Source of the DNA: Bacillota bacterium
Lineage (GTDB): Bacteria > Bacillota > Sulfobacillia > Fermentithermobacillales > Fermentithermobacillaceae
Reading direction: 5' to 3'
Length of the DNA stretch: 64,000 nucleotides
NCBI GenBank assembly: GCA_033809515.1
Contig: JAPXLN010000006.1
Coordinates: 15,186 to 79,185, forward strand
Part shown: positions 1-64,000 of the stretch, piece by piece
Numbering within the stretch: the stretch's first letter is position 1
Layout of the letters: each line of letters starts with the position of its first letter
Notes under the pieces: generated by a model
Databases searched by the model: none
Seen by the model: the letters and a program-made list of their open reading frames with translations, nothing else
Told to the model about the DNA's origin: nothing
Made by a program: the position numbers and the translations under genes

Positions 1-123
1 AAGGAGCTTGTAAACGGAAACACAACAGAAACAATCGATAGGAACAAAAGGCTGCTAAAAGAGATTTTCGGCATGACCCTGCCCGAGATAGAACGTGAAT
101 GGCTTGAGACTCTCAAGATTTGA
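1..123 (+). CDS. 3' end of an upstream gene (partial, function unknown); stop TGA at 121-123
   Basis: Open frame running off the window start, ending ...EIFGMTLPEIEREWLETLKI*. Only 45 nt separate it from the next gene, so co-transcription is likely. Confidence 0.3.
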   Translation, partial: KELVNGNTTETIDRNKRLLKEIFGMTLPEIEREWLETLKI

Positions 124-168
124 ACCAACTAGCTACTACACGATCACCCGCCGGCAGGAGGGGCTAAG

Positions 169-1953
169 ATGCATGACTCCTACATAATCACTGACGTTGG
201 CAGTACAACCACGAAAGCAATTCTCATCGGGCCCAGGAACGGCGAGTACCGGCTTTTGGGCAGAGGTGAAGCTTCTACAACCGTGGAGAAGCCTTACGAG
301 GATGTCACCGTAGGCGTCCTCAACGCGATTGCCCGACTCAGCGCAGCTACCGGAGAGGACCTTGCCAGGGCCGTGACCTCGAAAAACGGTCAGAGGCGGT
401 ACCGTTACCTGTCTACGTCAAGCGCGGGCGGGGGTCTCCAGGTGTTAGTGCTGGGTCTGACCAGCAGGGTAACCGCCGAGAGCGCAGCCCGCGCAGCCTT
501 AGGGGGAGGGGCCATAATCCTCAATGTGATAGCAAGCGACGATGGCCGCCAATCCTTCGCCAAGATAGATGCCATAAGAAACAGCAGACCCGACATGGTG
601 CTTATTTCAGGAGGGCTTGACGGGGGCAACATAGACTTTGTACTTGAGCTTTGCGACATTCTCAATGCAGCTAACCCCATGCCTCGTTTCGGCAGGGATT
701 ACAAGATACCGGTCATATATGCAGGAAACAGAGCTGCCAGCGCTTTGGTCATAGATACCTTGTCAGACCGGTACGATGTAACCGTTGTGCCTAACCTGCG
801 CCCTACCTTCGATAGAGAAGAGCTTCTTCCGGCAAGAAACGCTATTCACGAACTTTTTATGTCTCACGTCATGAAGCAGGCGCCGGGGTACGAGACTTTG
901 TCTGCCTGGGTTGACGGAGACATTCTTCCCACGCCTGCTGCAGTGGGCAGCATTATGGAGGCGGCCGCCCTACGGAAGAAGGCTAACGTTCTGGGGGTGG
1001 ATATCGGCGGGGCCACCACTGATGTGTTTTCCGTAATCGAGGGCATGTTTTTTAGGTCTGTAAGCGCCAACATGGGTATGAGTTATTCCGCAGGAAATGT
1101 ACTGGTGGAATCCGGGATAGACAAGGTAGTACGCTGGCTTCCTTTCCACCTCCCACAGAACGAGGTTGCAGACAGGATCCTGACCAAGCTCATTAACCCG
1201 ACGTCCCTTCCTGAGGACCATTTGGACCTCTGTATAGAGCAAGCCCTGGCCACAGAAGCTCTGCGGCTCTCTTTTGATCAGCATCGCCAGGTGGCAACAA
1301 CTTTGCCCAGGCGGGCTGGGTCACTTGAGACCAGGCTGTTTACACGTTCTGAAGGGGTGGCTGCCTCTGGACCGGTTAAGGCCCTTGACATGGGGGACAT
1401 AGATCTGATTATCGGATCAGGAGGCGCTCTGTCTCATGCACCCAGGCGAAGTCAGGCTGCGCTGATGATGCTGAACGCTTTTCTTCCGGAAGGCATATCT
1501 TCCTTTGCCGTTGACAGCATCTTCATGATGCCTCACCTTGGGGTTCTTGCCCGGATTGACCCTGATGCGGCTCTTAGTGTGCTGGATAAGGACTGCCTTG
1601 TTCCGCTGGGTCCGGTCATTGCTCCTCAAGGCACAGGGGTTTCCGGAGGGCCCGGAGTGTCGGTACGGGCAATCCATCAGGGAGCCACACGTTCGATCCA
1701 GGTCCAGGCCGGGGATATTGGGGTATTGCCTTTGCCCAGGGGAGCTAACGCGCGTATCCAGGTTGAGTGTCATGGCTCGTTCCACATCAGCAGCTCGTCG
1801 CGGGCAGAGTTCAAAGCTGAAGGCGGCGAAGTGGGTATCATCATCGATGCCAGGGGGCGCCCTCTGGTTCTCCGGCAAGATCCGGAAGAAAGGGTAGCCG
1901 AGGCTCGAAAATGGGTACAGCAAGCAGGCATGACCGGTGGACAGGACAAGTAG
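169..1953 (+). CDS. MutL/GlmL/EutA-like ASKHA-fold ATPase (reactivase-type chaperone family), 594 aa with a C-terminal extension
   Basis: The N-terminal phosphate-1 loop IITDVGSTTTKAILI and the second loop LGVDIGGATTDVFSV at ~residue 280 are typical of glutamate-mutase MutL and EutA-type proteins. There is a strong RBS: GGCAGGAGGGG 6 nt before the ATG. Confidence 0.55.
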   Translation: MHDSYIITDVGSTTTKAILIGPRNGEYRLLGRGEASTTVEKPYEDVTVGVLNAIARLSAATGEDLARAVTSKNGQRRYRYLSTSSAGGGLQVLVLGLTSRVTAESAARAALGGGAIILNVIASDDGRQSFAKIDAIRNSRPDMVLISGGLDGGNIDFVLELCDILNAANPMPRFGRDYKIPVIYAGNRAASALVIDTLSDRYDVTVVPNLRPTFDREELLPARNAIHELFMSHVMKQAPGYETLSAWVDGDILPTPAAVGSIMEAAALRKKANVLGVDIGGATTDVFSVIEGMFFRSVSANMGMSYSAGNVLVESGIDKVVRWLPFHLPQNEVADRILTKLINPTSLPEDHLDLCIEQALATEALRLSFDQHRQVATTLPRRAGSLETRLFTRSEGVAASGPVKALDMGDIDLIIGSGGALSHAPRRSQAALMMLNAFLPEGISSFAVDSIFMMPHLGVLARIDPDAALSVLDKDCLVPLGPVIAPQGTGVSGGPGVSVRAIHQGATRSIQVQAGDIGVLPLPRGANARIQVECHGSFHISSSSRAEFKAEGGEVGIIIDARGRPLVLRQDPEERVAEARKWVQQAGMTGGQDK

Positions 1954-2015
1954 ATGCAGCATGTGGGCAGTCCACGTGGGTACATGAAGCTGTCAATACC
2001 GGGAGGTGACTCGAA

Positions 2016-3116
2016 TTGACTACTATGAAGCCCCAGAGAGTAAAGCGCCTTCGCCAGGTTCCCCTAACCGGGCGGATCCTCGTAAAGGAAGGCCATGCCG
2101 TTGAGCCGGATTCAGTTGTTGCCCGGGTTGAAACCCTGCCAGGACGAGTGCTGAAAGCTAACGCAGCGGGAGCCCTTGGAGTTGAGCCGGGAACGCTTGA
2201 TCGCTGGATGCTCAAGCAGGTAGGTGACCATGTATCAGCAGGAGAAGCCATAGCAGGGCGCACTGATTTCTTCGAGAGAAGATCAGCCAGGTCACCTATA
2301 GACGGCGTTCTTGCCATTGTGTCCAGAAACCTTGGATATGTTTACGTGAGGGAAATGATTGAGCTTGGTGAAGTAACCGGCCCTGTCAGGGTAGACGTTG
2401 CCAAAGATATCAGAGTCCCTCCTTCTGAAGTCCAGCGGTGCCTGATTTCCGGCATCAGGCCTGGGTCTATAGTGATCAAAGGGCAGATACTGGCCTCTAA
2501 CAAAGTGAATCCCCGTAAGCCCCTTGTGTCCGAGTCTCCTATTTACGGCAGAGTCAGGGAAGTCTCATTTGCCGAAGGTACGATCACCATAGCTCCCATC
2601 TTCCCCTCCCTGGATATTCTTGCCTACATGAAGGGCACAGTTACCGGGTTTGCCCCGGCGTCGGGGGTGGAAATTACGGGAAATGCTGTGGCCATAGACG
2701 GTATCTGGGGGTTGGGCGGTGAAGCTTTCGGACCCCTGAAGGTCATTGACGGCGACCTGACTGACGCATCTTCTTTGAAGGAGTCCGACAGGGGTTCCGT
2801 AGTCGCAGTGAACGGCACTGCATCCTATGAAGCGCTTGTAGCTGCGGAAGATGCAGGCCTGGCCGGAGCTGTTCTGGCGTACCTTCCTTCTCAAACGGCC
2901 TTGAGACTTGTGGGGCCCCACCGGAACCTAGGGGTTACCGGCGATGAAGAGGTTCCGTTTCCCATAGTGGTCACAGAAGGGTTTCTGCCTTCGCCCATGA
3001 AAGAGGAAACCCTCTCAACACTTAGGAGTCACCAGGGCACGGTTGTATCACTTAGAGGAATCACTCATATCCGGGCAGGAGTAATACGTCCGGAGATCAT
3101 TATTCCTGTCGATTGA
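2016..3116 (+). CDS. conserved hypothetical protein (366 aa), no recognisable family; second gene of the MutL-like operon
   Basis: Long ORF with a TTG start 7 nt after the RBS GGGAGGTG. It lies 62 nt after the previous gene. Codon usage matches its neighbours. Confidence 0.5.
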   Translation: MTTMKPQRVKRLRQVPLTGRILVKEGHAVEPDSVVARVETLPGRVLKANAAGALGVEPGTLDRWMLKQVGDHVSAGEAIAGRTDFFERRSARSPIDGVLAIVSRNLGYVYVREMIELGEVTGPVRVDVAKDIRVPPSEVQRCLISGIRPGSIVIKGQILASNKVNPRKPLVSESPIYGRVREVSFAEGTITIAPIFPSLDILAYMKGTVTGFAPASGVEITGNAVAIDGIWGLGGEAFGPLKVIDGDLTDASSLKESDRGSVVAVNGTASYEALVAAEDAGLAGAVLAYLPSQTALRLVGPHRNLGVTGDEEVPFPIVVTEGFLPSPMKEETLSTLRSHQGTVVSLRGITHIRAGVIRPEIIIPVD

Positions 3117-3138
3117 CTGCTTTGTTGGAGGTTATACT

Positions 3139-4293
3139 ATGACGAGCGGTGTTACTCTGGGTGAAAGCGGCGCAACTCCGTCCTTTAAGCCCGAGGTAGA
3201 CTACATTCCCAAAGGGTCCAGGCAAGTTCCCTGGCGCATCTGTACAAACTTTGCCGGTGCAGACGATCTTATGGACAGGTTTGGCCAGTGGCCGGATTAT
3301 GCCCTCATGCCCGAAAGGCTTGAGAGTCTCTACAGAAAGGAGAGACGGACGGAAGTTCCTAAGTTTTCCGTGGTTCATGATGGCGTGGTAAAACCGGCCT
3401 TTCCGTTCCTGGAGGAAACCGAGGGCCTTGCTATCCAGCGAGTTTTTGAGTCCAGCAAAGAGAGCATATATCCGGAGTTCAGACACGCTTTGAAAGGCAT
3501 TGAATCACAAAGCCCGATCTATGCAGACCGGTGCCTCCTCCTGATTCAGACTCTGCTTGTGCTCTATCTCCGGCACAAGGAAAAAGAGACCGGCATTTGG
3601 GAGGAGAGGTCGCCTGAACAAAGACTTGGGACAATTTTTGCAGCCGGTAACCACATTCCTGTGAGTTTCACTAGGGTGAATGCTTTTGTGGCCGGGATTG
3701 GCAGACGGCTGGCCTTCCCCTGGGGTGGGGCGTACAAAGAGTATGGCAAGCTGCTGTCCCTGATGGAAGACCCTTACACTGCATGGGTTCTGAGGACCGC
3801 AGACGACGACCTTCACGTCCTTGCCGCAGGTCCCACAGTCAGAGGTTTGAAACTGGCCGGTCTCATTGAGTTCCCGGTCTCTATGGTGTCTCACAAGAAT
3901 CACATTGCACTGAACGTTCCGGCCATAGATTCCAGGGAAGTTGAAGGTTTCCTGCCGCTTCTCACCAGGGGGCTTGGGGCTGTTGCATCGGAGACTGCGC
4001 CAGTGCTGTATGGTGTTCTTGATGTCTGGAAGAGAGGGCAATATGACTATCTGGAAGGCTGCGGCGATTACCTGGAGATGGCTTACGCGATCTTAGCCGG
4101 CCTTTTGTTCAAATGGGCCATGGAAGACGGTTTGCTTGGCGTGCCGCCTAAGCTTACCAAGTTCGGTGACGATTACTGGGTAGTCCAGAGGACTTTCTTT
4201 GAGCGACTGTCTTTTCGCAAGACTGAGTTCCCCGGGTTGTCTGTGCTCAGACAGGCTGATTCGGTCTGGGAACGCCTCTTGGAGCGGTCCTGA
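3139..4293 (+). CDS. conserved hypothetical protein (384 aa), no recognisable family; third gene of the MutL-like operon
   Basis: ATG start preceded by GGAGGT, 22 nt after the upstream stop. No signal peptide, TM segment or known motif seen. Confidence 0.5.
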   Translation: MTSGVTLGESGATPSFKPEVDYIPKGSRQVPWRICTNFAGADDLMDRFGQWPDYALMPERLESLYRKERRTEVPKFSVVHDGVVKPAFPFLEETEGLAIQRVFESSKESIYPEFRHALKGIESQSPIYADRCLLLIQTLLVLYLRHKEKETGIWEERSPEQRLGTIFAAGNHIPVSFTRVNAFVAGIGRRLAFPWGGAYKEYGKLLSLMEDPYTAWVLRTADDDLHVLAAGPTVRGLKLAGLIEFPVSMVSHKNHIALNVPAIDSREVEGFLPLLTRGLGAVASETAPVLYGVLDVWKRGQYDYLEGCGDYLEMAYAILAGLLFKWAMEDGLLGVPPKLTKFGDDYWVVQRTFFERLSFRKTEFPGLSVLRQADSVWERLLERS

Positions 4294-4295
4294 AG

Positions 4296-4877
4296 CTAGT
4301 CCTGGTTCAGCAATCCGGCAGTCTCGAATCTGCGGGCGATTATGGCGCCTAGAGCTGCTTTTAGAAGGTCAACAGGAAGGAAGGGCAAGGAACCTGCCGC
4401 AAAAGCTTCCCGAAGAGAAAGCTTAGTAAACCATGCCAGGTAACATGCGCCGAGGGCATGAACGGTCAGTATACCGCCCAGGAGGATGGGGACCAGGTAC
4501 GACGCCCAAGCATGCTTCCTGTTACTACGACTATGAACATGGTCCTTCGTCATATTCTGTCTCATGGCTGCGTGTACCGAGCCTGTGACCCATGCGCCTG
4601 CAACAAAGCCCAGCAGATAGCCTCCTGTGGGCCCAAGGAGAGTCCCCGGGCCGGATCTCCCTCCTGCAAACACAGGGAATCCAAGGCACCCGATTCCCAG
4701 GTAAAGCACCATGCTGGCTGCTCCCCACCAAGGCCCCAGGGCCATGCCGGCAAGCATGACGCCGAAGGTTTGGCCTGTGAGGGGCACCGGGCTGAAAGGA
4801 AGGGGTACAGCCACAAAGGAAAGCACGCAGGTGAGCCCTGCCCACATAGAGGTCTTGAGAAGCATGGCGACGCTCAT
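4296..4877 (-). CDS. bioY: BioY biotin transporter (ECF S-component)
   Basis: Motifs PLTGQTFGVMLAGMALGPWWGAASMVLYLGIGCLGFPVFAGG and GPTGGYLLGF are typical of BioY. The protein is multi-TM and 193 aa long. Confidence 0.75.
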   Translation of the reverse strand: MSVAMLLKTSMWAGLTCVLSFVAVPLPFSPVPLTGQTFGVMLAGMALGPWWGAASMVLYLGIGCLGFPVFAGGRSGPGTLLGPTGGYLLGFVAGAWVTGSVHAAMRQNMTKDHVHSRSNRKHAWASYLVPILLGGILTVHALGACYLAWFTKLSLREAFAAGSLPFLPVDLLKAALGAIIARRFETAGLLNQD

Positions 4878-4996
4878 TGATGATCATCTGCCTTGCAGGC
4901 CCTATTCAGCCACTCCTGTTTCATCTTTGTCTGCGTCCTCTTCCTGTAATTATACGTGTTTTTTTCGTCATCCGGCCTTGCCTGGATGCTGGGCTT

Positions 4997-5013
4997 ATGA
5001 TCAGAATGATCAT
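4997..5013. promoter_or_regulatory. perfect 17-bp palindrome ATGATCA-GAA-TGATCAT; related ATGATCAT copy at 4880-4887 overlapping the bioY start; candidate operator
   Basis: Seen directly in the sequence. It sits in the divergent intergenic region between bioY and the GRE activase. Confidence 0.3.
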
Positions 5014-5201
5014 AGACTAATCGCGCCGTACAGGCAACTTCTCGGCGGGCAGGGAAGATGACAGCCATCAGAGAAAAGTAAGGAAGGCAGTAAGGCCAAG
5101 AGACGAGTGTGAGCTTGTTGTCGCACCGCGCTCAGCCCAAGCTTTGGGGCAGAGCAAAGAAGACAGAGTGAGCGGCAGGGGCGAAACAGGAGGCGACCGG
5201 A

Positions 5202-6086
5202 CTGAATACAGGGGTCATATTTAACATTCAAAGGTACTCCATACATGATGGGCCGGGTATCAGGACGACCGTGTTCTTTAAGGGGTGTCCGCTGAGGTGT
5301 CTGTGGTGCCATAATCCGGAAAGTCAGATGGCAGGGCCTGAGCTTATGGTTTGGAGGAGCCGGTGTATCTCCTGTGGGGCATGCGTACGGGTCTGCCCTT
5401 CAGGAACGGCAAGAGAGGAAATGTGTGCCCTCTGCGGGAGGTGCGTGGAGGTCTGCCCTGCTAAGGCAAGGGAACTTGTGGGAAAGAAAGTCACGGTTGA
5501 CTATGTGGTTAAAGAGGTTCTGAAAGACAGGGTGTTTTATGAGGAATCCGGCGGCGGCGTCACTTTTTCCGGAGGAGAGCCGCTTATGCAGCCTGCGTTT
5601 CTCAGAGAGTGCCTGGAGGGGTGCAAAGAGGAAGGTCTGAACACTGTAGTCGATACCTCGGGGTTCGCTCCGTGGGACAGTATAAAGGCGGTATTCCCCC
5701 TGACAGACTTGTTTTTGTACGACATAAAGACCGTTGATGATGCCAGACACAGAGAGTACGTAGGTGCGCCCAGTGCCCTTGTATTGGACAACGTGAACCG
5801 GCTGGTAGCAGAGGGAGCTTGCGTTGTGGCAAGGTTGCCCTTGATACCGGGAGTCAATACGGATGATTCAAGCTTAAGGGATATAGGCGAATTTCTGCAG
5901 CGTACGGGCCTCAGGCGTATTGACGTGTTGCCATATCATGATACCGCCAAAGAGAAATATTCGAGGCTCAACAGGCAATATGCATTAGACAATGTACCGC
6001 CTGCATCAGGCGACGACCTGGCGCGCGCCCGGGGTATCCTTGGCGAGTTTGGCCTGGTTGAGGCGAATGGGAGGGAGTCACCATGA
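5202..6086 (+). CDS. glycyl-radical-enzyme activating enzyme (radical SAM, with two extra ferredoxin-like Cys clusters); start uncertain (candidate CTG at 5202; ORF track gives GTG 5271)
   Basis: GCPLRCLWCHNPES is a CxxxCxxC radical-SAM motif. CISCGACVRVCPSG and CALCGRCVEVCPAKA are typical of GRE activases. The conserved N-terminus GVIFNIQRYSIHDGPGIRTTVFF is in frame upstream of 5271 with no ATG/GTG/TTG. AGGAGG at 5188-5193 lies 8 nt before the in-frame CTG at 5202. Confidence 0.8.
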   Translation: MNTGVIFNIQRYSIHDGPGIRTTVFFKGCPLRCLWCHNPESQMAGPELMVWRSRCISCGACVRVCPSGTAREEMCALCGRCVEVCPAKARELVGKKVTVDYVVKEVLKDRVFYEESGGGVTFSGGEPLMQPAFLRECLEGCKEEGLNTVVDTSGFAPWDSIKAVFPLTDLFLYDIKTVDDARHREYVGAPSALVLDNVNRLVAEGACVVARLPLIPGVNTDDSSLRDIGEFLQRTGLRRIDVLPYHDTAKEKYSRLNRQYALDNVPPASGDDLARARGILGEFGLVEANGRESP

Positions 6087-8443
6087 GAGACAGAGTAAGA
6101 AAGCTCCGGGAAAGGAGCCTTGAGGCAGTGCCGACTCTTTCTACAGAGAGGGCCTGCCTGCTTACGGAGGCATACGGGAAATATGAAGGCAAGACGTCAG
6201 TTCCTGTGCTTAGGGCAATGGCCTTCAGACACCTAATGGAGAACAAGGAAGTCTATATAGGCCCGGATGAGTTGATTGTGGGAGAACGGGGTCCCCTTCC
6301 TAAGGCCACGCCTACTTACCCTGAGCTTTGCTGCCATACCCCGGATGATCTGCAAATCATAAGCGACAGGGAGAAGACTTTCTTCAAAGTAAGCGAAGAA
6401 GCTCAAAGGACTCAGGCTGAAGAGATTATTCCCTTTTGGCAGGATCGGTCAATGCGTAGGAAGATATTTGACCACATGACAAAGGAGTGGAAGGACTGCT
6501 ACGAAGCCGGGCTTTTCACTGAGTTCATGGAGCAACGAGCTCCGGGACATACGGTGGCAGACGACAAAATATACCAAAAAGGTTTCCTTGATTTCAAAGA
6601 GGATATCAGGGAAAGCCTTGAGAGCATCGACTATCTCAATGACCCGGAAGGCTATGACAAAGAGCAGGAACTGCAGGCCATGATGATATGCTGTGATGCC
6701 ATAGTGACATATGCCCGGCGGCATGCGGCGAAAGCCCTGGAAATGGCAGAGAAAGAGACTGACGGGCGCAGAAAGCATGAGCTTGAGGAAATCGCACGGA
6801 TTTGCTCCCGGGTTCCGGCTCATTCTCCACAGACTTTCCGGGAAGCTCTTCAGGCGTACTGGTTTGTGCACCTGGGGGTAATCACTGAGCTTAACACCTG
6901 GGACTCTTTCAACCCGGGAAGGCTGGACCAGCACCTTTACCCGTTCTACAAGAAGGAACTGGAAGATGGGACCCTCACCCGGGAAGACGCCGAGGAGCTT
7001 TTGCAGTGCTTCTGGGTTAAGTTCAACAACCAGCCGGCCCCTCCTAAGGTAGGCATTACTCTGGCTGAAAGCGGAACCTACACGGATTTTGCCAACATAA
7101 ACACAGGGGGGTTGACGCCTGACGGAAAAGACGGCGTTAACGATGTCACCTATCTTATACTGGACGTAATTGACACCATGCGTTTGGTTCAGCCTAGCTC
7201 TAACATTCAGCTCAGCGCGAAGAATCCGGACAAGTTCCTGAAAAGGGCCTGCGAGATCATACGCAAGGGATGGGGGCAGCCGTCAGTCTTTAACGCCGAC
7301 GTCATTGTCGAGGAAATGCTGCTGCAGGGGAAGTCCGTTGAGGATGCCCGCTGTGGGGGCACCAGCGGTTGTGTTGAGACAGGATCTTTCGGCAAAGAGA
7401 GTTACATCCTTACAGGGTATTTCAACCTAATGAAGGTCTTGGAGATAACCTTGCACAACGGCGTCGACCCCAGGACAGGAAAGAAACTTGGATTAAGCAC
7501 GGGAGACCCCGGGAACTTTGATTCTTTTGAATGTCTCATGAGCGCGTTCAATAAGCAGCTGGACCACTTTATAGACATTAAGATAAGAGGCAACCAGGTC
7601 ATTGAATCTCTGTACGCCAGACACATGCCCTCGCCCTTTCTCTCTGTGATAATCAGCGATTGCATTGAGAAAGGGAAGGATTACAACGCCGGAGGGGCCC
7701 GGTACCACAGCAGGTACATTCAGGGAGTTGGAATAGGGACGATTACAGACAGCCTTTCGGCAATCAAGCGCCATGTCTTTGAGAGACGGGCAGTAGACAT
7801 GGCAGGCCTTTTGAGCGCTCTTGAGGCAGATTTTGAGGGACATGAGGTTTTGCGCCACACTCTTCTTAACCATACCCCCAAATACGGAAATGACAATGAC
7901 TATGCTGATTGCATTATGAAAGAGGTGTTTGACGTCTTCTTTCAGGCGGTCAACGGCAGAAGGAGCGTTACAGGGGGCACATACAGGATAAACATGCTTC
8001 CGACCACCTGCCATGTGTATTTCGGTTCGGTTATCGGTGCCACGCCCGACGGAAGAAGGGCTTTCCAACCGTTGTCTGAGGGCATATCGCCGGTACAGGG
8101 GGCAGACCGGCTGGGTCCTTCAGCTGCTGTCAAATCGGCGTCAAAAATGGACCATGTGAAGACCGGAGGTACTTTGCTCAACCAGAAGTTTACGCCTGCG
8201 CTTTTGGAGGGAGAGATAGGCTTAGATGCTTTGGCGCGTCTTGTTAGAGGGTATTTCCGGTTGGGAGGGCATCACATTCAGTTTAACGTGGTAAGCGCTG
8301 AAGTTCTGAAAAAGGCTCAAGATAACCCCGAGGAATACAGGGATCTGATAGTGAGAGTTGCAGGGTACAGTGACTATTTCTGCGACCTGTCCAGGGCCCT
8401 TCAGGATGAGATAATCGCGCGAACGGAACACCGGGTCTTTTAA
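6083..8443 (+). CDS. glycyl radical enzyme, PFL2/glycerol-dehydratase-like 1,2-eliminase class (786 aa); substrate unassigned
   Basis: C-terminal glycyl-radical motif RVAGYSDYF with the Gly at ~residue 761. Active-site loop GGTSGCVETG has a single Cys with Glu two residues later, as in glycerol dehydratase, HypD and CutC. Start ATG overlaps the activase stop (ATGA). Confidence 0.85.
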   Translation: MRDRVRKLRERSLEAVPTLSTERACLLTEAYGKYEGKTSVPVLRAMAFRHLMENKEVYIGPDELIVGERGPLPKATPTYPELCCHTPDDLQIISDREKTFFKVSEEAQRTQAEEIIPFWQDRSMRRKIFDHMTKEWKDCYEAGLFTEFMEQRAPGHTVADDKIYQKGFLDFKEDIRESLESIDYLNDPEGYDKEQELQAMMICCDAIVTYARRHAAKALEMAEKETDGRRKHELEEIARICSRVPAHSPQTFREALQAYWFVHLGVITELNTWDSFNPGRLDQHLYPFYKKELEDGTLTREDAEELLQCFWVKFNNQPAPPKVGITLAESGTYTDFANINTGGLTPDGKDGVNDVTYLILDVIDTMRLVQPSSNIQLSAKNPDKFLKRACEIIRKGWGQPSVFNADVIVEEMLLQGKSVEDARCGGTSGCVETGSFGKESYILTGYFNLMKVLEITLHNGVDPRTGKKLGLSTGDPGNFDSFECLMSAFNKQLDHFIDIKIRGNQVIESLYARHMPSPFLSVIISDCIEKGKDYNAGGARYHSRYIQGVGIGTITDSLSAIKRHVFERRAVDMAGLLSALEADFEGHEVLRHTLLNHTPKYGNDNDYADCIMKEVFDVFFQAVNGRRSVTGGTYRINMLPTTCHVYFGSVIGATPDGRRAFQPLSEGISPVQGADRLGPSAAVKSASKMDHVKTGGTLLNQKFTPALLEGEIGLDALARLVRGYFRLGGHHIQFNVVSAEVLKKAQDNPEEYRDLIVRVAGYSDYFCDLSRALQDEIIARTEHRVF

Positions 8444-8461
8444 GGGAATCGCGGGGTTTGG

Positions 8462-10540
8462 TTATTCGAGCCCGACCTGGTAGTCGTAGACTATCTGGGA
8501 TATGCGGCCGATATACTCAAACCCCAGTTCCACGTCGTCGTGGCCCTTGGACATGATTGACAGAATGTAGGGACGATCTGCGTAGATTATGCCCACGTCG
8601 TCAGCTACTCCTGTTATGTCGCCTTCCTTGTGGCCTACCTCTACTCTGTCGCCGATGAACCGGTTTAGCCCTGTGTTCCAGATTGTGTGGGACAGGTCGT
8701 ACATGAGTTTTTCGCCTTCGGCGTTTGACCGGGCAAAGTTTAGGGCCGCTTCCATGTAGGTTGCCATGTCCCTGGCCGTTGAGATGTTCTGGCCTCCGGG
8801 ATAGACGACCGTGCCTCCCAGGGTCCTCATGAAACCGGCGATGTTACCTACTCCAAGCCTTCGCTCGAGCATTTTCCAGGCTACGTTGTCGCTTTCAACG
8901 ATAGCCTTTTCGGCCAGTTCTCTCATGGAGAAGCTGTCCCCGTCCTTAGCCGTGAATTGGAGCGATCCTGCGCCGCCCCTCCAATCTCTGTCGGAGTTGT
9001 ACGTCAGACGCTCGTTCCATGACAGTTTCCCCTGGGACACAAGGTTTGCGACGTAGAGCACGACGGGCACCTTTACAGTGCTTGCTGCCGGCACCGGAAG
9101 GTCTTCATTTATGCCAAAGGTCTTGCCTGAGGTCAGATCCTTGAAGAAGATGCCCCATTGTCCTCCCAGCCCGGAAACGTAGTCCTGGAGCTCGTCTTTT
9201 AGTTCAGCATAGCTGGGATTCCAGGGATCCTGGCTTTCGCCTGGGCTTGCGGTTCCACCGGAGCTTCCGCTGCCACCGGAGACACTCATTTTGCTGATGA
9301 TATCCATGCCTCTGATGCCGTGCAATGACTCGTTTGTGTAGCCTAGCCTTTGCCGGCAAATCCGCCACACTGCGCCTGTTCCGGATTTACCTGAGTACCC
9401 TGCGCCCTCTGTTTGGGTAACCCCCATGTCAACCAGATAGAGGCAGCCGTCAGGTCCGAACTCGGCATCTACGAGCCTGTTGAAGCCGGTGAGGCTGTCG
9501 CCTGCAGGAATGTTGGTCTTGTTCTGGGCAAAAACATGGGATGCGCCTGTTTCGGGGTCCAGTCTCAATACCTGGCTTGCGGATCCCTGCTTTGAGGTCA
9601 TGGAGGTCCACAGGCGGGAGCTCCCATGTTCCAGGGACCCAAAGGTTGTCAGGTAAACGTCGTTGGGAGAACCAAAACGCACAGGCGCAACGTCGCAATG
9701 CATTGTGGCATTCTGCGGTATGGTGGTTATGCGCACGGGAGGAGCGCCTGTGGTGCCGCTGCGGTACCCGGGGGCGATTTCCGGACCGCCCTCAGTCCCT
9801 GAAGGTCCCTGGCCCTCTTTGCCCTTGCCCTGCATCACGCCCTGAACCACAATTAGCGCAGGGTCGTCGCCTGATAGGAACCCAAAGGCATACGGGCCGG
9901 TCAGCCCTGATACCACAAGGTTCTTTTCAATGCTCTGGCCTGCGGCTGCGGGGTCTATCCGGAATATGGCGCCCTTTGCCGTACCTGTGGCAGGGGCGCC
10001 GGTGCCTAGGTAGATCATTCTGTCGGGGCCGACCTTGACGCTAAGCGGAACCCCGTATTGAGAAGGCGCTTCTACTAGGTCCTGCCTTACTCCGGCGGTG
10101 AACGCTGATAGCATGTTCTCGTGAGCTACGTACATAGTGCCGTCGTGGAACCGGATATCTGCAATGCTTTTCAGCCCGGTAATGACTGAAGCGCTGGTTT
10201 CGCTGTCAATGCGCAATACACGGCCCGGCGCAGTTTGGTTTGTCCGGGCGACCGAAGCGCTGATGGATGAGGCAGCCTCAGCCACGTACATCCGGCCCAT
10301 GTCATCCCAGGTGACTGAAGCCGGCGAAGTGAGACCTGTTACGACAGCTTCAATGTGGTAACCTGCAGGGAGCACCACCGGGTTGGTGCCGGCACGGGCC
10401 GGTCGTATGATGAGCGTTGCAGCAGAAACTATTGCTAAAAGGCCAACGAGAATTCCCCAGAACACTCTCTTTGACACGACATAGATTCCTCCCAGGGCAA
10501 AGTTCCTGTCGTAAGTATGTCCCCGGGAGGATCGAAGCAA
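8462..10540 (-). CDS. secreted/membrane-anchored fusion protein: N-terminal beta-propeller (sorbosone-dehydrogenase/NHL-like) + C-terminal class-A beta-lactamase-like serine-hydrolase domain
   Basis: N-terminal hydrophobic anchor VFWGILVGLLAIVSAATLII. Propeller-like repeats occupy residues ~40-430. The C-terminal domain aligns to class-A beta-lactamases: STVK (SxxK), ESDN (SDN), and HKEGD in place of KTG. Confidence 0.55.
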   Translation of the reverse strand: MLRSSRGHTYDRNFALGGIYVVSKRVFWGILVGLLAIVSAATLIIRPARAGTNPVVLPAGYHIEAVVTGLTSPASVTWDDMGRMYVAEAASSISASVARTNQTAPGRVLRIDSETSASVITGLKSIADIRFHDGTMYVAHENMLSAFTAGVRQDLVEAPSQYGVPLSVKVGPDRMIYLGTGAPATGTAKGAIFRIDPAAAGQSIEKNLVVSGLTGPYAFGFLSGDDPALIVVQGVMQGKGKEGQGPSGTEGGPEIAPGYRSGTTGAPPVRITTIPQNATMHCDVAPVRFGSPNDVYLTTFGSLEHGSSRLWTSMTSKQGSASQVLRLDPETGASHVFAQNKTNIPAGDSLTGFNRLVDAEFGPDGCLYLVDMGVTQTEGAGYSGKSGTGAVWRICRQRLGYTNESLHGIRGMDIISKMSVSGGSGSSGGTASPGESQDPWNPSYAELKDELQDYVSGLGGQWGIFFKDLTSGKTFGINEDLPVPAASTVKVPVVLYVANLVSQGKLSWNERLTYNSDRDWRGGAGSLQFTAKDGDSFSMRELAEKAIVESDNVAWKMLERRLGVGNIAGFMRTLGGTVVYPGGQNISTARDMATYMEAALNFARSNAEGEKLMYDLSHTIWNTGLNRFIGDRVEVGHKEGDITGVADDVGIIYADRPYILSIMSKGHDDVELGFEYIGRISQIVYDYQVGLE

Positions 10541-10553
10541 ACGAGCTCCTGAT

Positions 10554-11408
10554 TCACCTGGCTATCGGGTAAAGGACGATTCCGATCATGCCCGGACCGC
10601 CGTGAATAGCCAGTGCAGGCCCAATTTCGCTAATGTGCAGTTCCTTGACATCAATTCGCCGCCTGATGAGCGCGGCAAAGTTTTCAGCTTCTTCCAGGGC
10701 GTTGGCATGAACTACGGACACGACTGCAGGCAAGTTTCCCACAGCTTCAGCAGCCAGATCGGCAACTTTTGAAAGAGCTCGGGAAAAGGTTCTGACGTGG
10801 TCTACGATTTTGACCATGCCGCCTTTGATCTCGATGACCGGCTTGATTGAAAGCAGTGAGGCCAGTGCTGCTTGTCCTTGACGAACCCTGCCGCTTCGTC
10901 GGAGATACTTGAGGGTGGGTATTGCGCCGAACATGTGGATCTTTGACCTCAGGGAATCCAATCCGGCCAGGATCTCCTCCTTGTTCAGGCCTGCAGCAGC
11001 AGCTCTTGCAGCTTCCATCGCCAGGAATCCGACCCCCATAGAAGCTGCTTTGGAGTCGTATACTGTAACGTCAACCTCAGGCACAGCTTCTGCAGCTATG
11101 GCTGCAGCCTGGCAGGTAGCGCTTCCGTCAGCCGTAACGTGTATAGAGATGATCTCCTTGACCGTCTTGGACAATGACTTGTAGGCCTCCAGAAACTCGT
11201 TAGGGGGTGGGCTCGAGGTGGTTGGCATGGTTGGGCCGTCGAGTTTCTCATAGAACTCTTCTGTGGAAAGGTCCATTCCGTCTCGATAGGTGGCATCTCC
11301 AATCTGTACCCAGATAGGTACTACCATTATGCTGTTTTCCTGCTTCATTTTGGCAGTAAGGCCGGAGGCGCTGTCGGTTACCACTGCAAGATTCTTCATG
11401 TGCACCAT
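10554..11408 (-). CDS. degV: DegV family fatty-acid-binding protein
   Basis: LAVVTDSASGL, VPIWVQIGDATYRDGMDLSTEEFYEKL and PTTSSPPPNEFLEAYKSL match the DegV family closely. Confidence 0.75.
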   Translation of the reverse strand: MVHMKNLAVVTDSASGLTAKMKQENSIMVVPIWVQIGDATYRDGMDLSTEEFYEKLDGPTMPTTSSPPPNEFLEAYKSLSKTVKEIISIHVTADGSATCQAAAIAAEAVPEVDVTVYDSKAASMGVGFLAMEAARAAAAGLNKEEILAGLDSLRSKIHMFGAIPTLKYLRRSGRVRQGQAALASLLSIKPVIEIKGGMVKIVDHVRTFSRALSKVADLAAEAVGNLPAVVSVVHANALEEAENFAALIRRRIDVKELHISEIGPALAIHGGPGMIGIVLYPIAR

Positions 11409-11561
11409 GCTCCTTTGCGGGGGTCAAGGAAGCGTTTTCAGATCCAGTATATACCTGTCAGGAGCTCAATGCCAAGCATTGCCGGGGACTTGCATTGGGA
11501 AAATAAGCCTGTGGAACCGGCGAGTATTGCCAATTTATGGGGGTTGTGGTAGGCTGTTGTC

Positions 11562-12209
11562 ATGCTACGAAGGATGGATTTGGCAGTATATGCACTCACG
11601 GCGATCCTGCTGGTTATCACCGCCAGCCTCTGGTGGGTGGGTATGCGCCCGGTAGGAAGGGTGGAACCGGAGGCGGTAGCTATGGCGCGTCCAAATGGTC
11701 CGGATGGTCCGGATGTGAACGAGCAGTCCGGAACCCATGGGTCAGCCACAGACCAAACCGGGTCGGCACAGGAGCGTATAATCGTAGTCCACATTGCGGG
11801 AGCGGTAAAGACTCCGGGAGTCTACCACATAAAAGAGGGGCAAAGGTTGTACCAGGCTCTGGAACTGGCTGAGCCTCTTGAAGACGCCGATCTTGATGCA
11901 CTGAACCTGGCGGGCATTCTCAGAGATTCAGAGAAGGTATACGTGCCCAAAAAGGGCCAAGTAGGTTCAGGCAACACGGATGGAGGCTCCGGAACCCGGC
12001 CTCAGGAACTCAGGTTTCCCATTGATATCAACTCTGCAACAGCCCAGGAGCTTGATTTGCTTCCCGGCATTGGCCCTGTCCTTGCAGATGCCATTGTGCG
12101 GTACCGGACTGACAACGGGCCCTTCAGACGGCCGGAGGACATCAAGAACGTTCCGGGAATAGGTGAAAAGACGTACCAGAAGTTTGCAGGGCTTATTGTG
12201 GCCCGGTGA
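11562..12209 (+). CDS. comEA: competence protein ComEA (SLBB + helix-hairpin-helix DNA-binding)
   Basis: N-terminal TM segment, then HIAGAVKTPGVYHIKEGQRLYQAL, and a C-terminal HhH INSATAQELDLLPGIGPVLADAIVRYR...NVPGIGEKTYQK. Confidence 0.75.
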   Translation: MLRRMDLAVYALTAILLVITASLWWVGMRPVGRVEPEAVAMARPNGPDGPDVNEQSGTHGSATDQTGSAQERIIVVHIAGAVKTPGVYHIKEGQRLYQALELAEPLEDADLDALNLAGILRDSEKVYVPKKGQVGSGNTDGGSGTRPQELRFPIDINSATAQELDLLPGIGPVLADAIVRYRTDNGPFRRPEDIKNVPGIGEKTYQKFAGLIVAR

Positions 12210-12275
12210 ACGGTGTGCAAACTCAAGGCACTCCCTTGCTATGTCCTGTCAGTCGCATGAAGAATGCCCAAAGAG

Positions 12276-12305
12276 TTGACAACAGGCTTCTGGACTATCT
12301 ATAAT
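12276..12305 (+). promoter_or_regulatory. sigma-A promoter of groESL: TTGACA (12276-12281), 18-nt spacer, TATAAT (12300-12305)
   Basis: Consensus hexamers seen in the sequence, immediately upstream of the CIRCE element. Confidence 0.6.
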
Positions 12306-12314
12306 ATCCCTCGG

Positions 12315-12341
12315 TTAGCACTCACAACCCGTGAGTGCTAA
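12315..12341 (+). promoter_or_regulatory. CIRCE element (HrcA operator) TTAGCACTC-N9-GAGTGCTAA, perfect consensus
   Basis: The sequence is TTAGCACTCacaacccgtGAGTGCTAA. It sits between the promoter and the groES start. Confidence 0.9.
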
Positions 12342-12385
12342 CAACAGGGGTTACCTGTACAACTTTACATAAGGGGGGTTTTCTC

Positions 12386-12676
12386 TTGGCACTGAAGCCA
12401 CTGGCCGACCGCGTGGTAGTGAAGCCGGTTCAAGCGGAGGAAAAGACTAAGGGGGGAATCGTCCTTCCGGATACCGCTAAGGATAAGCCGCAAGAAGGGG
12501 AAGTGATTGCGGTTGGACCCGGTCGTATCCTGGATGACGGGACCAGGCTTGCTCCTGAAGTCAAGGTGGGCGACAGGGTTATCTACTCCAAGTACAGCGG
12601 TACCGAGGTCAAAATTGAAGGCGAGGAGCACCTCGTTGTTCGCGAGAGCGACATTCTTGCCATCAAGACACAGTAG
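12386..12676 (+). CDS. groES: co-chaperonin GroES (start TTG at 12386; the ORF-track start 12335 overlaps the CIRCE element and is rejected)
   Basis: [56 protein letters not shown] lies 9 nt upstream of the TTG. Confidence 0.9.
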
Positions 12677-12726
12677 CGAGATTCAGCAGGAAAGGCTAGG
12701 CATGCGAGAACGATTCTACTTCTTAG

Positions 12727-14373
<1,647 letters not shown>

Positions 14374-14550
14374 TTCGCAGTGCCAGAGGGCCAGGGCGCC
14401 CTTTCGGCGCGACGGACTGCAAGCAAGATTCCCCCGGGGGCGAAAGCTCCCGGGGATCCTTATTTTATGGAACAAAAACCCGTGCCCTTCGTCTATGGGA
14501 TCTGGGGATCGGACGGGGTAACGTTCATAGACTGGGGGAGGCGGAGGCTC

Positions 14551-16107
14551 ATGAAGCGAGTTCCGGTCAGATGGATAGTGGTTGGCGCTGTGGTGCTTGC
14601 CATTGCAGGTCTGGGGTACTGGGGAATTAGGGCCATGTCTGCAGGCGAAGAGGGCCAGTTGGTCATGGCTTTGAAGCCTGTGACCAGGGGAGATATCGAG
14701 GTTATGGTCCGTGGATGGGGCCAGCTTCAAGCTACTGAAGAAAGGGATGTACTTGCAGGCGCGTCCGGCGTGATCCAGTCGGTCTTGTTTCGACCTGATG
14801 AGCCTGTGCAAAAGGGACAGGTGCTGGCCACCATTGATGCTGGGTCTCTTTCGGTTACGCTTAAGCAAAAGGAAATTGCCCTTGAAGCAGAAAGGATCAA
14901 ACTTGCACGAGCTTTTGGCGTTTCACCGGCTCAAGTAGCCAGTGTTCAGCCTGAGGCAGCCCTTGTCTTAAGGAGTCCCAGCGCCGGCAAGGTGATCAAT
15001 TTGTCGGTGGAAACCGGTTCTGCAGTGACAGGTCCGGTGTGCAAGGTAGTTGACGACTCATCTCTGTTGATCAAGATTCAGCTTTCCAAGACGTTTTTCG
15101 ACCAGACAGAACTGGGGACCAAGACCACATTTCTTCCCACAAGGTTTGCCGGGGAGAATCCGGGCAAGGTAGTGCGCAAGGATCCCACACCTATCAGCGG
15201 GTCTGATACATACTACTATGAAGTGTGGATCGAAATGAAGAATCCCGGGCTTCTCAAAGTCGGTGATGACGGGATACTGATGATCCATGGCTCCGGAGGG
15301 GACATACAGCAAAAGACAAGCATTACCGCTGTTGGGGCTGAGGAAACCGTGACAGCGTCGTTTGCGGGTAAGGTCAAGCAGGTCTTCGTGAGAGAGGGCA
15401 TGGTTGTCAAGGCAGGGGACCCTCTTTTAGAGTTTGAAGCAGGAGAGGCCCTCCTAAACGCCATGACAGCTCAGCTGGAATTCAGGAGGCTTTCCCTGGA
15501 GGTGGAAGATCTCCGGTCCCAGATGCAGAACCTGGAGATCCTTGCGCCAATCGATGGAGTAGCCTGGGGCGTATACGTCACCGTAGGGCAGACGGTGTCT
15601 AAGGGCGCTCAGATCACGCGCATATGCAACTACACTCAGATGAACCTTTCCCTGCGAGTGGATGAGATAGACATTCCGAAACTAGAGGTGGGCCAGGAAG
15701 CGCAAGCTTTGATCTGGGGACGTGAAGGCCGCCAATCAGTCCCGGCAGTCTTATCCCGGTTAGGAAGCAAGGGAGACCCTCAGGATGGGTTGGCAGGATT
15801 CAGCGTTACTCTGTCCATTGATAACCCCGGATTCCTGCGGCCGGGCATGGGGGCCGAGGCTGAGATATACGTTTCCAAGAAGGAGAACGTGCTTCTGTGT
15901 CCCGTTGAAGCAGTGTACAAAGAGGAAGACAAGTGGTTTGTCGATATGAAAGACGGCAAGGACAGAAAGCCGGTGGAAGTCCGGATTGGCCTCATGAACG
16001 ATCGGTTTGCTGAGATACTGGAGGGGATTTCTGAAGGTCAGGAAGTTGTTGTAGGCATGAGCAAGCAGCCTTCAGATCCGGGAGGCGGGACAATCATGCC
16101 TTTCTAG
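14551..16107 (+). CDS. HlyD/MacA-family efflux periplasmic adaptor (membrane fusion protein); ORF-track N-terminal extension from 14380 rejected
   Basis: ATG at 14551 follows GGAGG. N-terminal TM WIVVGAVVLAIAGL. It has the lipoyl-like/beta-barrel architecture of membrane fusion proteins. It is long for its family (518 aa). Confidence 0.6.
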   Translation: MKRVPVRWIVVGAVVLAIAGLGYWGIRAMSAGEEGQLVMALKPVTRGDIEVMVRGWGQLQATEERDVLAGASGVIQSVLFRPDEPVQKGQVLATIDAGSLSVTLKQKEIALEAERIKLARAFGVSPAQVASVQPEAALVLRSPSAGKVINLSVETGSAVTGPVCKVVDDSSLLIKIQLSKTFFDQTELGTKTTFLPTRFAGENPGKVVRKDPTPISGSDTYYYEVWIEMKNPGLLKVGDDGILMIHGSGGDIQQKTSITAVGAEETVTASFAGKVKQVFVREGMVVKAGDPLLEFEAGEALLNAMTAQLEFRRLSLEVEDLRSQMQNLEILAPIDGVAWGVYVTVGQTVSKGAQITRICNYTQMNLSLRVDEIDIPKLEVGQEAQALIWGREGRQSVPAVLSRLGSKGDPQDGLAGFSVTLSIDNPGFLRPGMGAEAEIYVSKKENVLLCPVEAVYKEEDKWFVDMKDGKDRKPVEVRIGLMNDRFAEILEGISEGQEVVVGMSKQPSDPGGGTIMPF

Positions 16108-16137
16108 AGACGCTGGGGCCGGAGGAGGGACGACAGA

Positions 16138-17298
16138 TTGCAGTTACATGACCTGATTGCGATTTCCATGAGGGGGCTTACCGGTAACAAGATGCGCTCA
16201 GCCTTGACTATGCTGGGCGTCATCATCGGTGTTGCTTCGGTGATTTCGCTTGTATCGGTAGGGGAAGGGGCCAAGCAGGACGTCATAGCTAACTTCGAGA
16301 GCATAGGGACTAACATGCTGAAGTTGTACATGCAAAGGTGGGACGTGCGCCTTACCCTGGAGCAGGTGGTCGAACTCAGAGACAGGGTGCCCGACATGCA
16401 GCTGGCCATGCCCATGACATACTGGTGGGCGCCGGTTACATATGAAGGGAAGGAACGCCACTTCGAGGCACAGGGAGTAACCGAGGTGTTCCCTGTAATA
16501 AGGGATCATCCGTTGTACCAGGGAAGGTTCTTCACCGCCGTTGAGAACGAGATATCCAGACCGGTTGCGGTTCTGGGCTGGCAGGTGGTGCAGGAGCTCT
16601 TTGCAGGACGTAACCCTGTGGGCAAAACAATCTACCTTAACCAGCGTCCTTTTGAGGTCATCGGGGTTCTCGAGGAGAAGGGGCAGTACCTGGGAGAAGG
16701 CGTAGACCGCATAATATTCGTACCCCTGTCGGTGGCCCAAAGAGGTCGGGGCACCAACAGAGTGGACATAGTCTACATGAAGGCCAGAAGCAAAGACACA
16801 GTTCCTGTAGTGCAGGTGAGCGTAGAAAGGATATTCGAGTCAAGATACGGTCCTGAATCTGTCCAAGTCTGGACTCAGCAGTCTATGCTGGACCAGCTGC
16901 AGCAGTCAAACCGCACCATGACTCTCATGCTGGGTGCCATAGCCGGCGTATCGCTGCTGGTAGGCGGTATCGGCGTCATGAACATAATGCTGGTGTCCGT
17001 TGCCGAGCGTACCCGGGAGATCGGGCTCAGAATGGCCGTAGGCGCCAAACGGCACCAGGTGGCGCTGCAGTTTCTCATAGAGTCGGCTCTTTTGTGTTCC
17101 TTCGGAGGCCTAATCGGTGTAGCTGCAGGGCTGGGAGGTTCCCGTCTTGTATCCAAACTGGGACCAAAGACTGTCATATCTCCTGTCTCTGTGTTCATAG
17201 CTTTTGGCTTTGCGGTGCTCGTAGGGTTCCTGTTTGGCGTGTACCCTGCTGTAAGAGCTTCACGCCTTGCCCCTGTAGATGCCTTAAGAAGCGAATAG
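16138..17298 (+). CDS. ABC transporter permease, MacB/FtsX family (no ATPase domain)
   Basis: N-terminal TM, a large periplasmic MacB-like domain, and a C-terminal FtsX 3-TM bundle with the typical ERTREIGLRMAVGA motif. Confidence 0.7.
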   Translation: MQLHDLIAISMRGLTGNKMRSALTMLGVIIGVASVISLVSVGEGAKQDVIANFESIGTNMLKLYMQRWDVRLTLEQVVELRDRVPDMQLAMPMTYWWAPVTYEGKERHFEAQGVTEVFPVIRDHPLYQGRFFTAVENEISRPVAVLGWQVVQELFAGRNPVGKTIYLNQRPFEVIGVLEEKGQYLGEGVDRIIFVPLSVAQRGRGTNRVDIVYMKARSKDTVPVVQVSVERIFESRYGPESVQVWTQQSMLDQLQQSNRTMTLMLGAIAGVSLLVGGIGVMNIMLVSVAERTREIGLRMAVGAKRHQVALQFLIESALLCSFGGLIGVAAGLGGSRLVSKLGPKTVISPVSVFIAFGFAVLVGFLFGVYPAVRASRLAPVDALRSE

Positions 17299-17335
17299 GA
17301 AGGATTCTTCGGCGGTGCCATAGAAGCACTATATT

Positions 17336-19807
17336 ATGGCACCGCTGTTATTATTAAGGAGATGGCTTGGCCTTGCCCGCCTGAGAAGAGCTGCAAAGCA
17401 AGAGAAACGTCCCGGGCGCAAGGCGCTCCCCCTGCAAAAGGTCGCGCTTTTGGGCCCATGCATAGCTGCCCTTTGGGGCGCGACTTTCCCTTCTAAGACA
17501 GGTTGCGCCCTGTCTTTTGCGGGGGCCCTTGGGCTTGTGCTTTGCTCCTTTGCGGCACGACAAAGGCACCGCAAAAGGGCCCGCAAAGCCCTGGCCTTCT
17601 CGGTTATCCTGGTCACATCTTGTCTTTTCGCCTTAAGAGGGTTCCACTGGCAGAGCTGTGCCGCTTTGGCAGAGAAACTGGCCTCTGAAGGGGTTTCCGT
17701 GACCTTGACCCTCAGGGTTGCCCGTCTGCCCCAGCAGTCAGAAAGCAAATACGGCGGCCAAACCTCGCTGCACTTCACAGGCGAAGTACTTTCGGCCTCA
17801 ACCGAAGCTTCCGGCCCACTGGAAGGCCGGCTTCGGGGCCAGAAAGTGTCTGTCCGGACCTACGGCAGCAGAGGGATTGCCCCCGGTTGTGGCGACGTTG
17901 TGGTGGTGAAGTGCAAATTCACACATGTCCGGCGCGCCATGAACCCAGGAGAGTTTGATGAGCGGCGCTATCTCCAGAGCAAGAGGATCTTTTACGCAGC
18001 TGCAGGCACCATCCAGGAGATCCATCCGGATCGCCGGGACTCTTTAGCTGCCGCTCTACTGCGAGTTATTCGCCTTGAGCCGGTCACAACCATGATGAGA
18101 GACGTCCTTGACCAAAACCTTCCTCAAGATGACAGCGCCGTCCTCAAAGGGATTCTTCTGGGAGAAGACGGCGACATCAGCAAGCCGGATATCCAGGACT
18201 TTCGCCGGTCAGGACTATATCGCTTTTTGAGCGTAACGGGATTCCACATCGAACTGGCAGCCAGAGTCGTAGAGAAGGCAGGAACCCGGCTTACGAGAAA
18301 ACGAGGATTCCCCTGTTTTCTGGGCGCATCTGCCGCTCTATGCCTAGGTCAGCTTGCCGGATGGACGGCCGGCTCCATACGGGCTGCCACCTGCTGTTCC
18401 ATGCGCCTTCTCTCATATGGCTTCAGGGCCAGGTACGACACAATAGCCGGACTCTCTCTGGCCGGGCTCCTGACAGCGTGGGCCATCCCCTTTCCACTGC
18501 AAGACGCCGGGTTCAAGCTATCCTTCGCAGGTTCCCTGGGCGCCTGGGCCGGAAGAAGATATCCGGGCAGATTTCACATGCTCCTGGTCCTTGTTCCTAT
18601 GATGGCCGCCACCTTCCAGGAGGTATCTGCTGCCGGTTTGCTTCTTGGAGGGTTCTGGATGGGGATCCTTGCATGCCTGATTCCCCTTTGCCTTGCGCTG
18701 CTCCTGGTTCCCAAAGCCTGGGCTGCCTTAGGCTGGGCCCCTCATCTAATGCTTCGGGGGATCCGGGTCGTGTCCTCGCAGGTATCCTCGATTCCGCTTT
18801 CAACCTGGGCAGTTTTTTGCCCGACCACAGCCGAGCTGACCCTGTGGTACGCTATCCTCGGTCTTTGGTGCCTTCAACAGGAAAGGGCCGCCAGGCGGAC
18901 CGGGGATCCGCGAAGTCTTGTGAGGAAACGCAGGTCTTCTCTTACCGCCCTTGGCCTGGCATGTTTCCCGGCCCTGGCCTGTTGCCTGCTTATACTGGCC
19001 TCACTGCGAGTCTGCCTTCCCTGGCCCGAGATAATCTTCCTAAGTGTGGGTCAGGGTGACTGCGCCGTAGCCCGGTACAGGAAAACCACCGTCATAATCG
19101 ATACAGGGACCCCCGAAGCCTTCGCCGGGCATGTCCTTCCCTATCTCAGGAGGCAGGGTCTAAACCAGGTGGACCTGGCCGTCATCTCCCACCTGCATTC
19201 CGACCACGTTGGGGGTGCGCCTTCCCTTTGTGAACAGGTGCGCCTTGGGGGTTTTCTTACGGCTAAAGGGACAGCCAAAGCTCTTGAGAATCTGCTTTTG
19301 GCAGAGTCTTCGGGGCACGCCAAGCCAACGGTAACCGAGGCTGAGGGCGGCAAGTGGTACAGGGTTGGCAGTTTCCTTCTGTACGTGTGCGATTCACTTC
19401 CTTCTCCTGACGCAGCTATGTCCGGAGACCTCAATGAGGCAAGCTTGATAGTGCTCTTGTACACAGACAAAGGTCGTCTTTTGGCAGAGTTCTGGGGGGA
19501 TGCCACTGCCCCGGCCATACAGCGAGCTTTGCCCGGCATCAGACTGGATACGCCAGGACAAAATGGCGTGTGGGCGGTGAAAGTCCCCCATCATGGAAGC
19601 AAGGACTCGCTGGTAAGCGGATTTTACGATAGACTGGACGGTGGAATAGCTATTGTATCTGTAGGTTCCAACGCTTATGGTCATCCCTCACCCGAGGCCA
19701 TATCCATGCCAGGGGAGAGAGGGCTCTCGGTGTTCCGGACTGATAGGACCGGAGGAGTGACGGTGACCTTTCTGAGGGGAGTAAGGGCCAGGGCGTTCGT
19801 TAGATAG
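17336..19807 (+). CDS. comEC: DNA internalization competence protein ComEC/Rec2 with C-terminal metallo-beta-lactamase domain; true start uncertain
   Basis: Polytopic membrane core, plus a C-terminal VISHLHSDHVGG motif and the HHGS motif of the MBL fold. Confidence 0.8.
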   Translation: MAPLLLLRRWLGLARLRRAAKQEKRPGRKALPLQKVALLGPCIAALWGATFPSKTGCALSFAGALGLVLCSFAARQRHRKRARKALAFSVILVTSCLFALRGFHWQSCAALAEKLASEGVSVTLTLRVARLPQQSESKYGGQTSLHFTGEVLSASTEASGPLEGRLRGQKVSVRTYGSRGIAPGCGDVVVVKCKFTHVRRAMNPGEFDERRYLQSKRIFYAAAGTIQEIHPDRRDSLAAALLRVIRLEPVTTMMRDVLDQNLPQDDSAVLKGILLGEDGDISKPDIQDFRRSGLYRFLSVTGFHIELAARVVEKAGTRLTRKRGFPCFLGASAALCLGQLAGWTAGSIRAATCCSMRLLSYGFRARYDTIAGLSLAGLLTAWAIPFPLQDAGFKLSFAGSLGAWAGRRYPGRFHMLLVLVPMMAATFQEVSAAGLLLGGFWMGILACLIPLCLALLLVPKAWAALGWAPHLMLRGIRVVSSQVSSIPLSTWAVFCPTTAELTLWYAILGLWCLQQERAARRTGDPRSLVRKRRSSLTALGLACFPALACCLLILASLRVCLPWPEIIFLSVGQGDCAVARYRKTTVIIDTGTPEAFAGHVLPYLRRQGLNQVDLAVISHLHSDHVGGAPSLCEQVRLGGFLTAKGTAKALENLLLAESSGHAKPTVTEAEGGKWYRVGSFLLYVCDSLPSPDAAMSGDLNEASLIVLLYTDKGRLLAEFWGDATAPAIQRALPGIRLDTPGQNGVWAVKVPHHGSKDSLVSGFYDRLDGGIAIVSVGSNAYGHPSPEAISMPGERGLSVFRTDRTGGVTVTFLRGVRARAFVR

Positions 19808-19855
19808 CTCTAACTTTCTGGAATTCAGATCCTTTGACGAGGTTGGTGAACCCTG

Positions 19856-21091
19856 TTGAGAAACTGGAATCAGGACAAGCACCCTGTCTTTTTTCTCGGT
19901 GTTGCCCTCTTGGGGCTGGTGATGTGCGCAGCTTTGATTGCCCGGGAAAACGTTGTATCTGAGAACGTATGGGCGCTGGGGGTTTCGCTTGCAGGCATGC
20001 CTGCAAGCGAGGCAGGCCAGGTGGTGGCCGCAAGAGCTCGCGAGATTGAGCGCGGGCCTTTTACTTTTGTCGCAGGTGACCTTAGCTTTCAGGTAGAGAG
20101 CCATGAGCTAAGGGTAGTCCTCGACGATCTGCATCTCAAAGAGAGTATCCAGGTTTATGTGGCCTTACGACCTAAGGCGCTGCCTGCTTTCGTGTTCAGG
20201 ATGGGTAAGCAAAGGGTGGTGGCAGCTTCGTCTTCATTAGATACTCCGGACGCGGGTTTGGTCCTGGAACGGATCGCTAATGCTTTGTCGAAAGAGCCCT
20301 TACCCAGCCGCTACGGGTTTTCTGGGCGTGAGCTTGAGATTTTTCCTCCGGAAGAGGGCCAGGTTGTAACCGTGGAGGATGTAAGGGAAGCTCTTAGCAG
20401 CCTCTCAGGCACGGTTATTCAGGTGCCTTTCCATGCGGTTTTTGCTCCTGCTTCCGGGGAACCCGAACAGCTGGTCCTCCTTGGGGAGTTCTCCACCTCC
20501 TATGACGAGAAAGATACAGACCGGAACGCAAACCTGCGTTTGGCCGGGGCAGCCGTTCACGGTAAGGTGCTGGAAACCGGCGCCACATACAGTTTCAACA
20601 AGTCAGCAGGGGAGAGGACCGCTGCCAAAGGTTACCGGTATGCCAATGTGGTAGTAGGCGACCACCTGGAACCGGGCCTTGCCGGAGGCATCTGCCAGAT
20701 CACTACAACCTTGTTTAACGCCGCTATCAGAGCCGGACTTACGTTTCCTGAGGTTCATGCCCACGGAATCCCGGTAGATTACGTACCTCCCGGATGCGAC
20801 TCTGCCGTTGCCTGGAGCTACCTCGATCTTAAGATAAGAAACAATACAAAGTCTGCCATTGTCTTTGGCGCCTGGGTAGAAAACGGTCAGGTGACAGCCA
20901 GGGTTTTCGGAAGGACAACCGGCATGACTTACGAGATTGACACGGTAACAGTGGAGGAGTACCCGGAAGAGGGGAAGGAACCAGGCCTGCTGGTTGAGAC
21001 CTACCGTGTGGCCAAACGCGACGGTGAGGTTGTGGAAAGGACTCTTGTTATGAGGTCACGGTACCTGCCCAGGGTCCCTCTGAAAAAGTGA
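19856..21091 (+). CDS. VanW-domain protein (membrane anchored)
   Basis: N-terminal TM segment. C-terminal region YSFNKSAGERTAAKGYRYANVVVGDHLEPGLAGGICQITTTLFNAAIRAGL is typical of the VanW domain. Confidence 0.6.
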   Translation: MRNWNQDKHPVFFLGVALLGLVMCAALIARENVVSENVWALGVSLAGMPASEAGQVVAARAREIERGPFTFVAGDLSFQVESHELRVVLDDLHLKESIQVYVALRPKALPAFVFRMGKQRVVAASSSLDTPDAGLVLERIANALSKEPLPSRYGFSGRELEIFPPEEGQVVTVEDVREALSSLSGTVIQVPFHAVFAPASGEPEQLVLLGEFSTSYDEKDTDRNANLRLAGAAVHGKVLETGATYSFNKSAGERTAAKGYRYANVVVGDHLEPGLAGGICQITTTLFNAAIRAGLTFPEVHAHGIPVDYVPPGCDSAVAWSYLDLKIRNNTKSAIVFGAWVENGQVTARVFGRTTGMTYEIDTVTVEEYPEEGKEPGLLVETYRVAKRDGEVVERTLVMRSRYLPRVPLKK

Positions 21092-21101
21092 GCGATGAGG
21101 C

Positions 21102-22103
21102 ATGAGGAAAACCAGGAAGGCATTTGACGTGATTGAGGATATCACCGCCGGCAAGGTGGCGCCGGTCTACCTTATCTATGGGGAGGAGGTCTACTGGCAC
21201 CGGGCGCTCACGGATGCTCTCATTGCCCGGTTTACCGATGGGGCAGAGACCCTTTCCGGCGATGAGACTCAGTGGGAAGACCTCCGGAGCATGCTGAGCC
21301 AGCCTTCATTCTTCGGCCCCAGGATGTGGGTAATCAGAGATGCCCATCTCATGCAGGGTTCTAAACAAGAACCGGGTATCCGGGTTATTGCCCCAGGAAA
21401 CTGCCTGGTTCTGTCTTGTCCTGTGAAGGATAGCCCTCTTTCCGGAAGGGCATCCGGAGCCTGGGATGAATTGGGCCTGCAGGTGATTGAGGCCGCTCAG
21501 CCTTCCTATTCAGAGGCCGTGCAATGGGTATCCAGGAATCTGGCTTCTCACGGACTGAAGCTGACCGGAGAAGCGGCCGAGAACCTTGTTTCGATTACCG
21601 GACGCAGTATAGAAAGGCTCAACCATGAGGCGGAGAAAATCAGATTGTACCTGGCGGGCGGTCCGGTAAAGCAGGTAACGCCTTCAGTGATCGCCGCATG
21701 CGTTTCAGCCGATCCTGAGAAAACCGCCTTCGGATTCGTAGATGCCGTTGCAGCAAAAGACTCTGCCGGAGCTTCATCTGAACTGGCTCAGCTTCAGGCC
21801 AGGGGAGTAAACCCTATTATGCTCATAGCTATGCTATCATCTCACTTCGTGCTCTTGTGGAGGGCCAAGGAGTACGCAAGAAAAGAGAAATCCCAGGGTT
21901 CTATTGAGAAGGCCCTGGGAGTCCACCCATATTCGGCCAGAAAAGCTCTGAGGCAGTCCAGGCAATGGACTTTTTCACAGCTTGAAGAGGCAGTATTCAC
22001 GTTGTGCCGCGTTGATCAGTCTATTAAGTCAGGGCTCATGGATCCCTCATCCGGCATCCAGTTTCTAGTCTTGAACTTGTGTAACCTCACAGACAGCCCA
22101 TAG
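21102..22103 (+). CDS. holA: DNA polymerase III delta subunit
   Basis: PVYLIYGEEVYWHRALTDALIA at the N-terminus and ~333 aa in length. It holds the conserved position after comEC, as in Bacillus. Confidence 0.75.
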   Translation: MRKTRKAFDVIEDITAGKVAPVYLIYGEEVYWHRALTDALIARFTDGAETLSGDETQWEDLRSMLSQPSFFGPRMWVIRDAHLMQGSKQEPGIRVIAPGNCLVLSCPVKDSPLSGRASGAWDELGLQVIEAAQPSYSEAVQWVSRNLASHGLKLTGEAAENLVSITGRSIERLNHEAEKIRLYLAGGPVKQVTPSVIAACVSADPEKTAFGFVDAVAAKDSAGASSELAQLQARGVNPIMLIAMLSSHFVLLWRAKEYARKEKSQGSIEKALGVHPYSARKALRQSRQWTFSQLEEAVFTLCRVDQSIKSGLMDPSSGIQFLVLNLCNLTDSP

Positions 22104-22134
22104 CTTACCGTGGCCACTCAGTGGCAGACGGTGA

Positions 22135-22386
22135 TTACATGCGGGCTGCCAACCGCGACTTATACCGGGCTCCTGTGTTAGGTTTCAGTACTCCCTTGGT
22201 CACTGCCCGGTCAATAGCTGACTGAACCTGTTTGTAGGCCTCGACTATGCGCTCCTCGTCTTGGGAGTTGACCGCATCTTTGTACTGACGAATACGGGTA
22301 CGCACCATGGAACGTACTGCCATGTTGCGTATGCGGCGTTTTTGGGATCGCCGGACATCCTTTTCGCTTGATTTGATGTTTGCCAA
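22135..22386 (-). CDS. rpsT: 30S ribosomal protein S20 (start TTG at 22386; the ORF track extends to 22422)
   Basis: ANIKSSEKDVRRSQKRRIRNMAVRS...GARYKSRLAARM. GGAGGTG RBS lies upstream of the TTG. Confidence 0.85.
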   Translation of the reverse strand: MANIKSSEKDVRRSQKRRIRNMAVRSMVRTRIRQYKDAVNSQDEERIVEAYKQVQSAIDRAVTKGVLKPNTGARYKSRLAARM

Positions 22387-22524
22387 ATATTGCACCTCCA
22401 AGAGAAGGCTAACACTCTGCATCTTATCATCAGGTATTCCTTCTGTGCAACCGTTGTCTGACTCTGAGCCTGATTTTATATGCCCGAATGACCCCGGGAC
22501 CGCAAGTTGGGCCGGCTACAAGGC

Positions 22525-23370
22525 CTACGGAGCAAGGCTGCTCAGTTCCCGTACATAGAGATCCATACAAGTCACAAACTGCTTGATTGCTGAAGCTGCT
22601 TTGGTGCCGTTACCGCCTGCTATTTCCTGTGCTGTTCGGACGGCTTTGTAGAGTTCTTCTGTGACGGCTACTGCTGAACTGTGAACCCGGGCCAGGCCTG
22701 TTTCTGGGGTGATCTTGGCCAGGTCACTTTTGACAGCCCCCAGGTCTGTCTCCATTGCAGACAGGTCAACTTGACTGTCTTGGCCTAACACCGTCGAATC
22801 CAGGTACGAAAGGAGCGACGCCACAGCTTTGTCGGCTTTATCAAAAGCTTTCTTCAGGCTCTCTACGTGAGAGCTGTTTCCGGTGAAACTGAATGAGTAA
22901 GATGATACCTGCATAGTGCCTACATAGGGCTTTTCGCTTGCGCCAAGCTTGGGCTGTACAGTTGATGAGATCCTGTCGGCCGCGTCTTTTGAACCGGCGA
23001 TACCGCAGTACACCTTGTAGAGAGGATCGGGGCTCATAACCGCAGCGCCGACGCCCTTCTTAAGAGCTTCGTCTACGAGCTTGTCGGCATTATCTTTGTT
23101 GGCAAACGCCCCGATTTGGACCCGGTACAACGTCAGCGAACTCGTCTGGACCTGGCCTGTTGCAGTTGTGATCTTAGACGGGTCGTCCCCGGATACAGGT
23201 TGTCCTCCGGGAGACCTGTGAAGCAGAGAAGCCAGAAAGTACTTGCCGATGAGATAGCCCGAACCTACGAATGCCAGAGCTATGATCACAAACACGAGAG
23301 TTTGCGAGATCGCCCGTGTGCGGCCCATTCTGCTTCGCCGCATGGACTTACACCTCCCCCAAATAATCAC
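22525..23370 (-). CDS. SPOR-domain membrane protein (sporulation/septal peptidoglycan-binding repeat)
   Basis: N-terminal TM VFVIIALAFVGSGYLIG. SPOR-like segment YRVQIGAFANKDNADKLVDEALKKG. Confidence 0.55.
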   Translation of the reverse strand: MIIWGRCKSMRRSRMGRTRAISQTLVFVIIALAFVGSGYLIGKYFLASLLHRSPGGQPVSGDDPSKITTATGQVQTSSLTLYRVQIGAFANKDNADKLVDEALKKGVGAAVMSPDPLYKVYCGIAGSKDAADRISSTVQPKLGASEKPYVGTMQVSSYSFSFTGNSSHVESLKKAFDKADKAVASLLSYLDSTVLGQDSQVDLSAMETDLGAVKSDLAKITPETGLARVHSSAVAVTEELYKAVRTAQEIAGGNGTKAASAIKQFVTCMDLYVRELSSLAP

Positions 23371-23410
23371 TGGGTTCCGGACATTGCCGAAACATTACTA
23401 CCAAGAATCC

Positions 23411-24784
23411 TTATTCCCAAGTACTATCAGTAATGCCAAGCCTTCTGCGGATATGCGTTCTCAGAGGTCCTATGAGATATAATGATCCGCAGCTTAGGAT
23501 TACATCGTCCGGTCCTGCTTTTTCAAGAGCCAGGTCAAAAGCTCGTCTTGGGTCAGGTTCCACTGTGACATTCTGCGTATGCTTTCTTGCTTCCTCTGCA
23601 AGAATCGCAGGTTCCAGACTGCGCGGCGAGTCAGGTTTGGTAAGTATGATCTCATCGCACTGGGGAGCAATGAAGGCAGTTGACTCTCTGTAAGGCTTAT
23701 CTGCGAGTATGCCGTAAACACATATAAGCTTGTTTCTTGAAACGCTCTCTACTGCCTGTGACAGAGCTCTGATGCCTTCCGGGTTGTGAGCTACGTCCAG
23801 TATTATGGCAGGGCCCTTGGACATTATCTCGAAACGCCCTGGCCACCTGGTGGCGGCCAATCCAGCCCTTATGGATTCAGGTCCTGCGTAGATTGGTTTT
23901 CGGGACGTGTGTTTTCGTGCGGCTTCCACTGCAGTTACTGCTACAGCTGCGTTTTGCTGCTGGTATTTGCCAAGGAGGGGCACTTTCAGGTTGCGGTGGC
24001 AGAACCCGGGGCCGGCAACGTCAATCACTTGTCCGTAAATGGAACTGGATACCTGGTTCCAGCTTGCGCATGTTGAAATCTGCTGCGCCTTTGCGGATGT
24101 TTGGTTCAAACCCTGTTTTACCTGATAAAGGGGAGCGTTCAATTTCCCGGCGACACTTGAGATGACGCCGAAAGACTCGTCCTCAACCACTCCTGTGACC
24201 ACCGGCACACCTTGCTTGATTATGCCCGATTTCTCAAAGGCGATTTCGGCCAGGGTATTTCCAAGCCTGTCAGTGTGATCGAAAGATATAGTCGTAATGA
24301 TGGATACTGCAGGTTCTACAACATTTGTAGCGTCAAAGCGCCCGCCTAACCCTACTTCCAAAGAGACAAAGTCGCAGTTTTCCCCGGCGAAGTACAGAAA
24401 AGCCATAGCTGTTATTATCTCAAACTCGGTTGGGTGTTCCTCGCCCATTTCGACCATCTGCTCAACTCTGGGGCGCACCTGGTTTACTAGGTCTATCAGA
24501 CTTTTTTCCGAAATCAGCTTGCCGTTAATCGTCATGCGTTCCCGGAAGTCCTCCAGGTAGGGCGAGATATACATGCCTGTCCTGTACCCGGCCGCCCGGA
24601 GAATGGAAGCTGTCATTGCAGTGACCGAACCCTTGCCGTTTGTGCCTGCTACATGAATGTACTCAGGTTCTTTCTCGGGGTTTCCCAAGAGGTTCAGGAG
24701 CGTGGATGTTCTATGGAGTCCGGGTTTTGACCCGAACCGCGCCGTTGAGTGTATCCATGCCAGGGCTTCGTCGTAAGCTTTCAT
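23411..24784 (-). CDS. folC: folylpolyglutamate synthase / dihydrofolate synthase
   Basis: HVAGTNGKGSV P-loop typical of the Mur ligase family, FolC-like N-terminus, and the conserved valS-folC pairing. Confidence 0.85.
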   Translation of the reverse strand: MKAYDEALAWIHSTARFGSKPGLHRTSTLLNLLGNPEKEPEYIHVAGTNGKGSVTAMTASILRAAGYRTGMYISPYLEDFRERMTINGKLISEKSLIDLVNQVRPRVEQMVEMGEEHPTEFEIITAMAFLYFAGENCDFVSLEVGLGGRFDATNVVEPAVSIITTISFDHTDRLGNTLAEIAFEKSGIIKQGVPVVTGVVEDESFGVISSVAGKLNAPLYQVKQGLNQTSAKAQQISTCASWNQVSSSIYGQVIDVAGPGFCHRNLKVPLLGKYQQQNAAVAVTAVEAARKHTSRKPIYAGPESIRAGLAATRWPGRFEIMSKGPAIILDVAHNPEGIRALSQAVESVSRNKLICVYGILADKPYRESTAFIAPQCDEIILTKPDSPRSLEPAILAEEARKHTQNVTVEPDPRRAFDLALEKAGPDDVILSCGSLYLIGPLRTHIRRRLGITDSTWE

Positions 24785-27471
24785 TGCAGTGCTCCTTTGG
24801 TCTGGCTGAGAGATTGTACACGTTTTCTGAGAAGCCCGATTTTGTCCCGGAGTTCTCCCTGCTTGCGCTTCTGTGCCTCTATGATCTCCTGAGGCGCCTT
24901 AGACAGAAAGTCCTGATTAGACAGACGGCCTTCAGCTCGCTCCAGTTCCTTTTCAAGTTCGCCAATAGACTTTTCGAGTCTCTCGATCTCTTTGTCTATG
25001 TCGATTATACCCTCTAATGGCAGGTATATCTGAACCTCTCCGGTCACGCCCGTGAGAACGTGTCGTCCTTGAACGGTGCCGGTGGTAATCTCCAGAGGGT
25101 CTGTCCAGGCAAGTCCCTGAATATACGGTGACAAAGCCTGCCACCTGGACGGATCTGAACAGACCAGGATGACCCTTGCCTTCTGTCCTGTGGGTATGTT
25201 GACCTCAGCTCTCATGTTCCGAATTGTCTTGATTGTCTCGATGAGCTCTTCCATTTCCCCTTGAGCTTCTCTGTCTTCGGGAAATGTCTCCGGTGAAGGA
25301 TAAGGAGAGATTGCCAGGCTTCCCTCAGGGCCTTCCTGCCTTCCGGGAAGATGTGCCCACAGCTCCTCCGTAAGAAATGGGATAAACGGGTGAAGCAAGG
25401 CAAGCGAATCCCTTAGCACCTTCCAGAGCACATACCTGGTTTCATCTGCCAGAGCCAGATCGCCCAAATCCCTTTTGGATATCTCAATGTACCAGTCACA
25501 GAACTCGTCCCACACGAAGCTGGTTACGAGGTTTATGGCATCTCCCGGTTCGAACCTGTCCAGAGACTCCCTGACTCCCTGCACGGTCTTGTCTAGCCGG
25601 GACAGGATCCACCTTCCGGCAGTCCCTTTAGGAGTGATGGCTGCAGGAGCTTCGGATCCTGTGAGATTGGACAGGCAGTAGCGACTGGCGTTCCAAAGCT
25701 TGTTGCAGAAGTTTCTGGCGCCTTCGATTTTCTCGGGAAACAGCCTCATGTCGTTTCCCATGGCGCTGCCTGTGACAAGTGACAGCCTCAGGGCGTCGGT
25801 GCCGTATGTTTCTGTGACTACCAGAGGGTCGATTCCCGTGCCCTGGCTCTTGGACATAGTGCGCCCTTGAGCATCTTTGACCATGCCATGAAGAACTACG
25901 TACTTGAAGGGTTCCTTGCCTGTAAACTCCAGTGACATGAAGATCATCCTGGCAACCCAGAAGAATATTATGTCATAGCCTGTGACGAGAACGTCGGTGG
26001 GGAAGAAGCAGTCAAGGTCAGGAGTTTTCTCTGGCCAACCGAGGGTGGAAAAGGGCCACAGACCCGAGGAAAACCAGGTATCCAGGACATCCTCGTCTTG
26101 CTTGACAGGTCCGCCGCAGTCGGGGCAATCCGGCGGTGCTTCCCGGGTGACCATCATCTTGCCACAATCCTGGCAGTACCAGGCTGGGATCCTGTGTCCC
26201 CACCAGAGCTGCCGTGAGATGCACCAGTCTCTTATGTTCTCCATCCAGTTCTCGTACACTCTGGTGAACCGGTCTGGCACGAAGGTTACCTTGCCTTCCC
26301 GGACTGCCTTAAGCGCAGGTTCTGCCAGGGGTTGCATTCTCACGAACCACTGCTTGGATATGAGCGGCTCCACTGCCGTGTTGCACCGGTGGCAGTGCCC
26401 GAGAGGCATTTTGTATGGCTCGACTTTCACCAGGTAGCTGCCGTCCTCCAGGTCCTTGACGATCCTCTTCCGGCACTCATATCTGTCCAGACCTGCGTAA
26501 GGACCTGCTTCATCTGTCATCTTTCCGTAGGTGTCAATCACCGTGACGAATTCCAGGTTGTGTCTGTGCCCTATCTCGAAGTCGTTAGGGTCGTGGGCAG
26601 GTGTCATCTTGACTGCGCCTGTCCCAAAAGCCGGGTCTACGTAGCTATCTGCGATAATTGGCAGCTTACGCCCTATAAGGGGAAGAATAGCTTCCTGGCC
26701 TACGAGATCCTTGTATCGCTCATCTTCCGGGTTTACCGCTATGGCAGTGTCGCCAAGCATAGTCTCAGGCCTGGTGGTTGCCACCTCGACAAAGCCGCCT
26801 TCAGGTCTGTTCAGGGGATATCGTACATGGTACAGTGAGCCGTCTGTCTCCTGGTGTTCTACTTCGATGTCGGATATAACAGTATGACATGCAGGACAGA
26901 AGTTAACCATGTAGTCGCCCTTGTATATTAGGCCCTTCTCGTATAGCCTGACAAAAACCTCAGTAACGGCCCGGGAACACCCTTCGTCCATGGTGAACCT
27001 TTCCCGGGACCAGTCACAGGATGCTCCCATGGCCTTCATCTGGTCGGTGATAATGTGACCGTATTTGTCCTTCCACTGCCAGGCCCTTTCCAGGAACTTC
27101 TCCCGGCCAAGGCTGCGCCTGCTGGTTCCCTCTGACGCCAGAAGCGCCTCAATTCTGGCATGGGTTGCTATAGATGCATGGTCGGTTCCCGGAAGCCACA
27201 GGGTTTCGTATCCCAGCATGCGATGGTACCTTACGAGGATGTCCTGGAGGGTGAGGTCCAGGGCATGCCCGATGTGGAGGGAGCCTGTTATGTTGGGAGG
27301 CGGCATGGCCAAGGAGAATTTGGGCTTTCCTGGATTAACCGCCGGCTTGAAAAGATTGTGGTTTACCCAGTAATCGTACCACTTTCGCTCGAAGGTCCCC
27401 GGGGCATATGTTCTGGCAAGAGCTTCCCCGCTGCTTGAGATTCCGGTGTTGGGCTGTTTCACTTTGACCAC
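24781..27471 (-). CDS. valS: valyl-tRNA synthetase
   Basis: HIGH variant PPPNITGSLHIGHAL and KMSKS. Length 896 aa with a coiled-coil C-terminus. GTG start. Confidence 0.95.
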   Translation of the reverse strand: MVKVKQPNTGISSSGEALARTYAPGTFERKWYDYWVNHNLFKPAVNPGKPKFSLAMPPPNITGSLHIGHALDLTLQDILVRYHRMLGYETLWLPGTDHASIATHARIEALLASEGTSRRSLGREKFLERAWQWKDKYGHIITDQMKAMGASCDWSRERFTMDEGCSRAVTEVFVRLYEKGLIYKGDYMVNFCPACHTVISDIEVEHQETDGSLYHVRYPLNRPEGGFVEVATTRPETMLGDTAIAVNPEDERYKDLVGQEAILPLIGRKLPIIADSYVDPAFGTGAVKMTPAHDPNDFEIGHRHNLEFVTVIDTYGKMTDEAGPYAGLDRYECRKRIVKDLEDGSYLVKVEPYKMPLGHCHRCNTAVEPLISKQWFVRMQPLAEPALKAVREGKVTFVPDRFTRVYENWMENIRDWCISRQLWWGHRIPAWYCQDCGKMMVTREAPPDCPDCGGPVKQDEDVLDTWFSSGLWPFSTLGWPEKTPDLDCFFPTDVLVTGYDIIFFWVARMIFMSLEFTGKEPFKYVVLHGMVKDAQGRTMSKSQGTGIDPLVVTETYGTDALRLSLVTGSAMGNDMRLFPEKIEGARNFCNKLWNASRYCLSNLTGSEAPAAITPKGTAGRWILSRLDKTVQGVRESLDRFEPGDAINLVTSFVWDEFCDWYIEISKRDLGDLALADETRYVLWKVLRDSLALLHPFIPFLTEELWAHLPGRQEGPEGSLAISPYPSPETFPEDREAQGEMEELIETIKTIRNMRAEVNIPTGQKARVILVCSDPSRWQALSPYIQGLAWTDPLEITTGTVQGRHVLTGVTGEVQIYLPLEGIIDIDKEIERLEKSIGELEKELERAEGRLSNQDFLSKAPQEIIEAQKRKQGELRDKIGLLRKRVQSLSQTKGALQ

Positions 27472-27732
27472 CTGACTTCCTTAAGTAAGTATAAGGCCCC
27501 TCCATCACAAGGACGAAGGGGCCGTTTTTTCGCGGTACCACCTTGTTTCCGGTTGCCCGGCACTCATGGCCTTAACGCGGCGTGACGCTCAGACGTTTCC
27601 GCTGAGTTCTCAAGGGCGACCTTCCGTGGGCCTCTTCCCGCAAAGCTCTCACCGCATGGTCGGATTCACCAGGGCTTTGCTCTCTTTTAGGGGAGCTTCC
27701 ACGTACTCCTCCCTCTCATGGAATAGCCTATT
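27472..27732 (-). promoter_or_regulatory. T-box riboswitch leader of valS (specifier probably Val, candidate GUC)
   Basis: The minus strand carries AACAAGGUGGUACCGCGAAAAAACGG, the T-box consensus AGGGUGGNACCGCG. The terminator hairpin GGCCCCUUC...GGAGGGGCC follows, and then the valS RBS. Confidence 0.75.
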
Positions 27733-27738
27733 TTGAGC

Positions 27739-27767
27739 ATTATATCAGCCCGGAAGACCTTGCGCAA
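27739..27767 (-). promoter_or_regulatory. sigma-A promoter for the valS T-box leader: TTGCGC, 17-nt spacer, TATAAT
   Basis: The reverse complement of 27739-27744 is TATAAT. The reverse complement of 27762-27767 is TTGCGC. Confidence 0.5.
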
Positions 27768-27821
27768 ACAGTGGATGGAAAAAGAAAGGGCTGCATAACC
27801 TTGCTGTTTGCCTAGTAAGTA

Positions 27822-28070
27822 ATGTCTAAAGACCGTGTTTACCGGGGCGGTGACCTAGATGACCCGGCAGGAGTCGCCGCGCTGCTTGAGCCAGGTGATG
27901 TAATAGGGTACCAGACGAAAGGCGAGATATGCCATGTGGCGGTTGTCGTGGGCGCTGACCCTGTGGGTTACCCCACAATCGTCAGTCATACTGCCGACAG
28001 GTTGTACTTTCCCTGGGATCTGGGGTGGGACAAAGGGACAATCTTCTGGTTCATCAAAATAACCTACTAA
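27822..28070 (+). CDS. small hypothetical protein (82 aa), possibly a fragment of a permuted papain-fold/amidase-like protein
   Basis: ORF with the segment GEICHVAVVVG. No RBS checked. It may be a remnant. Confidence 0.25.
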   Translation: MSKDRVYRGGDLDDPAGVAALLEPGDVIGYQTKGEICHVAVVVGADPVGYPTIVSHTADRLYFPWDLGWDKGTIFWFIKITY

Positions 28071-28077
28071 ATAAAAA

Positions 28078-28152
28078 TGGTGGCCCCAACGGGAATTGAA
28101 CCCGTGTTGCCGCCTTGAAAGGGCGGTGTCTTAACCACTTGACCATGGGGCC
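28078..28152 (-). tRNA. tRNA-Glu (anticodon UUC)
   Basis: Reverse complement GGCCCCATGGTCAAGTGGTTAAGACACCGCCCTTTCAAGGCGGCAACACGGGTTCAATTCCCGTTGGGGCCACCA. Anticodon loop CUUUCAA. Encoded CCA end. Confidence 0.9.
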
Positions 28153-28162
28153 GCTTTCGATG

Positions 28163-28237
28163 TGGTGCGCCCGGGGTGCATCGAACACCCGACCAATCGG
28201 TTATGAGCCGATCGCTCTGCCGCTGAGCTACGGGCGC
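28163..28237 (-). tRNA. tRNA-Met (anticodon CAU; elongator, or tRNA-Ile2 if lysidinylated)
   Basis: Reverse complement GCGCCCGTAGCTCAGCGGCAGAGCGATCGGCTCATAACCGATTGGTCGGGTGTTCGATGCACCCCGGGCGCACCA. Anticodon loop CUCAUAA. G1-C72 is paired, so it is not an initiator. Confidence 0.85.
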
Positions 28238-28243
28238 ACATAT

Positions 28244-28320
28244 TGGCTCCTCGAGCAGGATTCGAACCTGCAACCCTCCGGTTAACAGCCGGATGCTCTG
28301 CCGTTGAGCTATCGAGGAGC
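28244..28320 (-). tRNA. tRNA-Asn (anticodon GUU)
   Basis: Reverse complement GCTCCTCGATAGCTCAACGGCAGAGCATCCGGCTGTTAACCGGAGGGTTGCAGGTTCGAATCCTGCTCGAGGAGCCA. Anticodon loop CUGUUAA. Confidence 0.9.
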
Positions 28321-28329
28321 AGCAATGAC

Positions 28330-28358
28330 ACTATAGCGAGAAAGATGCATGTTGTCAA
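28330..28358 (-). promoter_or_regulatory. sigma-A promoter of the tRNA cluster: TTGACA, 17-nt spacer, TATAGT, ~7 nt before tRNA-Asn
   Basis: The reverse complement of 28353-28358 is TTGACA. The reverse complement of 28330-28335 is TATAGT. Confidence 0.6.
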
Positions 28359-28643
28359 GAAATCAGCTGCAGTTCCTGTGGCTACTTGGCTGCACAAGGT
28401 GAGGGCCAGGCTGGGCGGGCAAGTGTAGGATTTGGTGCCAGATGGGCGCCGCTAGCGCAAACCGGAATCGGGCACCCAACCGAATCCAAAACTCAATCCC
28501 GCAACTGGAGCTTACTTCGAGAAACCTTCCATTGGGGGTGTAGGTTCTTGCGGCCTGAATACGGTGAGATTTGAATAGACTGCCAGCACCAGGGATATCA
28601 TACTTGGCGAGTTGCATTTGGGCGTGTCAGGAGGTGAAGGATC

Positions 28644-28985
28644 TTGGGCCAGAGCTCATGGATAGGCGCAGTGATCAGATTTGTGGTGTCTGCCATCGTC
28701 CTTATGGTTCTGGGGTTGGTGCTTCCGGGCTTTGCGGTGTTCGGGTTCGTCAACGCCTTGATCGCAGCGGTTGTCATAGCAGCTATGGGATGGGCTGTTG
28801 AAGCTATCCTGGGTCAAAGGGTGTCTCCCCAATCCCGGGGCATAGTAGGCTTCATCGTAGCTGCGGTTGTGATCTACGTTTCGCAGTACGTGGTACCTGG
28901 AATGTCTGTGACAGTCCTTGGTGCCCTGCTAGCTTCGCTTGTTGTAGGTATCATAGATGCATTTGTGCCGACAGTGATAAGGTAA
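28644..28985 (+). CDS. phage-holin-family 4-TM membrane protein (YvlD/Phage_holin_4_2-like)
   Basis: 113 aa with four hydrophobic segments and the motif LVLPGFAVFGFVNALIAAVV. TTG start after AGGAGGTG. Confidence 0.5.
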   Translation: MGQSSWIGAVIRFVVSAIVLMVLGLVLPGFAVFGFVNALIAAVVIAAMGWAVEAILGQRVSPQSRGIVGFIVAAVVIYVSQYVVPGMSVTVLGALLASLVVGIIDAFVPTVIR

Positions 28986-29086
28986 ATCCGGCAAGACCGG
29001 ATGCACCGGAACCAAGCTTCCGGGCCCGTCGCATTCAGAGGCGGCATTATCCTCTTCTCCCTGTCATATCCAAAAGGGAGGGGAGC

Positions 29087-30196
29087 ATGATAATGAGAGC
29101 TCGAGGGATGTCAAGGGCCCGGTTGTTGTTCTATGAGGCGGCCCTGTTAGTCTTCCTTATTTTCCTGGCGGGGTCCTTTCGCGCCTATGTGGCAGCTCCG
29201 GTTTTTCAGGACGAAACCAGACCTCAGGAACCGGGGATTAGAGTTCCTTCTGTGTTTGACCTCATATGGCAAGGCAAAGGCATGCCCCAGAAAGTCTTGA
29301 GGGCCGGTTTTCCCATGCTCAGGTACATGGAGGACATGCGGACAGATTCAGGTCCTGCAGGACTGGTCGCACAGGCTGCCGGATGGCTCATGGGATTCAT
29401 ACCCAGAGACATTGCTGATCTGGCATTTGGGCAGCTGGCTGGATTTCTTGCCGAGTATGAGCCTGGAGGCGGATTTGGAGTGCCGGTTGAGCTGGAGCAG
29501 GAGTGGGGCGTTACGCCCGTGCTCTACACGCTGCCGCCAGGAGACGACATGATTGCTGCGTCGCTTGGGTTGAGCGGTCAACCTCTAGTAGCTATCTACC
29601 ATACTCACGCCACCGAATCCTACCTGCCTGAACTGGGAAAGAAGGCTCCCGCTGATGCCTTTACCGCAGATATGTCTAAGTCTGTGGTAAAGCTAGGGGA
29701 ACTTCTGCTCCAAGAGCTGGAAAGAAGGTATCGCATACCCTGTTTGCATTCGAAGACCGTCCATGACAGCGATTCAAGGATAGGTGCCTACTACAGGTCA
29801 GATCAGACGGTTCAGGCTGTTCTGAAGAAATACCCAGAGTGTAAAGTGCTTATAGACCTACATCGGGACAGCCAGCGCAGGAATCTGACTGCTGTAACCA
29901 TTCGCGGGAAGAGCTATGCCCGCCTTCTGTTCGTAATAGGAACCGATAATTCCGGGTGGGTTTCAAACTACAACTCTGCCCGCAGAATCCAGTCACGACT
30001 GGAAGAAGCGTATCCCGGGATATCGAGAGGTTTCTTGTACTCGTCAGCCTTCTACAATCAGCAGTACTCCCCAAGCGCCATTCTTGTTGAAGTCGGGGGT
30101 GTTGATAACACCCTAGCCGAGTGCAGAAACAGCATGGAGGCCCTGGCATGGGCGTTGGCGGCAACTTTGCTGCCTGCCGCCCCTACACGTCCTTAG
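29087..30196 (+). CDS. spoIIP: stage II sporulation protein P (SpoIIP amidase/endopeptidase family)
   Basis: N-terminal TM and the hallmark motif VAIYHTHATESYLPE. RBS GGGAGGGGAG upstream. Confidence 0.8.
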   Translation: MIMRARGMSRARLLFYEAALLVFLIFLAGSFRAYVAAPVFQDETRPQEPGIRVPSVFDLIWQGKGMPQKVLRAGFPMLRYMEDMRTDSGPAGLVAQAAGWLMGFIPRDIADLAFGQLAGFLAEYEPGGGFGVPVELEQEWGVTPVLYTLPPGDDMIAASLGLSGQPLVAIYHTHATESYLPELGKKAPADAFTADMSKSVVKLGELLLQELERRYRIPCLHSKTVHDSDSRIGAYYRSDQTVQAVLKKYPECKVLIDLHRDSQRRNLTAVTIRGKSYARLLFVIGTDNSGWVSNYNSARRIQSRLEEAYPGISRGFLYSSAFYNQQYSPSAILVEVGGVDNTLAECRNSMEALAWALAATLLPAAPTRP

Positions 30197-30212
30197 CCCC
30201 TACCTTGCCCCA

Positions 30213-30242
30213 TTGACACTTTTCATACATACGTGCTATCTT
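30213..30242 (+). promoter_or_regulatory. candidate sigma-A promoter of the hrcA operon: TTGACA (30213-30218), 17-nt spacer, weak -10 TATCTT
   Basis: Hexamers seen in the sequence. The -10 element is poor. Confidence 0.4.
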
Positions 30243-30251
30243 GCAACTAGG

Positions 30252-30278
30252 TTAGCACTCTATGGCCAGGAGTGCTAA
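30252..30278 (+). promoter_or_regulatory. CIRCE element (HrcA operator) TTAGCACTC-N9-GAGTGCTAA, perfect consensus
   Basis: The sequence is TTAGCACTCtatggccagGAGTGCTAA. Confidence 0.9.
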
Positions 30279-30294
30279 GAGGGGGGTTCATGAA

Positions 30295-31320
30295 GTGGCA
30301 CTCGACGAAAGAAAAGCTCGCATACTCAGGGCGGTTATCGAGGAGCACATTGAGACGGGGATTCCCGTTGGTTCAAGGATTATTGCCAGAAGGTATTCCC
30401 TGGGCGTCAGCAGCGCCACTATCCGGAACGAAATGGCCGATCTGGAGGAAACGGGCTACCTGGACAAACCTCATACTTCCTCAGGAAGGGTGCCTTCGGA
30501 TAAGGGGTATCGGTTCTACGTAGACGAGCTTATGCCCAGGAGGGGCCTGACAAGGGAAGAGCATGCCGCCATAGAGTCGGTTTTCAGATCCAAGGTTATG
30601 GATGTTGTCTCTGTACTGAAGGAGGCTGTCCGGGTGGTATCGGAAACCACCTGTTACCTTGGGTTTGTCTTAGGACCGGAGTTCGCTGATGTTACCTACC
30701 AGGCTATACATCTCCTTCCCCTTTCGGCCGGAAAAGGGTTGCTCGTCATTGCCACCGACATCGGGTTTGTAGAAAGCTGTATCATTGAAGTCCCGGTGAT
30801 GAACCGGGAGGAGATGGCCTACGTCGCCGGTATGCTCAACAGGCACCTTACCGGCATTAACCTGGATGGAGTAGGCGACAGAGCACACCGCCTTCTGCAT
30901 GAGGAGGCCTCCCGGTACGCTGAGATCATCGACCAGGTAGTGGATTTCCTTCGAAGCATGGTTTCCGATGCAGGTGAGGAACGCTTATACGTTGGAGGCG
31001 CAGTCAACCTTTTGAGGCAGCCCGAGTTTCAGGACATTGACCGGGCTCGCGAGCTTCTTCTAGCTATCGAACGGGAAGGGGTCATTCAGTCTATCCTGGA
31101 CAGCCAGAGCCATGCCCAGGATTCCGGCATTGCCATAGGGGCGGAAAACAGACTTGACAGCGTAGCAGACGTCAGCGTCGTATACGCCACCTTTCAGGTA
31201 GGCAAAAGTGAAGGTAAGATCGGTCTTCTTGGCCCCAAGCGCATGGATTACGCAAGAGCTGTGGCAATAGTGAGGGATTTTGAGAGACGGCTGTCCCGTT
31301 TCTTCTCTCAAGACAACTGA
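30295..31320 (+). CDS. hrcA: heat-inducible transcription repressor HrcA (GTG start at 30295; the ORF-track start 30262 lies inside CIRCE)
   Basis: LDERKARILRAVIEEHIETGIPVGSRIIARR is the HrcA winged-helix N-terminus. RBS AGAGGGGGG lies upstream of the GTG. Confidence 0.85.
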   Translation: MALDERKARILRAVIEEHIETGIPVGSRIIARRYSLGVSSATIRNEMADLEETGYLDKPHTSSGRVPSDKGYRFYVDELMPRRGLTREEHAAIESVFRSKVMDVVSVLKEAVRVVSETTCYLGFVLGPEFADVTYQAIHLLPLSAGKGLLVIATDIGFVESCIIEVPVMNREEMAYVAGMLNRHLTGINLDGVGDRAHRLLHEEASRYAEIIDQVVDFLRSMVSDAGEERLYVGGAVNLLRQPEFQDIDRARELLLAIEREGVIQSILDSQSHAQDSGIAIGAENRLDSVADVSVVYATFQVGKSEGKIGLLGPKRMDYARAVAIVRDFERRLSRFFSQDN

Positions 31321-31384
31321 ACACGAAAGCGTAAGTATCACAGAAGAAAAAAGCACTGGGGAACCAGGTGTCAGGAGGGACGAC

Positions 31385-32968
31385 ATGAGTTTGAAGCAAG
31401 TCTCACAGGGCTCCGAAACCGACGATAGGCTGGCTGCCCTTTTTACCAACTCTAATGCGGTCAGAGCCATTGCATCTGCTGTCGAAGGTACTATTGGTCC
31501 AAAAGGTCTGGATACTCTCCTGGTGGACCGATTCGGTGAGGTGGTCATCACCAACGACGGAATGACCATTTTGACCAAGATGGATGTGAACCACCCCGCA
31601 GCTAAGATGGTTATCAATACTGCCCGGGCGCAGGAGGAGGAAGTGGGCGATGGGACCACAACTGCCACCATCATGGCCGGCGCACTCCTGACAGAGGGAG
31701 TGGATCAGGCTGTTCGCGGGGTACCTGTAATCAGGCTTATAGACGGGATTAGAATGGGCATCGGCCGCGCCATCGAGGTAATCGAGGAGAGATCCTCCAA
31801 GATTGCCGAACTAGACGACCCGCTGCTCAGAAAAGTCGCGCTGGTTGCCGGCAGAGACAATGAGGATATTGCTGACCTGGTTGTAGAGGCTGCCAAAATG
31901 GTGGGTGCCGAGAAACTTATGGATGAGCGCTTCAGATTGTCTGAAACCATCACTGCCAAAGAAGGCGCAGAAAGCCAGGTATTTCCAGGTATCATCATTG
32001 ACAAGAAGCGCCTGAACAATGACATGCCCGAGGATCTTGAAAACCCCAGGATTCTCGTTATAGACGACGCCCTTGAAAGCGAGGAAGTCGAGGATGAAGC
32101 TCTGGCCACCGAAGCCGGCTTTCAGCGTTACCTTGATCTCCAGGAAGAGTTCAGGAGCAATCTCTCGAAGATTGTGAAAATGGGCGTAACCTTCGTCGTA
32201 GTTGACAAGAGCGTCAGCGACATTGCTGAAGAGACCCTCACTGACGCCGGAGTAATAGTTGTCTCCAGAGTATCCTTTTCTGAGCTCAGAAAAGTCTGCG
32301 AGCATACCGGCGCCCGTGCCATAAAACGAACAGGTCTCAAGAAGACTGTGGAGGAGCTGGAAAAGTACGTAGGTGAGGCAGACAGGGTTTACGAAGATCA
32401 AAAGCTGGAGAATATTCGGGTAATAGGCGGAAAGGGCAAACCTATGGCTACCATACTGGTAGGTGCGAGCACAGCGGAAGTCCGCGGCGAAAGGGAGCGG
32501 ATCTGCACCGATGCAGCATCGTCGGTACAGGCAGCTGTTCGGGGGGGTGTCGTCCCCGGAGGCGGCGCAATAGAGATTGCTTGCGCCCGGGAGATCGACA
32601 AACTTCGTGCAAGCACAAAAGGGATGCGGGCCTACGGTCTTCACTGTGCGGTGGAAGCTTTGAAGAAGCCCATGGCGCAAATAGTGTTTAACGCCGGGTT
32701 TAACCCCCTTGAGAAAATAGGCGATGTCTTAGCCCGCCAAACAGAGGAAGACAATGACAATCTAGCAGTTGATTGCGATACAGGAGACGTAGTGGATATG
32801 ATGGAGATGGGAATTATTGACCCATCTCAGGTTAAGACCCATGCACTCAAGGCAGCTTTGGAGATCGCCTGTGCCATACTTCGCATTGATACCATTATCA
32901 AGAAGAGGGAAGATGAGAGCGTTCAGGCATCTCAGTCCAGAGACGGGGCGGAGGAAATGAGCTTTTGA
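31385..32968 (+). CDS. group II-like (thermosome/CCT-like) chaperonin, bacterial 'group III' type, encoded inside the hrcA-dnaJ heat-shock operon
   Basis: [46 protein letters not shown] and GGGAIEI are motifs diagnostic of group II chaperonins, not of GroEL. ATG at 31385 follows AGGAGGG. Confidence 0.85.
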
Positions 32969-34116
32969 AAAAGGATTACTATGAGGTTCTAGGAGTAAGC
33001 AAGAATGCTACCCAGGAAGAAATCAAGGGGGCATTCAGGCAGCTTGCCAAGAAATGGCATCCCGATGCCAATCCAGGGGACCCGACGGCTGAAGCGAAGT
33101 TCAAAGAGATAAACGAAGCCTACGACGTTCTTTCCGATGAGACCAAGAGAAGCAATTACGACAACTTCGGAAATCCTGACGGTCCTGTAGTGGGTCCGGG
33201 TCATGGAGGCGGGCCGGGCGAAGATCCTTTTGGGCGGCTCTTCGGAGACTTCGGTTTTCCGTTTGGCAATCTTTTTGGGGATTTCCAGGATGCTTTTGGA
33301 GGAAAAACCAGGCAAGCTGCAGGGCCCAGGCGCGGTGATGACCTGGAGATCGAGATAGACGTTACGCTGGAAGAAGCGTTCAAAGGCACCGAAAAAGATC
33401 TCCGGATTCCCAGGACTGAAGTCTGCGCGCGATGCAATGGAACAGGCGCTGAACCGGGTCATTCGCCGGTTACCTGTTCCGCCTGCGGCGGACGGGGGCA
33501 AGTCAGGACAACTCGGACCACCTTGCTAGGACAGGTTACAACCGTCGGCACGTGCCCCAAGTGCGGGGGTTCAGGCAAAGTCGTAGAGAAACCATGCGTG
33601 GAATGCAGGGGCGCAGGCGAGGCGCAAAGGACAAGAACGGTCACGGTGAAGGTTCCTCCGGGGGCCGACTCCGGCCTTCGTTTGAGGCTTTCAGGTCAGG
33701 GAAACGCGGGACGCCGGGGCGGACCTCCGGGAGACCTGTATGTTGCGGTTTTTGTCAGGCCACATGCCATCTTCCAACGACAGGGAGACGATCTCATCGT
33801 CGACAAGACTGTAAGCTTTCCGCTGGCAGCCATCGGGGGCAAGACCCGGATTCCCACCCTCGAAGGAGGAGAGGACCTCACTGTTCCCGGAGGCACTCAA
33901 CCGGGGGCGGTGCTAAGGCTTCGGGGCAAAGGCATGCCCGGGTTGAGGCACGGCGGCAGGGGCGATCTCATGGTTCGCGTTAACGTTCGGGTGCCTACGA
34001 AGTTGAGTTCCCGCGAGAAGGAACTGCTTCGGGAATTAGGGGAGACGGAGGGCGAATCTCTCTCCGACTCCTTCTTTAGGAAGCTTCGAAAGACCGGTGA
34101 CGGGGGATCCGTCTAG
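32965..34116 (+). CDS. dnaJ: chaperone DnaJ
   Basis: J-domain DYYEVLGV...HPD, a G/F-rich region, and four CxxCxGxG zinc-finger repeats. TTG start overlaps the chaperonin stop. Confidence 0.9.
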
Positions 34117-34139
34117 AGAGGATTTGAGAGGGGACTGAC

Positions 34140-34892
34140 TTGAGTCGCGTAGGGGACCATACGCCGACCCAGTTTTTTACTGAGGAGTCAGCTGTATTGG
34201 GAAACCGGGTTACCTTGACCGGCCATGTTTACAGGCATGCCATGGCTCAAAGGCTCTCCCGGGGACAGGTGATCCGGGTTGCGACCGGTAATACCGTGTA
34301 TCTGGCCAGGGTTGACGGCGGGGGTAAGGGCTTTATCACTGCCGAGATCACGGAGGTATGTCAGAGTCCTCAACCCGGACTGCAGGTCCACCTTTATCCT
34401 GCTCTTCTCAAGGGTCAGAAGCTTGACCTGGTTGTGGAGAAATGCACGGAGCTTGGAGTAGCTTCGATCCGGCCTGTCATAACCAGGCGGACCATATCTG
34501 ACCTTACTCCTGAGAAGATTCAATCCAGAAAGGACCGGTGGGAGCGGATTGCCAGGTCTGCTGCGGAGCAATGCACAAGACCCCGAATTCCTCTGATAGG
34601 CAGCCCTGTTCCTCTGGCTGATGTGCTTAAGACCGGCTTGCGCGGCCTGGGGTTGTTTGCATACGAGGCAGAGAACTCCCCTACCGACTTTGCCGCTCTA
34701 GTGGACAGATGGACCGAGGTATCGGTGATCATCGGCCCTGAAGGGGGGTTTGACCCTTCCGAGGTCAGTTTGGCCGCCCAGTCGGGTTTGACACCTGTAT
34801 CTCTGGGGCCGTTTGTGCTCAGGGCCGACACAGCTTCTATAGCTGCTGCAGCTATACTTATGGCCTGCAGAAGCGCCGGCGCGCACTGCTAA
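34140..34892 (+). CDS. rsmE: 16S rRNA (uracil1498-N3)-methyltransferase RsmE
   Basis: LVVEKCTELGVASIRPV and IIGPEGGF motifs. Conserved position downstream of dnaJ. Confidence 0.8.
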   Translation: MSRVGDHTPTQFFTEESAVLGNRVTLTGHVYRHAMAQRLSRGQVIRVATGNTVYLARVDGGGKGFITAEITEVCQSPQPGLQVHLYPALLKGQKLDLVVEKCTELGVASIRPVITRRTISDLTPEKIQSRKDRWERIARSAAEQCTRPRIPLIGSPVPLADVLKTGLRGLGLFAYEAENSPTDFAALVDRWTEVSVIIGPEGGFDPSEVSLAAQSGLTPVSLGPFVLRADTASIAAAAILMACRSAGAHC

Positions 34893-34949
34893 AGGTCATC
34901 ACCTTGTTTTGCCTGCCATACCCTTCTCTTAGAGGCTTTTGGACGCTGC

Positions 34950-35738
34950 ATGGATCGTCTGTTGGCAGCTACGTGTCAAGGGGAGGGAGCGGGTGTGGAC
35001 AAGAAACTCGGTGTGGTCTTTATCAGTCGGAGGTATGTGTATTCTGCTTTCCTCTTGGTTATTCTTTGGGCCATGTGCAATCTCCGCTGGGCAGGTATGT
35101 TCGAGGAAGACGCGGTCGTAGCTGCACTGGCACCTATAACAAAGGGTGCCGGCGACCAACCGTTTGCCGCTTTGATGTTTAACGTAGATTGGGGCACAGA
35201 CCACCTTATGGGGATTCTGGACATACTCAAAGAGAAGCGTGCGCCGGCCACATTCTTTCTTACAGGTGCCTGGGCCCAGGACAATGCCGAACTGGCCAAG
35301 CGAATACTGGAAGAAGATCATGAAGTCGGAAATCACGGGGGCACTCATCTTCATCCGAACTTGATGTCCAGGGAGGCTTTTCGAGACCTGGTCTACAAGG
35401 GAGAAACTAGCATAGAGCAGGCCACCGGATCAAAACCGTCCCGGATTTTCGCACCTCCCTACGGTGAATGGTCCGACGCCACGGTGACCTGGGCTTTGGA
35501 GGCAGGCTATCAGACCATCCTTTGGACAGTCGATACAGTTGATTGGCGGGAGCCTCCCTGGGAAGTCATATGGAAGCGGGCGGCGGCCGGAGCTCGTCCG
35601 GGCAGTCTTGTGCTTCTCCACCCAACAGCTCCGACGGTTCAGGCTCTGGCCCCCATAGTGGACAGCTTTAGGGAAAAAGGCCTCCAGTTAACGAAGGTTT
35701 CAGAGGTCATATCCTTTGATCCCAGAGTCATCAGGTAG
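34950..35738 (+). CDS. polysaccharide deacetylase (NodB-homology domain; sporulation-associated PdaB-like)
   Basis: TFFLTGAWAQDNAELAKRILEEDHEVGNHGGTH, and an N-terminal TM segment. Confidence 0.75.
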   Translation: MDRLLAATCQGEGAGVDKKLGVVFISRRYVYSAFLLVILWAMCNLRWAGMFEEDAVVAALAPITKGAGDQPFAALMFNVDWGTDHLMGILDILKEKRAPATFFLTGAWAQDNAELAKRILEEDHEVGNHGGTHLHPNLMSREAFRDLVYKGETSIEQATGSKPSRIFAPPYGEWSDATVTWALEAGYQTILWTVDTVDWREPPWEVIWKRAAAGARPGSLVLLHPTAPTVQALAPIVDSFREKGLQLTKVSEVISFDPRVIR

Positions 35739-35821
35739 AAGACTTGTTTCCTGGCCTCAGGCTGCTCATAATTAGATACAATGGAATGTACCTTTGCGGA
35801 GGAAAAGCTTTGTCAGATAAC

Positions 35822-37144
35822 ATGCAGGCGAAAACCGTTTTTTTTCGCGCTTTTGGCTGCAAACAGAACCAGTACGAGACCGACTTTCTCAGAGAAGTCT
35901 TTGCTGCCAACGGGTTTGAGGTCGTTGATGCGGAACCCGCTGATATTGTGGTCATTAACACCTGCGCAGTAACCCAAAGAGGCGCTGCTAAGTGCCGTCA
36001 GGCCATACGGCGCGCCGCTAGGCATGGTGCCAGGGTGGTTGTGACAGGATGTTATGGGCAGATAGCTCCCGGTGAGGTTGCACAGATACCCGGAGTCATT
36101 TTGGTAACAGGAGTGCATGGGCGGGATCAGATAGTATCTTTGGTCAAGGATGCGCTCTCACCCGGAGGCACAGAACGGGATTGCCCCTTAGTTCAAGTGA
36201 AGCCTCACGCAGAGGGTCAGCCCTTCGAGGAAACACCTGTGCAGCGACCAGTCTTAACCCGGGCGTTTCTGAAAGTGCAGGAAGGATGCGACGACTTCTG
36301 CACGTACTGTGTAGTGCCTTATGCCAGGGGACCTTCCAGATCAAGGCCTGTCAGCGCCATCTTGGAAGAGGCCGGGGGACTGGTTGAACGGGGATACAAG
36401 GAGATCGTGTTGACAGGAACCCATCTGGGTCTTTATGGAAAGGGAGAGGAGCAAGGCGAGTTTCCTGCTCTTTCAGAGGTAATAAGGCGGCTCTGTAATG
36501 TACCCGGCCTTCAGCGACTCCGCATCAGCTCGTTGGAGCCTCACGATGTTACTGAAGACCTTATTGAGTGTCTTAAGCTTCCTCAAGTATGTCATCATCT
36601 GCACCTTCCCGTTCAAAGCGGCAGCGACAGGATACTGAAGATGATGGGACGGCGCTATGATGTCAGTTTGTTCCTGGAGACCGTACGAGCTGCTCGTGAG
36701 GTGGCGCCGGATGTTGGAATCACCACAGACATCATTGCCGGTTTCCCTGGAGAAACCGAGGAAGATTTCTCCAAGACCCTGGCTGTTGCCCGGGAGGCGG
36801 AGTTTTCGCGTATCCACGCATTCAAGTTTTCGGCGAGGCCTATGACTCGCGCATACCATTTTCCAGGCAAAGTGTCTGAGAAAGAGAAGGAGCGCAGGGT
36901 TTCAGAGCTCATAGGCCTTGGGAAGGAACTTTCTGTTGAATTCCACCGTAAGCATATAGGAAGAATCGTTGAGGTACTTGTGGAAGACGAAAGAGCTGGC
37001 AACGGCCTGCTGACCGGGTTGACCGGCAACTACGTAAGGTGTTTCCTGCCGGGGCCCGATGTCTATCGGGGTCAAATTGTCTTGGGCAAAGCTGTAAGGG
37101 AATCCTCCAACGGAGTGTATCTTGAGGACACAAGGTTAAGGTAG
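35822..37144 (+). CDS. mtaB: tRNA threonylcarbamoyladenosine methylthiotransferase MtaB (MiaB-family radical SAM); start ATG 35822 preferred over the ORF-track 35744
   Basis: MTTase N-terminal FGCKQNQYETD...VVINTCAVT, and the radical-SAM CDDFCTYC. Conserved position after rsmE. Confidence 0.8.
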   Translation: MQAKTVFFRAFGCKQNQYETDFLREVFAANGFEVVDAEPADIVVINTCAVTQRGAAKCRQAIRRAARHGARVVVTGCYGQIAPGEVAQIPGVILVTGVHGRDQIVSLVKDALSPGGTERDCPLVQVKPHAEGQPFEETPVQRPVLTRAFLKVQEGCDDFCTYCVVPYARGPSRSRPVSAILEEAGGLVERGYKEIVLTGTHLGLYGKGEEQGEFPALSEVIRRLCNVPGLQRLRISSLEPHDVTEDLIECLKLPQVCHHLHLPVQSGSDRILKMMGRRYDVSLFLETVRAAREVAPDVGITTDIIAGFPGETEEDFSKTLAVAREAEFSRIHAFKFSARPMTRAYHFPGKVSEKEKERRVSELIGLGKELSVEFHRKHIGRIVEVLVEDERAGNGLLTGLTGNYVRCFLPGPDVYRGQIVLGKAVRESSNGVYLEDTRLR

Positions 37145-37156
37145 GGTGAAGCGGAA

Positions 37157-38281
37157 ATGACGTCTATGAAGCTGGGGCTTTTGTTTGGCGGAAGGTCAGG
37201 AGAACATGAGATTTCAGTCATGTCAGGTCGTTCGATTTTCAACGCTGCGGTTCAGGGAGGTTATGAAGTAACCGGCATAGGGATTACCAGGTCAGGCCAG
37301 TGGGTTTTTGTGGAGGATATCACCGGGTTCTTTGCATCGGGATTTCCGGAGGTTACGCCCGACTTGGGGCCTCCATGCTGGATTGTGCCGGGTCAAGAGG
37401 TTAAGGGACTCTGGATCGATAAAGACAGCCCCGGCGCCCGTCTCGGGCGGACGTTCAGACAGCTTGATGTAGTCTTTCCGGCACTGCACGGTCCGTTCGG
37501 TGAGGATGGGTCAGTTCAGGGTCTCCTGGAATTGACGGGTATTCCCTATGTGGGGGCGCCTCCGCTGGCATCGGCGGTTTGTATGGATAAAGATATGACC
37601 AAACGTTTGCTGTCTGCCCATGGTGTGCCACATGTACCTGCCCTGGCAGTTGACATGCACGAGTGGAGGACGAACCGGGACAGCCTGCTAGAGAGTCTGC
37701 TCCCTGCTGTCTCCTACCCTGCCTTTGTAAAGCCGTCAGGCTCGGGCTCAAGTTTGGGGGTCAGCAAGATAAAGGGGCCCAACGGGTTGCCGGAAGCCTT
37801 GGAAGAAGCTTTTCTGTACGATCACAAGGCGCTCATCGAACCTTCCCAGGAAGGTTGTATTGAGGTTGAGTGCAGCGTTCTCGGAAACGATGAGCCTAGA
37901 GCTTCAGTTGTTGGGCAGATTCTTCCTGCACGTGAGTTTTACGATTACGAAGCCAAGTATCTGGATCAGGGAACCAGATTGGTCATTCCCGCTCCGCTTG
38001 AAAGGGATTTCCAAAGACGCATTGGCGAGATCGCCCTGGCCGGTTTCAAGGCAACCGGGTGTAAGGGCATGGCCAGAGTGGACTTTTTCGTCAACGTCTG
38101 CAGGCAAGAAGCTTACATTGGCGAGATTAACACCATACCCGGATTCACGTCGATCAGCATGTATCCCAAGCTCTGGGAAGCGTCAGGGCTTCCTTATCCG
38201 GCCCTCATACAAACCCTTGTCCAGCTGGCCATTGAGCGGCACCGGTTGTCACACCGGGAGGTCCGTCGAAAAGGGACGTAG
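37157..38281 (+). CDS. ddl: D-alanine--D-alanine ligase
   Basis: LGLLFGGRSGEHEISVMSG N-terminus and an ATP-grasp fold, ~370 aa. Confidence 0.85.
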   Translation: MTSMKLGLLFGGRSGEHEISVMSGRSIFNAAVQGGYEVTGIGITRSGQWVFVEDITGFFASGFPEVTPDLGPPCWIVPGQEVKGLWIDKDSPGARLGRTFRQLDVVFPALHGPFGEDGSVQGLLELTGIPYVGAPPLASAVCMDKDMTKRLLSAHGVPHVPALAVDMHEWRTNRDSLLESLLPAVSYPAFVKPSGSGSSLGVSKIKGPNGLPEALEEAFLYDHKALIEPSQEGCIEVECSVLGNDEPRASVVGQILPAREFYDYEAKYLDQGTRLVIPAPLERDFQRRIGEIALAGFKATGCKGMARVDFFVNVCRQEAYIGEINTIPGFTSISMYPKLWEASGLPYPALIQTLVQLAIERHRLSHREVRRKGT

Positions 38282-38304
38282 CCTCGACGGCGCACGAGCC
38301 CAGA

Positions 38305-38333
38305 TTGACCGCGGCGGTAACCTGATATACAAT
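38305..38333 (+). promoter_or_regulatory. sigma-A promoter of the rpsU operon: TTGACC, 17-nt spacer, TACAAT
   Basis: Seen in the sequence ~55 nt upstream of rpsU. Confidence 0.5.
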
Positions 38334-38388
38334 CCTAATGTTGTTCGGGAGTGGAGAAATGACTTCGGCGGAGGGAGGGAGTTAGGAC

Positions 38389-38574
38389 TTGCCAGAGATA
38401 CGAGTTGGTAAAGAAGAGTCTTTTGACAGTGCCCTGCGCCGTTTCAAAAGAGAGTGCCAGAGGTCCGGTGTATTGCGGGATGCCCGTAAGCATCAGCATT
38501 ACGAGAGCCCCAGCGAAAAAAGAAAGAAAAAATCGGAAGCAGCGCGCGCTCGTCGTAAGAAGCGCTACCGCTAA
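38389..38574 (+). CDS. rpsU: 30S ribosomal protein S21
   Basis: [28 protein letters not shown]. Basic C-terminus. TTG start after GGAGGGAG. Confidence 0.9.
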
Positions 38575-38598
38575 TGTAGATATGAAACACGCAAAGAA

Positions 38599-38634
38599 CC
38601 TCTGAACGTCTCCCGTCAGAGGTTTTTTGTTTTC
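38599..38634 (+). terminator. rho-independent terminator after rpsU
   Basis: Stem CCTCTGAACG / CGTCAGAGG with loop TCTCC, followed by TTTTTTGTTTT. Confidence 0.65.
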
Positions 38635-38754
38635 AGATTCCTCCCTTCAGATCCCTCCCTTCACTCCGTTCAGGGGCGATCCCATGTTGGCGCCTCCGGT
38701 GGTCAGAAAGTGTTTTGCACCTCATACAATTTAGAACTGGGGAGGAGAGGCGCA

Positions 38755-39024
38755 TTGAGCAGGAAATTGAGAAGGGAGTTATCAGAGTTCCTGGAGTTGC
38801 CCCTGGATGTGAGCTTAGACTTGCCTAGAGTGGTGATACTGGGAGATCTGGGAGTGCTTATCGAAAACCACAGGGGACTCATGCATTACTCGGGAGACAA
38901 GCTAGTTGTAGGAGTGGGGTTGGGGCAAATATCGATTTTGGGCGAGTCTCTGGAGGTAGAGGAGATCAGCCGGGAAGACATGGTCGTACGTGGCGCCATT
39001 CGGACCGTTCATGTGGAGGCCTGA
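38755..39024 (+). CDS. yqfC: sporulation protein YqfC (TTG start at 38755 with strong RBS GGGGAGGAGAGG; the ORF-track ATG 38710 has no RBS)
   Basis: Small YabP/YqfC-family protein: LSRKLRRELSEFLELPLDVSLDLPRVVILGDLGVLIENHRGLMHYS. Confidence 0.7.
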   Translation: MSRKLRRELSEFLELPLDVSLDLPRVVILGDLGVLIENHRGLMHYSGDKLVVGVGLGQISILGESLEVEEISREDMVVRGAIRTVHVEA

Positions 39025-39026
39025 CC

Positions 39027-40184
39027 GTGAGGTTCTTCACTCCTAGGCGTATTAAGGACTACATCACAGGTTATGTCCGGGTGAAAATCCAGGGGAAAAA
39101 TCCGGAACGACTGATTAACCTTTGTCTTTCGGCGAATTTTCCCGTATGGGATGTGACAGTGGAAGGCCAAGAGACGTACTTCTCTACGTCCTTGGCTAAG
39201 TACCGGGAGATCCGGCCTCTGGCAAGGAAGGCCAGGTGCATTCCAAAGATCGTCGGGAGGACGGGCCTTCCCTTTTTCGTGGGCAAGATCAGAAAGAGGG
39301 TCTGGTTCCTTCTGGCCGCGCTTTTTATGGCCGGGGTCTTAATCTACTTTTCCGGGTCAGTCTGGACCATTGTTGTCAGGGGAAATGAAACACTGAGCCG
39401 GGAAAAGCTACTTAACGCCGCTGCCGGTGCAGGGCTTACGCCGGGAGCTCGCAAGTCAAGGGTCTTTGCATCTGAAGTTGAATACCGGCTTCTCACTGAG
39501 TATCCCATACTTTCATGGGCGTATGTTCGTTTTCAGGGCACCGTAGCTCTCATAGAGGTGGTGGAAAAAGCAAGGGCTGAGCCTGTTGTTTTAGGCGACA
39601 TAGTAGCTAGAACTGATGGGCTAATCCAATCGGTATTGGTTCATTCGGGCACTCCTCACGTAACGCCGGGTCAGACTGTCAAGAAGGGAGATGTTCTTAT
39701 TTCTGGAGACCAAGAGGGTAACCCTGCACGGGGTGCCAGAGGCAGCGTCCTGGCGCAGACCTGGTACGAGGTTTACATCGAAGTCCCCTTGACATGCTTG
39801 GTCCCACGGCGGACAGGAGATAAGGTGGAAATTCGCCTTCTCCGGATCAATGGACGGGAGATTCCGCTAATGGGGGTTAAGCGCATATTCGACTGGTATG
39901 AAATAGAGGACACTACGGTCACAAGCTTGTCTGTAGGCCAAACAGGCCTGACCATGGTCAACCGCGTGTTTTATGAGGTAAAATGGGAGCAAAGAGAGAT
40001 ATCCTTGGATGAAGCCAAGAATATTGCGGAAAGCAGGGTAAGGGAATCAATGGAAAAACGGTTGCCTTATTCTGTGAAATTGGTAGACTGGAATTGTCAG
40101 ATTGAGGTGGAGCACAATAGCCTCGTCGTAGTGCGAGGTCACTTCAGCATTATTGAGGACATTGGTGAGATACGGCCTTGGTAG
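39027..40184 (+). CDS. yqfD: sporulation protein YqfD (stage IV sporulation, membrane)
   Basis: Conserved position after yqfC. Single TM and size match YqfD. GTG start. Confidence 0.65.
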   Translation: MRFFTPRRIKDYITGYVRVKIQGKNPERLINLCLSANFPVWDVTVEGQETYFSTSLAKYREIRPLARKARCIPKIVGRTGLPFFVGKIRKRVWFLLAALFMAGVLIYFSGSVWTIVVRGNETLSREKLLNAAAGAGLTPGARKSRVFASEVEYRLLTEYPILSWAYVRFQGTVALIEVVEKARAEPVVLGDIVARTDGLIQSVLVHSGTPHVTPGQTVKKGDVLISGDQEGNPARGARGSVLAQTWYEVYIEVPLTCLVPRRTGDKVEIRLLRINGREIPLMGVKRIFDWYEIEDTTVTSLSVGQTGLTMVNRVFYEVKWEQREISLDEAKNIAESRVRESMEKRLPYSVKLVDWNCQIEVEHNSLVVVRGHFSIIEDIGEIRPW

Positions 40185-40211
40185 GGCCAAGATGGAGGTC
40201 GATTCCCAGAC

Positions 40212-41191
<980 letters not shown>

Positions 41192-41192
<1 letters not shown>

Positions 41193-43330
41193 TGGCAGGT
41201 AAGGAGCCTGAGAAGAGGAGACTCAGAAAGGATTCGAGGGATGGTTCCGGCACGTCCCAGATTTCTGCCTGGATGCGTGACAATCGCCAGGCTGTGATAT
41301 GGGGCGCCGTCGCTTTCGCAGTGCTCTTGATAGTGTTTTTCATGTCCCTGCTTCCCCCCCAAATCCGGCTTAAGGCCGGAGAGGTTTCCCCAATACCGGT
41401 CAAAGCTACCCATGAAGTCATTGATGATGGCGCTACTGAAAGGTTGAAGCAGGAGCGAGCTAAGAGCGTTCCTGAGTCGTACACAAAGGACCTTACAGTC
41501 TTGTCTGAAATGCAGTCTAGGCTTGCCGAGCTCAGAAGCAAGATCACCGAGCTTTCTGCATCTACAACCCTGTCAACTCAGGATATTGTTAAGGAACTCC
41601 AACCGTGGCTTTCTGACGGCCTTTCGGGCGCTGACGTAATCGGAGTGGTTGCCACCTCGCCGGTTACCCTGGATTCAGCGTTTTCCACCCTTGATGATGT
41701 CCTTGTTGAGGTTCTGTCTGAGGGCCTCAAAGCAGAGAACCTTGACAAAGGCAAGGCAGCCATCAGAATTGCCCTTGAGGGCAACAAAGACATACCGCCC
41801 CGGGTTGGAATGTTCTTGTCAGCTTTTGTGGAGACGAACCTTAGACCCAATTTCGTCTTCGATCAGGAGGAGACGGACAGGAAGATCAGAGAAGCTCTTC
41901 TTGCGGTGGAACCGGCTAGGGTCAGACGTGGAGAGTACATTATCAGGGAAGGCGACGTCATCACCGGTGAGCAGATTGCGCTGCTTGAGAAACTGGGCAT
42001 GATGGGTGCCAGGGTGCGATTCTCAGCGGTTCTAGGTTCATTCCTCATGTCTGCCCTTGTATGCGGATTCATAGGCGTCTCGGTTTTTCACTATAGCCCT
42101 GCCCTGGTAACTTCAGGGAAGACGGGGCTTTTGAGTTCCACTGTAATACTGAGTATCGTTGCAATCAAAGGGATTTCACAGGTTTCGGGCTTTTTGGCTC
42201 CTGTGGCCGCAGGCGTGATGCTTGTATCGACGCTTCTGGATCGACGTCTGGCCGCTGTGTTCAGTGCGTGTCTGACGCTGAGTCTGGGAACCATGACGGG
42301 GTTTGATACAAGGTTTCTTGCTCTTTCCCTGGCAGGGGGGCTTACAGCAGCTCTTTCATCGAGACCGGATTGGACCAGGCTGCAGCTTGTCAGGACAGGC
42401 TTCATGGTTACTCTGGTTAACGGAGGCGTTTACCTGAGCCTTGGGTTGACCGGAGTGATTCCTTTGAGCGATCTGCTTTCATGGCGTGATACGGTATTTG
42501 TGCTCATGAACGGGCCTCTTTCCGCTGTGCTGGCGCTAGGGTCTTTGCCGCTGTTTGAGATATTTTTCGGGATAATCACGCCCGTAAGGCTTGTGGAGCT
42601 CTCCAATCCCGAACAGCCCCTTCTTCACAGACTAATGCTTGAGGCACCGGGTACGTACCATCACAGTGTTATGGTGGCAAACCTTGCTGAGGCAGCGGCA
42701 ACAACCATCGGAGCTGACAGCCTTCTGGCAAGGGTTGGAGCTTACTACCATGATGTGGGGAAACTCAAGCGACCCTATTTTTTCGCCGAGAACCAGATGG
42801 TTGGCATGGAGAATCCTCACGACAAGATGACGCCCACCTTATCTTCGACCGTTATAATGTCTCACGTCAAAGATGGTCTGGAACTGGCCGAAGCTCACAA
42901 GGTTCCGGAGGTTATCAGGAAGTTCATAGCGGAACACCATGGAACCACGCTGGTATCCTACTTCTATGCCAAGGCATCTGAGAGTCAGGCGAAAAACGGC
43001 AGGGGATTGGCAGAGTGGGACTTTCGATATGAAGGTCCGAGACCGACCTCAAAAGAGACTGCCATCGTCATGCTGGCCGACGGGGTTGAAGCAGCTGTCA
43101 GAGCTCTATCCAAAGCTACTCCGGCACGCATAGAATCAGTAGTAAGGAAGATCATACAAGACAGGCTGAACGATCACCAGCTGGATCGCTCAGACCTGAC
43201 TCTGAAAGAGCTTGACATCATGGCTGATACATTTGCCAGGTCCCTTTCGGGGATCTTCCACACTCGCATTGAGTATCCAAGCAAAACAGCTTCAGGTGAC
43301 GGTGATGAAAGGAGCATGGCCAGGAGTTGA
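41192..43330 (+). CDS. 7TM-receptor with intracellular HD hydrolase domain (YqfF/7TMR-HDED family)
   Basis: Central multi-TM region. C-terminal HD domain HHSVMVANLAEAAATTIGADSLLARVGAYYHDVGK. Confidence 0.8.
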
Positions 43331-43806
43331 GCGTCCAGGTAGATACCATAGTATGTCCTGATGTACGTGAAGAGCTTCGGCAAGAGCTTGAGAAGCTAGC
43401 CACAACATGCGTTGATACGGTGCTGAGGATTGAGGGGCGCCTGTCAGCTAGTACTGAAGTCTCAGTGCTTTTCACAGACGATGCTTTCATAAGAGAGTTG
43501 AACGCTCAGTACCGTGAGGTGGATGAGGTCACAGATGTGCTTTCTTTTGCCATGCTGGATTGTGAGAGTGAAGTGGACCTGGTTGAGATTCCAGGGCTTC
43601 CCGTTATCCTGGGAGACATAGTGATTTCCCTGGACACGGCTGAGAGACAGGCCCGGGCAGCAGGCAAATCCACTTTGGACGAGATCAGGTTCTTACTGAT
43701 CCACGGAATGCTGCATCTCTTGGGCTATGACCATGATGAGCCCGAGAAAGAGGCGATTATGTGGAAACGCCAGGAAATGGCATTGGCGGCCCTGGACGAA
43801 GACTGA
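43327..43806 (+). CDS. ybeY: endoribonuclease YbeY (rRNA maturation)
   Basis: Zn-binding motif IHGMLHLLGYDHD. Confidence 0.85.
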   Translation: MSVQVDTIVCPDVREELRQELEKLATTCVDTVLRIEGRLSASTEVSVLFTDDAFIRELNAQYREVDEVTDVLSFAMLDCESEVDLVEIPGLPVILGDIVISLDTAERQARAAGKSTLDEIRFLLIHGMLHLLGYDHDEPEKEAIMWKRQEMALAALDED

Positions 43807-44288
43807 AGCCGTATGATAATGGTAAGTCTAGAACTGTGCGGGACAGTTTTCGAGACGCCTGGTCGGGACTGTCATACGTTTACCATACCCAACGAAACAT
43901 GCGAATCCACGTGTTCCTGGCAGCTTGCGCAGGCGGGATTTGTCTGATTCTGGGTCTTGGGAGAAGCGAAGTTCTCATGGTTTCTCTAGCTGTTGCTTGT
44001 GTGTTGGTAGCAGAGGTGGTCAACACCCTGACGGAGACCTTCACCGACATGATGAGGCCGGATTACAGCATCGTTGCGAAACTGACCAAAGACATAGCAG
44101 CTGCAGGAGTCCTTGTGGCTGCTATGTTTTCAGCGCTGATAGGGTTTGTGGCGTTCTACCCCGCATTCCTGACTCTTCCTGAGAGATTGAGTGAGTTCAG
44201 AAGCACACGGCTCATTCCTTTCGCTTTCTATGCTCTTCTGGCAGTGGGTCCGTCCTTAGCCGGGCTCCTTGTCTGGAAGGAGAAGTAG
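43761..44288 (+). CDS. dgkA: diacylglycerol/undecaprenol kinase DgkA family; start uncertain (alternative GTG at 43836 avoids the 46-nt overlap with ybeY)
   Basis: FRDAWSGLSYVYHTQRNMRIHV and three TM segments are typical of DgkA. Confidence 0.7.
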   Translation: METPGNGIGGPGRRLKPYDNGKSRTVRDSFRDAWSGLSYVYHTQRNMRIHVFLAACAGGICLILGLGRSEVLMVSLAVACVLVAEVVNTLTETFTDMMRPDYSIVAKLTKDIAAAGVLVAAMFSALIGFVAFYPAFLTLPERLSEFRSTRLIPFAFYALLAVGPSLAGLLVWKEK

Positions 44289-44289
44289 A

Positions 44290-45054
44290 TTGCTGTACGG
44301 GTCAGAAGGCATAGTTCTGAGGCAGTCTAACCTCGGGGAATATGACAAGATCATCTCCGTGTTTACACAGGATCAGGGGTTAGTGACTGCCGTCGTAAAG
44401 GGAACCCGGCGCCCTAAGAGCCGGTTGTCGCCGGTCACCCAACCTTTTACCCGGGCTGTGTTTCAACTTTACAAGGGGCGGTCACTGGACAGAGTAACCC
44501 AGGTTATGCTCTTGACTACGCATCCCGGGATAGCTTCAGATTATGTGAAGGCGGTTTACGCCAGTTTCCTGGCTGAGCTTGTTATGGAGATAATGCCGGA
44601 ACGAGAGGAGTCCCCCGGGCAGTATGCGTTTCTTGCTCTGGTTCTGTCCTGTCTGGAGAAATCCAAAGACCCCTGGGCTGTGGCGAAGTGGGGAGAGCTT
44701 GGCCTTCTGGCCAGAGCAGGTTTTGCCGCAACCTTTGATGTTTGCCAGGTCTGCGGGAAATTGCCCGGAGCGTCACCGCGTTTTTCGCCTGGCAGGGGTG
44801 GGGCAGTGTGCGAAGCTTGCGCAGAAACTGCGTCCGAAGCAGCCAGTGAGGACTTCAGCGTGTCTCCGGGAGCTTTGAGAACTCTTCAGCTTCTGTCTGA
44901 AGCGGCAAGAGGCGCAACTGCCCCTATGGTTACTGCAAGAGGTACAGTCAAAGAAGAGGTAGAGCTCGTCATGAGAGCTTTTACCCGTTACATGATTGGC
45001 AGGCGTCTCAAGTCTTCCTCATTGGTAGAGAATATAGAGAAGGATTCAGGTTGA
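44290..45054 (+). CDS. recO: DNA repair protein RecO (TTG start at 44290; the ORF track gives 44269)
   Basis: LLYGSEGIVLRQSNLGEYDKIISVFTQDQG is an OB-fold N-terminus. C-terminal zinc finger CQVCGK...CEAC. Confidence 0.8.
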   Translation: MLYGSEGIVLRQSNLGEYDKIISVFTQDQGLVTAVVKGTRRPKSRLSPVTQPFTRAVFQLYKGRSLDRVTQVMLLTTHPGIASDYVKAVYASFLAELVMEIMPEREESPGQYAFLALVLSCLEKSKDPWAVAKWGELGLLARAGFAATFDVCQVCGKLPGASPRFSPGRGGAVCEACAETASEAASEDFSVSPGALRTLQLLSEAARGATAPMVTARGTVKEEVELVMRAFTRYMIGRRLKSSSLVENIEKDSG

Positions 45055-45167
45055 TAGGGGTGTTGGCGGAGTGATGGAGGACATAGCTCCCTTGTCCTCG
45101 AAACCCCATAGGAGATTAGCCCCTTGCTTTCTTTTGAAAGGTTGACCGGGAAGGAGTTCTGATTGGT

Positions 45168-46022
45168 GTGGAGGAGCAGTTATGCTTCACTGAAGTAGTG
45201 AGCTCGCTTGAGAATTTCTGGGCAGATGAAGGGTGTTACATAGGCCGGCCTTATGATATGGAAAAGGGCGCCGGTACAATGAATCCCCTTACGTTCTTCA
45301 AGGTGCTGGGTCCTGAGCCCTGGAGCATGGCCTACATCGAACCGTGCCGCAGACCTCAGGATGCACGTTACGGGGACAATCCCTACCGGATGGGCCACTA
45401 TTTTCAGTTTCAGGTCATACTCAAACCCCCTCCTGAAATGGTTGTTGAGCTGTACATCAGCTCTTTGGAGGCCCTGGGCATAGAGCGTAAGGATCATGAT
45501 ATCAGATTTGTTGAAGATAACTGGGAGTCTCCGACCCTTGGCGCTTCAGGGTTGGGGTGGGAGGTCTGGCTTGACGGCAATGAGATCACTCAGTTTACCT
45601 TTTTTCAGGAAGTAGGAGGAATGGAGGTAAAGCCTATCTCCTGTGAAATCACCTATGGTCTTGAACGCCTGACAGCTTACATACAAGGCCTGGACAATGT
45701 TTGGGATATCCGGGTTTCGCCGGGTCTCAGATACAACGACCTTTTCCTGCAGCAGGAGAAAGAAGGCTCGGTTTACGCGTTTGAGGCAGCTGATGTAGGT
45801 TTTCTCCTGGCTTCGTTTGACAGCTATGAGAAAGAAGCTAAAAGAATACTAGGGCTTGGCCTGGTAAGCCCTGCATACGACTATGCCCTTAAGTGCTCTC
45901 ACACGTTCAACTTGCTGGATGCAAGAGGAGCTTTGTCAGTTTCTGAGAGGCAAAATTACATTGCTCGAGTTCGCAGTCTGACCAGAGAATGCGCTGTTAA
46001 GTATGTTGCTCCCCGGAGGTAA
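45168..46022 (+). CDS. glyQ: glycyl-tRNA synthetase alpha subunit
   Basis: [24 protein letters not shown] is highly conserved in GlyQ. Confidence 0.9.
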
Positions 46023-46030
46023 CGGTTCCC

Positions 46031-48115
46031 ATGGCGGATGATCTGCTTTTTGAAATCGGTTCTGATGAAATTCCTGCCCGGTACATGCCTCAGGCCATAA
46101 ATGACCTTCAAGAGCGTGCTGCTGTCTCTCTCAAAGAGGCCCGATTTGGTTTCGATAGTCTCTCTGTGTTTGGTACACCCAGGCGCCTTGTGCTGTACGT
46201 AACAGGGCTTACTGAGGTCAGTCGGGAAGCTGAGTTCAAAGTCAGAGGCCCTTCAGTCAAGGCAGCATACGACAAAGAGGGGACACCTACCAAGGCATTG
46301 CTGGGGTTTTCAAGATCCCTGGGCATCAGTCCCGAGGATGTAGTGATCGAGAAGAGCAATGGCGGTGAGTACGTATATGGGTTAAGGAAGGTAAGCGGCC
46401 GGTCTGTAGACCATGCCTTGCCGGAGATTCTTCCTGCCCTGGTCTTCGGCATGGAATGCCCTCACCCTTTGCGTTGGGGCGAACAGAACTGGCGTTGGTA
46501 CAGGGCCATCAGATGGGTTGTATGCTTGTATGGCTCAAAGGTTATTCCTGCTGAAGTGGCAGGGCGATCTGCAGGTAGAACCAGCTTTGGCCACAGAACC
46601 CTTCACCCGGAGCCTATAACTATCCCTGCTGCCGGAGACTACTTTTCTCTGATGGAACGATCTGGGGTAATCGTGGACCAGGAAAAGAGGAGGGCCTCCA
46701 TAGCAGAGGGCGCTTCAGCTTGCGCTGTTACCATGGGAGGCATCTTCCTGGAGGACCATGATCTTATGGAGGAAATCACCTTTCTGGCGGAACATCCTGT
46801 CCCGTTCCTTGGCAAGTTTGACACAAAGTATCTTGACCTTCCCAGAGAGGTTCTTGTCACTGTCATGCGATACCATCAGCGGTATTTCCCTGTGGTCAGC
46901 AAGTCAGGGGAGATTTTGCCCGGGTTTGTGGGAGTGAGGGATGGCCATGCTTCTCAAGGAATGGATACAGTCAGAAGAGGGAACGAGTGGGTGATTCGTG
47001 CGCGCCTTTCGGATGCGGAGTTCTTCTACCGCCAAGATCTGAAGGTCAAGCTTGAAGACAGGCTGGCAGATCTCAAAGGCGTAGGCTTTCTGAAAGGTGC
47101 AGGCAGCATGTATGACAAGACAGATCGGGTTTTTGAGATTGGGCAAGACTATGCCGCCAGAACCGACCTTTCAGCTCTTGACCGCGAGATTGTGGCTCAG
47201 TCTTCGCGTTTGGCAAAGTGCGATCTGGTAACGCACATGGTAGGGGAATTTGCCGAATTGGAAGGGATTATGGGTGGGCACTATGCAGCCATGCAAGGAT
47301 TGCCCGAACCGGTGTGCACAGCTATAGGCAAGCATTATCTCCCCAGATCAACGAAAGATCCTCTTCCCGACAAGGGGCCGGGGTCGATTCTGGCTCTGGC
47401 TGACAAAATGGACACCCTGGCCACTGCTTTCTCTTTGGGAATCGAGGTATCCGGGTCCCAGGATCCCCTGGGGCTTAGACGAGCGGCCCAGGGAGTGGTG
47501 AGTATCCTGATGGGTCACGGGTACGAGATATCCCTGGATGAGCTGGCCGCAAGGCCGCTGGAACTTGCCGGCGCTCATCTGAAGTCACCTTTGCCCATTG
47601 CCCGGGAGCGGCTCTCTCAGTTTTTGCTTGGCAGGGTTGAGGTTGCTTTGACCGGGCAATCCTATCCAATTGAGATCGTCAGAGCGGTCCTGGGTGGAGG
47701 GGAGAAACGAATTGCCAGGCTAGGAGCTATGGCATATGCACTATCTTGTCTTGTTGGAACCGAGAAACTCGCGTGGGTGGTTACAGGGTGGCGAAGAACG
47801 TCAGTGCTTGCAAAGGCAAGTCAAGGGAGAAGCCTTAGGGGGGACCTCCTTTCTGAAGAGCCTGAAATCGCCCTTTACGAGATATTCCAGGCGAAAAAGG
47901 AATTTGCCGGAAGAATGTTGGAAGGGGGGCATTACGCAGACTACCTTGATGTGTTGGCGGGTCTCAGGCCTGATATCGACTTGTGTCTGGATAAGGTGTT
48001 GATAATGGCCAAGGATCCGGAGATTAGAGCTAACAGGCTTGCTCTTCTGGGAGGAGTCTCTGATCTTTTCACAGCGTTTGCCGACTTTTCTCATGCCTTG
48101 CCGCTGGTACCGTAA
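46031..48115 (+). CDS. glyS: glycyl-tRNA synthetase beta subunit
   Basis: MADDLLFEIGSDEIPARYMP N-terminus. Length 694 aa. Lies downstream of glyQ. Confidence 0.9.
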   Translation: MADDLLFEIGSDEIPARYMPQAINDLQERAAVSLKEARFGFDSLSVFGTPRRLVLYVTGLTEVSREAEFKVRGPSVKAAYDKEGTPTKALLGFSRSLGISPEDVVIEKSNGGEYVYGLRKVSGRSVDHALPEILPALVFGMECPHPLRWGEQNWRWYRAIRWVVCLYGSKVIPAEVAGRSAGRTSFGHRTLHPEPITIPAAGDYFSLMERSGVIVDQEKRRASIAEGASACAVTMGGIFLEDHDLMEEITFLAEHPVPFLGKFDTKYLDLPREVLVTVMRYHQRYFPVVSKSGEILPGFVGVRDGHASQGMDTVRRGNEWVIRARLSDAEFFYRQDLKVKLEDRLADLKGVGFLKGAGSMYDKTDRVFEIGQDYAARTDLSALDREIVAQSSRLAKCDLVTHMVGEFAELEGIMGGHYAAMQGLPEPVCTAIGKHYLPRSTKDPLPDKGPGSILALADKMDTLATAFSLGIEVSGSQDPLGLRRAAQGVVSILMGHGYEISLDELAARPLELAGAHLKSPLPIARERLSQFLLGRVEVALTGQSYPIEIVRAVLGGGEKRIARLGAMAYALSCLVGTEKLAWVVTGWRRTSVLAKASQGRSLRGDLLSEEPEIALYEIFQAKKEFAGRMLEGGHYADYLDVLAGLRPDIDLCLDKVLIMAKDPEIRANRLALLGGVSDLFTAFADFSHALPLVP

Positions 48116-48275
48116 CCGGAGGATCGGTCTGGGCCTTTCAGTGGTTCCGGACCCACTGAATGGGAAGAGCCATGTCTGAGGAATAGCTGAACTGTGTCAC
48201 CAAAGGACCCAATGTTTTGCGAGGGGTCTTGCGAAGTCCGGCTGGTGCAATACTGTACATCGAGGAGGCGATACT

Positions 48276-50924
48276 TTGTCATCTAAGCTGGTTTATTGGT
48301 TCCGCGAGGGCGGAGAAAGCATGCGGAGTCTCCTTGGCGGAAAGGGTGCGGGTCTGGGCGAGATGACGCACATGGGATTACCGGTTCCGCCCGGGTTCAC
48401 CATTACCACAGAAGCATGCATCAACTACTACAATCTCGGGGAAAACATGCCGCCGGGACTCAAAGAAGACATAGAAACCTATATGAAGGAACTGGAGAGG
48501 GTCACCGGTAAGGATTTCGGAGGAGCAAAAGACCCGCTCCTGGTGTCAGTCAGGTCAGGGGCTCCCATCAGTATGCCAGGTATGATGGACACAGTGCTTA
48601 ACCTGGGCCTAAACGACCAGAGCGTCATGGGGCTTTGGCAGGCCACAAACGACCTTAGATTTGCGCTGGACTGCCACAGGCGGTTTATGCAGATGTTTGG
48701 CAACGTAGTACTGGAGATTCCCCACAGCGAGTTCGAGAAAACCCTCGGCCAGGTGAGGCGCGCTGAAGGAGCGGCCTATGATCACGAGATTTCCCCTGAT
48801 GGTCTGAAAAAGGTTATCCAGGGGTACCGCAAGCTCGTTAAGGAGCAGGCAGGAGTGGAGTTTCCCGAGGATCCCATGGAGCAGCTGTACATGGCCGTTC
48901 TGGCGGTCTTCAGATCATGGAACAACGAACGAGCTATCATCTACCGGAATATCAACAAGATTCCTCATGACCTGGGCACTGCAGTCAACGTGCAGGTCAT
49001 GGTGTTTGGGAACATGGGACTGGACTCAGGAACAGGAGTCCTCTTCACCCGGAACCCGTCCACCGGTGAAAACCGCCTGTATGGTGAGTATCTCATGAAT
49101 GCCCAGGGTGAGGATGTAGTTGCAGGTCTGCGAACTCCGGTTCCCATTGGGCAGATGAGAGAAGAACTTCCTGCTGTCTACAAGGAAATCGAGACCATGG
49201 CCGCGCTGTTGGAAGATCACTACAAGGACATGCAGGATATCGAGTTTACCATTGAACACGGCAAGCTATACATACTTCAAACTAGGACCGGCAAAAGGAC
49301 GGCTCAAGCTTCCCTCGAGATAGCCAGGCAGTTGGTACATGAGGACAGGATCTCCAAGAAAGAAGCTGTGAGAAGGGTCAAACCCGAGGAAGTGTCTCGT
49401 CTGCTTCACAGGAGTGTGGATCCGGGTGCGACCAATCAGCTTCTGGCAAAGGGGCTGCCTGCATCGCCCGGGGCTGCCGTGGGGACCATTGTCTTCGATT
49501 CAGACACTGCCGAAAGGATTGGCCAGGAGCAGAAGGTTATCCTGGTGAGACCCGAGACAAACCCTGATGACATGCCCGGCATAGTCCATTCCCAGGGGAT
49601 CTTGACTTCCCGTGGTGGTATGACCTGTCACGCAGCTATTGTGGCCAGGGGTATGGGCAAGCCGGCTGTGGTAGGGTGTGAAGGAATGCGTTTGGATATG
49701 GATGCCCGCCAGGCCCGTTTCGGATCCCTTCTTCTGAATGAGGGCGACACTGTCTCCATAGACGGTGCTTCAGGCAATGTCTATTTGGGCGAGGTTCCCC
49801 TGGTTGAACCTATCCTCGGAGATGCGTTCAAGGAGATTCTGCAATGGGCTGACGAGTTCAGGCGTCTGGGCGTTGAGGCTAACGCTGATACCCCTGATGA
49901 TGCCCTGAAAGCAAGGGAACTCGGGGCAGAGGGCATCGGCCTTTGCAGGACTGAGCATATGTTCATGGCCGCCGACCGGCTGCCTATTGTGCAGGAGATG
50001 ATCATGGCTGAGAGCGAGACGGATAGGCGTGCAGCTCTTGACAAGCTTCTGCCAATACAGAGAGAGGACTTTCGTGTTATTCTAAAGGCCATGCGAGGGT
50101 ATCCCGTAACCATAAGACTGCTGGATCCCCCCCTCCATGAGTTCCTGCCCAAGGTTGAAGACCTTCTTGTTCGGGTCATGGAGATGAGAGGGGCCAACGC
50201 GCCTGCCGCAAAGATCAGGGAAGCAGAGATTCTGCTCAGAGAAGCCCGGAATCTCCATGAGCAAAACCCCATGATGGGGCTTCGAGGCTGCAGGCTTGGG
50301 CTGCTCTGGCCTGAAGTATATGAGATGCAAGCGCGGGCAATCTTCCAGGCAACGGCTGCTTTGTTCAAAGCAGGGTACACCGATGTCCAGCCTGAAGTCA
50401 TGGTTCCCCTGGTAGGTCAGGCAAATGAGCTAGAGATCCTCAGGGGTCTTGTAGAGAAAGTAGCTGCTGAAGTCAAGGCCGAGGAAGGCGTGGACTTTCC
50501 TGTTGTAATCGGAACCATGATTGAGGTACCCAGGTCGGCCCTGACTGCTGACGAAGTAGCTCATCATGCCCAGTTTTTCTCGTTTGGGACCAACGACCTG
50601 ACTCAGATGACTTTCGGGTTCAGCCGGGATGACGCCGAGGCTCGGTTCTTACACAGGTACCTTGAGCTTGGGATCCTAAAGGAGAATCCATTTGCCGTTC
50701 TGGACAGAACCGGAGTGGGCAAACTGGTGAAGATGGCTGTTGAGCTTGGCCGGTCTACCCGTCCGGACCTTGTGATAGGCGTATGCGGAGAGCACGGCGG
50801 CGAACCTACGTCTGTAGAGTTCTTCCACCAGGCAGGACTCAACTACGTGTCTTGTTCGCCTTTCAGAGTGCCTGTCGCAAGGCTATCGGCTGCTCATGCC
50901 GCCATCAAGGAGGACCAGGCATAG
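48276..50924 (+). CDS. ppdK: pyruvate, phosphate dikinase
   Basis: LVYWFREGGESMRSLLGGKGAGLGEMT, the phosphohistidine region GGMTCHAAIVARGMGKPAVVGC, and a PEP-utilising C-terminus. Length 882 aa. Confidence 0.95.
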   Translation: MSSKLVYWFREGGESMRSLLGGKGAGLGEMTHMGLPVPPGFTITTEACINYYNLGENMPPGLKEDIETYMKELERVTGKDFGGAKDPLLVSVRSGAPISMPGMMDTVLNLGLNDQSVMGLWQATNDLRFALDCHRRFMQMFGNVVLEIPHSEFEKTLGQVRRAEGAAYDHEISPDGLKKVIQGYRKLVKEQAGVEFPEDPMEQLYMAVLAVFRSWNNERAIIYRNINKIPHDLGTAVNVQVMVFGNMGLDSGTGVLFTRNPSTGENRLYGEYLMNAQGEDVVAGLRTPVPIGQMREELPAVYKEIETMAALLEDHYKDMQDIEFTIEHGKLYILQTRTGKRTAQASLEIARQLVHEDRISKKEAVRRVKPEEVSRLLHRSVDPGATNQLLAKGLPASPGAAVGTIVFDSDTAERIGQEQKVILVRPETNPDDMPGIVHSQGILTSRGGMTCHAAIVARGMGKPAVVGCEGMRLDMDARQARFGSLLLNEGDTVSIDGASGNVYLGEVPLVEPILGDAFKEILQWADEFRRLGVEANADTPDDALKARELGAEGIGLCRTEHMFMAADRLPIVQEMIMAESETDRRAALDKLLPIQREDFRVILKAMRGYPVTIRLLDPPLHEFLPKVEDLLVRVMEMRGANAPAAKIREAEILLREARNLHEQNPMMGLRGCRLGLLWPEVYEMQARAIFQATAALFKAGYTDVQPEVMVPLVGQANELEILRGLVEKVAAEVKAEEGVDFPVVIGTMIEVPRSALTADEVAHHAQFFSFGTNDLTQMTFGFSRDDAEARFLHRYLELGILKENPFAVLDRTGVGKLVKMAVELGRSTRPDLVIGVCGEHGGEPTSVEFFHQAGLNYVSCSPFRVPVARLSAAHAAIKEDQA

Positions 50925-51149
50925 GAAAGAGGAGCTTTTGCCTCACCTCAGGACACGGAGAATCAGTGCAGGGATCCGGAAAGAGACAGTTCCGAGGTCC
51001 CTGCTTTACTTGTTAAGGTCCCTGCTTTGCAGGAGATTTCTTGTCCGGAAGGGAATCGGGTCACCGAAACCGAAATCAGAACGGGTCAGTCACGACCAGG
51101 GATTGGTGACGATTCCACGAATGCACATAAGGTGGTAAGTTTGTTTGCT

Positions 51150-53027
51150 ATGTCCAGGACCTATTTTGACCCTGAGCTTATAGAGGAGATACGGGCAAGA
51201 GCTGATATAGTAGCTGTTATTTCTGAGCATGTCAGGCTGAAAAAAACCGGCAGAAACTATGTAGGGCTTTGCCCTTTTCACCAGGAGAAGACCCCCTCCT
51301 TCAATGTAGACCCCGACAAGCAGTTTTACTATTGCTTTGGGTGCGGCGCCGGAGGCGATGTTTTCGCTTTTCTCATGAAAGGGCAGGGCCTTTCGTTCCC
51401 TGAGGCAGTCATAGCTTTGGCCCAGAGAACAGGGGTCAGCCTTCCGCCGCCTAGGATGACCCCTGAGGATGATGCAAGAGCCCGTCAGAGGAAGAAGCTT
51501 CTTTCGGTCCTGGAGTTTGCCGGGGAGAAGTACAGGGAGTACCTTTTTTCACGGGCCGGAGCGGATGCGCTTTCGTATTTGGAGGGGCGGGGCCTTTCAC
51601 GTGAAACCATCGAGAAGTTTCAGTTAGGCGCTTGCCCTGACAGATGGGATTACATTGCTGAGTCTGCAGGCAGAGCCGGCTTTGACCTGTCAGATTTTGA
51701 GACGGCCGGACTGCTCGTGAAGCGTGCCGGCGGCAGCTACTACGACAGGTTCAGGCACAGGGTTATGTTTCCTGTCTGGGACGGGCGGGGCACGTTAATT
51801 GCGTTTGCCGGGCGAGCTCTTGGCGGTGATCCGGCCAAATATCTGAATGCTCCGGAAACACCCCTTTTCCACAAAGGCAGGGAGCTTTACGCCCTGAACC
51901 TGGCAAAACCTTCTATAAGGCTCTCGGGCAGGGTTCTCCTAATGGAAGGGTACATGGATGTTGTCACAGCTTTTCAGCATGGCATAGACTATGCAGTTGC
52001 GTGTATGGGTACGGCGCTGACAGATCACCAGGCCAGAACGATCCTTCTCCTTGCCGAACAAGTGGTTTTGGCCTACGACTGGGATGAAGCTGGAAAGAGG
52101 GCTGTCAGACGCGCTATTGACATTTTCAGAGAAGCCGGTGGGAAGACCGCTGTCTTGATGTTGGACGGTGCAAAAGACCCTGATGCTTTTCTGAGGGAAC
52201 GCGGTGCCCGGGAGTTCATTGACAAGATACATAATGCTCATGCTGACATACGCTTCATATACGAAGAGGCCAGAAACCTGGGTGATGTGGCGCGAACTGA
52301 GGGCAAACTCGAGGTAGCAGAGGCTATGGTGCCGGTCTTGGCCTCCCTTGAGAGCAACCTTGAGCGAACCGTTTACGTAGAGGAGATAGCAAGGGATCTT
52401 GGGATCCGGAAGGAGTCTTTGGACAAGGATGTCGAATTGTATAGAAGGCAGATGTCGCCGGCCCCAAAGTATAAAAAGTCTGAAAACAGGGATACTACTG
52501 GTTATGACAACCAGAGAGTGTCTGATAATGTAAGTTCAGGGCAAAAGCAATCGATCAAGGCAGGATCCGGGTACCTGGATGGCGAACTTGGTATATCTCG
52601 GAGGAGAGCCGAAGAAGGTATTGTCAGGTGCCTGCTTGAGGAGCCGGGGCTGACCGGATGGGTTGAGGCAAACGTTCGCGGCGGTTTTTTGGATGAGAAT
52701 TGCGCCCGGGCATTTGGCGCACTCTCAAGTGGTCCGGTGAGCTCGATTAGAGATGAGAAGACGCTTGCATGGTTGGCAGAATTGTGCGTACGCTTTGGCC
52801 CTGTGGAAGATGCAAAGAGAATATTGACAGATTGTCTTAGAAGGTTGAGAGAGGTCCGCCTGGCTGAGCTGCGGGACCAGATGGCAATAGCTGAGCGCAG
52901 AAACGATGCCCGTGCGTTTGAGCTGCTTGAGGAGTACCAGAAGCTCTTGAAGGAAGTGAAATCCAAGGGGGAAGACGGTGACGGACCTGCCGCCCCAGGT
53001 GATTTCCTCAGGAGGGAAGAGGTTTGA
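51150..53027 (+). CDS. dnaG: DNA primase DnaG (start ATG 51150; the ORF-track start 51027 is an upstream extension)
   Basis: Zinc ribbon [30 protein letters not shown], a TOPRIM domain, and a C-terminal helicase-interaction domain. Confidence 0.9.
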
Positions 53028-54292
53028 AGGAACTGCATGAGGGCATGGATACAATAGGGCAGTTGATAGCGGCTGGAAAGAAGAAGGGCTATTTGACGTA
53101 CAACGAGATCGCTGACACCCTTCACCATCTTGATCTCAATGCCCAGCAGATCGATGACGTATATAAGACGTGCTACGATTTGGGGATCGAAATCGTAGGA
53201 AGCAAGACATCACCTACTGCAGCTTCAGGAGTGCGTACCAGGGGTCGGGTTGTCAGACTGGCCGGCGAGACTGAAGACGATGCTGAAGATGACGCTGAAC
53301 ACGACGCTTCCGGTGATCCCGGAGACGATCGGCACGACCAGCAGCGGGACGATCCTCCTGCAGAAGCTGTATTCGCTGATAAGGATGAGTCTTCCGGGGA
53401 AGTCGCCGAAGGCGAGGCCGCTGAAGATGGTTCGGATACAGCTATTGCAGTGCCTCAAAGTGTAGCTTTGGATGATCCGGTCAGAATGTACCTGAAGGAG
53501 ATCGGCCGGGTTTCGCTTTTGACAGCTGAAGAGGAAGTGGAACTGGCCAAGCGGATGGAGATGGGTGATAAGGAGGCCAAGAGCCGCCTTATCGAGGCAA
53601 ACCTCAGATTGGTGGTGTCTATCGCCAAGCGCTATGTTGGCCGGGGTATGCAGTTTCTTGATCTGATTCAGGAAGGCAACATGGGTCTCATAAAAGCTGT
53701 GGAGAAGTTTGATTACAGAAAAGGGTACAAGCTTTCAACCTACGCAACCTGGTGGATTAGGCAGGCCATTACAAGAGCTATAGCTGACCAGGCCCGGACC
53801 ATAAGGATTCCTGTACATATGGTGGAAACCATAAACAAGCTTATTCGGACGTCTCGACACCTTGTACAGGAACTGGGCAGAGAGCCTACACCGGAGGAGA
53901 TTGCCGAGGAGATGGGGATCACCCCTGAAAAAGTTCGGGAGATCCTGAAAATCGCACAGGAACCGGTTTCCCTGGAAACGCCTATTGGCGAGGAGGAAGA
54001 CAGTCACCTGGGTGATTTCATCGAGGACGAGGACGCTCTGGCTCCCGTGGAAGCAGCTTCTTTTCTGCTCTTGAAGGAGCAGATCGAGGAAGTGCTTGAT
54101 ACACTGAATGACAGAGAACAGAAAGTCTTGAGATTGCGCTTTGGCCTTGATGACGGCAAAGCAAGAACCCTTGAAGAAGTGGGTCGTGAGTTTGGAGTGA
54201 CACGGGAACGAATTAGGCAGATTGAGGCCAAAGCTCTGAGAAAACTACGACATCCTCAGAGAAGTAAGAGGCTAAAAGACTACTTGATGTAA
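53024..54292 (+). CDS. sigA: RNA polymerase primary sigma factor SigA/RpoD
   Basis: Regions 1.2-4.2 are present: [42 protein letters not shown] and [27 protein letters not shown] start 9 nt after AGGAGG. Confidence 0.95.
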
Positions 54293-54949
54293 ATGGCAAC
54301 CGCGAACCGTAATCACATGAGCGAAGCAGAGCATCCAGTCCCCCGGGGAGAGCTCGAGGGACTGGTGCCTTTGTCTTCCATCTTCTCAAGCTTCTTTAAG
54401 ATAGGAGCTTTTACTTTTGGGGGAGGGTGGGCAATGGTACCCTTAATCCAGAAGGAGTTGGTATCCCACAGGAAGTGGTTGGAAGACGAAGAGTTCTTGG
54501 ACATGCTTGCAGTTGCCCAGAGCAGTCCCGGCCCCATTGCTATCAACACATCGGTTATCACCGGCTACAAAATGAGGAGATTTCCCGGGGCGGTAGTAGC
54601 TATGCTGGGTTCTGCTCTCCCTTCTTTCTTGGTTATCCTCGCGTTGGCCGGATTGCTGCTGAAGTTCAAGACCATGCCATTGATCGAGGCCGCCTTCAAA
54701 GGCATGCGGCCTGTCATCTTCGGCCTGCTGGTCAGCGCCATGTGGCAGGCGGGAAAGAGCACCATAAAAAGCAGGGAGGATGTAGTAGCGCTCCTTTTGG
54801 CTGCAGTGCTCCTTTTGGGCTTTGGGCTGAACCCCATTTTGGTGGTGTTGGCAGGCGCCGCAGTTGGCATAGCCCGGGGTCTTTGGCGAAGAAGGGGCCA
54901 GACAGACTCCAAAGATGCTGCCCGGAGCGATCCAGGAGGGGGTTCATAG
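54293..54949 (+). CDS. chrA: chromate transporter ChrA-family, short N-terminal-type subunit; start uncertain (alternative ATG 54317)
   Basis: FKIGAFTFGGGWAMVPLIQKELV...SPGPIAINTSVITGY is a CHR-family signature. Confidence 0.7.
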   Translation: MATANRNHMSEAEHPVPRGELEGLVPLSSIFSSFFKIGAFTFGGGWAMVPLIQKELVSHRKWLEDEEFLDMLAVAQSSPGPIAINTSVITGYKMRRFPGAVVAMLGSALPSFLVILALAGLLLKFKTMPLIEAAFKGMRPVIFGLLVSAMWQAGKSTIKSREDVVALLLAAVLLLGFGLNPILVVLAGAAVGIARGLWRRRGQTDSKDAARSDPGGGS

Positions 54950-55471
54950 GTGATCCTTCGAGAAGTGTTCCTGACTTTCTTCAAGATCGGCGCCTTTAGC
55001 TTCGGAGGCGGTTATGCCATGCTTCCCCTAATATCTGCCGAGGTTGTAGATGCGCGAAACTGGCTTTCCATGTCAGAGTTCATCGATGTCATTGCCATTT
55101 CCCAGGGCACTCCAGGTCCTATAGCTATTAATGCCGCCACTTACGTTGGTTATAAGGTGGCCGGGCCCCTCGGGTCCCTTGTAGCTACTTCCGGTGTGGT
55201 GCTTCCCTCTTTGATAATCATGACCATTCTGGGAAGTCTTTTTCTGAGGTTCAGAAAGCTCACCGCAGCTCAGGACATGTTCAGCGGAATTCGGCCGGTA
55301 GTGGTAGCTCTCATAGCCAGAGCTGCTTTTTCGGTGCTTCCTTCATCGGTCACGGGCATACTATCCGGGGTACTGGCAGCAGGAACCGTTGTCGCCATGG
55401 TTGTGTTTGAGGCAAACCCAATAGTTCTTCTGGCAGCAGCCGGCGTATTGGGCGTCATCATGTACAGGTAG
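54950..55471 (+). CDS. chrA: chromate transporter ChrA-family, short C-terminal-type subunit
   Basis: FKIGAFSFGGGYAMLPLISAEVV...TPGPIAINAATYVGY. GTG start after GGAGGGGG. Confidence 0.75.
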   Translation: MILREVFLTFFKIGAFSFGGGYAMLPLISAEVVDARNWLSMSEFIDVIAISQGTPGPIAINAATYVGYKVAGPLGSLVATSGVVLPSLIIMTILGSLFLRFRKLTAAQDMFSGIRPVVVALIARAAFSVLPSSVTGILSGVLAAGTVVAMVVFEANPIVLLAAAGVLGVIMYR

Positions 55472-55483
55472 GTCATGACGACT

Positions 55484-55514
55484 CATTGGGATAGTTCGGG
55501 AATACAGGGTATAA
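55484..55514 (+). promoter_or_regulatory. candidate sigma-A promoter of the gap operon: TTGGGA, 18-nt spacer, TATAAT
   Basis: Seen in the sequence ~60 nt upstream of gap. RBS AGGAGGT precedes the ATG. Confidence 0.45.
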
Positions 55515-55571
55515 TGAGGCCGGACTCGAGAAGTCTGAGCAAAATGGTAGGAACTAGGAGGTACATAGTAA

Positions 55572-56576
55572 ATGGTTAGGGTAGGTATCAACGGCTTTGG
55601 GAGCATCGGGAGGCGGTTTCTTAGGGCTTCTGCCGGTCAGAACGAATTCGAGATCGTTGCTGTAAACGACCTCACCGATCCGGGTACATTAGCTCATCTT
55701 CTTAAGTATGACACGAACTATGGGACAATGAAGGCAGATGTCCGGCACAGCGGTGAGGCGCTCTTGGTTGACGGTCGCGAGATTCGCGTGCTGTCTGAAC
55801 GTGATCCGGCAAATCTCCCCTGGAAGGCCCTGGGGGTTGACATTGTGGTTGAGTCTACCGGAAGGTTCACTCAGAAGGAGAAAGCTTACGCTCACATTTC
55901 GCCTGCAGGCGCCAAGAAGGTCATAATCTCCGCTCCTGCGAAAAACGAAGACATTACCATTGTTATGGGTGTCAACCACGACAAGTACGACCCGGCGGCC
56001 CATAATGTGATTTCTAACGCATCCTGCACTACCAATGCTCTTGCACCGGTGGCCAAAGTGCTTGACGACTCCTTCGGCATACAAGAAGGGCTCATGACGA
56101 CTATCCACGCTTATACCAACGACCAGGTGACCTTGGACTTCCCTCATAAGGACCTTAGAAGGGGCCGGGCAGCAGCTGTTAACATGATTCCCACCACAAC
56201 CGGTGCTGCCAGGGCTATTAGCCTGGTGCTCCCGCACCTGCAAGGGAAACTTAACGGTATGGCTTTCAGGGTTCCTGTTCCGGCTGTCTCTGCAGTGGAC
56301 CTGGTAGTAACGGTCAAGGATGCTGCCAGCGCAGAAGAAGTGAACAAGGCAATGGAGAAGGCATCCAAGGGCGAGCTTGCGGGCATACTTGGCATCTCTT
56401 ATGAGCCGCTGGTTTCCTCCGACCACAAAGGGATGAAGGAATCTTCAGTAGTGGATGCACTGTCAACTCAGGCAGTGGGTCACCTTGTGAAAGTAATCGC
56501 CTGGTACGACAACGAGTGGGGCTACAGTGAGAGGCTTGTTGATCTGGTGAAGTTTGTGGCCGCCAAGGGTCTATGA
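55572..56576 (+). CDS. gap: glyceraldehyde-3-phosphate dehydrogenase
   Basis: VRVGINGFGSIGRR and the active-site motif SNASCTTNALAP. Confidence 0.95.
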   Translation: MVRVGINGFGSIGRRFLRASAGQNEFEIVAVNDLTDPGTLAHLLKYDTNYGTMKADVRHSGEALLVDGREIRVLSERDPANLPWKALGVDIVVESTGRFTQKEKAYAHISPAGAKKVIISAPAKNEDITIVMGVNHDKYDPAAHNVISNASCTTNALAPVAKVLDDSFGIQEGLMTTIHAYTNDQVTLDFPHKDLRRGRAAAVNMIPTTTGAARAISLVLPHLQGKLNGMAFRVPVPAVSAVDLVVTVKDAASAEEVNKAMEKASKGELAGILGISYEPLVSSDHKGMKESSVVDALSTQAVGHLVKVIAWYDNEWGYSERLVDLVKFVAAKGL

Positions 56577-56598
56577 CCTGAAAGGTGGCATATGGGAT

Positions 56599-57795
56599 AT
56601 GTCTAAGGCTGTTACCAAGGCTTCAGTTAAGGACGCTGTAGTTGAAGGAATGAGGTGTCTTTGCAGGGTGGACTACAATGTCCCCTTGAGAGGAGACACT
56701 ATCACCGACGATACCAGGATCAAAGCTTCGCTGCCGACCGTAAGATATCTGGTAGAAAACGATGCCAGGGTTATCCTTATGTCCCACCTGGGAAGGCCCG
56801 GCGGGACAATCGTTGACGGTCTCAGACTTGATCCCGTGGCGCGCAAGCTGTCAGAGCTCCTTGGCGAGGACGTTCTGAAACTCGATGATTGCACCGGCGC
56901 TCAGGTTGAAGCCAGGGTGGCGCGGATGAAGCCGGGCGATGTGGTTCTTCTTGAAAACCTCAGATTTCACCCCGAAGAAGAGAAGAATGACCCTGGTTTT
57001 GCACAGGCCCTTGCATCTCTGGGCGATGTCTATGTCAACGATGCTTTCGGCACCGCTCACCGCGCCCATGCGTCAACGGCGGGAGTGGCGGCGTTTCTTC
57101 CGGCCTACGCAGGGTTTCTCATGCAAAAAGAGATTGAAGCTTTGACCAAACTCCTTATTGAACCGGCAAGACCCTTCGTGGCCCTAATAGGCGGCGCCAA
57201 AGTCTCAGACAAGCTGGGAATTCTGTCTAACCTCCTCGATATAGTGGACAGCCTTCTCATCGGCGGCGGAATGGCCAATACATTCCTGCTGGCTGAAGGC
57301 TATGAGGTAGGGAACTCCCTTTGTGAACCGGGGCTTGTAGAAGACGCTCGGGCAGTCATTGACAAAGCTCGCAGACTCGGGAGAGTTTTGCTCTTGCCCG
57401 AGGACGTGGTGTTAGCTTCTGAACCAAAGCAAGGGTCTATTATGAGTATTGCCCCGGCACGGCAGATACAGGCCGGCCTTATGGCTTTGGACATTGGCCC
57501 GTTGACACGAAAGACCTTCTGCAATGCCCTTTCCGGGGCCGGGACCATTTTTTGGAACGGCCCCATGGGTGTTTTCGAAATGGAAGACTTCAGGGGAGGA
57601 ACCATGGAGATGGCCGCTGCCGTCGCCGCATGCAAAGGCTTTACAGTTGTCGGCGGCGGTGACTCCCTTGCCGCAGTAGAGATGTCTGGGTTAGCCGGCA
57701 AAATAAGTCACCTGTCAACAGGCGGCGGAGCTTCCCTTGAGTTTCTGGAGGGAAAGGATCTCCCCGGAGTCATTGCTCTTAAGGATAAGCGTTGA
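56599..57795 (+). CDS. pgk: phosphoglycerate kinase (ATG 56599 after AAAGGTGG; the ORF-track 56554 is an extension overlapping gap)
   Basis: RVDYNVPL and the typical PGK hinge/ATP motifs. Confidence 0.95.
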   Translation: MSKAVTKASVKDAVVEGMRCLCRVDYNVPLRGDTITDDTRIKASLPTVRYLVENDARVILMSHLGRPGGTIVDGLRLDPVARKLSELLGEDVLKLDDCTGAQVEARVARMKPGDVVLLENLRFHPEEEKNDPGFAQALASLGDVYVNDAFGTAHRAHASTAGVAAFLPAYAGFLMQKEIEALTKLLIEPARPFVALIGGAKVSDKLGILSNLLDIVDSLLIGGGMANTFLLAEGYEVGNSLCEPGLVEDARAVIDKARRLGRVLLLPEDVVLASEPKQGSIMSIAPARQIQAGLMALDIGPLTRKTFCNALSGAGTIFWNGPMGVFEMEDFRGGTMEMAAAVAACKGFTVVGGGDSLAAVEMSGLAGKISHLSTGGGASLEFLEGKDLPGVIALKDKR

Positions 57796-57807
57796 AAAGG
57801 AGAGACC

Positions 57808-58596
57808 GTGATGCGTACGCCACTTTTGGCCGCAAACTGGAAAATGAACAAGACCATAGAAGAGGCTTTGCAGTTTGTCGGCCCGTTTTTGCAGGCAGCT
57901 AACGCTGAAGAAGGCAAGGGCCTATGGCCCGAGATTCTCATATGCCCTCCTTTTACTGCCTTGCCTGCCCTTTCGGCGGCCCTGGCAGAGAGTTCAGTGG
58001 GTCTTGGCGGACAGGATGTGTTCTGGGAGAAGCAGGGAGCTTTTACCGGAGAGATCTCTCCGGGGATGCTTAAGGATGCCGGGTGCACCTATGTCATAGT
58101 AGGCCATTCAGAGCGCCGGCACCTCCTAGGCGAGACAGATGAGATGGTTGAAGCAAAGGTCAGAGCAGCTTTGAATGAAGGTCTCCGTCCGGTAATCTGC
58201 GTAGGTGAGACCCTGGAAGAAAGAGAAAAGGGTGACACTTACGAGGTGTGTCGCAGGATGACCCGGCTGGGTCTGGCCGGAGTCAAGCCTGATGAAGCAT
58301 CATCTGTGGTCATGGCCTATGAGCCTGTCTGGGCCATAGGGACCGGCAAAGAAGCAAAGCCTGAAGATGCGGGAAAAGTTGTTCGTCACATAAGGGAGAC
58401 CGTTGACGCAGTTTTGGGGCCCGGAGGGTCAGCTCAAGTGCGAGTTCTCTATGGCGGCAGCGTCAAATCCGCCAACATAAGGCAGTTCATGCTTGACGAA
58501 GACATTGACGGTGCTCTTGTAGGAGGAGCCAGCTTGGATCCTGTGGAGTTTGCCCGTATAGCATCTGAGATTCGGAAGGTGAGGCCGCCCCGATGA
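57808..58596 (+). CDS. tpiA: triosephosphate isomerase
   Basis: LLAANWKMNKT and the active-site motif AYEPVWAIGTGK. Confidence 0.95.
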   Translation: MMRTPLLAANWKMNKTIEEALQFVGPFLQAANAEEGKGLWPEILICPPFTALPALSAALAESSVGLGGQDVFWEKQGAFTGEISPGMLKDAGCTYVIVGHSERRHLLGETDEMVEAKVRAALNEGLRPVICVGETLEEREKGDTYEVCRRMTRLGLAGVKPDEASSVVMAYEPVWAIGTGKEAKPEDAGKVVRHIRETVDAVLGPGGSAQVRVLYGGSVKSANIRQFMLDEDIDGALVGGASLDPVEFARIASEIRKVRPPR

Positions 58597-60218
58597 GCTT
58601 TCGGGCCGGAAAAGCGCCCAGGCCGGTCGCCCTGGTCATCCTTGACGGATGGGGGGTATCAAAGACCAGTCCCAGCCCGGTGACGGTGGCAGATGCGCCC
58701 GTCTTCCGGGCTCTCTGGGATGCGTGTCCTCATACCCTCCTTGACGCTTCAGGGGAGGCTGTAGGGCTACGGCATGGTCAAATGGGTGACTCCAACGTAG
58801 GACACCTGAACATCGGAGCAGGACGTATTGTTTACCAGGACATTGTGAGAATAAGCCGCCACATCAGGGACGGCTCTTTTTTCTCGAACCCAGCCTTTAT
58901 GGCCGCTGTAGACAATGTCAAACGGCGGTCCTCCACTCTTCATCTGATGGGTCTTGTATCTGACGGAGGCGTCCACAGCGGTCAGGATCATCTGTATGCT
59001 CTCATTGATTTGGCAAAGAACAACGGACTCGAGAAAGTAAGGGTCCACGCTTTTCTGGATGGGCGGGACGTTCCGCCGAATTCTGCAGCTCAGTATCTTG
59101 CCGGTCTCGAGAACAAGCTTGAGACAGCAGGCGTAGGGCGCATGGCTTCCGTGATGGGCCGTTTCTACGCCATGGACCGGGATAAGCGATGGGAACGGCT
59201 GGAGAAAGCTTACAAGCTCTTGATTCGAGGCGAAGGGGATACCTTCACAGGATGGAGACAGGCTTTGGATGCTGCCTACTGCCGGGGTGAAACCGATGAG
59301 TTTGTCAGCCCGGCGGCCCTGTCTTGTGACCCTGAAGACTTTATCAATCCAGGTGATTCGGTTATCTTCTTTAATTTTAGGGCAGACAGGGCAAGGGAGA
59401 TAACCCGTGCCTTTGTGGACGATGACTTCCTGGGTTTTCCCCGCGGTCCGAAAGTCGATGTCTGCTTTTGCGGCATGGTCCGGTACGAGGAAGATCTCCC
59501 CGGGAACTACGCATACCTTCCTCTTATCCTGGACAACACCCTCGGAGAAGTGGTTTCTGCAGCAGGGCTTCGCCAGCTCAGGATAGCTGAGACCGAAAAA
59601 TACGCCCACGTGACTTTCTTTCTTAACGGCAAGAAGGACCGGCCATTTCCAGGCGAAGACCGGATTTTGGTCCCCTCTCCCAAGGAAGTGGCTACCTATG
59701 ATGAGAAACCGGAAATGAGCGCAGCGGAAGTGACAGATGCTGCCATCGAGAAAATAGCATCAGGAGAGTATGACCTCATGGTCATTAATTACGCCAATCC
59801 GGATATGGTCGGGCATACGGGGGTTTTCAAGGCCGGGGTCAAGGCTCTTGAGGCGGTGGACGCATGTCTCGGTCGTTTGGTGAGAGCGTTGCTGAACTCA
59901 GGAGGAGCAGCCCTTATGGTTGCCGATCATGGTAACATCGAGGAACTGGTTCAGGAGGCAGGCCCTTTGGCCCAGGGCCACACTTACCATTCGTCTAACC
60001 CGGTTCCCTGCATTTTGGTGGAACCCGGGGAGGTGGAGGTAGTCCTGCGCAACGCCCGGGTGTGTTTTAGCCCGGGATTGCCGGGGGCATCCGGGACAAC
60101 GCTGAAGCCGGGGATTCTGGCAGACGTGGCGCCTACAGTTCTTGACTTAATGGGCCTTGCGAAACCCCCGGAAATGGACAGGGAGACCTTAATAGTACCA
60201 CCGTTTTCAGGAAGGTGA
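58593..60218 (+). CDS. gpmI: 2,3-bisphosphoglycerate-independent phosphoglycerate mutase
   Basis: ALVILDGWG and the iPGM metal-binding regions. Length 541 aa. Confidence 0.95.
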
Positions 60219-61483
60219 TGAGTATGGCGGAAATAGTTGGTATAAAGGCAAGGCAAATTCTGGATTCCCGGGGTAATCCCACCCTGGAAGTGGACGTTTT
60301 GCTGAGCGATGGTTCCTGGGGCAGGGGGATGGTTCCTTCCGGAGCATCTACAGGCACCTATGAAGCCCTTGAACTCAGGGACAAGGAAAAGGCGTACAAC
60401 GGACGAGGAGTCAGAAAAGCGGCTGCAAATGTCAATGATATTATTGCGCCGGAGCTTGTGGGCCTTGATGCCACTGACCAGCCGCTAGTTGATAAGACCA
60501 TGATTGGGCTGGATGGCACGGCCAATAAGTCACGATTAGGAGCTAACGCAACCCTGGGAGTGTCCATGGGAGTGGCCGCTGCCGCAGCTCAATCGGCGGG
60601 CCTTCCTCTTTACCGCTACATTGGAGGAGCAGGTGCCAGGGTCCTTCCGGTCCCCTTCATGAACGTCCTTAACGGAGGACGCCATGCTGACAATAACGTG
60701 GACATACAGGAGTTCATGGTAGCGCCCGCAGGCGCAAAAAGCTTTGAGCACGGTCTTGAGATGGCTGTTGAGGTCTACCATGCTCTCAAGTCTGTTCTCA
60801 AGGGCAAAGGCTATTCCACAGCAGTAGGCGACGAAGGCGGGTTCGCGCCTAACCTGACATCAAACGAAGAGGCCCTGGAACTGCTGACGGCCTCCATTAA
60901 GAAGGCCGGGTATGTTCCGGGAAAAGACTGTTTCCTGGCTATAGATGCGGCAGCTTCCGAATTCTATCAAGACGGCAGGTACGTGCTTGAGGGAGAGAAG
61001 TGGGAAGGCCATGCCGGAGACCTGGTAAAGAAGTACCGGAATTGGGTTGGTTCATACCCTATTATCTCCATAGAGGACGGTCTTGCCGAGGACGACTGGG
61101 AAGGCTGGGTGGTCTTAACCAAAATGCTGGGAGACAGAGTTCAGATAATCGGCGACGATCTATTTGTGACCCAGCGGCAGCGAATAGAAAAAGGCATAGC
61201 TGCTGAAGCAGGCAACTCGGTTCTGATTAAGTTGAACCAGGTCGGTACGGTCACAGAGACTCTTGAAGCTATAGAAGTTGCACGCAATGCCAGATATCGC
61301 TGGATGGTATCCCATCGATCAGGTGAAACCGAAGACGCGTTTATCGCTGATTTTTCGGTTGCCCTGGGCGGAGGCCAGATCAAGTCAGGTGCGCCGTGCC
61401 GGAGCGACAGAGTCGCCAAGTACAACCAGCTACTGCGTATAGAAGAGGAACTGGGTAAGTCCTCTGTTTACGGCAAGGTCTGA
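60215..61483 (+). CDS. eno: enolase
   Basis: [22 protein letters not shown] and the active-site motif SHRSGETED. Confidence 0.95.
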
Positions 61484-61529
61484 ACGGCTGGATTATCTAT
61501 GGCCGTGATGCTAGAATTAGTCCGAAGGA

Positions 61530-61766
61530 GTGACGGTTTTGCTGATAGCCCTTAGAATACTGCACTGGCTGGTAACCCTCGGCCTAATAGTGACAGTCAT
61601 AATGCAGCCCGGACAGAGTGCCGGATTGGGCATGATTAGCGGCGGGGCTGAGGCCTTGATGGGCCGCAGGAAGAAGGGGCTGGATGAGTTTCTGTCTAAG
61701 CTGACAGTGGTCCTGGCCATTGCTTTTGTGGTCACATCTATAGGGCTTACGATGCTGCGTCGCTGA
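61530..61766 (+). CDS. secG: preprotein translocase subunit SecG
   Basis: 78 aa with two TM segments. LIVTVIMQPGQSAGLGMISGGAEALMG is typical of SecG. Confidence 0.8.
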   Translation: MTVLLIALRILHWLVTLGLIVTVIMQPGQSAGLGMISGGAEALMGRRKKGLDEFLSKLTVVLAIAFVVTSIGLTMLRR

Positions 61767-61790
61767 AACCTGAGGGTCAACCTCACACAC

Positions 61791-61837
61791 CATAACCCGG
61801 AGACCGTGAATTTTGGGGTCAGGGTTATGTATTTTTG
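61791..61837 (+). terminator. candidate terminator after secG: 8-bp arms CATAACCC / GGGTTATG with a large loop, then TATTTTT
   Basis: Inverted repeat plus a T-run seen in the sequence. The loop is unusually long (23 nt), so confidence is low. Confidence 0.3.
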
Positions 61838-61856
61838 GGGAAAGGGGTCTTCTTAG

Positions 61857-63890
61857 TTGCTCAGCTTAAAGTGGGCGGCTGTGGCTCCCGTAGCAGGCCT
61901 GGCCGCGCTCATATTTACCCTGTTTCTTCGAGCTAAGGTACTGGCAAGTGATCCCGGGACAGAAGAAATGCAAGAGGTTTCTTCTGCCATCCAGCAAGGG
62001 GCCATGGCGTTTCTGAGGAGAGAGTATCGCTCTCTGGCCATGTTTGTGGCGTTTGCGGCCATTGTCATTTTCGCAGCGGGGTTCTTGACTCCGCCTGAGG
62101 TAATGAGACCTCAGACTGCACTGGCCTTTCTTCTTGGCTCAGCCTGCTCTGCCCTTGCAGGTTACATAGGCATGCGAACAGCTACGGCCGCCAACGTACG
62201 AACAACCCACGCAGCTACTAAGGGTACCGGGTCTGCGCTCAGCGTGGCTTTTTCCGGCGGGGCTGTGATGGGAACCACCGTGGTTGGCCTGGGGCTTCTA
62301 GGCCTGGGCATCGTGTTCTGGCTTTTTGGAGACGTCAACGATCCTGCTTCTTTTGGCGTGGTAAACGGCTTTGCCTTCGGCGCTAGTTCCATTGCTTTGT
62401 TTGCAAGGGTTGGCGGCGGTATCTACACCAAAGCTGCTGACATAGGCGCAGACATTGTAGGTAAGGTGGAGGCCGGCATCCCTGAAGATGACCCGAGAAA
62501 CCCTGCGGTTATTGCTGATAACGTAGGGGACAACGTGGGTGATGTGGCCGGCATGGGGGCAGACCTGTTCGAATCATATGTAGGCTCCATAGTTGCTGCG
62601 ATGGCCATCGGAGTCATGATGAAGGATGAGCGGCTTGCCACTGCGGCCATATTGCTGCCGCTGATGGTGGCCGCATCAGGCATCGTATCGTCGTTGCTGG
62701 CGATCCTGTTTGTCAGGCATTCCAAGGGCGACCCTGCGCGGGTTCTCAGGACAGGCTCTATTGTAGCCAATGGGCTTACCCTTGTTGCCGCTTACTTGGT
62801 TATCCGGTTCACAACGGGCGCCTCTACTCTGTTCTTGCCCGTTTTGGCCGGGGTTGTTGCAGGAGTAATAATAGGGCTCCTCTCTGAGGTCTATACATCC
62901 TCGGATTACTCATCGGTTCAGAGAATAGCTGAAGCTTCGCGAAGCGGACCTGCAACCAACGTAATTGAGGGTCTGGCAGTGGGGATGAGATCTACGACCA
63001 TTCCTATTATAATCGTAGCCCTGGCCATTTTGGTGGCCTTTAGGTTCGGCGAAACAAGCGGGTTTGGGGGTCTCTATGGAATTGCTCTTGCTGCTGTGGG
63101 TATGTTGTCGAGCACAGGGATGACTGTCTCAGTTGACGCCTATGGACCTATAGCTGACAACGCAGGCGGCATAGCGGAGATGACAGGTCAGGATGCAAGC
63201 GTCAGAGAGATAACCGATAAATTGGACTCGCTGGGCAATACCACTGCGGCCCTGGGCAAGGGGCTCGCCATTGGATCAGCTGCCCTCACGGCCCTTGCGC
63301 TTTTCTCTGCATATTCACAGGCTGCCGGGATTGCTGCCATCGATCTTATGGAACCTCAGGTCATAGCAGGTGTTCTGATCGGAGGCATGCTCCCGTTTCT
63401 GTTCTCAGCTTTGACAATGGAAGCGGTGGGCAAGACCGCCAATGACATGGTCAAAGAGGTCAGGCGCCAGTTCAAGGACATTCCAGGACTGATGGAAGGA
63501 AAGACTTTGCCCGATTACGCCAACTGCGTCGACATAGCTACAAAGGGCGCCTTGCGTCAGATGACTGTACCTGGGATCTTAGCTGTTGCAGCACCCCTTC
63601 TGATAGGTTTTGCGCTGGGTAAGGAGGCGCTTGCGGGGCTTTTGGCCGGGAGTTTGGTATGCGGAGTGCTCATGGCCATTATGCTGTCTAATGCCGGCGG
63701 TGCCTGGGATAATGCCAAGAAATACATTGAGGCAGGGAACCTTGGCGGGAAAGGCACTGAAATTCACGCAGCGGCAGTAATAGGAGATACAGTAGGCGAC
63801 CCGTGCAAAGACACTTCGGGTCCTTCCATCAACATTCTGATAAAGCTTATGAGCATCGTTGCACTGGTGTTTGCATCCCTCTTCAGATGA
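61857..63890 (+). CDS. hppA: membrane-bound proton-translocating pyrophosphatase (H+-PPase)
   Basis: [18 protein letters not shown] and [15 protein letters not shown] are V-PPase signatures. ~16 TM segments. Length 677 aa. Confidence 0.9.
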
Positions 63891-64000
63891 GTTCTTTCTC
63901 CCTAAGAAAGGAAAGTGGTGAGAAGTTGACGCGCGATGAGCTTGTCCTGGAAGTCCAAAAGAAGGTCAAGAACAGGAATCTGTTCAAGCACATTTTGGCG

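Follow-up and report, generated by a model that had tools for sequence, protein, structure and literature searches.

Within the window, by which we mean the whole stretch of 64,000 nucleotides analysed here, three open reading frames follow one another closely, referred to below as g1, g2 and g3 (Table 1). They are separated by 62 nt (g1–g2) and 22 nt (g2–g3), and each is preceded by a Shine-Dalgarno sequence. The earlier note had taken the three frames, their sizes, this spacing and the ribosome-binding signals to mark one operon; every element was confirmed in the sequence, and the three genes behave as a single operon-like unit. The start of g2 is ambiguous, as an in-frame ATG at 2025 would replace TTG2016 to give the 363-aa form used by public gene calls (P0001). 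On the 5' side of g1, a non-conserved, Peptidase_MA_2-like frame ends at 123. Because g1, g2 and g3 are kept across phyla, we regard them as real genes under selection, not chance open reading frames.

Table 1. Coordinates of the three genes, their ribosome-binding signals and the main protein regions
Feature	Position	Strand	Description
g1 Shine-Dalgarno	156..161	+	AGGAGG, 7 nt upstream of ATG169
g1 ORF	169..1953	+	594 aa
g1 catalytic core, residues 6-476	184..1596	+	nucleotide motifs and Pfam domain
g1 C-terminal extension, residues 477-594	1597..1950	+	118 aa past the Pfam domain; conserved
g2 Shine-Dalgarno	2002..2009	+	GGAGGTGA, 6 nt upstream of TTG2016
g2 ORF	2016..3116	+	366 aa
g2 N-terminal half, ~residues 7-200	2034..2615	+	two barrel-sandwich-hybrid (SBHM) domains (predicted)
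g2 C-terminal half, ~residues 201-366	2616..3113	+	swivelling beta/beta/alpha domain (predicted)
g2 motif W231-G-L-G-G-E236	2706..2723	+	G232 invariant; G234 and E236 at least 90% conserved
g2 motif G348-x-T350-H-I-R353-A-G-V-I-R358-P-E360	3057..3095	+	T350, R353 and R358 nearly invariant
g3 Shine-Dalgarno	3127..3131	+	GGAGG, 7 nt upstream of ATG3139
g3 ORF	3139..4293	+	384 aa

Judged by its sequence, g1 is a GlmL/MutL-family ASKHA ATPase whose nucleotide-binding motifs are all intact and for which ATPase activity is predicted. Residues 6–476 match the Pfam family MutL (PF13941, E=7.8e-110) and hold the phosphate-1 motif D9xGSTTTK16 (within DVGSTTTKA, residues 9–17), the phosphate-2 motif D278IGGATTD285 (within DIGGATTDV, residues 278–286), the adenosine motif G416SGG419 and the further core motifs SSAGGGLQ (84–91) and GGxDGG (148–153). 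Across 73 homologues the conservation of these motifs is 95% or more; the L002 homologue is 53% identical to g1. The MutL-type assignment and both phosphate loops had already been proposed and are present as described, together with a C-terminal extension that is real, although at 118 aa it is shorter than the ~140 aa first given. The extension carries a conserved motif, G553..G556..D560xRGR564. In NCBIfam all three GlmL-type models score below cut-off (GlmL 209 bits against 475, Or-4 204 against 600, glmL_fam 154 against 204). No transmembrane helices are predicted for g1, g2 or g3.

The AF2 model of g2 (pLDDT 91.5) divides the protein into the two halves listed in Table 1, and no full-length structural match to it was found; for the swivel domain, Foldseek ranked highest a small subunit of the aconitase-X type (UPF0107, prob 1.00). 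The barrel-sandwich-hybrid domains have no conserved lipoyl or biotinyl lysine. Across g2 there is no conserved His, Lys or Cys, and no His reaches 90% conservation among 109 family members, most of the family having Gln at position 351. As modelled, g2 combines folds of the adaptor or lid type with a Gly-rich Thr/Arg/Arg loop and carries no cofactor. Searches of Pfam, NCBIfam, PADLOC and PHROGs gave no match above cut-off for either g2 or g3, a PDB sequence search returned nothing significant, and the DxHxxG and CxxxCxxC motifs are absent from both. The earlier note's description of two partners that belong to no recognisable family and lack DxHxxG and radical-SAM motifs thus holds against the characterised families searched, as does their novelty: neither shows homology to a known mutase or dehydratase. 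A word search recovered 60 relatives of g2 and an exhaustive HMM search 2,885 clusters at 50% identity, while none was found among 72,556 plasmids and 50,697 phage records; g2 is the founder of a large, unnamed family of soluble partner proteins.

The third protein is soluble, mainly helical and fast-evolving, with the motifs RFGxWPD, GIWxxRT, PWGGxYxEY and GDYLEMAY..L..WA.EDGLL and only two invariant residues, W154 and D310. Its AF2 model is poor (pLDDT 45.6). Word searches recovered only 4–5 relatives and none was detectable outside its own family, whose two subfamilies are joined by hhalign (97% probability, E=7.5e-11). The g3 family is restricted to Bacillota-type trios, and evolution at such a pace would be expected of an adaptor or client, not of a catalytic subunit.

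Comparison across genomes indicates that the genes form a conserved unit. In each of the 28 genome loci that include sequence 5' of g2, the gene directly upstream is g1, an adjacency that spans Bacillota, Planctomycetota and Bathyarchaeota. Of 29 genome loci, 20 have a g3-family gene downstream of g2, so that the trio is kept together in relatives, as the earlier note had proposed to check. Start and stop codons overlap in several relatives (for example L001). Independent fusion proteins join g1 to g2 (L026, of 1,148 aa, P0071, P0164, P0171, P0188 and P0200) and g2 to g3 (P0142, P0152, P0154, P0176 and P0187; hhalign probability 99.1%, E=5.5e-19). On these genomic grounds, g1, g2 and g3 very probably form one complex. 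The genes around the trio differ between loci; in nine loci from several lineages an MFS transporter gene is found a few genes away at most, which hints at a small-molecule substrate.

A short form of g2 is the commoner one in the family and occurs together with g1 next to a membrane module of four genes, m1–m4, which encodes DUF6754 and three unnamed proteins and is present in one to three copies. Among 56 metagenome loci with short-form g2, 42 have g1 no more than 3 kb upstream; the remaining 14 have no nearby g1, which indicates that g2 does not always depend on an adjacent g1. The module, accompanied by two small proteins, p169 and s92, adjoins g1–g2 in L039, L040 and L031, as it does in 9 of the 14 metagenome loci that are well flanked, and it also lies near the second g1 paralogue of L009. 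A single g1–g2 pair serves up to three tandem modules. The window holds no membrane module, and the trio's g1 forms a separate clade of its own. Since the partner of g1–g2 would be g3 here and a DUF6754-containing module in most other lineages, the trio appears to have branched off, as a soluble paralogue, from a widespread system associated with membranes.

Several known systems resemble parts of this arrangement. GlmL/MutL, the methylaspartate/glutamate mutase accessory, and Or-4 of ornithine degradation belong to the same Pfam family as g1. GlmL shares with g1 the ASKHA nucleotide motifs, 65 conserved core positions and ~27–30% identity over residues 1–475, whereas the canonical 461-aa protein lacks the extra C-terminal domain and g1 has a set of 74 conserved positions specific to its subfamily, many being polar, at surface or active-site residues. 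The ATPase chain of DdrA itself includes the swivel domain; in the trio it sits on a separate (sometimes fused) g2 together with two barrel-sandwich domains. Unlike DdrA/DdrB and GdrA/GdrB, the trio has neither a DdrB-like partner nor a nearby B12 enzyme, and no DDR-type or EutA-type family was listed for g1, g2 or g3 in a Pfam scan at E<=1. The PEP-utilising enzymes (Enzyme I, PPDK and rifampin phosphotransferase) also use a swivel domain, but theirs bears a phosphohistidine and is partnered by an ATP-grasp rather than an ASKHA domain; g2 does not match PF00391, has no conserved phosphohistidine-type His, and aligns with the mobile domain of the PPDK encoded in the same window at only 3% hhalign probability. 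Small subunits of the aconitase family (aconitase X/UPF0107 and LeuD) have no sequence-level relation to g2, which has two extra barrel-sandwich domains, and the window encodes no aconitase-type large subunit. The N-terminal barrel-sandwich-hybrid domains of RnfC and NqrA come with Fe-S, flavin or NADH-binding parts that g2 lacks, and, as far as Pfam and NCBIfam show, Rnf/Nqr subunits are unrelated to DUF6754 and the three unnamed membrane families.

We tentatively propose, as a reading that is plausible but short of probable, that the trio is a soluble, ATP-driven switch complex acting on protein partners. Here g1 would be a nucleotide-dependent conformational switch, the role proposed for its relatives GlmL, EutA and DdrA, and g2 an adaptor or lid that it cannot do without; the swivelling domain would be a mobile part, as in DdrA, PEP-utilising enzymes and aconitases. 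For GlmL, the founding member, the chaperone role is itself an analogy with the diol dehydratase reactivase, and PMC4682846 cites diol dehydratase work for it. This g1–g2 engine would act on g3 in the trio lineage and on the DUF6754-containing four-protein membrane module in most others. The main rival, which we consider unlikely though by no means far-fetched, is a multi-subunit, ATP-dependent small-molecule enzyme. In such an enzyme g1, as a relative of the hydantoinase/oxoprolinase/acetone-carboxylase branch of ASKHA proteins, would phosphorylate or activate a substrate; the g2 swivel would be a lid with a Thr/Arg/Arg anion-binding loop, a part taken by the small subunit in aconitase X and in isopropylmalate isomerase; and g3 would contribute specificity or regulation, with membrane modules or MFS proteins elsewhere importing or exporting the substrate. 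The phosphate-2 region of g1 matches Hydantoinase_A weakly but above cut-off (23.7 vs 22.9 bits), g1 is conserved in an enzyme-like manner with many invariant polar residues outside its nucleotide motifs, and T350, R353, R358 and E236 of g2 are nearly invariant and lie in Gly-rich loops; the conservation of both proteins would suit a small-molecule active site equally well, and the aconitase-X-type Foldseek match and the nearby MFS genes point the same way. However, a catalytic partner, HyuB-like or otherwise, is missing, neither g2 nor g3 matches an enzyme family, g3 varies too much to be catalytic, no metabolic gene lies consistently beside the trio, and one g1–g2 pair for up to three membrane modules suggests an engine that they share more than an enzyme of a pathway. 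Nor do the adaptor or lid folds of g2, with no cofactor motif, and the two invariant residues of g3 favour the cofactor-dependent enzyme with a dedicated chaperone that the earlier note had suggested.

The switch reading also fares better than the B12 link suggested at the outset. Membership of g1 in Pfam MutL/GlmL and the 65 shared positions would fit a reactivase working in trans, in which g1, helped by g2 and g3, exchanges damaged cobalamin on a mutase or lyase encoded elsewhere. Yet g1 falls under all three NCBIfam GlmL-type cut-offs, and canonical glmL lies between glmS and glmE whereas g1 always lies beside g2 and never next to glmS/glmE or another B12 mutase gene. A search for GlmS/GlmE in the window and 120 related loci (1.57 Mb) gave a single GlmS-like ORF, and the locus at whose edge it lies has no g1; the 32 annotated ORFs of the window include no B12 enzyme or B12 biosynthesis gene, and membrane proteins are the commoner partners of g1–g2. 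From the window and these loci we conclude that the trio probably does not reactivate a B12 enzyme, and the version acting in trans is improbable. Equally improbable is an actin-like cytoskeletal or positioning system, with g1 polymerising like ParM, MamK or FtsA and g2, g3 or the membrane modules as adaptors or cargo: the ASKHA/actin fold, the association with membrane proteins in most lineages and weak matches of g1 to an archaeal MreB-like C-terminal domain (E=3.6e-4) and to a PHROG of phage partition proteins (E=2.8e-4) are consistent with it, but both matches are far under cut-off and limited to the shared phosphate-2 region, plasmid and phage records hold no g2 homologue, and covalent g1–g2 fusion is unusual for a filament former. 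Polymerisation is not known in the GlmL family. An accessory role for the neighbours, as chaperone or activator of the glycyl-radical hydroxyproline dehydratase, as a BioY biotin-uptake partner or as part of an anti-phage defence island, is barely credible. Its only evidence is proximity, bioY ending 2 nt past g3 on the opposite strand and the glycyl-radical (GRE) activase and HypD lying at 5271–8443, along with a varying genomic context that is superficially defence-like. A syntenic, 69%-identical relative keeps the order of trio, bioY, beta-lactamase-like gene, comEA and cpn10 without the GRE pair, which speaks against the link to that pair raised earlier; bioY adjoins the trio in the two closest lineages only, PADLOC gave no match, and g2 is absent from the same plasmid and phage records. 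The system is kept across phyla and is syntenic with core genes, and the window, in which the trio was once said to sit in a non-housekeeping stretch, holds groEL, comEC, holA, valS, spoIIP, hrcA-dnaJ, glyS, PPDK, dnaG and H+-PPase. The accessory role is already contradicted by these comparative data, on which the trio has no functional tie to the adjacent bioY or hydroxyproline-dehydratase genes. Whatever its mode of action, the trio appears to derive from a widespread, unstudied system that is mostly encoded beside membrane proteins.

The earlier note described a three-gene operon with one Shine-Dalgarno sequence per gene, and this layout was borne out to the exact coordinate: g1, g2 and g3 (together the trio) are separated by 62 nt (g1–g2) and 22 nt (g2–g3), the ASKHA motifs quoted for g1 are present, and a motif check agreed that g2 and g3 carry neither DxHxxG nor CxxxCxxC. 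The start of g2 is ambiguous, with public gene calls using the ATG at 2025, which yields 363 aa. A scan for promoters and terminators around the trio gave nothing convincing or decisive. An unrelated Peptidase_MA_2-like ORF stops 45 nt ahead of g1; it was rejected as a fourth operon gene because it is not conserved in other loci. In L035, a locus of the window's own lineage, this gene (whose 3' end corresponds to window 1-123) is preceded by an SLH-domain surface protein and a nucleotidyltransferase/HepT-like toxin-antitoxin pair, the latter about 1.1-1.7 kb upstream of g1.

Coordinates of the trio, of other window genes and of features in related loci (numbered L; positions are those of the window unless a locus is named)
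Feature	Coordinates	Strand	Remarks
Peptidase_MA_2-like ORF	stops at 123		
g1	169-1953	+	594 aa; Shine-Dalgarno AGGAGG at 156-161
g2	2016-3116	+	366 aa; Shine-Dalgarno GGAGGTGA at 2002-2009
g3	3139-4293	+	384 aa; Shine-Dalgarno GGAGG at 3127-3131
GRE activase	5271-6086	+	
trans-4-hydroxy-L-proline dehydratase HypD	6083-8443	+	NF043068, 1,409 bits
ScyE-like/beta-lactamase-like protein	8462-10540	-	692 aa
GroEL, canonical	12742-14373		
hrcA	30262-31320	+	
Thermosome-like chaperonin	31280-32968		
dnaJ	32965-34116	+	
Membrane module	L039 457-5016		
Membrane module	L040 3-3521		
Membrane module	L009 2038-5004		
Membrane module	L031 8114-11144		
Membrane modules	many of L041-L120		
Nucleotidyltransferase/HepT-like pair	L035 2509-3127		
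Aconitase-large-subunit-like gene	L001 1512-2771		419 aa; PF00330
Short-form g2 without g1	L004 8001-9122		

The surroundings, previously called non-housekeeping, proved on ORF annotation to be a core region in the genome of a spore-former from the Bacillota. Within it, on the + strand, hrcA is directly followed by a thermosome-like chaperonin gene and then dnaJ, with no grpE or dnaK candidate ORF of at least 100 aa between hrcA and dnaJ. The chaperonin scores about 311 bits on thermosome models, which is under the cut-offs of these models; it is plainly distinct from GroEL, of which a canonical copy lies elsewhere in the window. Archaeal-like group II/III chaperonins have been reported in bacterial dnaK operons, which this arrangement recalls. 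The protein on the opposite strand combines an N-terminal part resembling the ScyE family, below the NCBIfam cut-off, with a class-A beta-lactamase-like C-terminal domain, and its gene is kept next to bioY in L037.

The expectation that the trio would recur as a unit in related genomes held. A survey of one genome per species gave 29 loci from Ca. Fermentithermobacillaceae and other Bacillota, Planctomycetota and Bathyarchaeota, and wherever upstream sequence is available (28 loci) g2 is directly preceded by g1 on the same strand, an adjacency that appears obligatory. In 12 loci g2 is followed by a g3-family gene and in six by a member of a shorter homologous family (hhalign 97%, E=7.5e-11); two singletons at this position also match g3 at 97-98%, so that a g3-type gene follows g2 in 20 of the 29 loci. 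No g3 occurs in the loci from archaea and planctomycetes. Fusions are found at both junctions, joining g1 to g2 in L026 (1,148 aa) and in the g2-family proteins P0071, P0164, P0171, P0188 and P0200, and g2 to g3 in P0142, P0152, P0154, P0176 and P0187; in this second group the g3 profile matches the C-terminal half (99.1% probability, E=5.5e-19). The trio genes overlap by a few bases in several relatives, and the genes flanking the trio vary between lineages. Given the adjacency, the recurrence of g3, the fusions and the varying flanks, a physical g1-g2-g3 complex would be the most economical reading.

Several further observations concern individual trio loci. Two MAGs each contain two complete trios (L006 and L013 in AS08sgBPME_276; L008 and L010 in AS04akNAM_77); since the g1 copies of each pair fall in different tree subclades, the duplication within the trio lineage would be old. 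Ahead of their g1-g2 fusions, P0164 carries what by eye is a Cro/C1-type HTH (residues 1-65) and P0200 a zinc-ribbon-like CxxC..CxxC (residues 1-30), and the g3 homologue of L018 contains a winged-helix-like insert; together with the KOW domain at the end of many short g2 forms, these hint faintly at a regulatory or nucleic-acid connection. An MFS transporter gene is located a few genes from the trio in L001, L006, L008, L012, L014, L015, L016, L019 and L024, immediately adjacent to it in L012, L014 and L024 (that of L001 is of the MFS_1/MFS_3 type), and is absent next to the window's own trio. The aconitase-large-subunit-like gene of L001, also found in L008 and L015, lies 3.4 kb upstream of the trio without an adjacent small swivel subunit, with aminotransferase and CitMHS transporter genes intervening; it may reflect mere synteny, because it is limited to closely related genomes.

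The first protein of the trio belongs to a known Pfam family: residues 6-476 of g1 match MutL/GlmL (PF13941) at E=7.8e-110, scoring 368 bits where the cut-off is 27. It falls below all three NCBIfam cut-offs of the GlmL group (GlmL NF040745, 209 vs 475 bits; Or-4 NF040744, 204 vs 600 bits; glmL_fam TIGR01319, 154 vs 204 bits), as does the membrane-type g1 of L039. Among 73 aligned homologues, conservation reaches at least 95% in the motifs for phosphate-1 (D9xGSTTTK16), phosphate-2 (D278IGGATTD285) and adenosine (G416SGG419), by which g1 appears to be an intact GlmL-family protein and is very probably an active ATPase. At this same level 139 positions are conserved, 65 common to canonical GlmL and 74 subfamily-specific, the latter including G553..G556..D560xRGR564 within a 118-aa C-terminal extension. 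GlmL lacks this extension; the canonical control proteins have 461 aa and share 27-30% identity with g1 over residues 1-475 only, and in Peptoclostridium and Prevotella their genes stand in the order glmS-glmL-glmE. Reactivation of a cobalamin enzyme by GlmL is a role cited by analogy with diol dehydratase reactivase (PMC4682846). A PDB sequence search returned no solved relative of g1 at a meaningful E-value. Neither a DDR/EutA Pfam-family match nor a DdrB-like small subunit was found for the trio, which sets it outside the DdrA/EutA type. Hydantoinase_A matches g1 over only 43 residues around phosphate-2 (23.7 bits), Hydant_A_N stays under its cut-off, and none of the 12 related loci with Pfam annotation has a HyuB-like gene; on this partial match and missing partner, membership of the HyuA/HyuB-type hydantoinases and oxoprolinases was rejected.

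The partner g2 is predicted with good confidence (AF2 model, pLDDT 91.5) to consist of two barrel-sandwich-hybrid domains and a swivelling beta/beta/alpha domain. Foldseek gave no full-length structural match (best E=2.3e-4), and the modelled architecture is therefore new. A family-wide Pfam scan confirmed the barrel-sandwich assignment through RnfC_N in 74 of 109 members, and placed a KOW domain at the C-terminal end of many; the window protein has none. The likeness to RnfC/NqrA is confined to the N-domain, is below the cut-off in the window protein, and does not extend to the redox-cofactor remainder. Conserved positions are glycines together with E236, T350, R353 and R358, within the motifs WGLGGE and GxT[HQ]IRAGVxRPE; g2 has a single Cys. 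The predicted swivelling fold is that of the PEP-utilising mobile domain, and there is no PF00391 match. A phosphohistidine carrier built on His351 of the THIRAG motif was rejected because no His is conserved at 90% or more in the 109 members, position 351 is Gln in most, and hhalign against the window's own PPDK mobile domain found no profile similarity (3% probability). A lipoyl or biotinyl carrier was likewise rejected because the hairpins offer no conserved Lys: Biotin_lipoyl matches are all sub-threshold, the barrel-sandwich hairpin is variable and gapped in alignment A1 (register judged by eye), the first such domain of the window protein has no Lys there (again by eye), and no Lys reaches 90% conservation across the family. 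The idea of a cofactor-dependent enzyme thus fared poorly, as g2, with neither the carrier Lys nor the phosphohistidine His conserved, appears to be cofactor-less.

The third protein is more isolated. A word-index search recovered only four or five relatives of g3, to which its profile added only two, and no Pfam, NCBIfam or PDB relation emerged, Pfam scans of 20 members and a PDB profile search remaining at chance level. Prediction makes it a mostly helical protein free of TM segments; the AF2 model, built from six sequences, is unreliable (pLDDT 45.6), and the 20 family members have just two invariant residues, W154 and D310.

The trio is one form of a much larger system. An exhaustive profile search, with clustering at 50% identity, placed the g2 family at no fewer than 2,885 clusters, of which 1,850 have E<=1e-10 and 586 have E<=1e-30, and the commoner form is shorter, at about 376 aa, with one barrel-sandwich domain, the swivel, a KOW domain and the motif GATQIRAGVIRPE. 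A metagenome scan, queried with a 15-sequence subset of the 109-sequence g2 alignment, returned at least 600 matching stretches; among the best 80, 56 loci have at least 2.5 kb of upstream sequence, and 42 of these carry g1 no more than 3 kb upstream. In the other 14 the short-form g2 is an orphan by this measure (e.g. L042, L069, L071, L079, L087), and most orphan loci have no g1 match anywhere in the available stretch; the orphan of L004 follows a DUF4153 membrane protein gene. Adjoining the g1-g2 pairs is a four-gene membrane module (m1-m4), in one to three tandem copies, which was found at nine of 14 wide-flanked g1-g2 loci from metagenomes and, in addition, near the g1-g2 pair of a Bathyarchaeota locus (L031). 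Its m1 is a DUF6754 protein of about 400 aa with three hydrophobic segments and, by eye, a fibronectin-type-III-like N-terminal region; m2 and m4 are polytopic membrane proteins, m3 has TM segments at both ends, and the module comes with p169 and s92, a pair of small membrane-associated proteins. None except DUF6754 has a Pfam or NCBIfam name, and hhalign found no relation of g3 to m1-m4, p169 or s92. No membrane-module gene lies within the 64-kb window. In L009, also from Fermentithermobacillaceae, a module adjoins a second paralogue of g1, and the trio of this genome is only a few kb away. A neighbour-joining tree computed from 73 g1 sequences, without support values, puts the 22 trio-type sequences in a single clade apart from the membrane type, with which the second paralogue of L009 groups; by this placement the trio looks like a paralogous, soluble offshoot of the membrane-associated system. 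The g2 and g3 families, the g1 fusions and the DUF6754 modules are undescribed: our literature search found no paper mentioning PF13941 or DUF6754 (PF20539), and the literature on GlmL/ASKHA and EutA/reactivase proteins held nothing on the trio system.

What the system does must be weighed against the roles its relatives and neighbours bring to mind. The B12-dependent partners that the earlier note associated with such ATPases did not materialise: when every ORF in the window and in 120 related loci (1.57 Mb) was searched by jackhmmer with GlmS and GlmE, a single GlmS-like match came up, in a locus that lacks g1 and right at its edge, none of the 32 annotated window ORFs is B12-related, and g1 is not encoded with mutase subunits (glmS/glmE, oraS/oraE). 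The gene content of the loci examined thus points to a large conserved GlmL/MutL branch with no B12 link, and we consider a B12 reactivase acting in trans improbable. The suggested tie to the adjacent glycyl-radical-enzyme (GRE) pair fell away as well, as the pair, which in the window stands between bioY and the beta-lactamase-like gene, is lacking from a 69%-identical relative (L037/L038) despite otherwise kept synteny (trio, bioY, beta-lactamase-like gene, comEA, cpn10), so that the pair looks like a lineage-specific insertion; a role tied to neighbouring genes is the least credible of the readings, with very little probability. A defence or mobile-element reading was rejected, PADLOC and PHROGs searches being negative and a tblastn search with g2 finding nothing among 72,556 plasmids and 50,697 phage records.

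We class the trio system with the ASKHA ATPases of chaperone or reactivase type, its partners being without precedent. The domain types of g2 are elsewhere docking modules or mobile lids, and we envision a mechanism, each step of which we infer, wherein g1 would cycle between nucleotide states, as related reactivases are thought to do, g2 would transmit or gate its movement, and the pair would act on g3 in the window and on membrane modules elsewhere; we hold this tentatively, with somewhat less than even confidence. It is possible, if doubtful, that g1-g2 is the cytoplasmic engine of an unrecognised class of ASKHA-ATPase-powered membrane machines (a transporter, envelope-biogenesis or signalling device), widespread in uncultivated Bacteria and Archaea and built of one to three DUF6754 four-protein modules, the window trio being a soluble derivative in which g3 replaces the module. 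The main rival, a multi-subunit ATP-dependent enzyme with g2 as its substrate-binding lid, would fit the enzyme-like conservation of g1, the invariant Thr/Arg/Arg loop of g2 and the MFS gene near the trio in nine loci, and we judge it rather unlikely. An actin-like filament system has a slim chance.

GlmL/MutL-type ATPases are routinely annotated as accessory proteins of B12 mutases. The g1 branch is locked to an unnamed g2 family in Bacillota, Planctomycetota, Bathyarchaeota and many metagenomes, and its automatic annotation, 'glutamate mutase L'-like or hypothetical, is misleading whether an engine or an enzyme is at work. The fusions define a probable three-protein complex open to direct expression and testing, and the link to the DUF6754 module offers a first way into the function of several uncharacterised families. 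Should the engine indeed drive a membrane machine, the actin/Hsp70 fold would have gained a new use; if the system is an enzyme instead, it would represent a new ATP-dependent activity in anaerobes. The trio system is widespread, strongly conserved and directly testable.

Follow-up and report, generated by a model that had tools for sequence, protein, structure and literature searches.

A predicted trans-4-hydroxy-L-proline dehydratase and its radical-SAM activase in an uncultured Bacillota bacterium

HypD, the trans-4-hydroxy-L-proline dehydratase, is an established and structurally characterised glycyl radical enzyme (GRE) known from many phyla and many environments (PMC6219649, PMC7077986), and together with its activase it gives anaerobes a route from collagen-derived hydroxyproline to a proline precursor. 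In HypD, as in the GRE 1,2-eliminases, a leaving group next to the position from which hydrogen is abstracted is removed by radical elimination. According to the HypD structural paper, Asp278 and Asp339 are strictly conserved in HypD and missing from other eliminases, mutants of the HypD-specific catalytic residues (His160, Asp278 and Asp339) are inactive, and the position of HypD Ser334 is occupied by Phe in glycerol dehydratase, CutC, propanediol dehydratase and IslA.

The gene pair analysed here lies in a 64-kb stretch of Bacillota DNA (the window; all features positioned below are on its + strand), and homology makes it very probable that the pair encodes HypD and a dedicated radical-SAM activase. 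The 786-aa GRE (6083–8443) matched the NCBIfam equivalog for trans-4-hydroxy-L-proline dehydratase, NF043068, with 1409.4 bits over profile positions 2–783 of 784, which is about 300 bits above the curated cutoff of 1100 bits. The runner-up families were HpsG (592 bits), CutC (530) and PFL (120); the CutC model TIGR04394 (529.8 bits against a cutoff of 1050) and the pyruvate formate-lyase model TIGR01255 (120 against 994) were both failed. Pfam placed the protein in the PFL-like (PF02901, E=2.8e-236) and Gly_radical (PF01228, E=4e-35) families, far beyond chance. Among solved structures the best match was Clostridioides difficile HypD (6VXC/6VXE), with 1165 bits and 61.5% identity in an alignment that is gapless across 781 residues, while all other characterised GREs scored less than half as high (for example, glycerol dehydratase 570, CutC 528 and propanediol dehydratase 499 bits, down to 407 for IslA and 99 for PFL). 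Database relatives that are 70–75% identical to the window GRE carry the NCBI name trans-4-hydroxy-L-proline dehydratase.

The active site points the same way. The Cys loop, SGCVE, has one Cys and no adjacent Cys-Cys; its GCVE (residues 429–432, 7367–7378) holds the predicted thiyl-radical residue Cys430 and also Glu432, which correspond to Cys434 and Glu436 of C. difficile, and the glycyl radical motif RVAGYSDYF (residues 758–766, 8354–8380) holds Gly761, equivalent to Gly765 (residue numbers in the window GRE are those of native C. difficile HypD minus 4). The structural paper names 15 residues in or near the active site, and the window GRE has the same amino acid at every one of them: in C. 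difficile numbering, F152, R156, H160, W277, D278, K326, S334, D339, F340, C434, V435, E436, Y450, T645 and G765. These include the catalytic residues, aligned without gaps as H156, D274 and D335 (HypD His160, Asp278 and Asp339), and those that bind the carboxylate and ring of hydroxyproline, S330, Y446, T641 and F336 (HypD Ser334, Tyr450, Thr645 and Phe340); F148, W273, R152 and K322 (HypD Phe152, Trp277, Arg156 and Lys326) are kept as well. Thus the window GRE is like C. difficile HypD in length class, GCVE loop, Gly motif and active-site residues. Glycerol dehydratase (C. butyricum DhaB1, PDB 1R8W), propanediol dehydratase, CutC, HpfG, HpyG and HpzG share with it the GRE fold and the CXE loop, but these eliminases score 460–570 bits and are without the HypD-specific Asp278/Asp339. 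PflB (PDB 1H16) shares the glycyl radical domain and the dependence on an activase, but differs in its adjacent Cys-Cys. The initial annotation, which had named the GCVE and RVAGYSDYF motifs and assigned the protein to an eliminase-type, non-PFL class, with hydroxyproline dehydratase among its own examples, was right on these points.

The activase (5202–6086, 294 aa when counted from CTG 5202, with the stop TGA at 6084–6086) is predicted to be a HypD-activating enzyme of the radical-SAM type. It contains the DGPGIR motif of GRE activases (residues 16–21, 5247–5264), which is conserved in all aligned relatives, the radical-SAM [4Fe-4S] motif CxxxCxxC in the form CPLRCLWC (residues 29–36, Cys29/Cys33/Cys36, 5286–5309), and two ferredoxin-like CxxCxxCxxxC motifs (residues 55–65 and 75–85, 5364–5456), so that the CxxxCxxC and paired ferredoxin-like clusters described initially are indeed present. 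Pfam found Radical_SAM and Fer4 domains, and the GRE-activase subfamily model TIGR02494 (PFLE_PFLC) was passed with 349.9 bits against a cutoff of 174.35. The top NCBIfam family was NF043069 (T4HPD_activ_SAM), at 360.8 bits, under its cutoff of 425. When six activases from beside HypD homologues in other species were tested against the same model, four (L086, a sister contig, included) missed the cutoff (377, 381, 389 and 398 bits) and two passed (428.6 and 485.8). C. difficile HypD-AE likewise has the CxxxCxxC and two ferredoxin-like motifs; compared with the C. difficile system, the linker between the clusters of the window activase is shorter, its C-terminal tail has diverged, and a CTG stands where a canonical start would be. 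In the sister contigs L086 and L088 the linker between the ferredoxin-like motifs is longer by 19 aa; the activases of L004 and L029 have one as short as that of the window.

The one mildly unusual feature of the locus lies at the start of the activase, where neither ATG nor GTG nor TTG precedes the conserved N-terminus. Its frame opens after a TGA at 5169–5171 and runs without any of these codons up to GTG 5271. Starting at GTG 5271 would remove the conserved GVIFNIQRYSIHDGPGIRT N-terminus, including DGPGIR, and we rejected this codon because the segment lost, GxIFxIQRYSxHDGPGIRT, is universally conserved in aligned relatives. The plausible start is instead CTG 5202, which lies 8 nt downstream of an AGGAGG Shine-Dalgarno box (5188–5193, read from the sequence) and coincides exactly with the homologous start codon (ATG, TTG or GTG) in 40 of 75 relatives, 20 of which use TTG; L016 has ATT at that codon. 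Position 5188, from which the feature had originally been drawn, is the first base of that box and no start codon. A similar arrangement, with a Shine-Dalgarno-like GGGAGG, 8 nt and CTG, is kept in L086 and L088, a sister lineage that is roughly 10% diverged. For these two contigs gene callers chose an upstream ATG, which extends the protein by 20 codons; we rejected this start because other relatives do not conserve the extension and, in the window, a stop interrupts it. The stop is the in-frame TGA that ends an 84-nt insertion (5088–5171), present in the window's activase leader when compared with L086/L088; it removes the ATG that the callers had used. No copies of the insertion, of the kind expected of a repeat or mobile element, were found in the window or in any fetched locus. 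An Rfam scan of the leader and the BioY intergenic region (4700–5400) gave no match at E<=1, and a scan for consensus promoters and terminators gave weak matches only, none convincing for the operon. Since HypD has flanking sigma-54 activators in 14 relatives, the leader was also inspected by eye for a -24/-12 element of the sigma-54 type, and none was seen.

These observations could mean that the locus is decaying or silent, its activase start having been lost (TTG or ATG changed to CTG, with the stop-bearing 84-nt insertion upstream) and HypD being left unactivatable in this organism. Such a reading concerns expression rather than the identity of the enzyme, and is compatible with the HypD assignment. 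The conserved activase N-terminus with no ATG, GTG or TTG before it would fit, as would the low efficiency of CUG initiation in E. coli, only about 1–2% of that at AUG (bioRxiv 10.1101/063800). The same could be said of the protein collection, which contains the adjacent GRE but no identical activase; an exact look-up there of four candidate activase N-termini, from CTG, ATA, ATT and GTG starts, returned none. Against decay, the frame of 294 codons is unbroken and retains its three Cys motifs, the GRE itself is intact, and the combination of Shine-Dalgarno box and CTG is conserved in the diverged sister lineage. Moreover, the activase gene is under purifying selection, with a dN/dS against L086 of 0.16 (at dS 0.29), and an activase acts catalytically, so that a low level may suffice. 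We regard a silent locus as unlikely. Whether the activase is truly translated from the conserved CUG, as the extreme case of a tendency towards weak starts throughout the family, seems to us an evenly balanced question; if it is, the CUG start would hold the activase, which acts catalytically, at a level far lower than that of the HypD gene it overlaps. The activase, having no canonical start codon, may be dropped or mis-started by annotation pipelines.

Activase and GRE are joined by an ATGA stop/start overlap (6083–6086), as the initial annotation had stated, and the GRE has its own Shine-Dalgarno box, GGAGGGAG (6070–6077), within the 3’ end of the activase gene. At about 5900–6100 there is a break in sequence identity, from about 90% on the left to about 100% on the right, which may reflect either recombination or a chimeric assembly. 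Operons of other GRE 1,2-eliminases usually have the GRE before the activase, and the order seen here had been described as inverted. That description does not hold for this family: of 85 related loci, 80 have the activase before the GRE and none has the opposite arrangement, and activase-first is thus the norm for HypD. Uncultured Bacillota from anaerobic digesters carry HypD homologues with 72–75% GRE identity (L001/P0002 and L007, and the Candidatus Fermentithermobacillaceae MAGs L010–L013 and L017), which, like the window, have the activase immediately upstream on the same strand; several of them, unlike the window, carry genes for M24 prolidase, FAD/DAO oxidoreductase or OCD on the downstream side. 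The neighbours of the window pair are BioY, in divergent orientation, and a beta-lactamase-like gene that is convergent with it. The reported absence of substrate-indicating neighbours was borne out across the 64-kb window, where tblastn with P5C reductase (P5CR), M24 prolidase, proline racemase, OCD, sigma-54 activator and FAD oxidoreductase sequences gave no matches and no transporter for proline compounds was found. The pair is also without the adjoining P5C reductase gene seen in many Clostridial genomes (PMC6219649). Missing proline-related neighbours are also common among the relatives. Where such proline and hydroxyproline genes do lie near the pair in relatives, they speak for the HypD assignment: M24 prolidase in 17 loci, the Pro_racemase family in 9, and P5CR and OCD in 6 each. 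Of about 77 related loci, just 6 have P5CR within 6 kb.

A gene context that gives no pointer to substrate leaves room for a HypD-like paralogue that acts on something else, such as another stereoisomer or N-methyl-hydroxyproline (as HpyG/HpzG do), or that is a C-N lyase like HplG; several hydroxyproline-variant GREs have recently been described (PMC13450708), and family names can hide shifts in substrate. We consider this very unlikely, given a score some 300 bits over a curated equivalog cutoff, the identity of every HypD residue that contacts hydroxyproline, and the far lower scores of the variants themselves (HpyG, 8ID1, 490 bits; HpzG, 8IOF, 460; HplG, 7VUA, 419; against 1165 for HypD). 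Least credible, to the point of being almost negligible, is the original proposal of an orphan 1,2-eliminase with an open substrate, possibly of the glycerol or propanediol dehydratase type in an unusual inverted operon, which can draw on a Cys loop common to all GRE eliminases and on the uninformative window, but meets glycerol and propanediol dehydratase structures at less than half of HypD’s score, Ser330 where those enzymes, CutC and IslA have Phe, the HypD-specific Asp274 and Asp335, and a gene order that is the family norm. Taken together, the NF043068 match and the active-site residues settle the predicted substrate of the window GRE as that of HypD, uninformative neighbours notwithstanding, and the initial interpretation is on the whole partly supported.

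As HypD and its activase, the pair would be expected to work by the mechanism of the characterised C. difficile enzyme. The two genes form a single unit in which the activase comes first, and translation of the activase most likely begins at the weak CTG codon behind its strong Shine-Dalgarno box. By analogy with the C. difficile enzyme, the [4Fe-4S] cluster at the activase CxxxCxxC motif would reductively cleave S-adenosylmethionine to a 5’-deoxyadenosyl radical, which would take a hydrogen from the GRE at Gly761. With every turnover the radical would pass to Cys430, which would abstract hydrogen from C5 of hydroxyproline; Asp274, assisted by His156, Asp335 and Glu432, would handle the protons of the amine and the hydroxyl group, the hydroxyl at C4 would depart as water, and a hydrogen would be given back to C4. 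The predicted product is delta-1-pyrroline-5-carboxylate (P5C), which would then be reduced to proline or enter glutamate metabolism through enzymes presumably encoded outside the window.

HypD with its activase is a well-studied and widespread pair, and the locus is an ordinary instance of what is already known; beyond annotation, the finding is of little consequence. It does illustrate that a CXE Cys loop and uninformative neighbours are insufficient grounds for calling a GRE an orphan. For the organism itself, an uncultured member of the Bacillota, the sequence of the locus suggests a capacity for anaerobic dehydration of hydroxyproline.

The 786-codon open reading frame read from the window sequence at 6083–8443 (+) encodes a glycyl radical enzyme (GRE) with the Cys loop GCVE at residues 429–432 and the glycyl motif RVAGYSDYF at residues 758–766 of its translation. 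Pfam finds the PFL-like domain at E=2.8e-236 and the Gly_radical domain at E=4e-35, and the HypD (trans-4-hydroxy-L-proline dehydratase) equivalog of NCBIfam, NF043068, gives 1409.4 bits against a curated cutoff of 1100. The runner-up families, sulfopropanediol dehydratase HpsG (592), CutC (530) and PFL (120), are all far under their cutoffs. The initial reading of the enzyme as an eliminase and not a PFL was right. Among all PDB chains the top match is C. difficile HypD (6VXC/6VXE; 1165 bits, 781 residues without a gap, 61.5% identity), and no other characterised GRE reaches half of this score: glycerol dehydratase 570 bits, CutC 528, propanediol dehydratase 499, HpyG (8ID1) 490, HpzG (8IOF) 460, HplG (7VUA) 419, IslA 407 and PFL 99 (names of the 8ID1, 8IOF and 7VUA enzymes as in a 2026 review, PMC13450708). 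Database relatives with 70–75% identity to the GRE carry the NCBI name trans-4-hydroxy-L-proline dehydratase.

The hydroxyproline-binding, acid-base or nearby residues of C. difficile HypD are Phe152, Arg156, His160, Trp277, Asp278, Lys326, Ser334, Asp339, Phe340, Cys434, Val435, Glu436, Tyr450, Thr645 and the radical Gly765 (PMC7077986). The alignment has no gaps and an offset of 4, so that each can be read off directly, and the window GRE has the same residue at all 15 positions. They include the equivalents of Asp278 and Asp339, which HypD strictly conserves and other eliminases lack, and of Ser334, which stands in place of a Phe of GD, CutC, PD and IslA (PMC7077986). Given the family score, the structure match, the active-site identity and the NCBI-named relatives, the substrate cannot be called open, nor the enzyme an orphan, as the initial annotation had it; judged by its sequence, the window GRE is HypD. 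By analogy with the characterised family, SAM cleavage by the activase would yield a 5'-deoxyadenosyl radical, and the radical would be installed on Gly761. Cys430 would then take a hydrogen from C5 of hydroxyproline, proton transfers would be handled by Asp274 together with His156, Asp335 and Glu432, and the C4 hydroxyl would be lost as water with return of the hydrogen to C4, giving delta-1-pyrroline-5-carboxylate (P5C; by analogy with PMC7077986). Whether P5C is reduced to proline or oxidised to glutamate would be set by genes outside the window.

Directly upstream (+) lies the GRE-activase frame, ending in TGA 6084–6086; its stop overlaps the GRE start as ATGA (6083–6086), behind a Shine-Dalgarno box GGAGGGAG at 6070–6077. 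The translation carries the radical-SAM motif CPLRCLWC (Cys29, Cys33, Cys36) and two ferredoxin-like CxxCxxCxxxC motifs (residues 55–65 and 75–85), so that the sequence features first noted for the pair are all present. The supposedly inverted gene order is no feature of this locus, since activase-first is the standard HypD arrangement: when activases were located by tblastn in 80 loci from different species, with GREs 65–75% identical to the window GRE, plus several metagenomic contigs, 80 of 85 loci had it upstream of the GRE in the same orientation (gap under 300 nt in 78 of those 80) and none had it downstream; the other five had either no room upstream (three) or no tblastn match (two). 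The activase scores best with the HypD activase equivalog NF043069, where its 360.8 bits are under the cutoff of 425; for the general GRE-activase subfamily TIGR02494 it exceeds the cutoff (349.9 vs 174). As four of six activases adjoining HypD homologues elsewhere are also under 425 (377, 381, 389, 398; the others reach 428.6 and 485.8), the shortfall comes from divergence within this largely environmental set of Bacillota sequences and does not point to a different partner. The two genes are thus a standard HypD/HypD-AE pair, already known and recognised automatically by current curated models.

Clustering of the ORFs flanking the relatives' pairs gave an M24 Xaa-Pro peptidase in 17 loci, a sigma-54 activator in 14, FAD/DAO-type oxidoreductases in about 10, proline-racemase family members in 9, and P5C reductase and the ornithine cyclodeaminase family in 6 each. 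These recurrent proline/hydroxyproline neighbours fit the HypD assignment. None of the six is encoded within the 64-kb window, and any given partner is missing from most related loci. The pair is surrounded by core Bacillota genes, several of them named from our own reading of the translations: DegV, ComEA, GroES/EL, ComEC, HolA, ValS, HrcA, DnaJ, PhoH, GlyQS, PpdK, DnaG, SigA and glycolysis genes. HypD is widespread in environmental anaerobes, and P5C reductase adjacency is typical mainly of Clostridiales (PMC6219649).

On the upstream flank a BioY gene (4296–4877) diverges from the pair. The intergenic region contains a perfect inverted repeat TATGATCA-gaa-TGATCATA (4996–5014), partly conserved in L086, and a palindrome GATGATCATC (4879–4888) immediately beyond the start codon of BioY (CAT 4875–4877, minus strand); both may be operator sites. 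Beyond BioY is an operon-like trio (169–4293, +) of a 594-aa GlmL/MutL-family protein (PF13941, E=7.8e-110; under cutoff for both the GlmL and the ornithine Or-4 equivalog) and two proteins of 366 and 384 aa that matched no Pfam or NCBIfam family; the trio is syntenic in L086 and L088 (sister metagenomic contigs from Logan, SRR28714610 and SRR28714609) and was not found beside HypD of other species. Convergent with the GRE, with 18 nt between stop codons, is a gene (8462–10540, −) for a 692-aa protein whose N-terminal region is ScyE/DUF7133-like and whose C-terminal domain is class-A beta-lactamase-like (PF13354, E=8.4e-46).

Comparison of window 2600–10313 with L086/L088 shows an abrupt identity break at about 6000: to the left (unknown genes, BioY, most of the activase) identity is mostly 82–98%, about 90% overall, and to the right (GRE, beta-lactamase-like gene) about 100%, with a GRE dS of 0.015 vs 0.29 for the activase. 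This reflects either recombination between related strains or chimeric metagenome assembly. Within 5364–5456, the linker between the two ferredoxin-like motifs is 19 aa (57 nt, in-frame) shorter in the window activase than in L086/L088, its otherwise similar closest relatives; equally short linkers occur in activases of L004 (Desulfotruncus alcoholivorax, GCA_000430885.1) and the related locus L029, and the family as a whole shows wide variation in linker length. The C-terminal tail of the window activase is atypical as well.

The one unusual detail of the pair is the activase start codon, where possible CTG initiation is a small curiosity. The frame opens after TGA 5169–5171, and the next ATG, GTG or TTG is GTG 5271, a start that would remove the conserved segment GVIFNIQRYSIHDGPGIRT and was rejected. 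CTG 5202 stands 8 nt after a perfect AGGAGG (5188–5193), and among 75 relatives 40 have a canonical start at the homologous codon (20 TTG, 18 ATG, 2 GTG) and 21 more within −6 to +3 codons of it. GGGAGG, 8 nt and CTG are kept in L086/L088, two near-identical contigs of the same synteny whose activase is well diverged from that of the window and under purifying selection (dN/dS 0.16). Gene callers start the activase of these contigs at an ATG 20 codons upstream, an option lost in the window through an 84-nt insertion (5088–5171) ending in an in-frame stop. In E. coli, CUG initiates at about 1–2% of the AUG level (bioRxiv 10.1101/063800). Our inference is a start at CTG 5202 with low-level production of the activase; alternatively, the activase is effectively silent. 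A 15-billion-protein collection holds the adjacent GRE (P0001, an identical NCBI entry) and no identical activase, which suggests that the activase was not among the proteins called in the source annotation.

Among the 75 related loci (L001–L086), half of the 40 starting at the homologous codon use TTG, and three of the 75 (L016, L033, L035) lack a canonical start ahead of the conserved motif. The homologous codon of L016 is ATT, preceded by an SD-like GGGGGTGAT. These sequences suggest a family-wide tendency of HypD activases to weak initiation.

Follow-up and report, generated by a model that had tools for sequence, protein, structure and literature searches.

Class A beta-lactamases carry the motifs Ser70-x-x-Lys73, Ser130-Asp-Asn and Lys234-Thr/Ser-Gly, and the omega-loop residue Glu166 serves as the general base for deacylation. 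The C-terminal domain of the protein described here shares with this group (TEM, SHV, CTX-M, KPC, PenP) the overall fold, SxxK, SDN and colinearity. Its nearest structures are 3cjm of E. faecalis and the cyanobacterial DD-peptidase PBP-A (Tll2115 of Thermosynechococcus elongatus; 2j7v, 2j8y). PBP-A is a DD-carboxy/endopeptidase by experiment, has no omega-loop Glu and belongs to a family restricted to cyanobacteria (PMC11189452). The E. faecalis protein (NP_815223.1, 'putative beta-lactamase') belongs to a large uncharacterised Gram-positive PF13354 group that NCBI names 'serine hydrolase' and that often carries cell-wall modules. Since this family has no known function, likeness to 3cjm gives no mechanism. 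For the N-terminal half, the closest described systems are the six-bladed propellers of the sGDH group (sGDH 1c9u, Asd 2g8s, TTHA0570 2ism; PF07995) and NHL propellers such as the sensor domain of M. tuberculosis PknD (1rwi).

The window, a stretch of 64,000 nucleotides from a Bacillota bacterium, encodes on its minus strand a 692-aa protein in which both halves are joined (Table 1). An earlier note, made from the sequence, had described this ORF and the order of a membrane anchor, a sorbosone-dehydrogenase/NHL-like propeller, a Gly/Ser-rich linker and a class A-like domain; the ORF and the order are borne out, with a signal or anchor segment in first place. The linker is SVSGGSGSSGGTASPGESQD (residues 419-438). 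A protein identical to the ORF product is present in public collections (P0001). At least 24 independent genome assemblies carry the propeller-hydrolase fusion as one ORF, and the reduced architecture of the window copy is also intact in two other independent assemblies (P0002 and P0003); a frameshift that merged two genes, which the earlier note had raised as a danger, is thereby ruled out. The HMM E-values and the conservation in about 30 independent genomes place the features of the ORF far beyond chance expectation. A tblastn search gave no second copy of the gene within the 64-kb window. No published description of the fusion or its family was found in the literature, in line with the impression of the earlier note, and databases give automatic names only.

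Table 1. Features of the fusion gene and its upstream neighbour (coordinates counted from the first nucleotide of the window; residues numbered on the 692-aa product).
Feature	Coordinates	Strand	Basis or remark
Longest ORF (692 aa from TTG)	8462..10540	-	stop codon 8462-8464 included
Probable true CDS (671 aa), GTG start 10475-10477	8462..10477	-	homologue starts and P0002 gene call
Shine-Dalgarno-like GGGAGGA, 9 nt 5' of GTG	10487..10493	-	read directly from sequence
Probable signal peptide, residues 22-50, MSKRVFWGILVGLLAIVSAATLIIRPARA	10391..10477	-	predicted helix and A-x-A; cleavage probably before G
Six-bladed beta-propeller, residues 55-398, sGDH/NHL-type origin, eroded	9347..10378	-	
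APSQYG, residues 158-163, in place of LPxGDH of complete homologues	10052..10069	-	alignment
GLTGPY, residues 212-217, in place of G[LF]RNP	9890..9907	-	residue-level alignment of complete homologue to sGDH
Low-complexity segment KGKEGQGPSGTEGGPEIAPGYRSGTTGAPP, residues 239-268	9737..9826	-	alignment columns about 370-430; pLDDT <50
Interdomain linker, residues 399-439	9224..9346	-	predicted helix 405-422, then Gly/Ser-rich disordered 419-438
PBP-A/3cjm-like serine hydrolase domain, class A beta-lactamase fold, residues 440-692	8465..9223	-	
S487-T-V-K490, SxxK with nucleophilic Ser	9071..9082	-	S487 and K490 invariant
R518-D-W-R-G-G-A-G-S-L-Q528, family loop D-[YW]-x-x-G-[AST]-G	8957..8989	-	alignment, model
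S550-D-N552, SDN motif, invariant	8885..8893	-	alignment
V579-Y-P-G-G-Q-N585, omega-loop equivalent	8786..8806	-	alignment to PBP-A wild type and L158E mutant
W621-N-T-G624; G624 14 residues before motif Lys	8669..8680	-	alignment
H637-K-E-G-D641, KTG box with Glu for Thr/Ser	8618..8632	-	alignment
DegV-family gene directly upstream, conserved syntenic neighbour	10554..11408	-	PF02645, E 1e-77

The true start is probably the GTG at 10477 (codon 22), giving 671 aa rather than 692. This start is favoured because GGGAGGA lies 9 nt away and because the equivalent MSKR... position is the start of all homologues and of the gene call of the closest relative (P0002). The N-terminal segment has the make-up of a signal peptide, with a basic n-region, a hydrophobic core (residues 26-45; predicted helix at residues 24-44) and an A-x-A site. 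This site (A48-R-A50, before G51) closes the segment and is conserved across homologues, with A50 nearly invariant; it is therefore more probable that the segment is cleaved as a Sec signal peptide than that it anchors the protein in the membrane. The hydrophobic segment that had been read as an anchor is thus present, but its proposed role as an anchor is not favoured. Export and cleavage of the fusion protein are predicted from these features, and PBP-A is likewise an exported protein.

The C-terminal domain matches PF13354 (Beta-lactamase2) with 156.4 bits and an E-value of 8.4e-46 over residues 463-663 and profile positions 1-213 of 214; the gathering threshold is 22 bits. It is not an unrelated fold, and the colinearity with class A beta-lactamases proposed earlier is confirmed. 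The motif readings of the earlier note also held: STVK is the SxxK at 487-490, ESDN contains the SDN at 550-552, KEG replaces KTG/KSG at 638-640, and no Glu is present in the segment VYPGGQN (579-585) that aligns with the omega-loop. Tyr580 is at the position of class A Glu166, and Y580, P581 and N585 are invariant in the family. The loop at 518-528 is nearly invariant in the fusion clade and is modelled with low confidence. SxxK, SDN and HKEGD are invariant in all 30 of 30 homologues. The domain has a dN/dS of 0.07 in the window copy (0.03-0.06 in relatives) and is 95% identical to that of the nearest relative. No other part of the protein is under such constraint, and the earlier description of the domain as degenerate does not hold. 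The emphasis of the earlier interpretation is to be inverted, with the hydrolase conserved and the propeller eroding.

PBP-A and the window protein have SxxK, SDN and the H-K-x-G-D context in common, and the omega-loop Glu is absent in both (Leu158 in PBP-A, Tyr580 in the window protein). The identity between PBP-A and the C-terminal domain is 29%. PBP-A is a single-domain cyanobacterial protein with KTG (K219-T-G), whereas the window protein is fused to a propeller, comes from anaerobic Bacillota and has KEG without the upstream Arg. A tentative pairing at low identity ('APEAGTLQ' vs 'RGGAGSLQ') sets Gly523 against PBP-A Glu96 (numbering counted from Ser61), which selects D-iGln-amidated peptides. 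Since Glu96 is not conserved, transfer of the PBP-A specificity for D-iGln/amidated muropeptides was rejected. The 3cjm protein shares the D-[YW]-x-x-G-[AST]-G loop and an H-K-x-G in which x is not Thr. Its family mostly has K-I/V-G with Arg, whereas the window protein belongs to a clade with KEG and Gly.

In the wider family the middle residue of the K-x-G box is usually Ile or Val. KEG is accompanied by a Gly 14 residues upstream of the motif Lys in 41/41 sequences, and KIG or KTG by an Arg at this position in 85/90. KEG is a fixed, clade-defining state common to the fusion clade and to standalone proteins, and the full HKEGD also occurs in the standalone KEG relatives. Judged by spacing along the sequence, G624 would correspond to class A position 220. 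The change of Thr/Ser to Glu in the KTG box, together with the loss of the Arg, suggests a charge inversion of the carboxylate subsite. Since the covariation of Glu and Gly is confined to one clade, it may reflect one historical event instead of repeated coupling. KEG and the loss of the upstream Arg define a clade with an apparently charge-inverted carboxylate-recognition subsite of the penicillin-recognising fold. The clade is a natural test of how substrate specificity is set in the PBP/class A lactamase lineage, a question that also underlies the work on converting PBP-A to a lactamase.

The propeller is the decaying part of the window protein. A Pfam search with this protein gave no GSDH match and only DUF7133 at 25.4 bits, under its 27-bit cut-off, whereas GSDH (PF07995) matches 26/30 family members. 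Even a complete relative scores no more than 31.7 bits with TIGR03606, whose cut-off is 434.55. In a Foldseek search with the complete-propeller model, PQQ-type sugar dehydrogenases make up all of the top 22 neighbours; the fold neighbours of the window propeller are generic propellers only. The sGDH-type motifs LPxGDH, GxRNP and YGWP are retained in about 24 related genomes (Ca. Fermentithermobacillia), and complete members keep these and DQG aligned with sGDH, whereas the window copy lacks all three motifs and the loops. The LPxGDH site is presumably the catalytic-His site of sGDH (His144 in an LPxxDH context); the motif or a close variant is found in 23 related loci, and APSQYG in the window copy. 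In a residue-level comparison, LRNPFA...WYGWPD of a complete homologue pairs with HRNPQG...NYGWPN of sGDH (HRNPQG...EQG...NYGWP). The HRNPQG segment (Arg228/Asn229) binds PQQ in sGDH, and the window copy has GLTGPY there. Complete homologues have DRGSRPVANAPD...WYGWPD where the window copy has KGKEGQGPSGTEGGPEIAPGYRSGTTGAPP, so the YGWP loop is deleted in the window copy. The last blade of sGDH presumably carries R406 and R408 as the Arg pair that binds the PQQ carboxylates; the comparison of this blade gave NHL-type matches only, without residue-level alignment to sGDH. A search with the first blade was dominated by designed 'Pizza' propellers.

The fusion family resembles NHL propellers such as PknD in blade-level sequence and in its predicted extracytoplasmic location, but sGDH-specific motifs are present in the central blades of complete relatives, and neither a signalling domain such as a kinase nor a stable membrane span occurs in the window protein. 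The sGDH-specific motifs point to an sGDH-type ancestor (PQQ sugar dehydrogenase-like) for the propeller. Similarity to ScyD/ScyE and to the N-domain of PVC-type heme-binding proteins was considered and rejected, as the scores of the window protein are below the cut-offs; ScyE_fam is just reached by one complete relative (81.8 bits, cut-off 80) over part of the model only. The propeller dN/dS is 0.47 in the window copy, a sign of relaxed constraint, vs 0.05-0.13 in complete homologues. Since 0.47 is still below 1, some propeller function may persist. The structure model, a check the earlier note had suggested, still gives six blades with mostly high pLDDT, and the mutual orientation of propeller and hydrolase is of low confidence (pTM 0.54). 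Erosion or loss is recurrent: at least two lineages have a degenerate propeller, and one has none. The hosts are fermentative anaerobes that lack respiratory chains (PMC10215811), which makes it doubtful that the propeller acts as a classical PQQ dehydrogenase.

On balance, the window protein is probably an exported cell-envelope serine acyl-hydrolase of the PBP type, with an altered carboxylate subsite and an eroded propeller, and not a beta-lactamase. It would be a Sec-exported two-domain protein in which the C-terminal domain, of class A beta-lactamase/PBP-A fold, is the working part. Acylation would take place on Ser487, followed by slow or substrate-assisted deacylation as in a low-molecular-weight PBP-type peptidase. 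Such peptidase action, rather than beta-lactamase action, is suggested because the Ser-Lys / Ser-Asp-Asn / Lys-x-Gly set is intact and there is no omega-loop general base. The charge inversion may result in weak binding of both beta-lactams and free D-Ala-COO- termini, and the domain is probably a poor beta-lactam binder. A neutral or cationic group on a cell-envelope peptide, such as an amidated stem-peptide residue, would be preferred instead. The peptidase chemistry and the cell-wall substrate are proposed by analogy, with the assignment to peptidoglycan based on the 29% identity to the homologue PBP-A and on the domains to which relatives are fused. Since complete propellers keep the pocket motifs under strong constraint, they probably bind or act on a sugar moiety of the same envelope polymer, and the window propeller would serve for scaffolding or targeting at most.

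A serine hydrolase of the same fold could instead act on a target other than peptidoglycan stem peptides, which seems fairly unlikely. Candidates are teichoic-acid D-alanyl esters, poly-gamma-glutamate or another envelope or extracellular polymer, and scavenged peptides or muropeptides. Across the family, Glu, Ile or Val stands in for the KTG Thr, so that the usual contact to the carboxylate is lost, and relatives in the hydrolase family are fused to PGA_cap (poly-gamma-glutamate capsule synthesis) and Peptidase_C39_2. DTU015 members are also predicted scavengers that ferment peptides, amino acids and N-acetylglucosamine (PMC10215811). However, the closest characterised homologue is a DD-peptidase, and the gene lies among housekeeping genes in conserved synteny and not in a catabolic cluster. 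Relatives are also fused to SH3_3/4, CWB2 and Amidase_6, which are classic peptidoglycan-binding modules; Cu_amine_oxidN1 is a further partner. The C-terminal domain is acidic (pI 4.8), which counts against a peptidoglycan-directed reading and in favour of another target; the authors of the PBP-A study link acidic pI to proteins avoiding anionic peptidoglycan (PMC11189452). The earlier note had offered a binding or sensor module as one possibility; the domain would then hold a ligand (beta-lactam or muropeptide) without turnover, with the propeller as an NHL/PknD-like sensor. The altered KTG box would fit this, but all catalytic residues are invariant under strong purifying selection, the only hydrophobic segment resembles a cleavable signal peptide, no transmembrane output or cytoplasmic signalling domain is present, and no regulator gene is among the conserved neighbours. 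A non-catalytic role is therefore disfavoured and distinctly unlikely.

It is very unlikely that the domain is a genuine, unusual beta-lactamase that confers antibiotic resistance, and the non-lactamase reading of the earlier note is upheld. The Pfam Beta-lactamase2 match, the weak similarity to many class A families, the presence of SxxK and SDN, and N585 near the N170 position could be taken to suggest a lactamase. However, Tyr580 replaces the omega-loop Glu, and KEG would set a carboxylate where the beta-lactam carboxylate binds. The NCBIfam model bla_class_A gives 64.1 bits for the window protein and 61-67 bits for complete relatives, far under the curated cut-off of 200. Among structures, the closest are a DD-peptidase and proteins named 'putative' lactamases, which are uncharacterised. 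[quoted passage not shown] Decay of the whole gene as an incipient pseudogene, or an assembly or frameshift artefact, is scarcely credible: the lost propeller motifs, the low-complexity replacement segment, the raised dN/dS and the propeller-less versions of the hydrolase in related genomes would agree with decay, but the ORF is intact, the C-terminal domain remains under constraint, the propeller still models as six blades, and both architectures recur as single intact ORFs in the assemblies noted above. With the PBP-type hydrolase as the preferred reading, the label 'beta-lactamase class A' given by annotation pipelines is likely a mis-annotation, which inflates resistome counts in digester and environmental metagenomes.

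An extension of the PBP-type reading, which is unlikely, is that the complete form is a hitherto undescribed bifunctional exo-enzyme, with an sGDH-type propeller and a tethered KEG hydrolase acting on one polymer. The propeller, whose sugar/cofactor pocket is intact and whose translation is often coupled to that of a small membrane protein (DUF6789), would have a glycan moiety as its target, for instance a sugar of peptidoglycan or its reducing end, and would either bind or oxidise it. The KEG hydrolase, with its putatively charge-inverted carboxylate subsite, would cut a peptide of this polymer that is amidated or cationic. If true, this would combine glycan and peptide processing for wall remodelling or dead-cell-wall scavenging in anaerobic thermophiles, and, as a naturally occurring 'propeller-dead' variant, the window copy would demonstrate that the two activities are separable. 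The lineage-specific fusion of an sGDH-type propeller to a hydrolase is documented here, and the family could be used to study how one domain of a fusion protein decays. With uncultured host organisms and a hydrolase function that is predicted from sequence and fold likeness, the immediate impact is modest.

The fusion is confined to the uncultured anaerobic class Ca. Fermentithermobacillia (DTU015), and all fusion loci are from Bacillota / Ca. Fermentithermobacillaceae MAGs. The conservation in related spore-formers that the earlier note had proposed to check is present within this class but not across Bacillota. The DegV-family gene directly upstream is possibly co-transcribed with the fusion gene. 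The sole promoter-like site (11446-11475) is upstream of degV; counts in the promoter and terminator scan are at shuffled expectation and are uninformative. A functional link with the adjacent glycyl-radical enzyme and activase (5271-8443) was rejected, as these never flank the fusion in the GTDB-representative loci; further co-occurrence is limited to L001, which is the contig of the window itself, and to the near-identical relative L066, where the convergent gene is unidentified. A neighbour-joining tree places the window clade beside a positional group other than the one indicated by synteny; the tree has no support values and its internal branching is not relied on. The common DegV-ComEA-GroES-GroEL-HlyD synteny makes the window fusion positionally orthologous to the complete versions.

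The fusion gene is likely to start at a GTG at 10477, which has GGGAGGA 9 nt before it and is the position at which all homologues start in the alignment. The protein is identical to a public-collection entry (P0001). The earlier note described a membrane anchor and a Gly/Ser-rich linker. The linker is present and the hydrophobic N-terminal segment is real, but a conserved A-x-A site lies at the end of this segment, so that a cleaved signal peptide appears more likely than an anchor; the protein would then be exported via Sec. The AlphaFold2 model of the window protein (mean pLDDT 76.9) has an N-terminal helix, six four-stranded blades and a C-terminal alpha/beta domain of the class A type.

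Coordinates of the features discussed (nucleotides for the window and loci, residues for the window protein)
Feature	Sequence	Position	Strand	Remark
Longest ORF	window	8462..10540	minus	692 aa from TTG, read from window sequence
N-terminal helix	window protein	24-44		AlphaFold2
Propeller blades	window protein	61-396		24 strands, AlphaFold2
Gly/Ser linker	window protein	419-438
Beta-lactamase2 (PF13354)	window protein	463-663		156 bits, E 8.4e-46, Pfam
STVK	window protein	487-490
ESDN	window protein	549-552
VYPGGQN	window protein	579-585		aligned with omega-loop segment
KEG	window protein	638-640
APSQYG	window protein			replaces LPxGDH
GLTGPY	window protein			replaces GxRNP
Low-complexity stretch	window protein			replaces YGWP-bearing loop; pLDDT <50
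DUF6789 gene	L004	7525-7953		overlaps fusion start by 4 nt
Conserved 187-aa protein	L004	6860-7423		between degV and DUF6789
Propeller-less KEG hydrolase	L032	7584-8828		Ca. Fermentithermobacillus carboniphilus Bu02 chromosome
Gap between convergent stop codons	window	8443-8462		18 nt
Terminator-like sites	window	8316-8342	minus	within 3' end of glycyl-radical-enzyme gene
Activase region	window	5172-6086	plus	ORF listed from GTG at 5271

The hydrolase domain retains the three motifs quoted in the earlier note where alignment and sequence reading place them, and the omega-loop Glu is indeed missing, with Tyr580 at its site. S487, K490, S550, D551, N552, H637, K638, E639, G640 and D641 are invariant across 30 aligned homologues and the domain has a dN/dS of 0.07 against its closest relative; it is therefore not degenerate. 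With residues 440-692 as the query, a complete search of 1.84 billion representative proteins gave 6787 relatives, the majority of them standalone proteins of about 320 aa. Among the best 179 of these, the K-x-G box is K-I-G in 80, K-E-G in 43, K-V-G in 34 and K-T-G in 10; therefore, the canonical Thr is exceptional in this large family, which NCBI names 'serine hydrolase'. The KEG sequences form one clade of fusion proteins and standalone proteins at 42-50% identity. All 41 KEG sequences have Gly 14 residues before the motif Lys, whereas Arg is found there in 85 of the 90 sequences with KIG or KTG. By its spacing, we take this site to be position 220 of class A, at which several enzymes of that class have a carboxylate-binding Arg. 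On that equivalence, we read the gain of Glu and loss of Arg as a putative inversion of charge in the carboxylate subsite, with the caveat that the two changes covary along the boundary of one clade.

PBP-A, a cyanobacterial class-A-like DD-peptidase, is a DD-carboxy/endopeptidase by experiment and has the class A fold with no omega-loop Glu; adding this Glu leaves its activity five orders of magnitude under that of a real lactamase (PMC11189452). The window protein is presumed to work in a similar way, yet it lies outside the PBP-A family, as it has KEG, is without Glu96 and is not cyanobacterial. Its C-terminal domain would be a PBP-type serine acyl-hydrolase in which Ser487 is activated by Lys490 while Ser550 and Lys638 shuttle protons, with no dedicated deacylation base. 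From Glu639 and the missing Arg, the domain is predicted to recognize a free carboxylate adjoining the scissile bond poorly and to favour a group that is amidated or cationic. The poor carboxylate recognition predicts low beta-lactam reactivity. The likely target would be a cell-envelope peptide. Partner domains in other multi-domain relatives are CWB2, bacterial SH3, Amidase_6, Peptidase_C39_2, PGA_cap and Cu_amine_oxidN1, and all of these fusions are extracytoplasmic, cell-envelope settings. Examples among PF13354 'serine hydrolase' proteins are P0109 and P0174 (PGA_cap), P0135 and P0164 (CWB2), P0097 and P0115 (SH3), P0036 (Amidase_6) and P0099 (Peptidase_C39_2). Fusions to PGA_cap (CapA, poly-gamma-glutamate capsule protein) recur in the wider family, and none of the family's cell-envelope fusions appears to be characterized.

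The analysis shows the domain architecture, the folds, the motif states, the selection pattern, the distribution and the synteny; export, chemistry and substrate are inferred. We have much higher confidence in a serine hydrolase that is no lactamase and is fused to an eroded propeller of the soluble PQQ glucose dehydrogenase (sGDH) type than in the whole account of an exported PBP-type serine acyl-hydrolase with an altered carboxylate subsite and a relic propeller, which we consider slightly better than an even chance. Another substrate class, such as teichoic-acid D-Ala esters, poly-gamma-glutamate, or scavenged peptides or muropeptides, is unlikely, though the most probable of the rivals. 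A sensor or binding module without catalysis is quite improbable for a domain with invariant catalytic residues. The domain has the class A fold; however, it departs from class A beta-lactamases in three defining features, among them the score on the curated NCBIfam class A model (64 bits; cut-off 200), and a genuine beta-lactamase is very improbable. A decaying gene, to which the lost propeller pocket could point, or an artefact is the least credible reading of a gene with a constrained hydrolase domain.

The only Pfam match in the N-terminal part of the window protein is DUF7133, below threshold, while GSDH (glucose/sorbosone dehydrogenase, PF07995) and DUF7133 are matched in 26 of 30 homologues. 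In the residue-level alignment, 'YTLGHRNPQGLAF...EQG...NYGWPN' of sGDH pairs with 'YAWGLRNPFALRF...DQG...WYGWPD' of a complete homologue. The top 22 Foldseek neighbours of the complete-propeller model (pTM 0.88) are all PQQ-type sugar dehydrogenases (2ism, sGDH, AA12, Adh and Asd). GxRNP and YGWP are both kept in 24 fusion loci, 23 of which also keep LPxGDH or a close variant. All three pocket motifs are gone in the window protein and its closest relatives, P0002 and P0003. The window propeller is homologous to sGDH-type dehydrogenases, yet lacks their motifs and falls below their threshold. Between the window protein and P0002, dN/dS is 0.47 in the propeller and 0.07 in the hydrolase domain; nine pairs of complete homologues give 0.05-0.13 and 0.03-0.06, respectively. 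The window propeller has retained its blades, lost its pocket and come under relaxed constraint; it is probably a relic scaffold. The propeller of complete members probably binds, or acts on, a sugar belonging to the envelope polymer that the hydrolase domain would attack.

A neighbour-joining tree without support values suggests that P0017/18 are a second lineage with independent propeller degeneration and that P0030/32/33 are a propeller-less lineage, which includes a copy from the complete Ca. Fermentithermobacillus carboniphilus genome. The propeller-less KEG hydrolases at loci L030, L031 and L032 have C-domains 71-72% identical to that of the window and only a short hydrophobic and linker region before them. 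Paralogy exists within the class, since the DUSS01 MAG has a propeller-less copy (L031) alongside a full fusion (L015).

The gene order HlyD-GroEL-GroES-ComEA / DegV-fusion is common to the window, eight complete-fusion loci and the P0002 locus, with GroEL identity of 79-86%; therefore, the window gene is the positional orthologue of the complete versions. In 12 loci, all with complete propellers (L004, L002, L005, L011, L012, L018, L019, L020, L022, L024, L027 and L028), the gene directly before the fusion gene encodes a DUF6789 small membrane protein (about 140 aa; PF20587 28.5 bits, barely above the cut-off of 27.1). The median gap is -3 nt, a 4-nt overlap, in nine clustered loci. Neither the window nor any other locus whose propeller is degenerate or missing has the DUF6789 gene, and ten complete-propeller loci lack it too (Fisher's exact test against propeller completeness, p = 0.02, no correction for phylogeny). 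The DUF6789 protein is a candidate functional partner for the propeller. The 187-aa protein of L004, which has no Pfam match, occupies the equivalent spot in seven other syntenic loci with complete fusions. A search of the whole window found no homologue of it, which implies that the interval between degV and the fusion gene was shortened in the window lineage.

With each species represented by a single genome, the scan gave 64 loci, about 30 of them with the fusion; the more distant loci have standalone domains only. Fusion loci are labelled Ca. Fermentithermobacillaceae, unclassified Bacillota, 'Eubacteriales' and, in one MAG, Aneurinibacillus, and most of their genomes were recovered from anaerobic digesters and coal-fire soil. 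Members of DTU015 (class Ca. Fermentithermobacillia) are fermentative, mostly non-respiring anaerobes, predicted to be motile spore-forming rods using peptides, amino acids and N-acetylglucosamine (PMC10215811). At 43-51% identity, standalone homologues of the KEG type also lie on contigs binned as Ignavibacteriales, Chitinophagales and Betaproteobacteria MAGs, all of a single project, PRJNA950955 (L036, L042, L043, L044, L045 and L058); mis-binning is one possible cause, horizontal transfer from Bacillota another. Literature searches found no description of the fusion or the KEG clade, and the database names are automatic only ('hypothetical protein', 'serine hydrolase', 'beta-lactamase class A/glucose/arabinose dehydrogenase'). 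The protein is a clean case of a mis-annotated 'lactamase' and of domain erosion within a lineage-specific fusion. The specificity hypothesis is testable; the host organisms are uncultured.

The glycyl-radical enzyme gene next door is convergent with the fusion gene. It was rejected as a conserved partner because it is not kept in related loci. The gap between the two stop codons has no terminator-like hairpin, and the only terminator-like sites are those in the table. The listed ORF of the glycyl-radical-enzyme activase begins at the CxxxCxxC cluster (FFKGCPLRCLWC), and in-frame 5172-5270 apparently encodes the remaining N-terminus (...GVIFNIQRYSIHDGPGIRTTV). Downstream of the stop at 5169-5171, this stretch contains neither ATG nor GTG nor TTG, which points to a start codon of a non-canonical kind or to a lesion at the 5' end of the activase gene.

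Follow-up and report, generated by a model that had tools for sequence, protein, structure and literature searches.

A class I heat-shock operon of Fermentithermobacillia with a Group III chaperonin gene in place of grpE-dnaK between hrcA and dnaJ

Gene layout and HrcA operators

We analyzed a 64-kb stretch of bacterial DNA (hereafter, the window) that carries two chaperonin loci, with all features described here on the forward strand. The first locus comprises groES and groEL, and the second comprises hrcA, a thermosome-like chaperonin gene (cpn) and dnaJ, in that order after a CIRCE operator. CIRCE (TTAGCACTC-N9-GAGTGCTAA) occurred exactly twice in the window with zero mismatches, at 12315-12341, 5' of groES, and at 30252-30278, where the perfect inverted repeat lies in the 5' leader of hrcA, 10 nt past the -10 box. 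In the shuffled-sequence control, 0 of 100 shuffles matched (chance expectation, 0), and 32 of 38 related loci carry an identical perfect CIRCE 5' of hrcA.

A consensus scan placed a putative sigma-A type promoter of the hrcA operon at 30213-30242 (TTGACA, an 18-nt spacer and TG-extended TATCTT; 10 of 12 matches). The hrcA gene (30295-31320) encodes a heat-inducible repressor of 341 aa (TIGR00331, 310.6 bits against a cutoff of 197; PF01628). Its start is the GTG at 30295, preceded by the ribosome-binding site GAGGGGGG and in agreement with the gene call on Logan contig L001; the listed ATG at 30262 falls within CIRCE. The chaperonin gene (31385-32968; 527 aa) follows, with the ribosome-binding site AGGAGGG 6 nt 5' of its start codon. 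Next, dnaJ (32965-34116) encodes a class A J-protein of 383 aa (TIGR02349, 424 bits against a cutoff of 377). PF00226, PF00684 and PF01556 all match this protein, and the J domain with its HPD motif, the G/F stretch, four CXXCXGXG repeats (including CVECRGAG) and the C-terminal domain are present, as in class A DnaJ. The start codon of dnaJ is a TTG that overlaps the chaperonin stop codon by 4 bp, predicting translational coupling of the two genes. Downstream lies rsmE (34197-34892; PF04452, TIGR00046; gene call on L001), encoding the 16S rRNA U1498 methyltransferase, and the terminator scan gave no convincing candidate downstream of dnaJ. With the B. subtilis dnaK operon as the model, rsmE is the probable distal gene of the operon and would be co-transcribed with the others.

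The groESL locus opens with a putative promoter at 12276-12305 (TTGACA, an 18-nt spacer and TATAAT, read directly in the sequence), followed by its CIRCE. The groES gene (12386-12676; 96 aa from the TTG at 12386) has the ribosome-binding site AAGGGGGG and a translation that is, by inspection, typical of GroES. The groEL gene (12742-14373) encodes a Group I chaperonin of 543 aa (PF00118) with a C-terminus that lacks GGM repeats. The initial annotation had placed a canonical groESL, preceded by a perfect CIRCE, 18 kb upstream of the hrcA operon, and the exact operator match and the positions of both genes bear this out.

Two perfect CIRCE operators, each between a promoter and the first gene, together with an hrcA product scoring above its cutoff, characterize a class I (HrcA/CIRCE) regulon. 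From the operators, we infer that HrcA would control both hrcA-cpn-dnaJ and groESL. In unstressed cells, HrcA bound to CIRCE at the two loci would keep both at a low level. In B. subtilis, active HrcA depends on free GroEL; by this model, unfolded protein would titrate GroEL and both operators would be freed, whereupon the Group III chaperonin, GroEL and DnaJ would go up together. The single sigma-A promoter with CIRCE directly 3' would serve hrcA, the chaperonin gene and dnaJ, which are predicted from their arrangement to be co-transcribed, with transcription probably continuing into rsmE.

The 1645 bp from the hrcA stop to the dnaJ start are occupied by the chaperonin gene. This full use of the gap, together with the 4-bp overlap, indicates that there is no concealed frame able to hold grpE or dnaK. 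Moreover, tblastn with the E. coli and Pelotomaculum proteins as queries gave no DnaK or GrpE match anywhere in the window, and a Pfam scan of most of the larger ORFs in the window was negative for both GrpE and HSP70; for five ORFs between 56554 and 63890, coverage is by tblastn. An assembly or frame-calling artefact, in which grpE-dnaK would be present but masked by a frameshift or misassembly, has in its favor only the general error rate of MAGs and one related locus (L040) with frameshift-fragmented genes, and it is ruled out by the single intact ORF filling the gap, by two independent Logan contigs that carry an identical protein in an identical arrangement and by the same layout in at least 12 independent assemblies, one of them a closed genome. 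The claim of the initial annotation that neither grpE nor dnaK lies between hrcA and dnaJ is therefore supported by the ORF layout, tblastn and many independent assemblies, and the frame error that it had named as a possible source of hidden genes is not the case, as the 527-aa ORF runs intact into the dnaJ start.

Class of the chaperonin

The chaperonin matched PF00118 (Cpn60/TCP-1) with 386 bits. Its best NCBIfam models were those of the thermosome (312 bits), and GroEL models scored only 168-187. The protein nevertheless missed the cutoffs of the Group II thermosome models (TIGR02339, 312 vs 671; NF041082, 311 vs 450; NF041083, 311 vs 400) as well as that of the Group I GroEL model (TIGR02348, 168 vs 582 bits). 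This last score and the absence of an adjoining groES-like ORF from the ORF list rule out a GroEL paralogue.

Alignment with Ch-CPN of C. hydrogenoformans (5x9u) was nearly gapless and gave 487 bits, compared with 250 bits for the thermosome 1a6d. The nucleotide-sensing loop is missing from the chaperonin: the alignment is gapless at this site against Ch-CPN (AKIAGRGDERVAAI) and has a 6-residue gap against the thermosome (ALTALSGKNTGLSNDFLADL). Absence of the loop found in Groups I and II is a Group III feature (PMC5635000). The chaperonin also has Arg where Group II has Lys, a Group III trait, and its lid region shows 3- and 1-residue deletions against the thermosome and none against Ch-CPN. 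The C-terminus is EEMSF, an acidic-x-x-x-Phe motif. The protein is 66% identical to PTH_0876 of P. thermopropionicum, which appears among the Group III chaperonins in An et al. 2017 (PMC5635000), and 64-66% identical to the chaperonins of Pelotomaculum, Thermosinus and Desulforamulus; its bacterial homologues number in the thousands, with identities of up to 78%. In the NJ tree, the chaperonin nested within the bacterial clade holding Ch-CPN, with groEL as the outgroup, and this clade was separated from the thermosome with a bootstrap of 90/100, the outgroups being only one thermosome and one GroEL.

The thermosome models at the head of the NCBIfam matches, among which there was no Group III model, would fit an archaeal thermosome subunit of Group II that was acquired by recent transfer and lies outside bacterial Group III. 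However, the thermosome scores are far under their cutoffs, Ch-CPN scores nearly twice as high as the thermosome and shares its deletions with the chaperonin, close homologues are bacterial and abundant, and the protein sits inside the bacterial clade; together, these results rule out an archaeal transfer. By its sequence, the central gene is a member of the published bacterial Group III chaperonin family. Members of this family form 16-mers (two 8-membered rings) with a built-in lid and carry out ATP-dependent refolding independently of GroES, and the oligomeric state of the chaperonin in the window is presumably the same. The initial annotation had called the protein a thermosome-like chaperonin that is neither GroEL nor DnaK, which agrees with the model scores, the 5x9u alignment and the bootstrapped tree. 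All motifs that it had named were found in the ORF, and the phylogenetic placement that it had proposed as a check puts the protein in the bacterial Group III clade, apart from both GroEL and the thermosome.

History of the operon and location of DnaK

We compared the locus with those of related genomes. The order hrcA-cpn-dnaJ with the 4-bp overlap was found in all 12 DTU015-type (Fermentithermobacillia) loci analyzed, including the closed genome CP062796.1 (Ca. Fermentithermobacillus carboniphilus Bu02), and these loci formed a clade in the NJ chaperonin tree with a bootstrap of 97/100. A layout without grpE-dnaK was also present in ~12 other Bacillota MAGs. This layout is apparently common to the whole bacterial class and apparently lacks an earlier description. 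The ancestral order hrcA-cpn-grpE-dnaK-dnaJ is kept in P. thermopropionicum and in four to five further lineages, and cpn and dnaJ form an invariant pair in every locus.

In 9-10 other dnaK-less loci, an ORF of 85-100 aa homologous to DnaK subdomain IIB lies precisely between cpn and dnaJ, and the ~85-aa DnaK fragment is under selection in some relatives. A DnaK fragment left at this site implies that grpE-dnaK was deleted in place. These comparisons show hrcA-cpn-dnaJ to be a derivative of hrcA-cpn-grpE-dnaK-dnaJ by in-place deletion of grpE-dnaK. The chaperonin gene entered an intact hrcA-grpE-dnaK-dnaJ operon first and the deletion came later. In the Fermentithermobacillia lineage, cpn acquired its predicted translational coupling to dnaJ. 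The earlier statement that the chaperonin "replaces" grpE-dnaK is thus correct as to position but not as a swap, because in the relatives the chaperonin joined an intact operon and the deletion came afterwards. Monophyly of all dnaK-less loci was recovered in only 2 of 100 NJ replicates; when L026, the locus with dnaK that lies closest in the chaperonin tree, was counted in, the figure was 62 of 100. The NJ tree is compatible with one or several grpE-dnaK losses.

Neither dnaK nor grpE was seen within +/-10 kb of the operon in the ~24 genomes without dnaK at the locus. In addition, lepA, hemW and prmA were missing from the operon locus and from the window. To our knowledge, lepA is near-universal in bacteria; its absence here therefore suggests that genes have left the neighborhood without being lost from the genome. 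The conservation of DnaJ points in the same direction. The HPD motif was intact in 24 of 24 DnaJ proteins from loci without dnaK, and the J domain was the best-conserved region of the protein in these loci (mean identity, 0.83 and 0.73), compared with the zinc-finger and C-terminal part (0.73 and 0.52). We know of no role of the J domain other than triggering the Hsp70 ATPase. The strong constraint on this Hsp70-specific part suggests that an Hsp70 partner probably exists, and the genes for DnaK and GrpE most probably lie elsewhere in the genome. The relic in place suits deletion better than simple translocation; therefore, a second copy of dnaK has to be assumed.

Searches beyond the locus were also performed. 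With the DnaK of L026 as the query against a database of 5.8 billion proteins, no Fermentithermobacillaceae DnaK was named among the matches listed, a result that is uninformative on absence; all 120 matches listed were 79-82% identical to the query, and those named came from Negativicutes, Thermosediminibacterales and similar groups. The paper on the closed Bu02 genome, with its supplementary material, does not mention DnaK, GrpE or chaperones, none of the other papers mentioning DTU015 concerns chaperones, and in the literature on bacteria without DnaK we found only deletion-mutant studies.

Alternatively, DnaK and GrpE may be gone from the whole genome, with the Group III chaperonin doing the folding job of Hsp70 and DnaJ acting as a holdase that passes clients to the chaperonin, aided by the coupling of cpn and dnaJ. 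The deletion in place with no visible move, the DnaK fragment at the old site in sister lineages, the invariance of the cpn-dnaJ pair with its overlap in the DTU015 clade, and the lack of dnaK in the window and in the flanks of the ~24 genomes all fit such a loss; moreover, B. subtilis can do without dnaK at normal temperature. However, in all 24 loci that lack dnaK, DnaJ is conserved most strongly in its J domain, the sole known role of this domain requires Hsp70, the Aquificales that serve as a precedent reportedly lost dnaJ and grpE as well, and the departure of lepA illustrates that absence at the locus is not absence from the genome. We therefore consider loss of DnaK from the genome unlikely. 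In its broadest form, the proposal would be that Fermentithermobacillia and several other Bacillota lineages live without any Hsp70 system, that the chaperonin made DnaK and GrpE dispensable, that DnaJ was kept for client delivery and that some lineages keep the ~85-aa subdomain-IIB fragment; this we likewise regard as doubtful.

With DnaK and GrpE placed elsewhere in the genome, the locus as a whole is best explained as a heat-shock operon of class I (HrcA/CIRCE) that belongs to an uncultured, spore-forming member of the Bacillota, class Fermentithermobacillia (DTU015), a reading to which we give a probability of roughly 0.8.

Group III chaperonins have been proposed to co-operate with DnaK, based on the location of their genes in dnaK operons (PMC5635000, PMC5220055). 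In the locus described here and in ~24 relatives, the conserved neighbors of the chaperonin gene are hrcA and dnaJ, not dnaK; the cpn-dnaJ pair persists when dnaK and grpE are removed, and its two genes may even be translationally coupled. Retention of cpn-dnaJ without dnaK moves the hypothesis from DnaK handing clients to the chaperonin to DnaJ doing so. These genomes, one of them closed, provide a natural set for asking whether a thermosome-like chaperonin lets a bacterium dispense with Hsp70. If dnaK is simply elsewhere, the layout amounts to an operon rearrangement specific to the lineage, and its importance is modest. If DnaK proves absent, the finding would be highly interesting. Free-living bacteria would then keep a J-protein without Hsp70, in a direct partnership of J-protein and chaperonin.

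Comparison with known systems

The operon is a real variant of a known system, and the Group III family itself has already been published. The chaperonin shares the PF00118 fold family with the archaeal thermosome and eukaryotic CCT (Group II), the alignment spans the built-in helical lid region, and, as in Group II, there is no GroES-like gene beside it. It differs from Group II in its low scores (250 bits to 1a6d; 312 bits where the thermosome models have cutoffs of 400-671), in lacking 6 residues at the nucleotide-sensing loop, in a shorter lid region, and in belonging to a bacterial host with bacterial (HrcA) control.

Ch-CPN (PDB 5x9u/5x9v) and its orthologues, e.g., PTH_0876, belong to the same protein family as the chaperonin in the window. 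Ch-CPN likewise lacks the nucleotide-sensing loop, has Arg for the Group II Lys and is shortened in the lid region of the alignment, and the Group III orthologues share the upstream CIRCE-hrcA neighbor and the operon partner dnaJ. The acidic-x-x-x-Phe C-terminus of the EEMSF type is found in the window chaperonin but not in Ch-CPN and the Pelotomaculum proteins. Group III genes were published as lying "within the Hsp70 (DnaK) operon", a single exception aside (PMC5635000). Compared with these, the chaperonin gene occupies the orthologous site between CIRCE-hrcA and dnaJ, whereas the operon has lost grpE and dnaK and shows a predicted translational coupling of cpn to dnaJ.

The Aquificales are the known precedent for bacteria without Hsp70; in 2012, Warnecke reportedly described the loss of the DnaK-DnaJ-GrpE system from some of them. 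All three genes were lost there, whereas here dnaJ is retained with an intact and strongly conserved J domain.

In B. subtilis, the class I regulon consists of the CIRCE/HrcA-controlled operon hrcA-grpE-dnaK-dnaJ-yqeT-yqeU-yqeV and groESL. The loci described here share with it the operator sequence, the operator position between promoter and first gene, hrcA as the first cistron and the number of two operons. The chromosomal neighborhood is also the same, with comE genes, holA and spoIIP, then rsmE (yqeU) and mtaB (yqeV), as well as phoH, ybeY, recO, glyQS, dnaG and sigA. Unlike that of B. subtilis, the present operon lacks grpE, dnaK and prmA (yqeT), with lepA-hemW missing upstream; it carries a chaperonin gene between hrcA and dnaJ, and an inserted groESL separates comEA from a pair of efflux-type genes 5' of comEC.

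Organization of the hrcA–chaperonin–dnaJ operon

The initial annotation had given the order CIRCE (the inverted-repeat operator of HrcA), hrcA, chaperonin and dnaJ, and the CIRCE scan, open reading frames (ORFs) and family models bore this order out. The first cistron, hrcA (TIGR00331; 310 bits, cutoff 197), was assigned to the GTG start at 30295 on the plus strand, which is preceded by GAGGGGGG and was chosen by gene callers on an identical public contig; the ATG of the listed ORF lies inside CIRCE. The Group III chaperonin gene (31385–32968, plus strand; 527 aa) is separated from hrcA by a 64-bp spacer that carries an AGGAGGG ribosome-binding site, and its stop overlaps by 4 bp with the TTG-initiated dnaJ (32965–34116, plus strand). 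DnaJ (TIGR02349; 424 bits, cutoff 377) is a complete class A J-protein with HPD, a Gly/Phe stretch and four CXXCXGXG repeats. The genes rsmE, polysaccharide deacetylase, mtaB and ddl lie 3' of dnaJ, where a scan of the window revealed no convincing terminator.

The 64-kb window was searched for CIRCE with the consensus TTAGCACTC-N9-GAGTGCTAA, permitting up to three mismatches. Two sites were found, both without mismatch (12315–12341 and 30252–30278), and 0 of 100 dinucleotide-preserving shuffles of the window contained a match. The latter site is located 10 nt 3' of the hrcA operon promoter, TTGACA-18-TG-TATCTT (30213–30242, plus strand; consensus scan and sequence reading), and the former is flanked by a TTGACA-18-TATAAT promoter and groES-groEL; both promoters are of the sigma-A type, each with a perfect HrcA operator directly downstream. 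The canonical groESL with its own perfect CIRCE, as annotated initially, was thereby recovered, and the gene pair is typical in type. Upstream of hrcA, a perfect CIRCE was present in 32 of 38 related loci.

The window reads comEA, [groESL], comEC, holA ... spoIIP, hrcA ... rsmE, mtaB ... yqfD, phoH, 7TM-HD protein, ybeY, dgkA, recO, glyQS, ppdK, dnaG and sigA. This gene order is of the classical Bacillus type; therefore, hrcA–chaperonin–dnaJ occupies the orthologous dnaK-operon site. The groESL genes, with promoter and CIRCE, are placed between comEA (11562–12209) and an efflux pair (14380–17298; HlyD-like/MacB-FtsX-like), followed by comEC (17336–19807) and holA; apart from groESL and the efflux pair, this comE–holA block is Bacillus-like. 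The valS gene and the holin-like/spoIIP genes flank a cluster of tRNA-Glu(ttc), tRNA-Met(cat) and tRNA-Asn(gtt) (28078–28318, minus strand). The region 169–8443 encodes, in this order, a MutL-type (PF13941) protein, two proteins without a Pfam match (366 and 384 aa), a BioY transporter (minus strand), and a PFL-like glycyl-radical enzyme (786 aa) with its radical-SAM activase.

Identity of the chaperonin

The chaperonin scored 659 bits against a resurrected ancestral chaperonin (PDB 9rwq), 487 bits against Ch-CPN, the Group III chaperonin of Carboxydothermus hydrogenoformans (PDB 5x9u), 250 bits against the archaeal thermosome (PDB 1a6d) and 150–190 bits against CCT subunits (various PDB entries). 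The alignment with 5x9u spans 519 residues with one gap of one residue, whereas in that with the thermosome a gap of 6 residues coincides with the nucleotide-sensing loop (Ch-CPN, IAGRGDERVAAI; thermosome, LSGKNTGLSNDFLADL), and small gaps occur in the lid. Absence of this loop and lid gaps are structural hallmarks of Group III (An et al. 2017, PMC5635000). The protein fell far short of the NCBIfam thermosome models (311–312 bits, cutoffs 400–671) and scored 168–187 bits against GroEL models; its nucleotide-binding motifs are all intact, and its sequence predicts a lid-bearing chaperonin.

The closest database relatives (73–78% identity) are proteins of metagenome-assembled genomes (MAGs), the named ones belonging to Candidatus Fermentithermobacillaceae or Bacillota; among species representatives (one genome per species, the source genome not being one of them), the nearest chaperonin was 78% identical. 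The exact protein was found only on two short Logan contigs (SRR28714610 and SRR28714609). Pelotomaculum thermopropionicum, Thermosinus carboxydivorans, Desulforamulus and Lucifera proteins showed 64–66% identity, and the Pelotomaculum protein, PTH_0876, is tabulated as Group III in the supplement of An et al. (PMC5635000). In a neighbor-joining (NJ) tree, the chaperonin nested in a bacterial clade with Ch-CPN, which was separated from the thermosome with a bootstrap of 90/100 under thin outgroup sampling, and it fell within a Fermentithermobacillia clade (97/100). Taken together, the structure matches, hallmarks, relatives and NJ tree indicate that this is a new member of the published Group III family; the initial reading of a thermosome-like protein that is neither GroEL nor DnaK was correct. 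In 2017, 195 Group III members were counted, and all but one of the genes were inside the dnaK operon (An et al., PMC5635000).

The best structural match, PDB 9rwq, bears the title 'Ancestral Group II Chaperonin (ACII)' and aligned nearly gaplessly to the window chaperonin; 9rwp, under the same name, scored 302 bits. A duplicated label is the probable explanation, with 9rwq representing the reconstructed Group III ancestor of PMC12696368.

A conserved acidic-x-x-x-Phe C-terminus (EEMSF, EDMDF, EEVDF, EMEF or EPDF) was observed in chaperonins of dnaK-less operons, including that of the window (32951–32965), and in the dnaK-containing locus L026; the Pelotomaculum and C. hydrogenoformans chaperonins do not carry it. 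The window GroEL ends in a similar tail without GGM repeats (14356–14370). The motif could be a candidate for facing the cavity or docking a partner.

Loss of grpE and dnaK from the operon

As annotated initially, grpE and dnaK are absent between hrcA and dnaJ. A hidden copy was ruled out since the interval is wholly occupied by the single intact chaperonin ORF, and tblastn with E. coli and Pelotomaculum DnaK/GrpE queries gave no match in the whole 64 kb, including just outside the called frames. Pfam found no HSP70 or GrpE domain in most of the larger window ORFs; the five ORFs at 56554–63890 were covered by tblastn alone.

We compared 31 loci from a scan with one genome per species, together with the contexts of database matches. 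The order in P. thermopropionicum is spoIIP, x, lepA, hemW, CIRCE-hrcA, chaperonin, grpE, dnaK, dnaJ, prmA, rsmE, mtaB; the three Pelotomaculum-type loci, L026, L036 and L038 keep grpE-dnaK. The DTU015 clade (Fermentithermobacillia) showed spoIIP, CIRCE-hrcA, chaperonin, dnaJ, rsmE with the 4-bp chaperonin/dnaJ overlap in all 12 loci analysed, including the closed genome CP062796.1 (Ca. Fermentithermobacillus carboniphilus Bu02). Approximately 12 further Bacillota MAGs, with chaperonins 65–70% identical to that of the window, also have no grpE-dnaK at the locus. Thus, the layout is real, old and lineage-wide. Compared with locus L003, the window (29087–37144) has the deacetylase gene (34950–35738) as an insertion separating rsmE from mtaB, which is followed by ddl; both features, and the absence of lepA, hemW and prmA from the locus, are common to DTU015-type loci.

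In 9–10 dnaK-less loci outside DTU015, the chaperonin–dnaJ gap (265–370 bp) contains one intact ORF of 85–100 aa (mini-DnaK), which aligned without gaps to DnaK residues ~200–300, i.e., subdomain IIB of the nucleotide-binding domain, and matched Pfam HSP70 positions 225–303 above the gathering score. It was located at L030 11476–11742, L031 ~11464–11724, L016 11598–11840, L017 1699–1917, L018 ~11584–11862, L020 ~4459–4716, L024 11683–12075, L033 9455–9676, L035 11595–11891 and L039 10001–10261. Its start abuts or overlaps the chaperonin stop in L030, L035 and L039, and its end coincides with the dnaJ start in L030 and L039. The dN/dS values of two pairs (0.13 and 0.32) indicate purifying selection, and the small family comprises 19 clusters among the 5.8 billion proteins of a database, where some carry the automatic name 'Hsp70 family protein'. 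Judged from position and alignment, mini-DnaK is a remnant of the former operon dnaK at its original place, and it resembles a gene piece that was domesticated when the rest was lost. The window's clade has no such remnant at the chaperonin–dnaJ junction.

A remnant in this position implies an in-place deletion of grpE and most of dnaK, later than the entry of the chaperonin gene into the operon. A one-step exchange of chaperonin for grpE-dnaK is ruled out by this remnant; the initial wording that the chaperonin replaces grpE-dnaK therefore holds for position but not as a swap, the chaperonin having come first and the deletion later. The NJ tree is compatible with one or several deletions; the initially proposed phylogenetic placement is that described for the tree. 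In L030 (8917–10025) and the same region of L031, a ~1 kb insert with a 237-aa ORF separates hrcA from the chaperonin gene, whose ORF misses its first ~40 residues, including the beginning of the GPKGLD motif; gene disruption or a mobile element may account for this.

Probable Hsp70 in the lineage and proposed regulation

DnaK might be truly missing from the whole lineage: the remnant is better explained by deletion than by transposition, and persistence of Hsp70 then requires the assumption of a second dnaK copy. We consider such a loss improbable, however, because HPD is kept in 24/24 full-length DnaJ proteins from dnaK-less loci, and the J domain is their best-conserved region (mean pairwise identity 0.83 in DTU015 and 0.73 in other dnaK-less lineages, versus 0.73 and 0.52 for the zinc-finger and C-terminal part) and is 66–73% identical to J domains of dnaK-containing operons. 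To our knowledge, triggering the Hsp70 ATPase is the sole established role of the J domain. In addition, lepA, hemW and prmA, the operon flanks in Pelotomaculum, are missing from the whole window; as far as we know, nearly all bacteria have lepA, so a gene can move out of this region and still be retained. When the nearest available DnaK served as database query, the best 120 matches listed were 79–82% identical, and those with a name came from other groups. The J-domain conservation and the departure of lepA, hemW and prmA point, indirectly, to an Hsp70 still present in the lineage, and functional replacement of DnaK by the chaperonin is on balance unlikely.

By analogy with the B. subtilis model, HrcA would repress both groESL and hrcA–chaperonin–dnaJ and would be kept active by free GroEL. 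A build-up of unfolded protein would titrate GroEL and de-repress both operons; GroES-dependent and GroES-independent chaperonins would then rise together with the J-protein. The chaperonin gene is tightly coupled to dnaJ. The constancy of their pairing, with or without dnaK, suggests the hypothesis that DnaJ, and not DnaK as proposed in the literature, may be the chaperonin's conserved functional neighbour. No earlier description of the hrcA–chaperonin–dnaJ layout without grpE-dnaK was found in the searchable literature. The dnaK-less operon is newly recognised, and the chaperonin family and the heat-shock system to which it belongs are already known.
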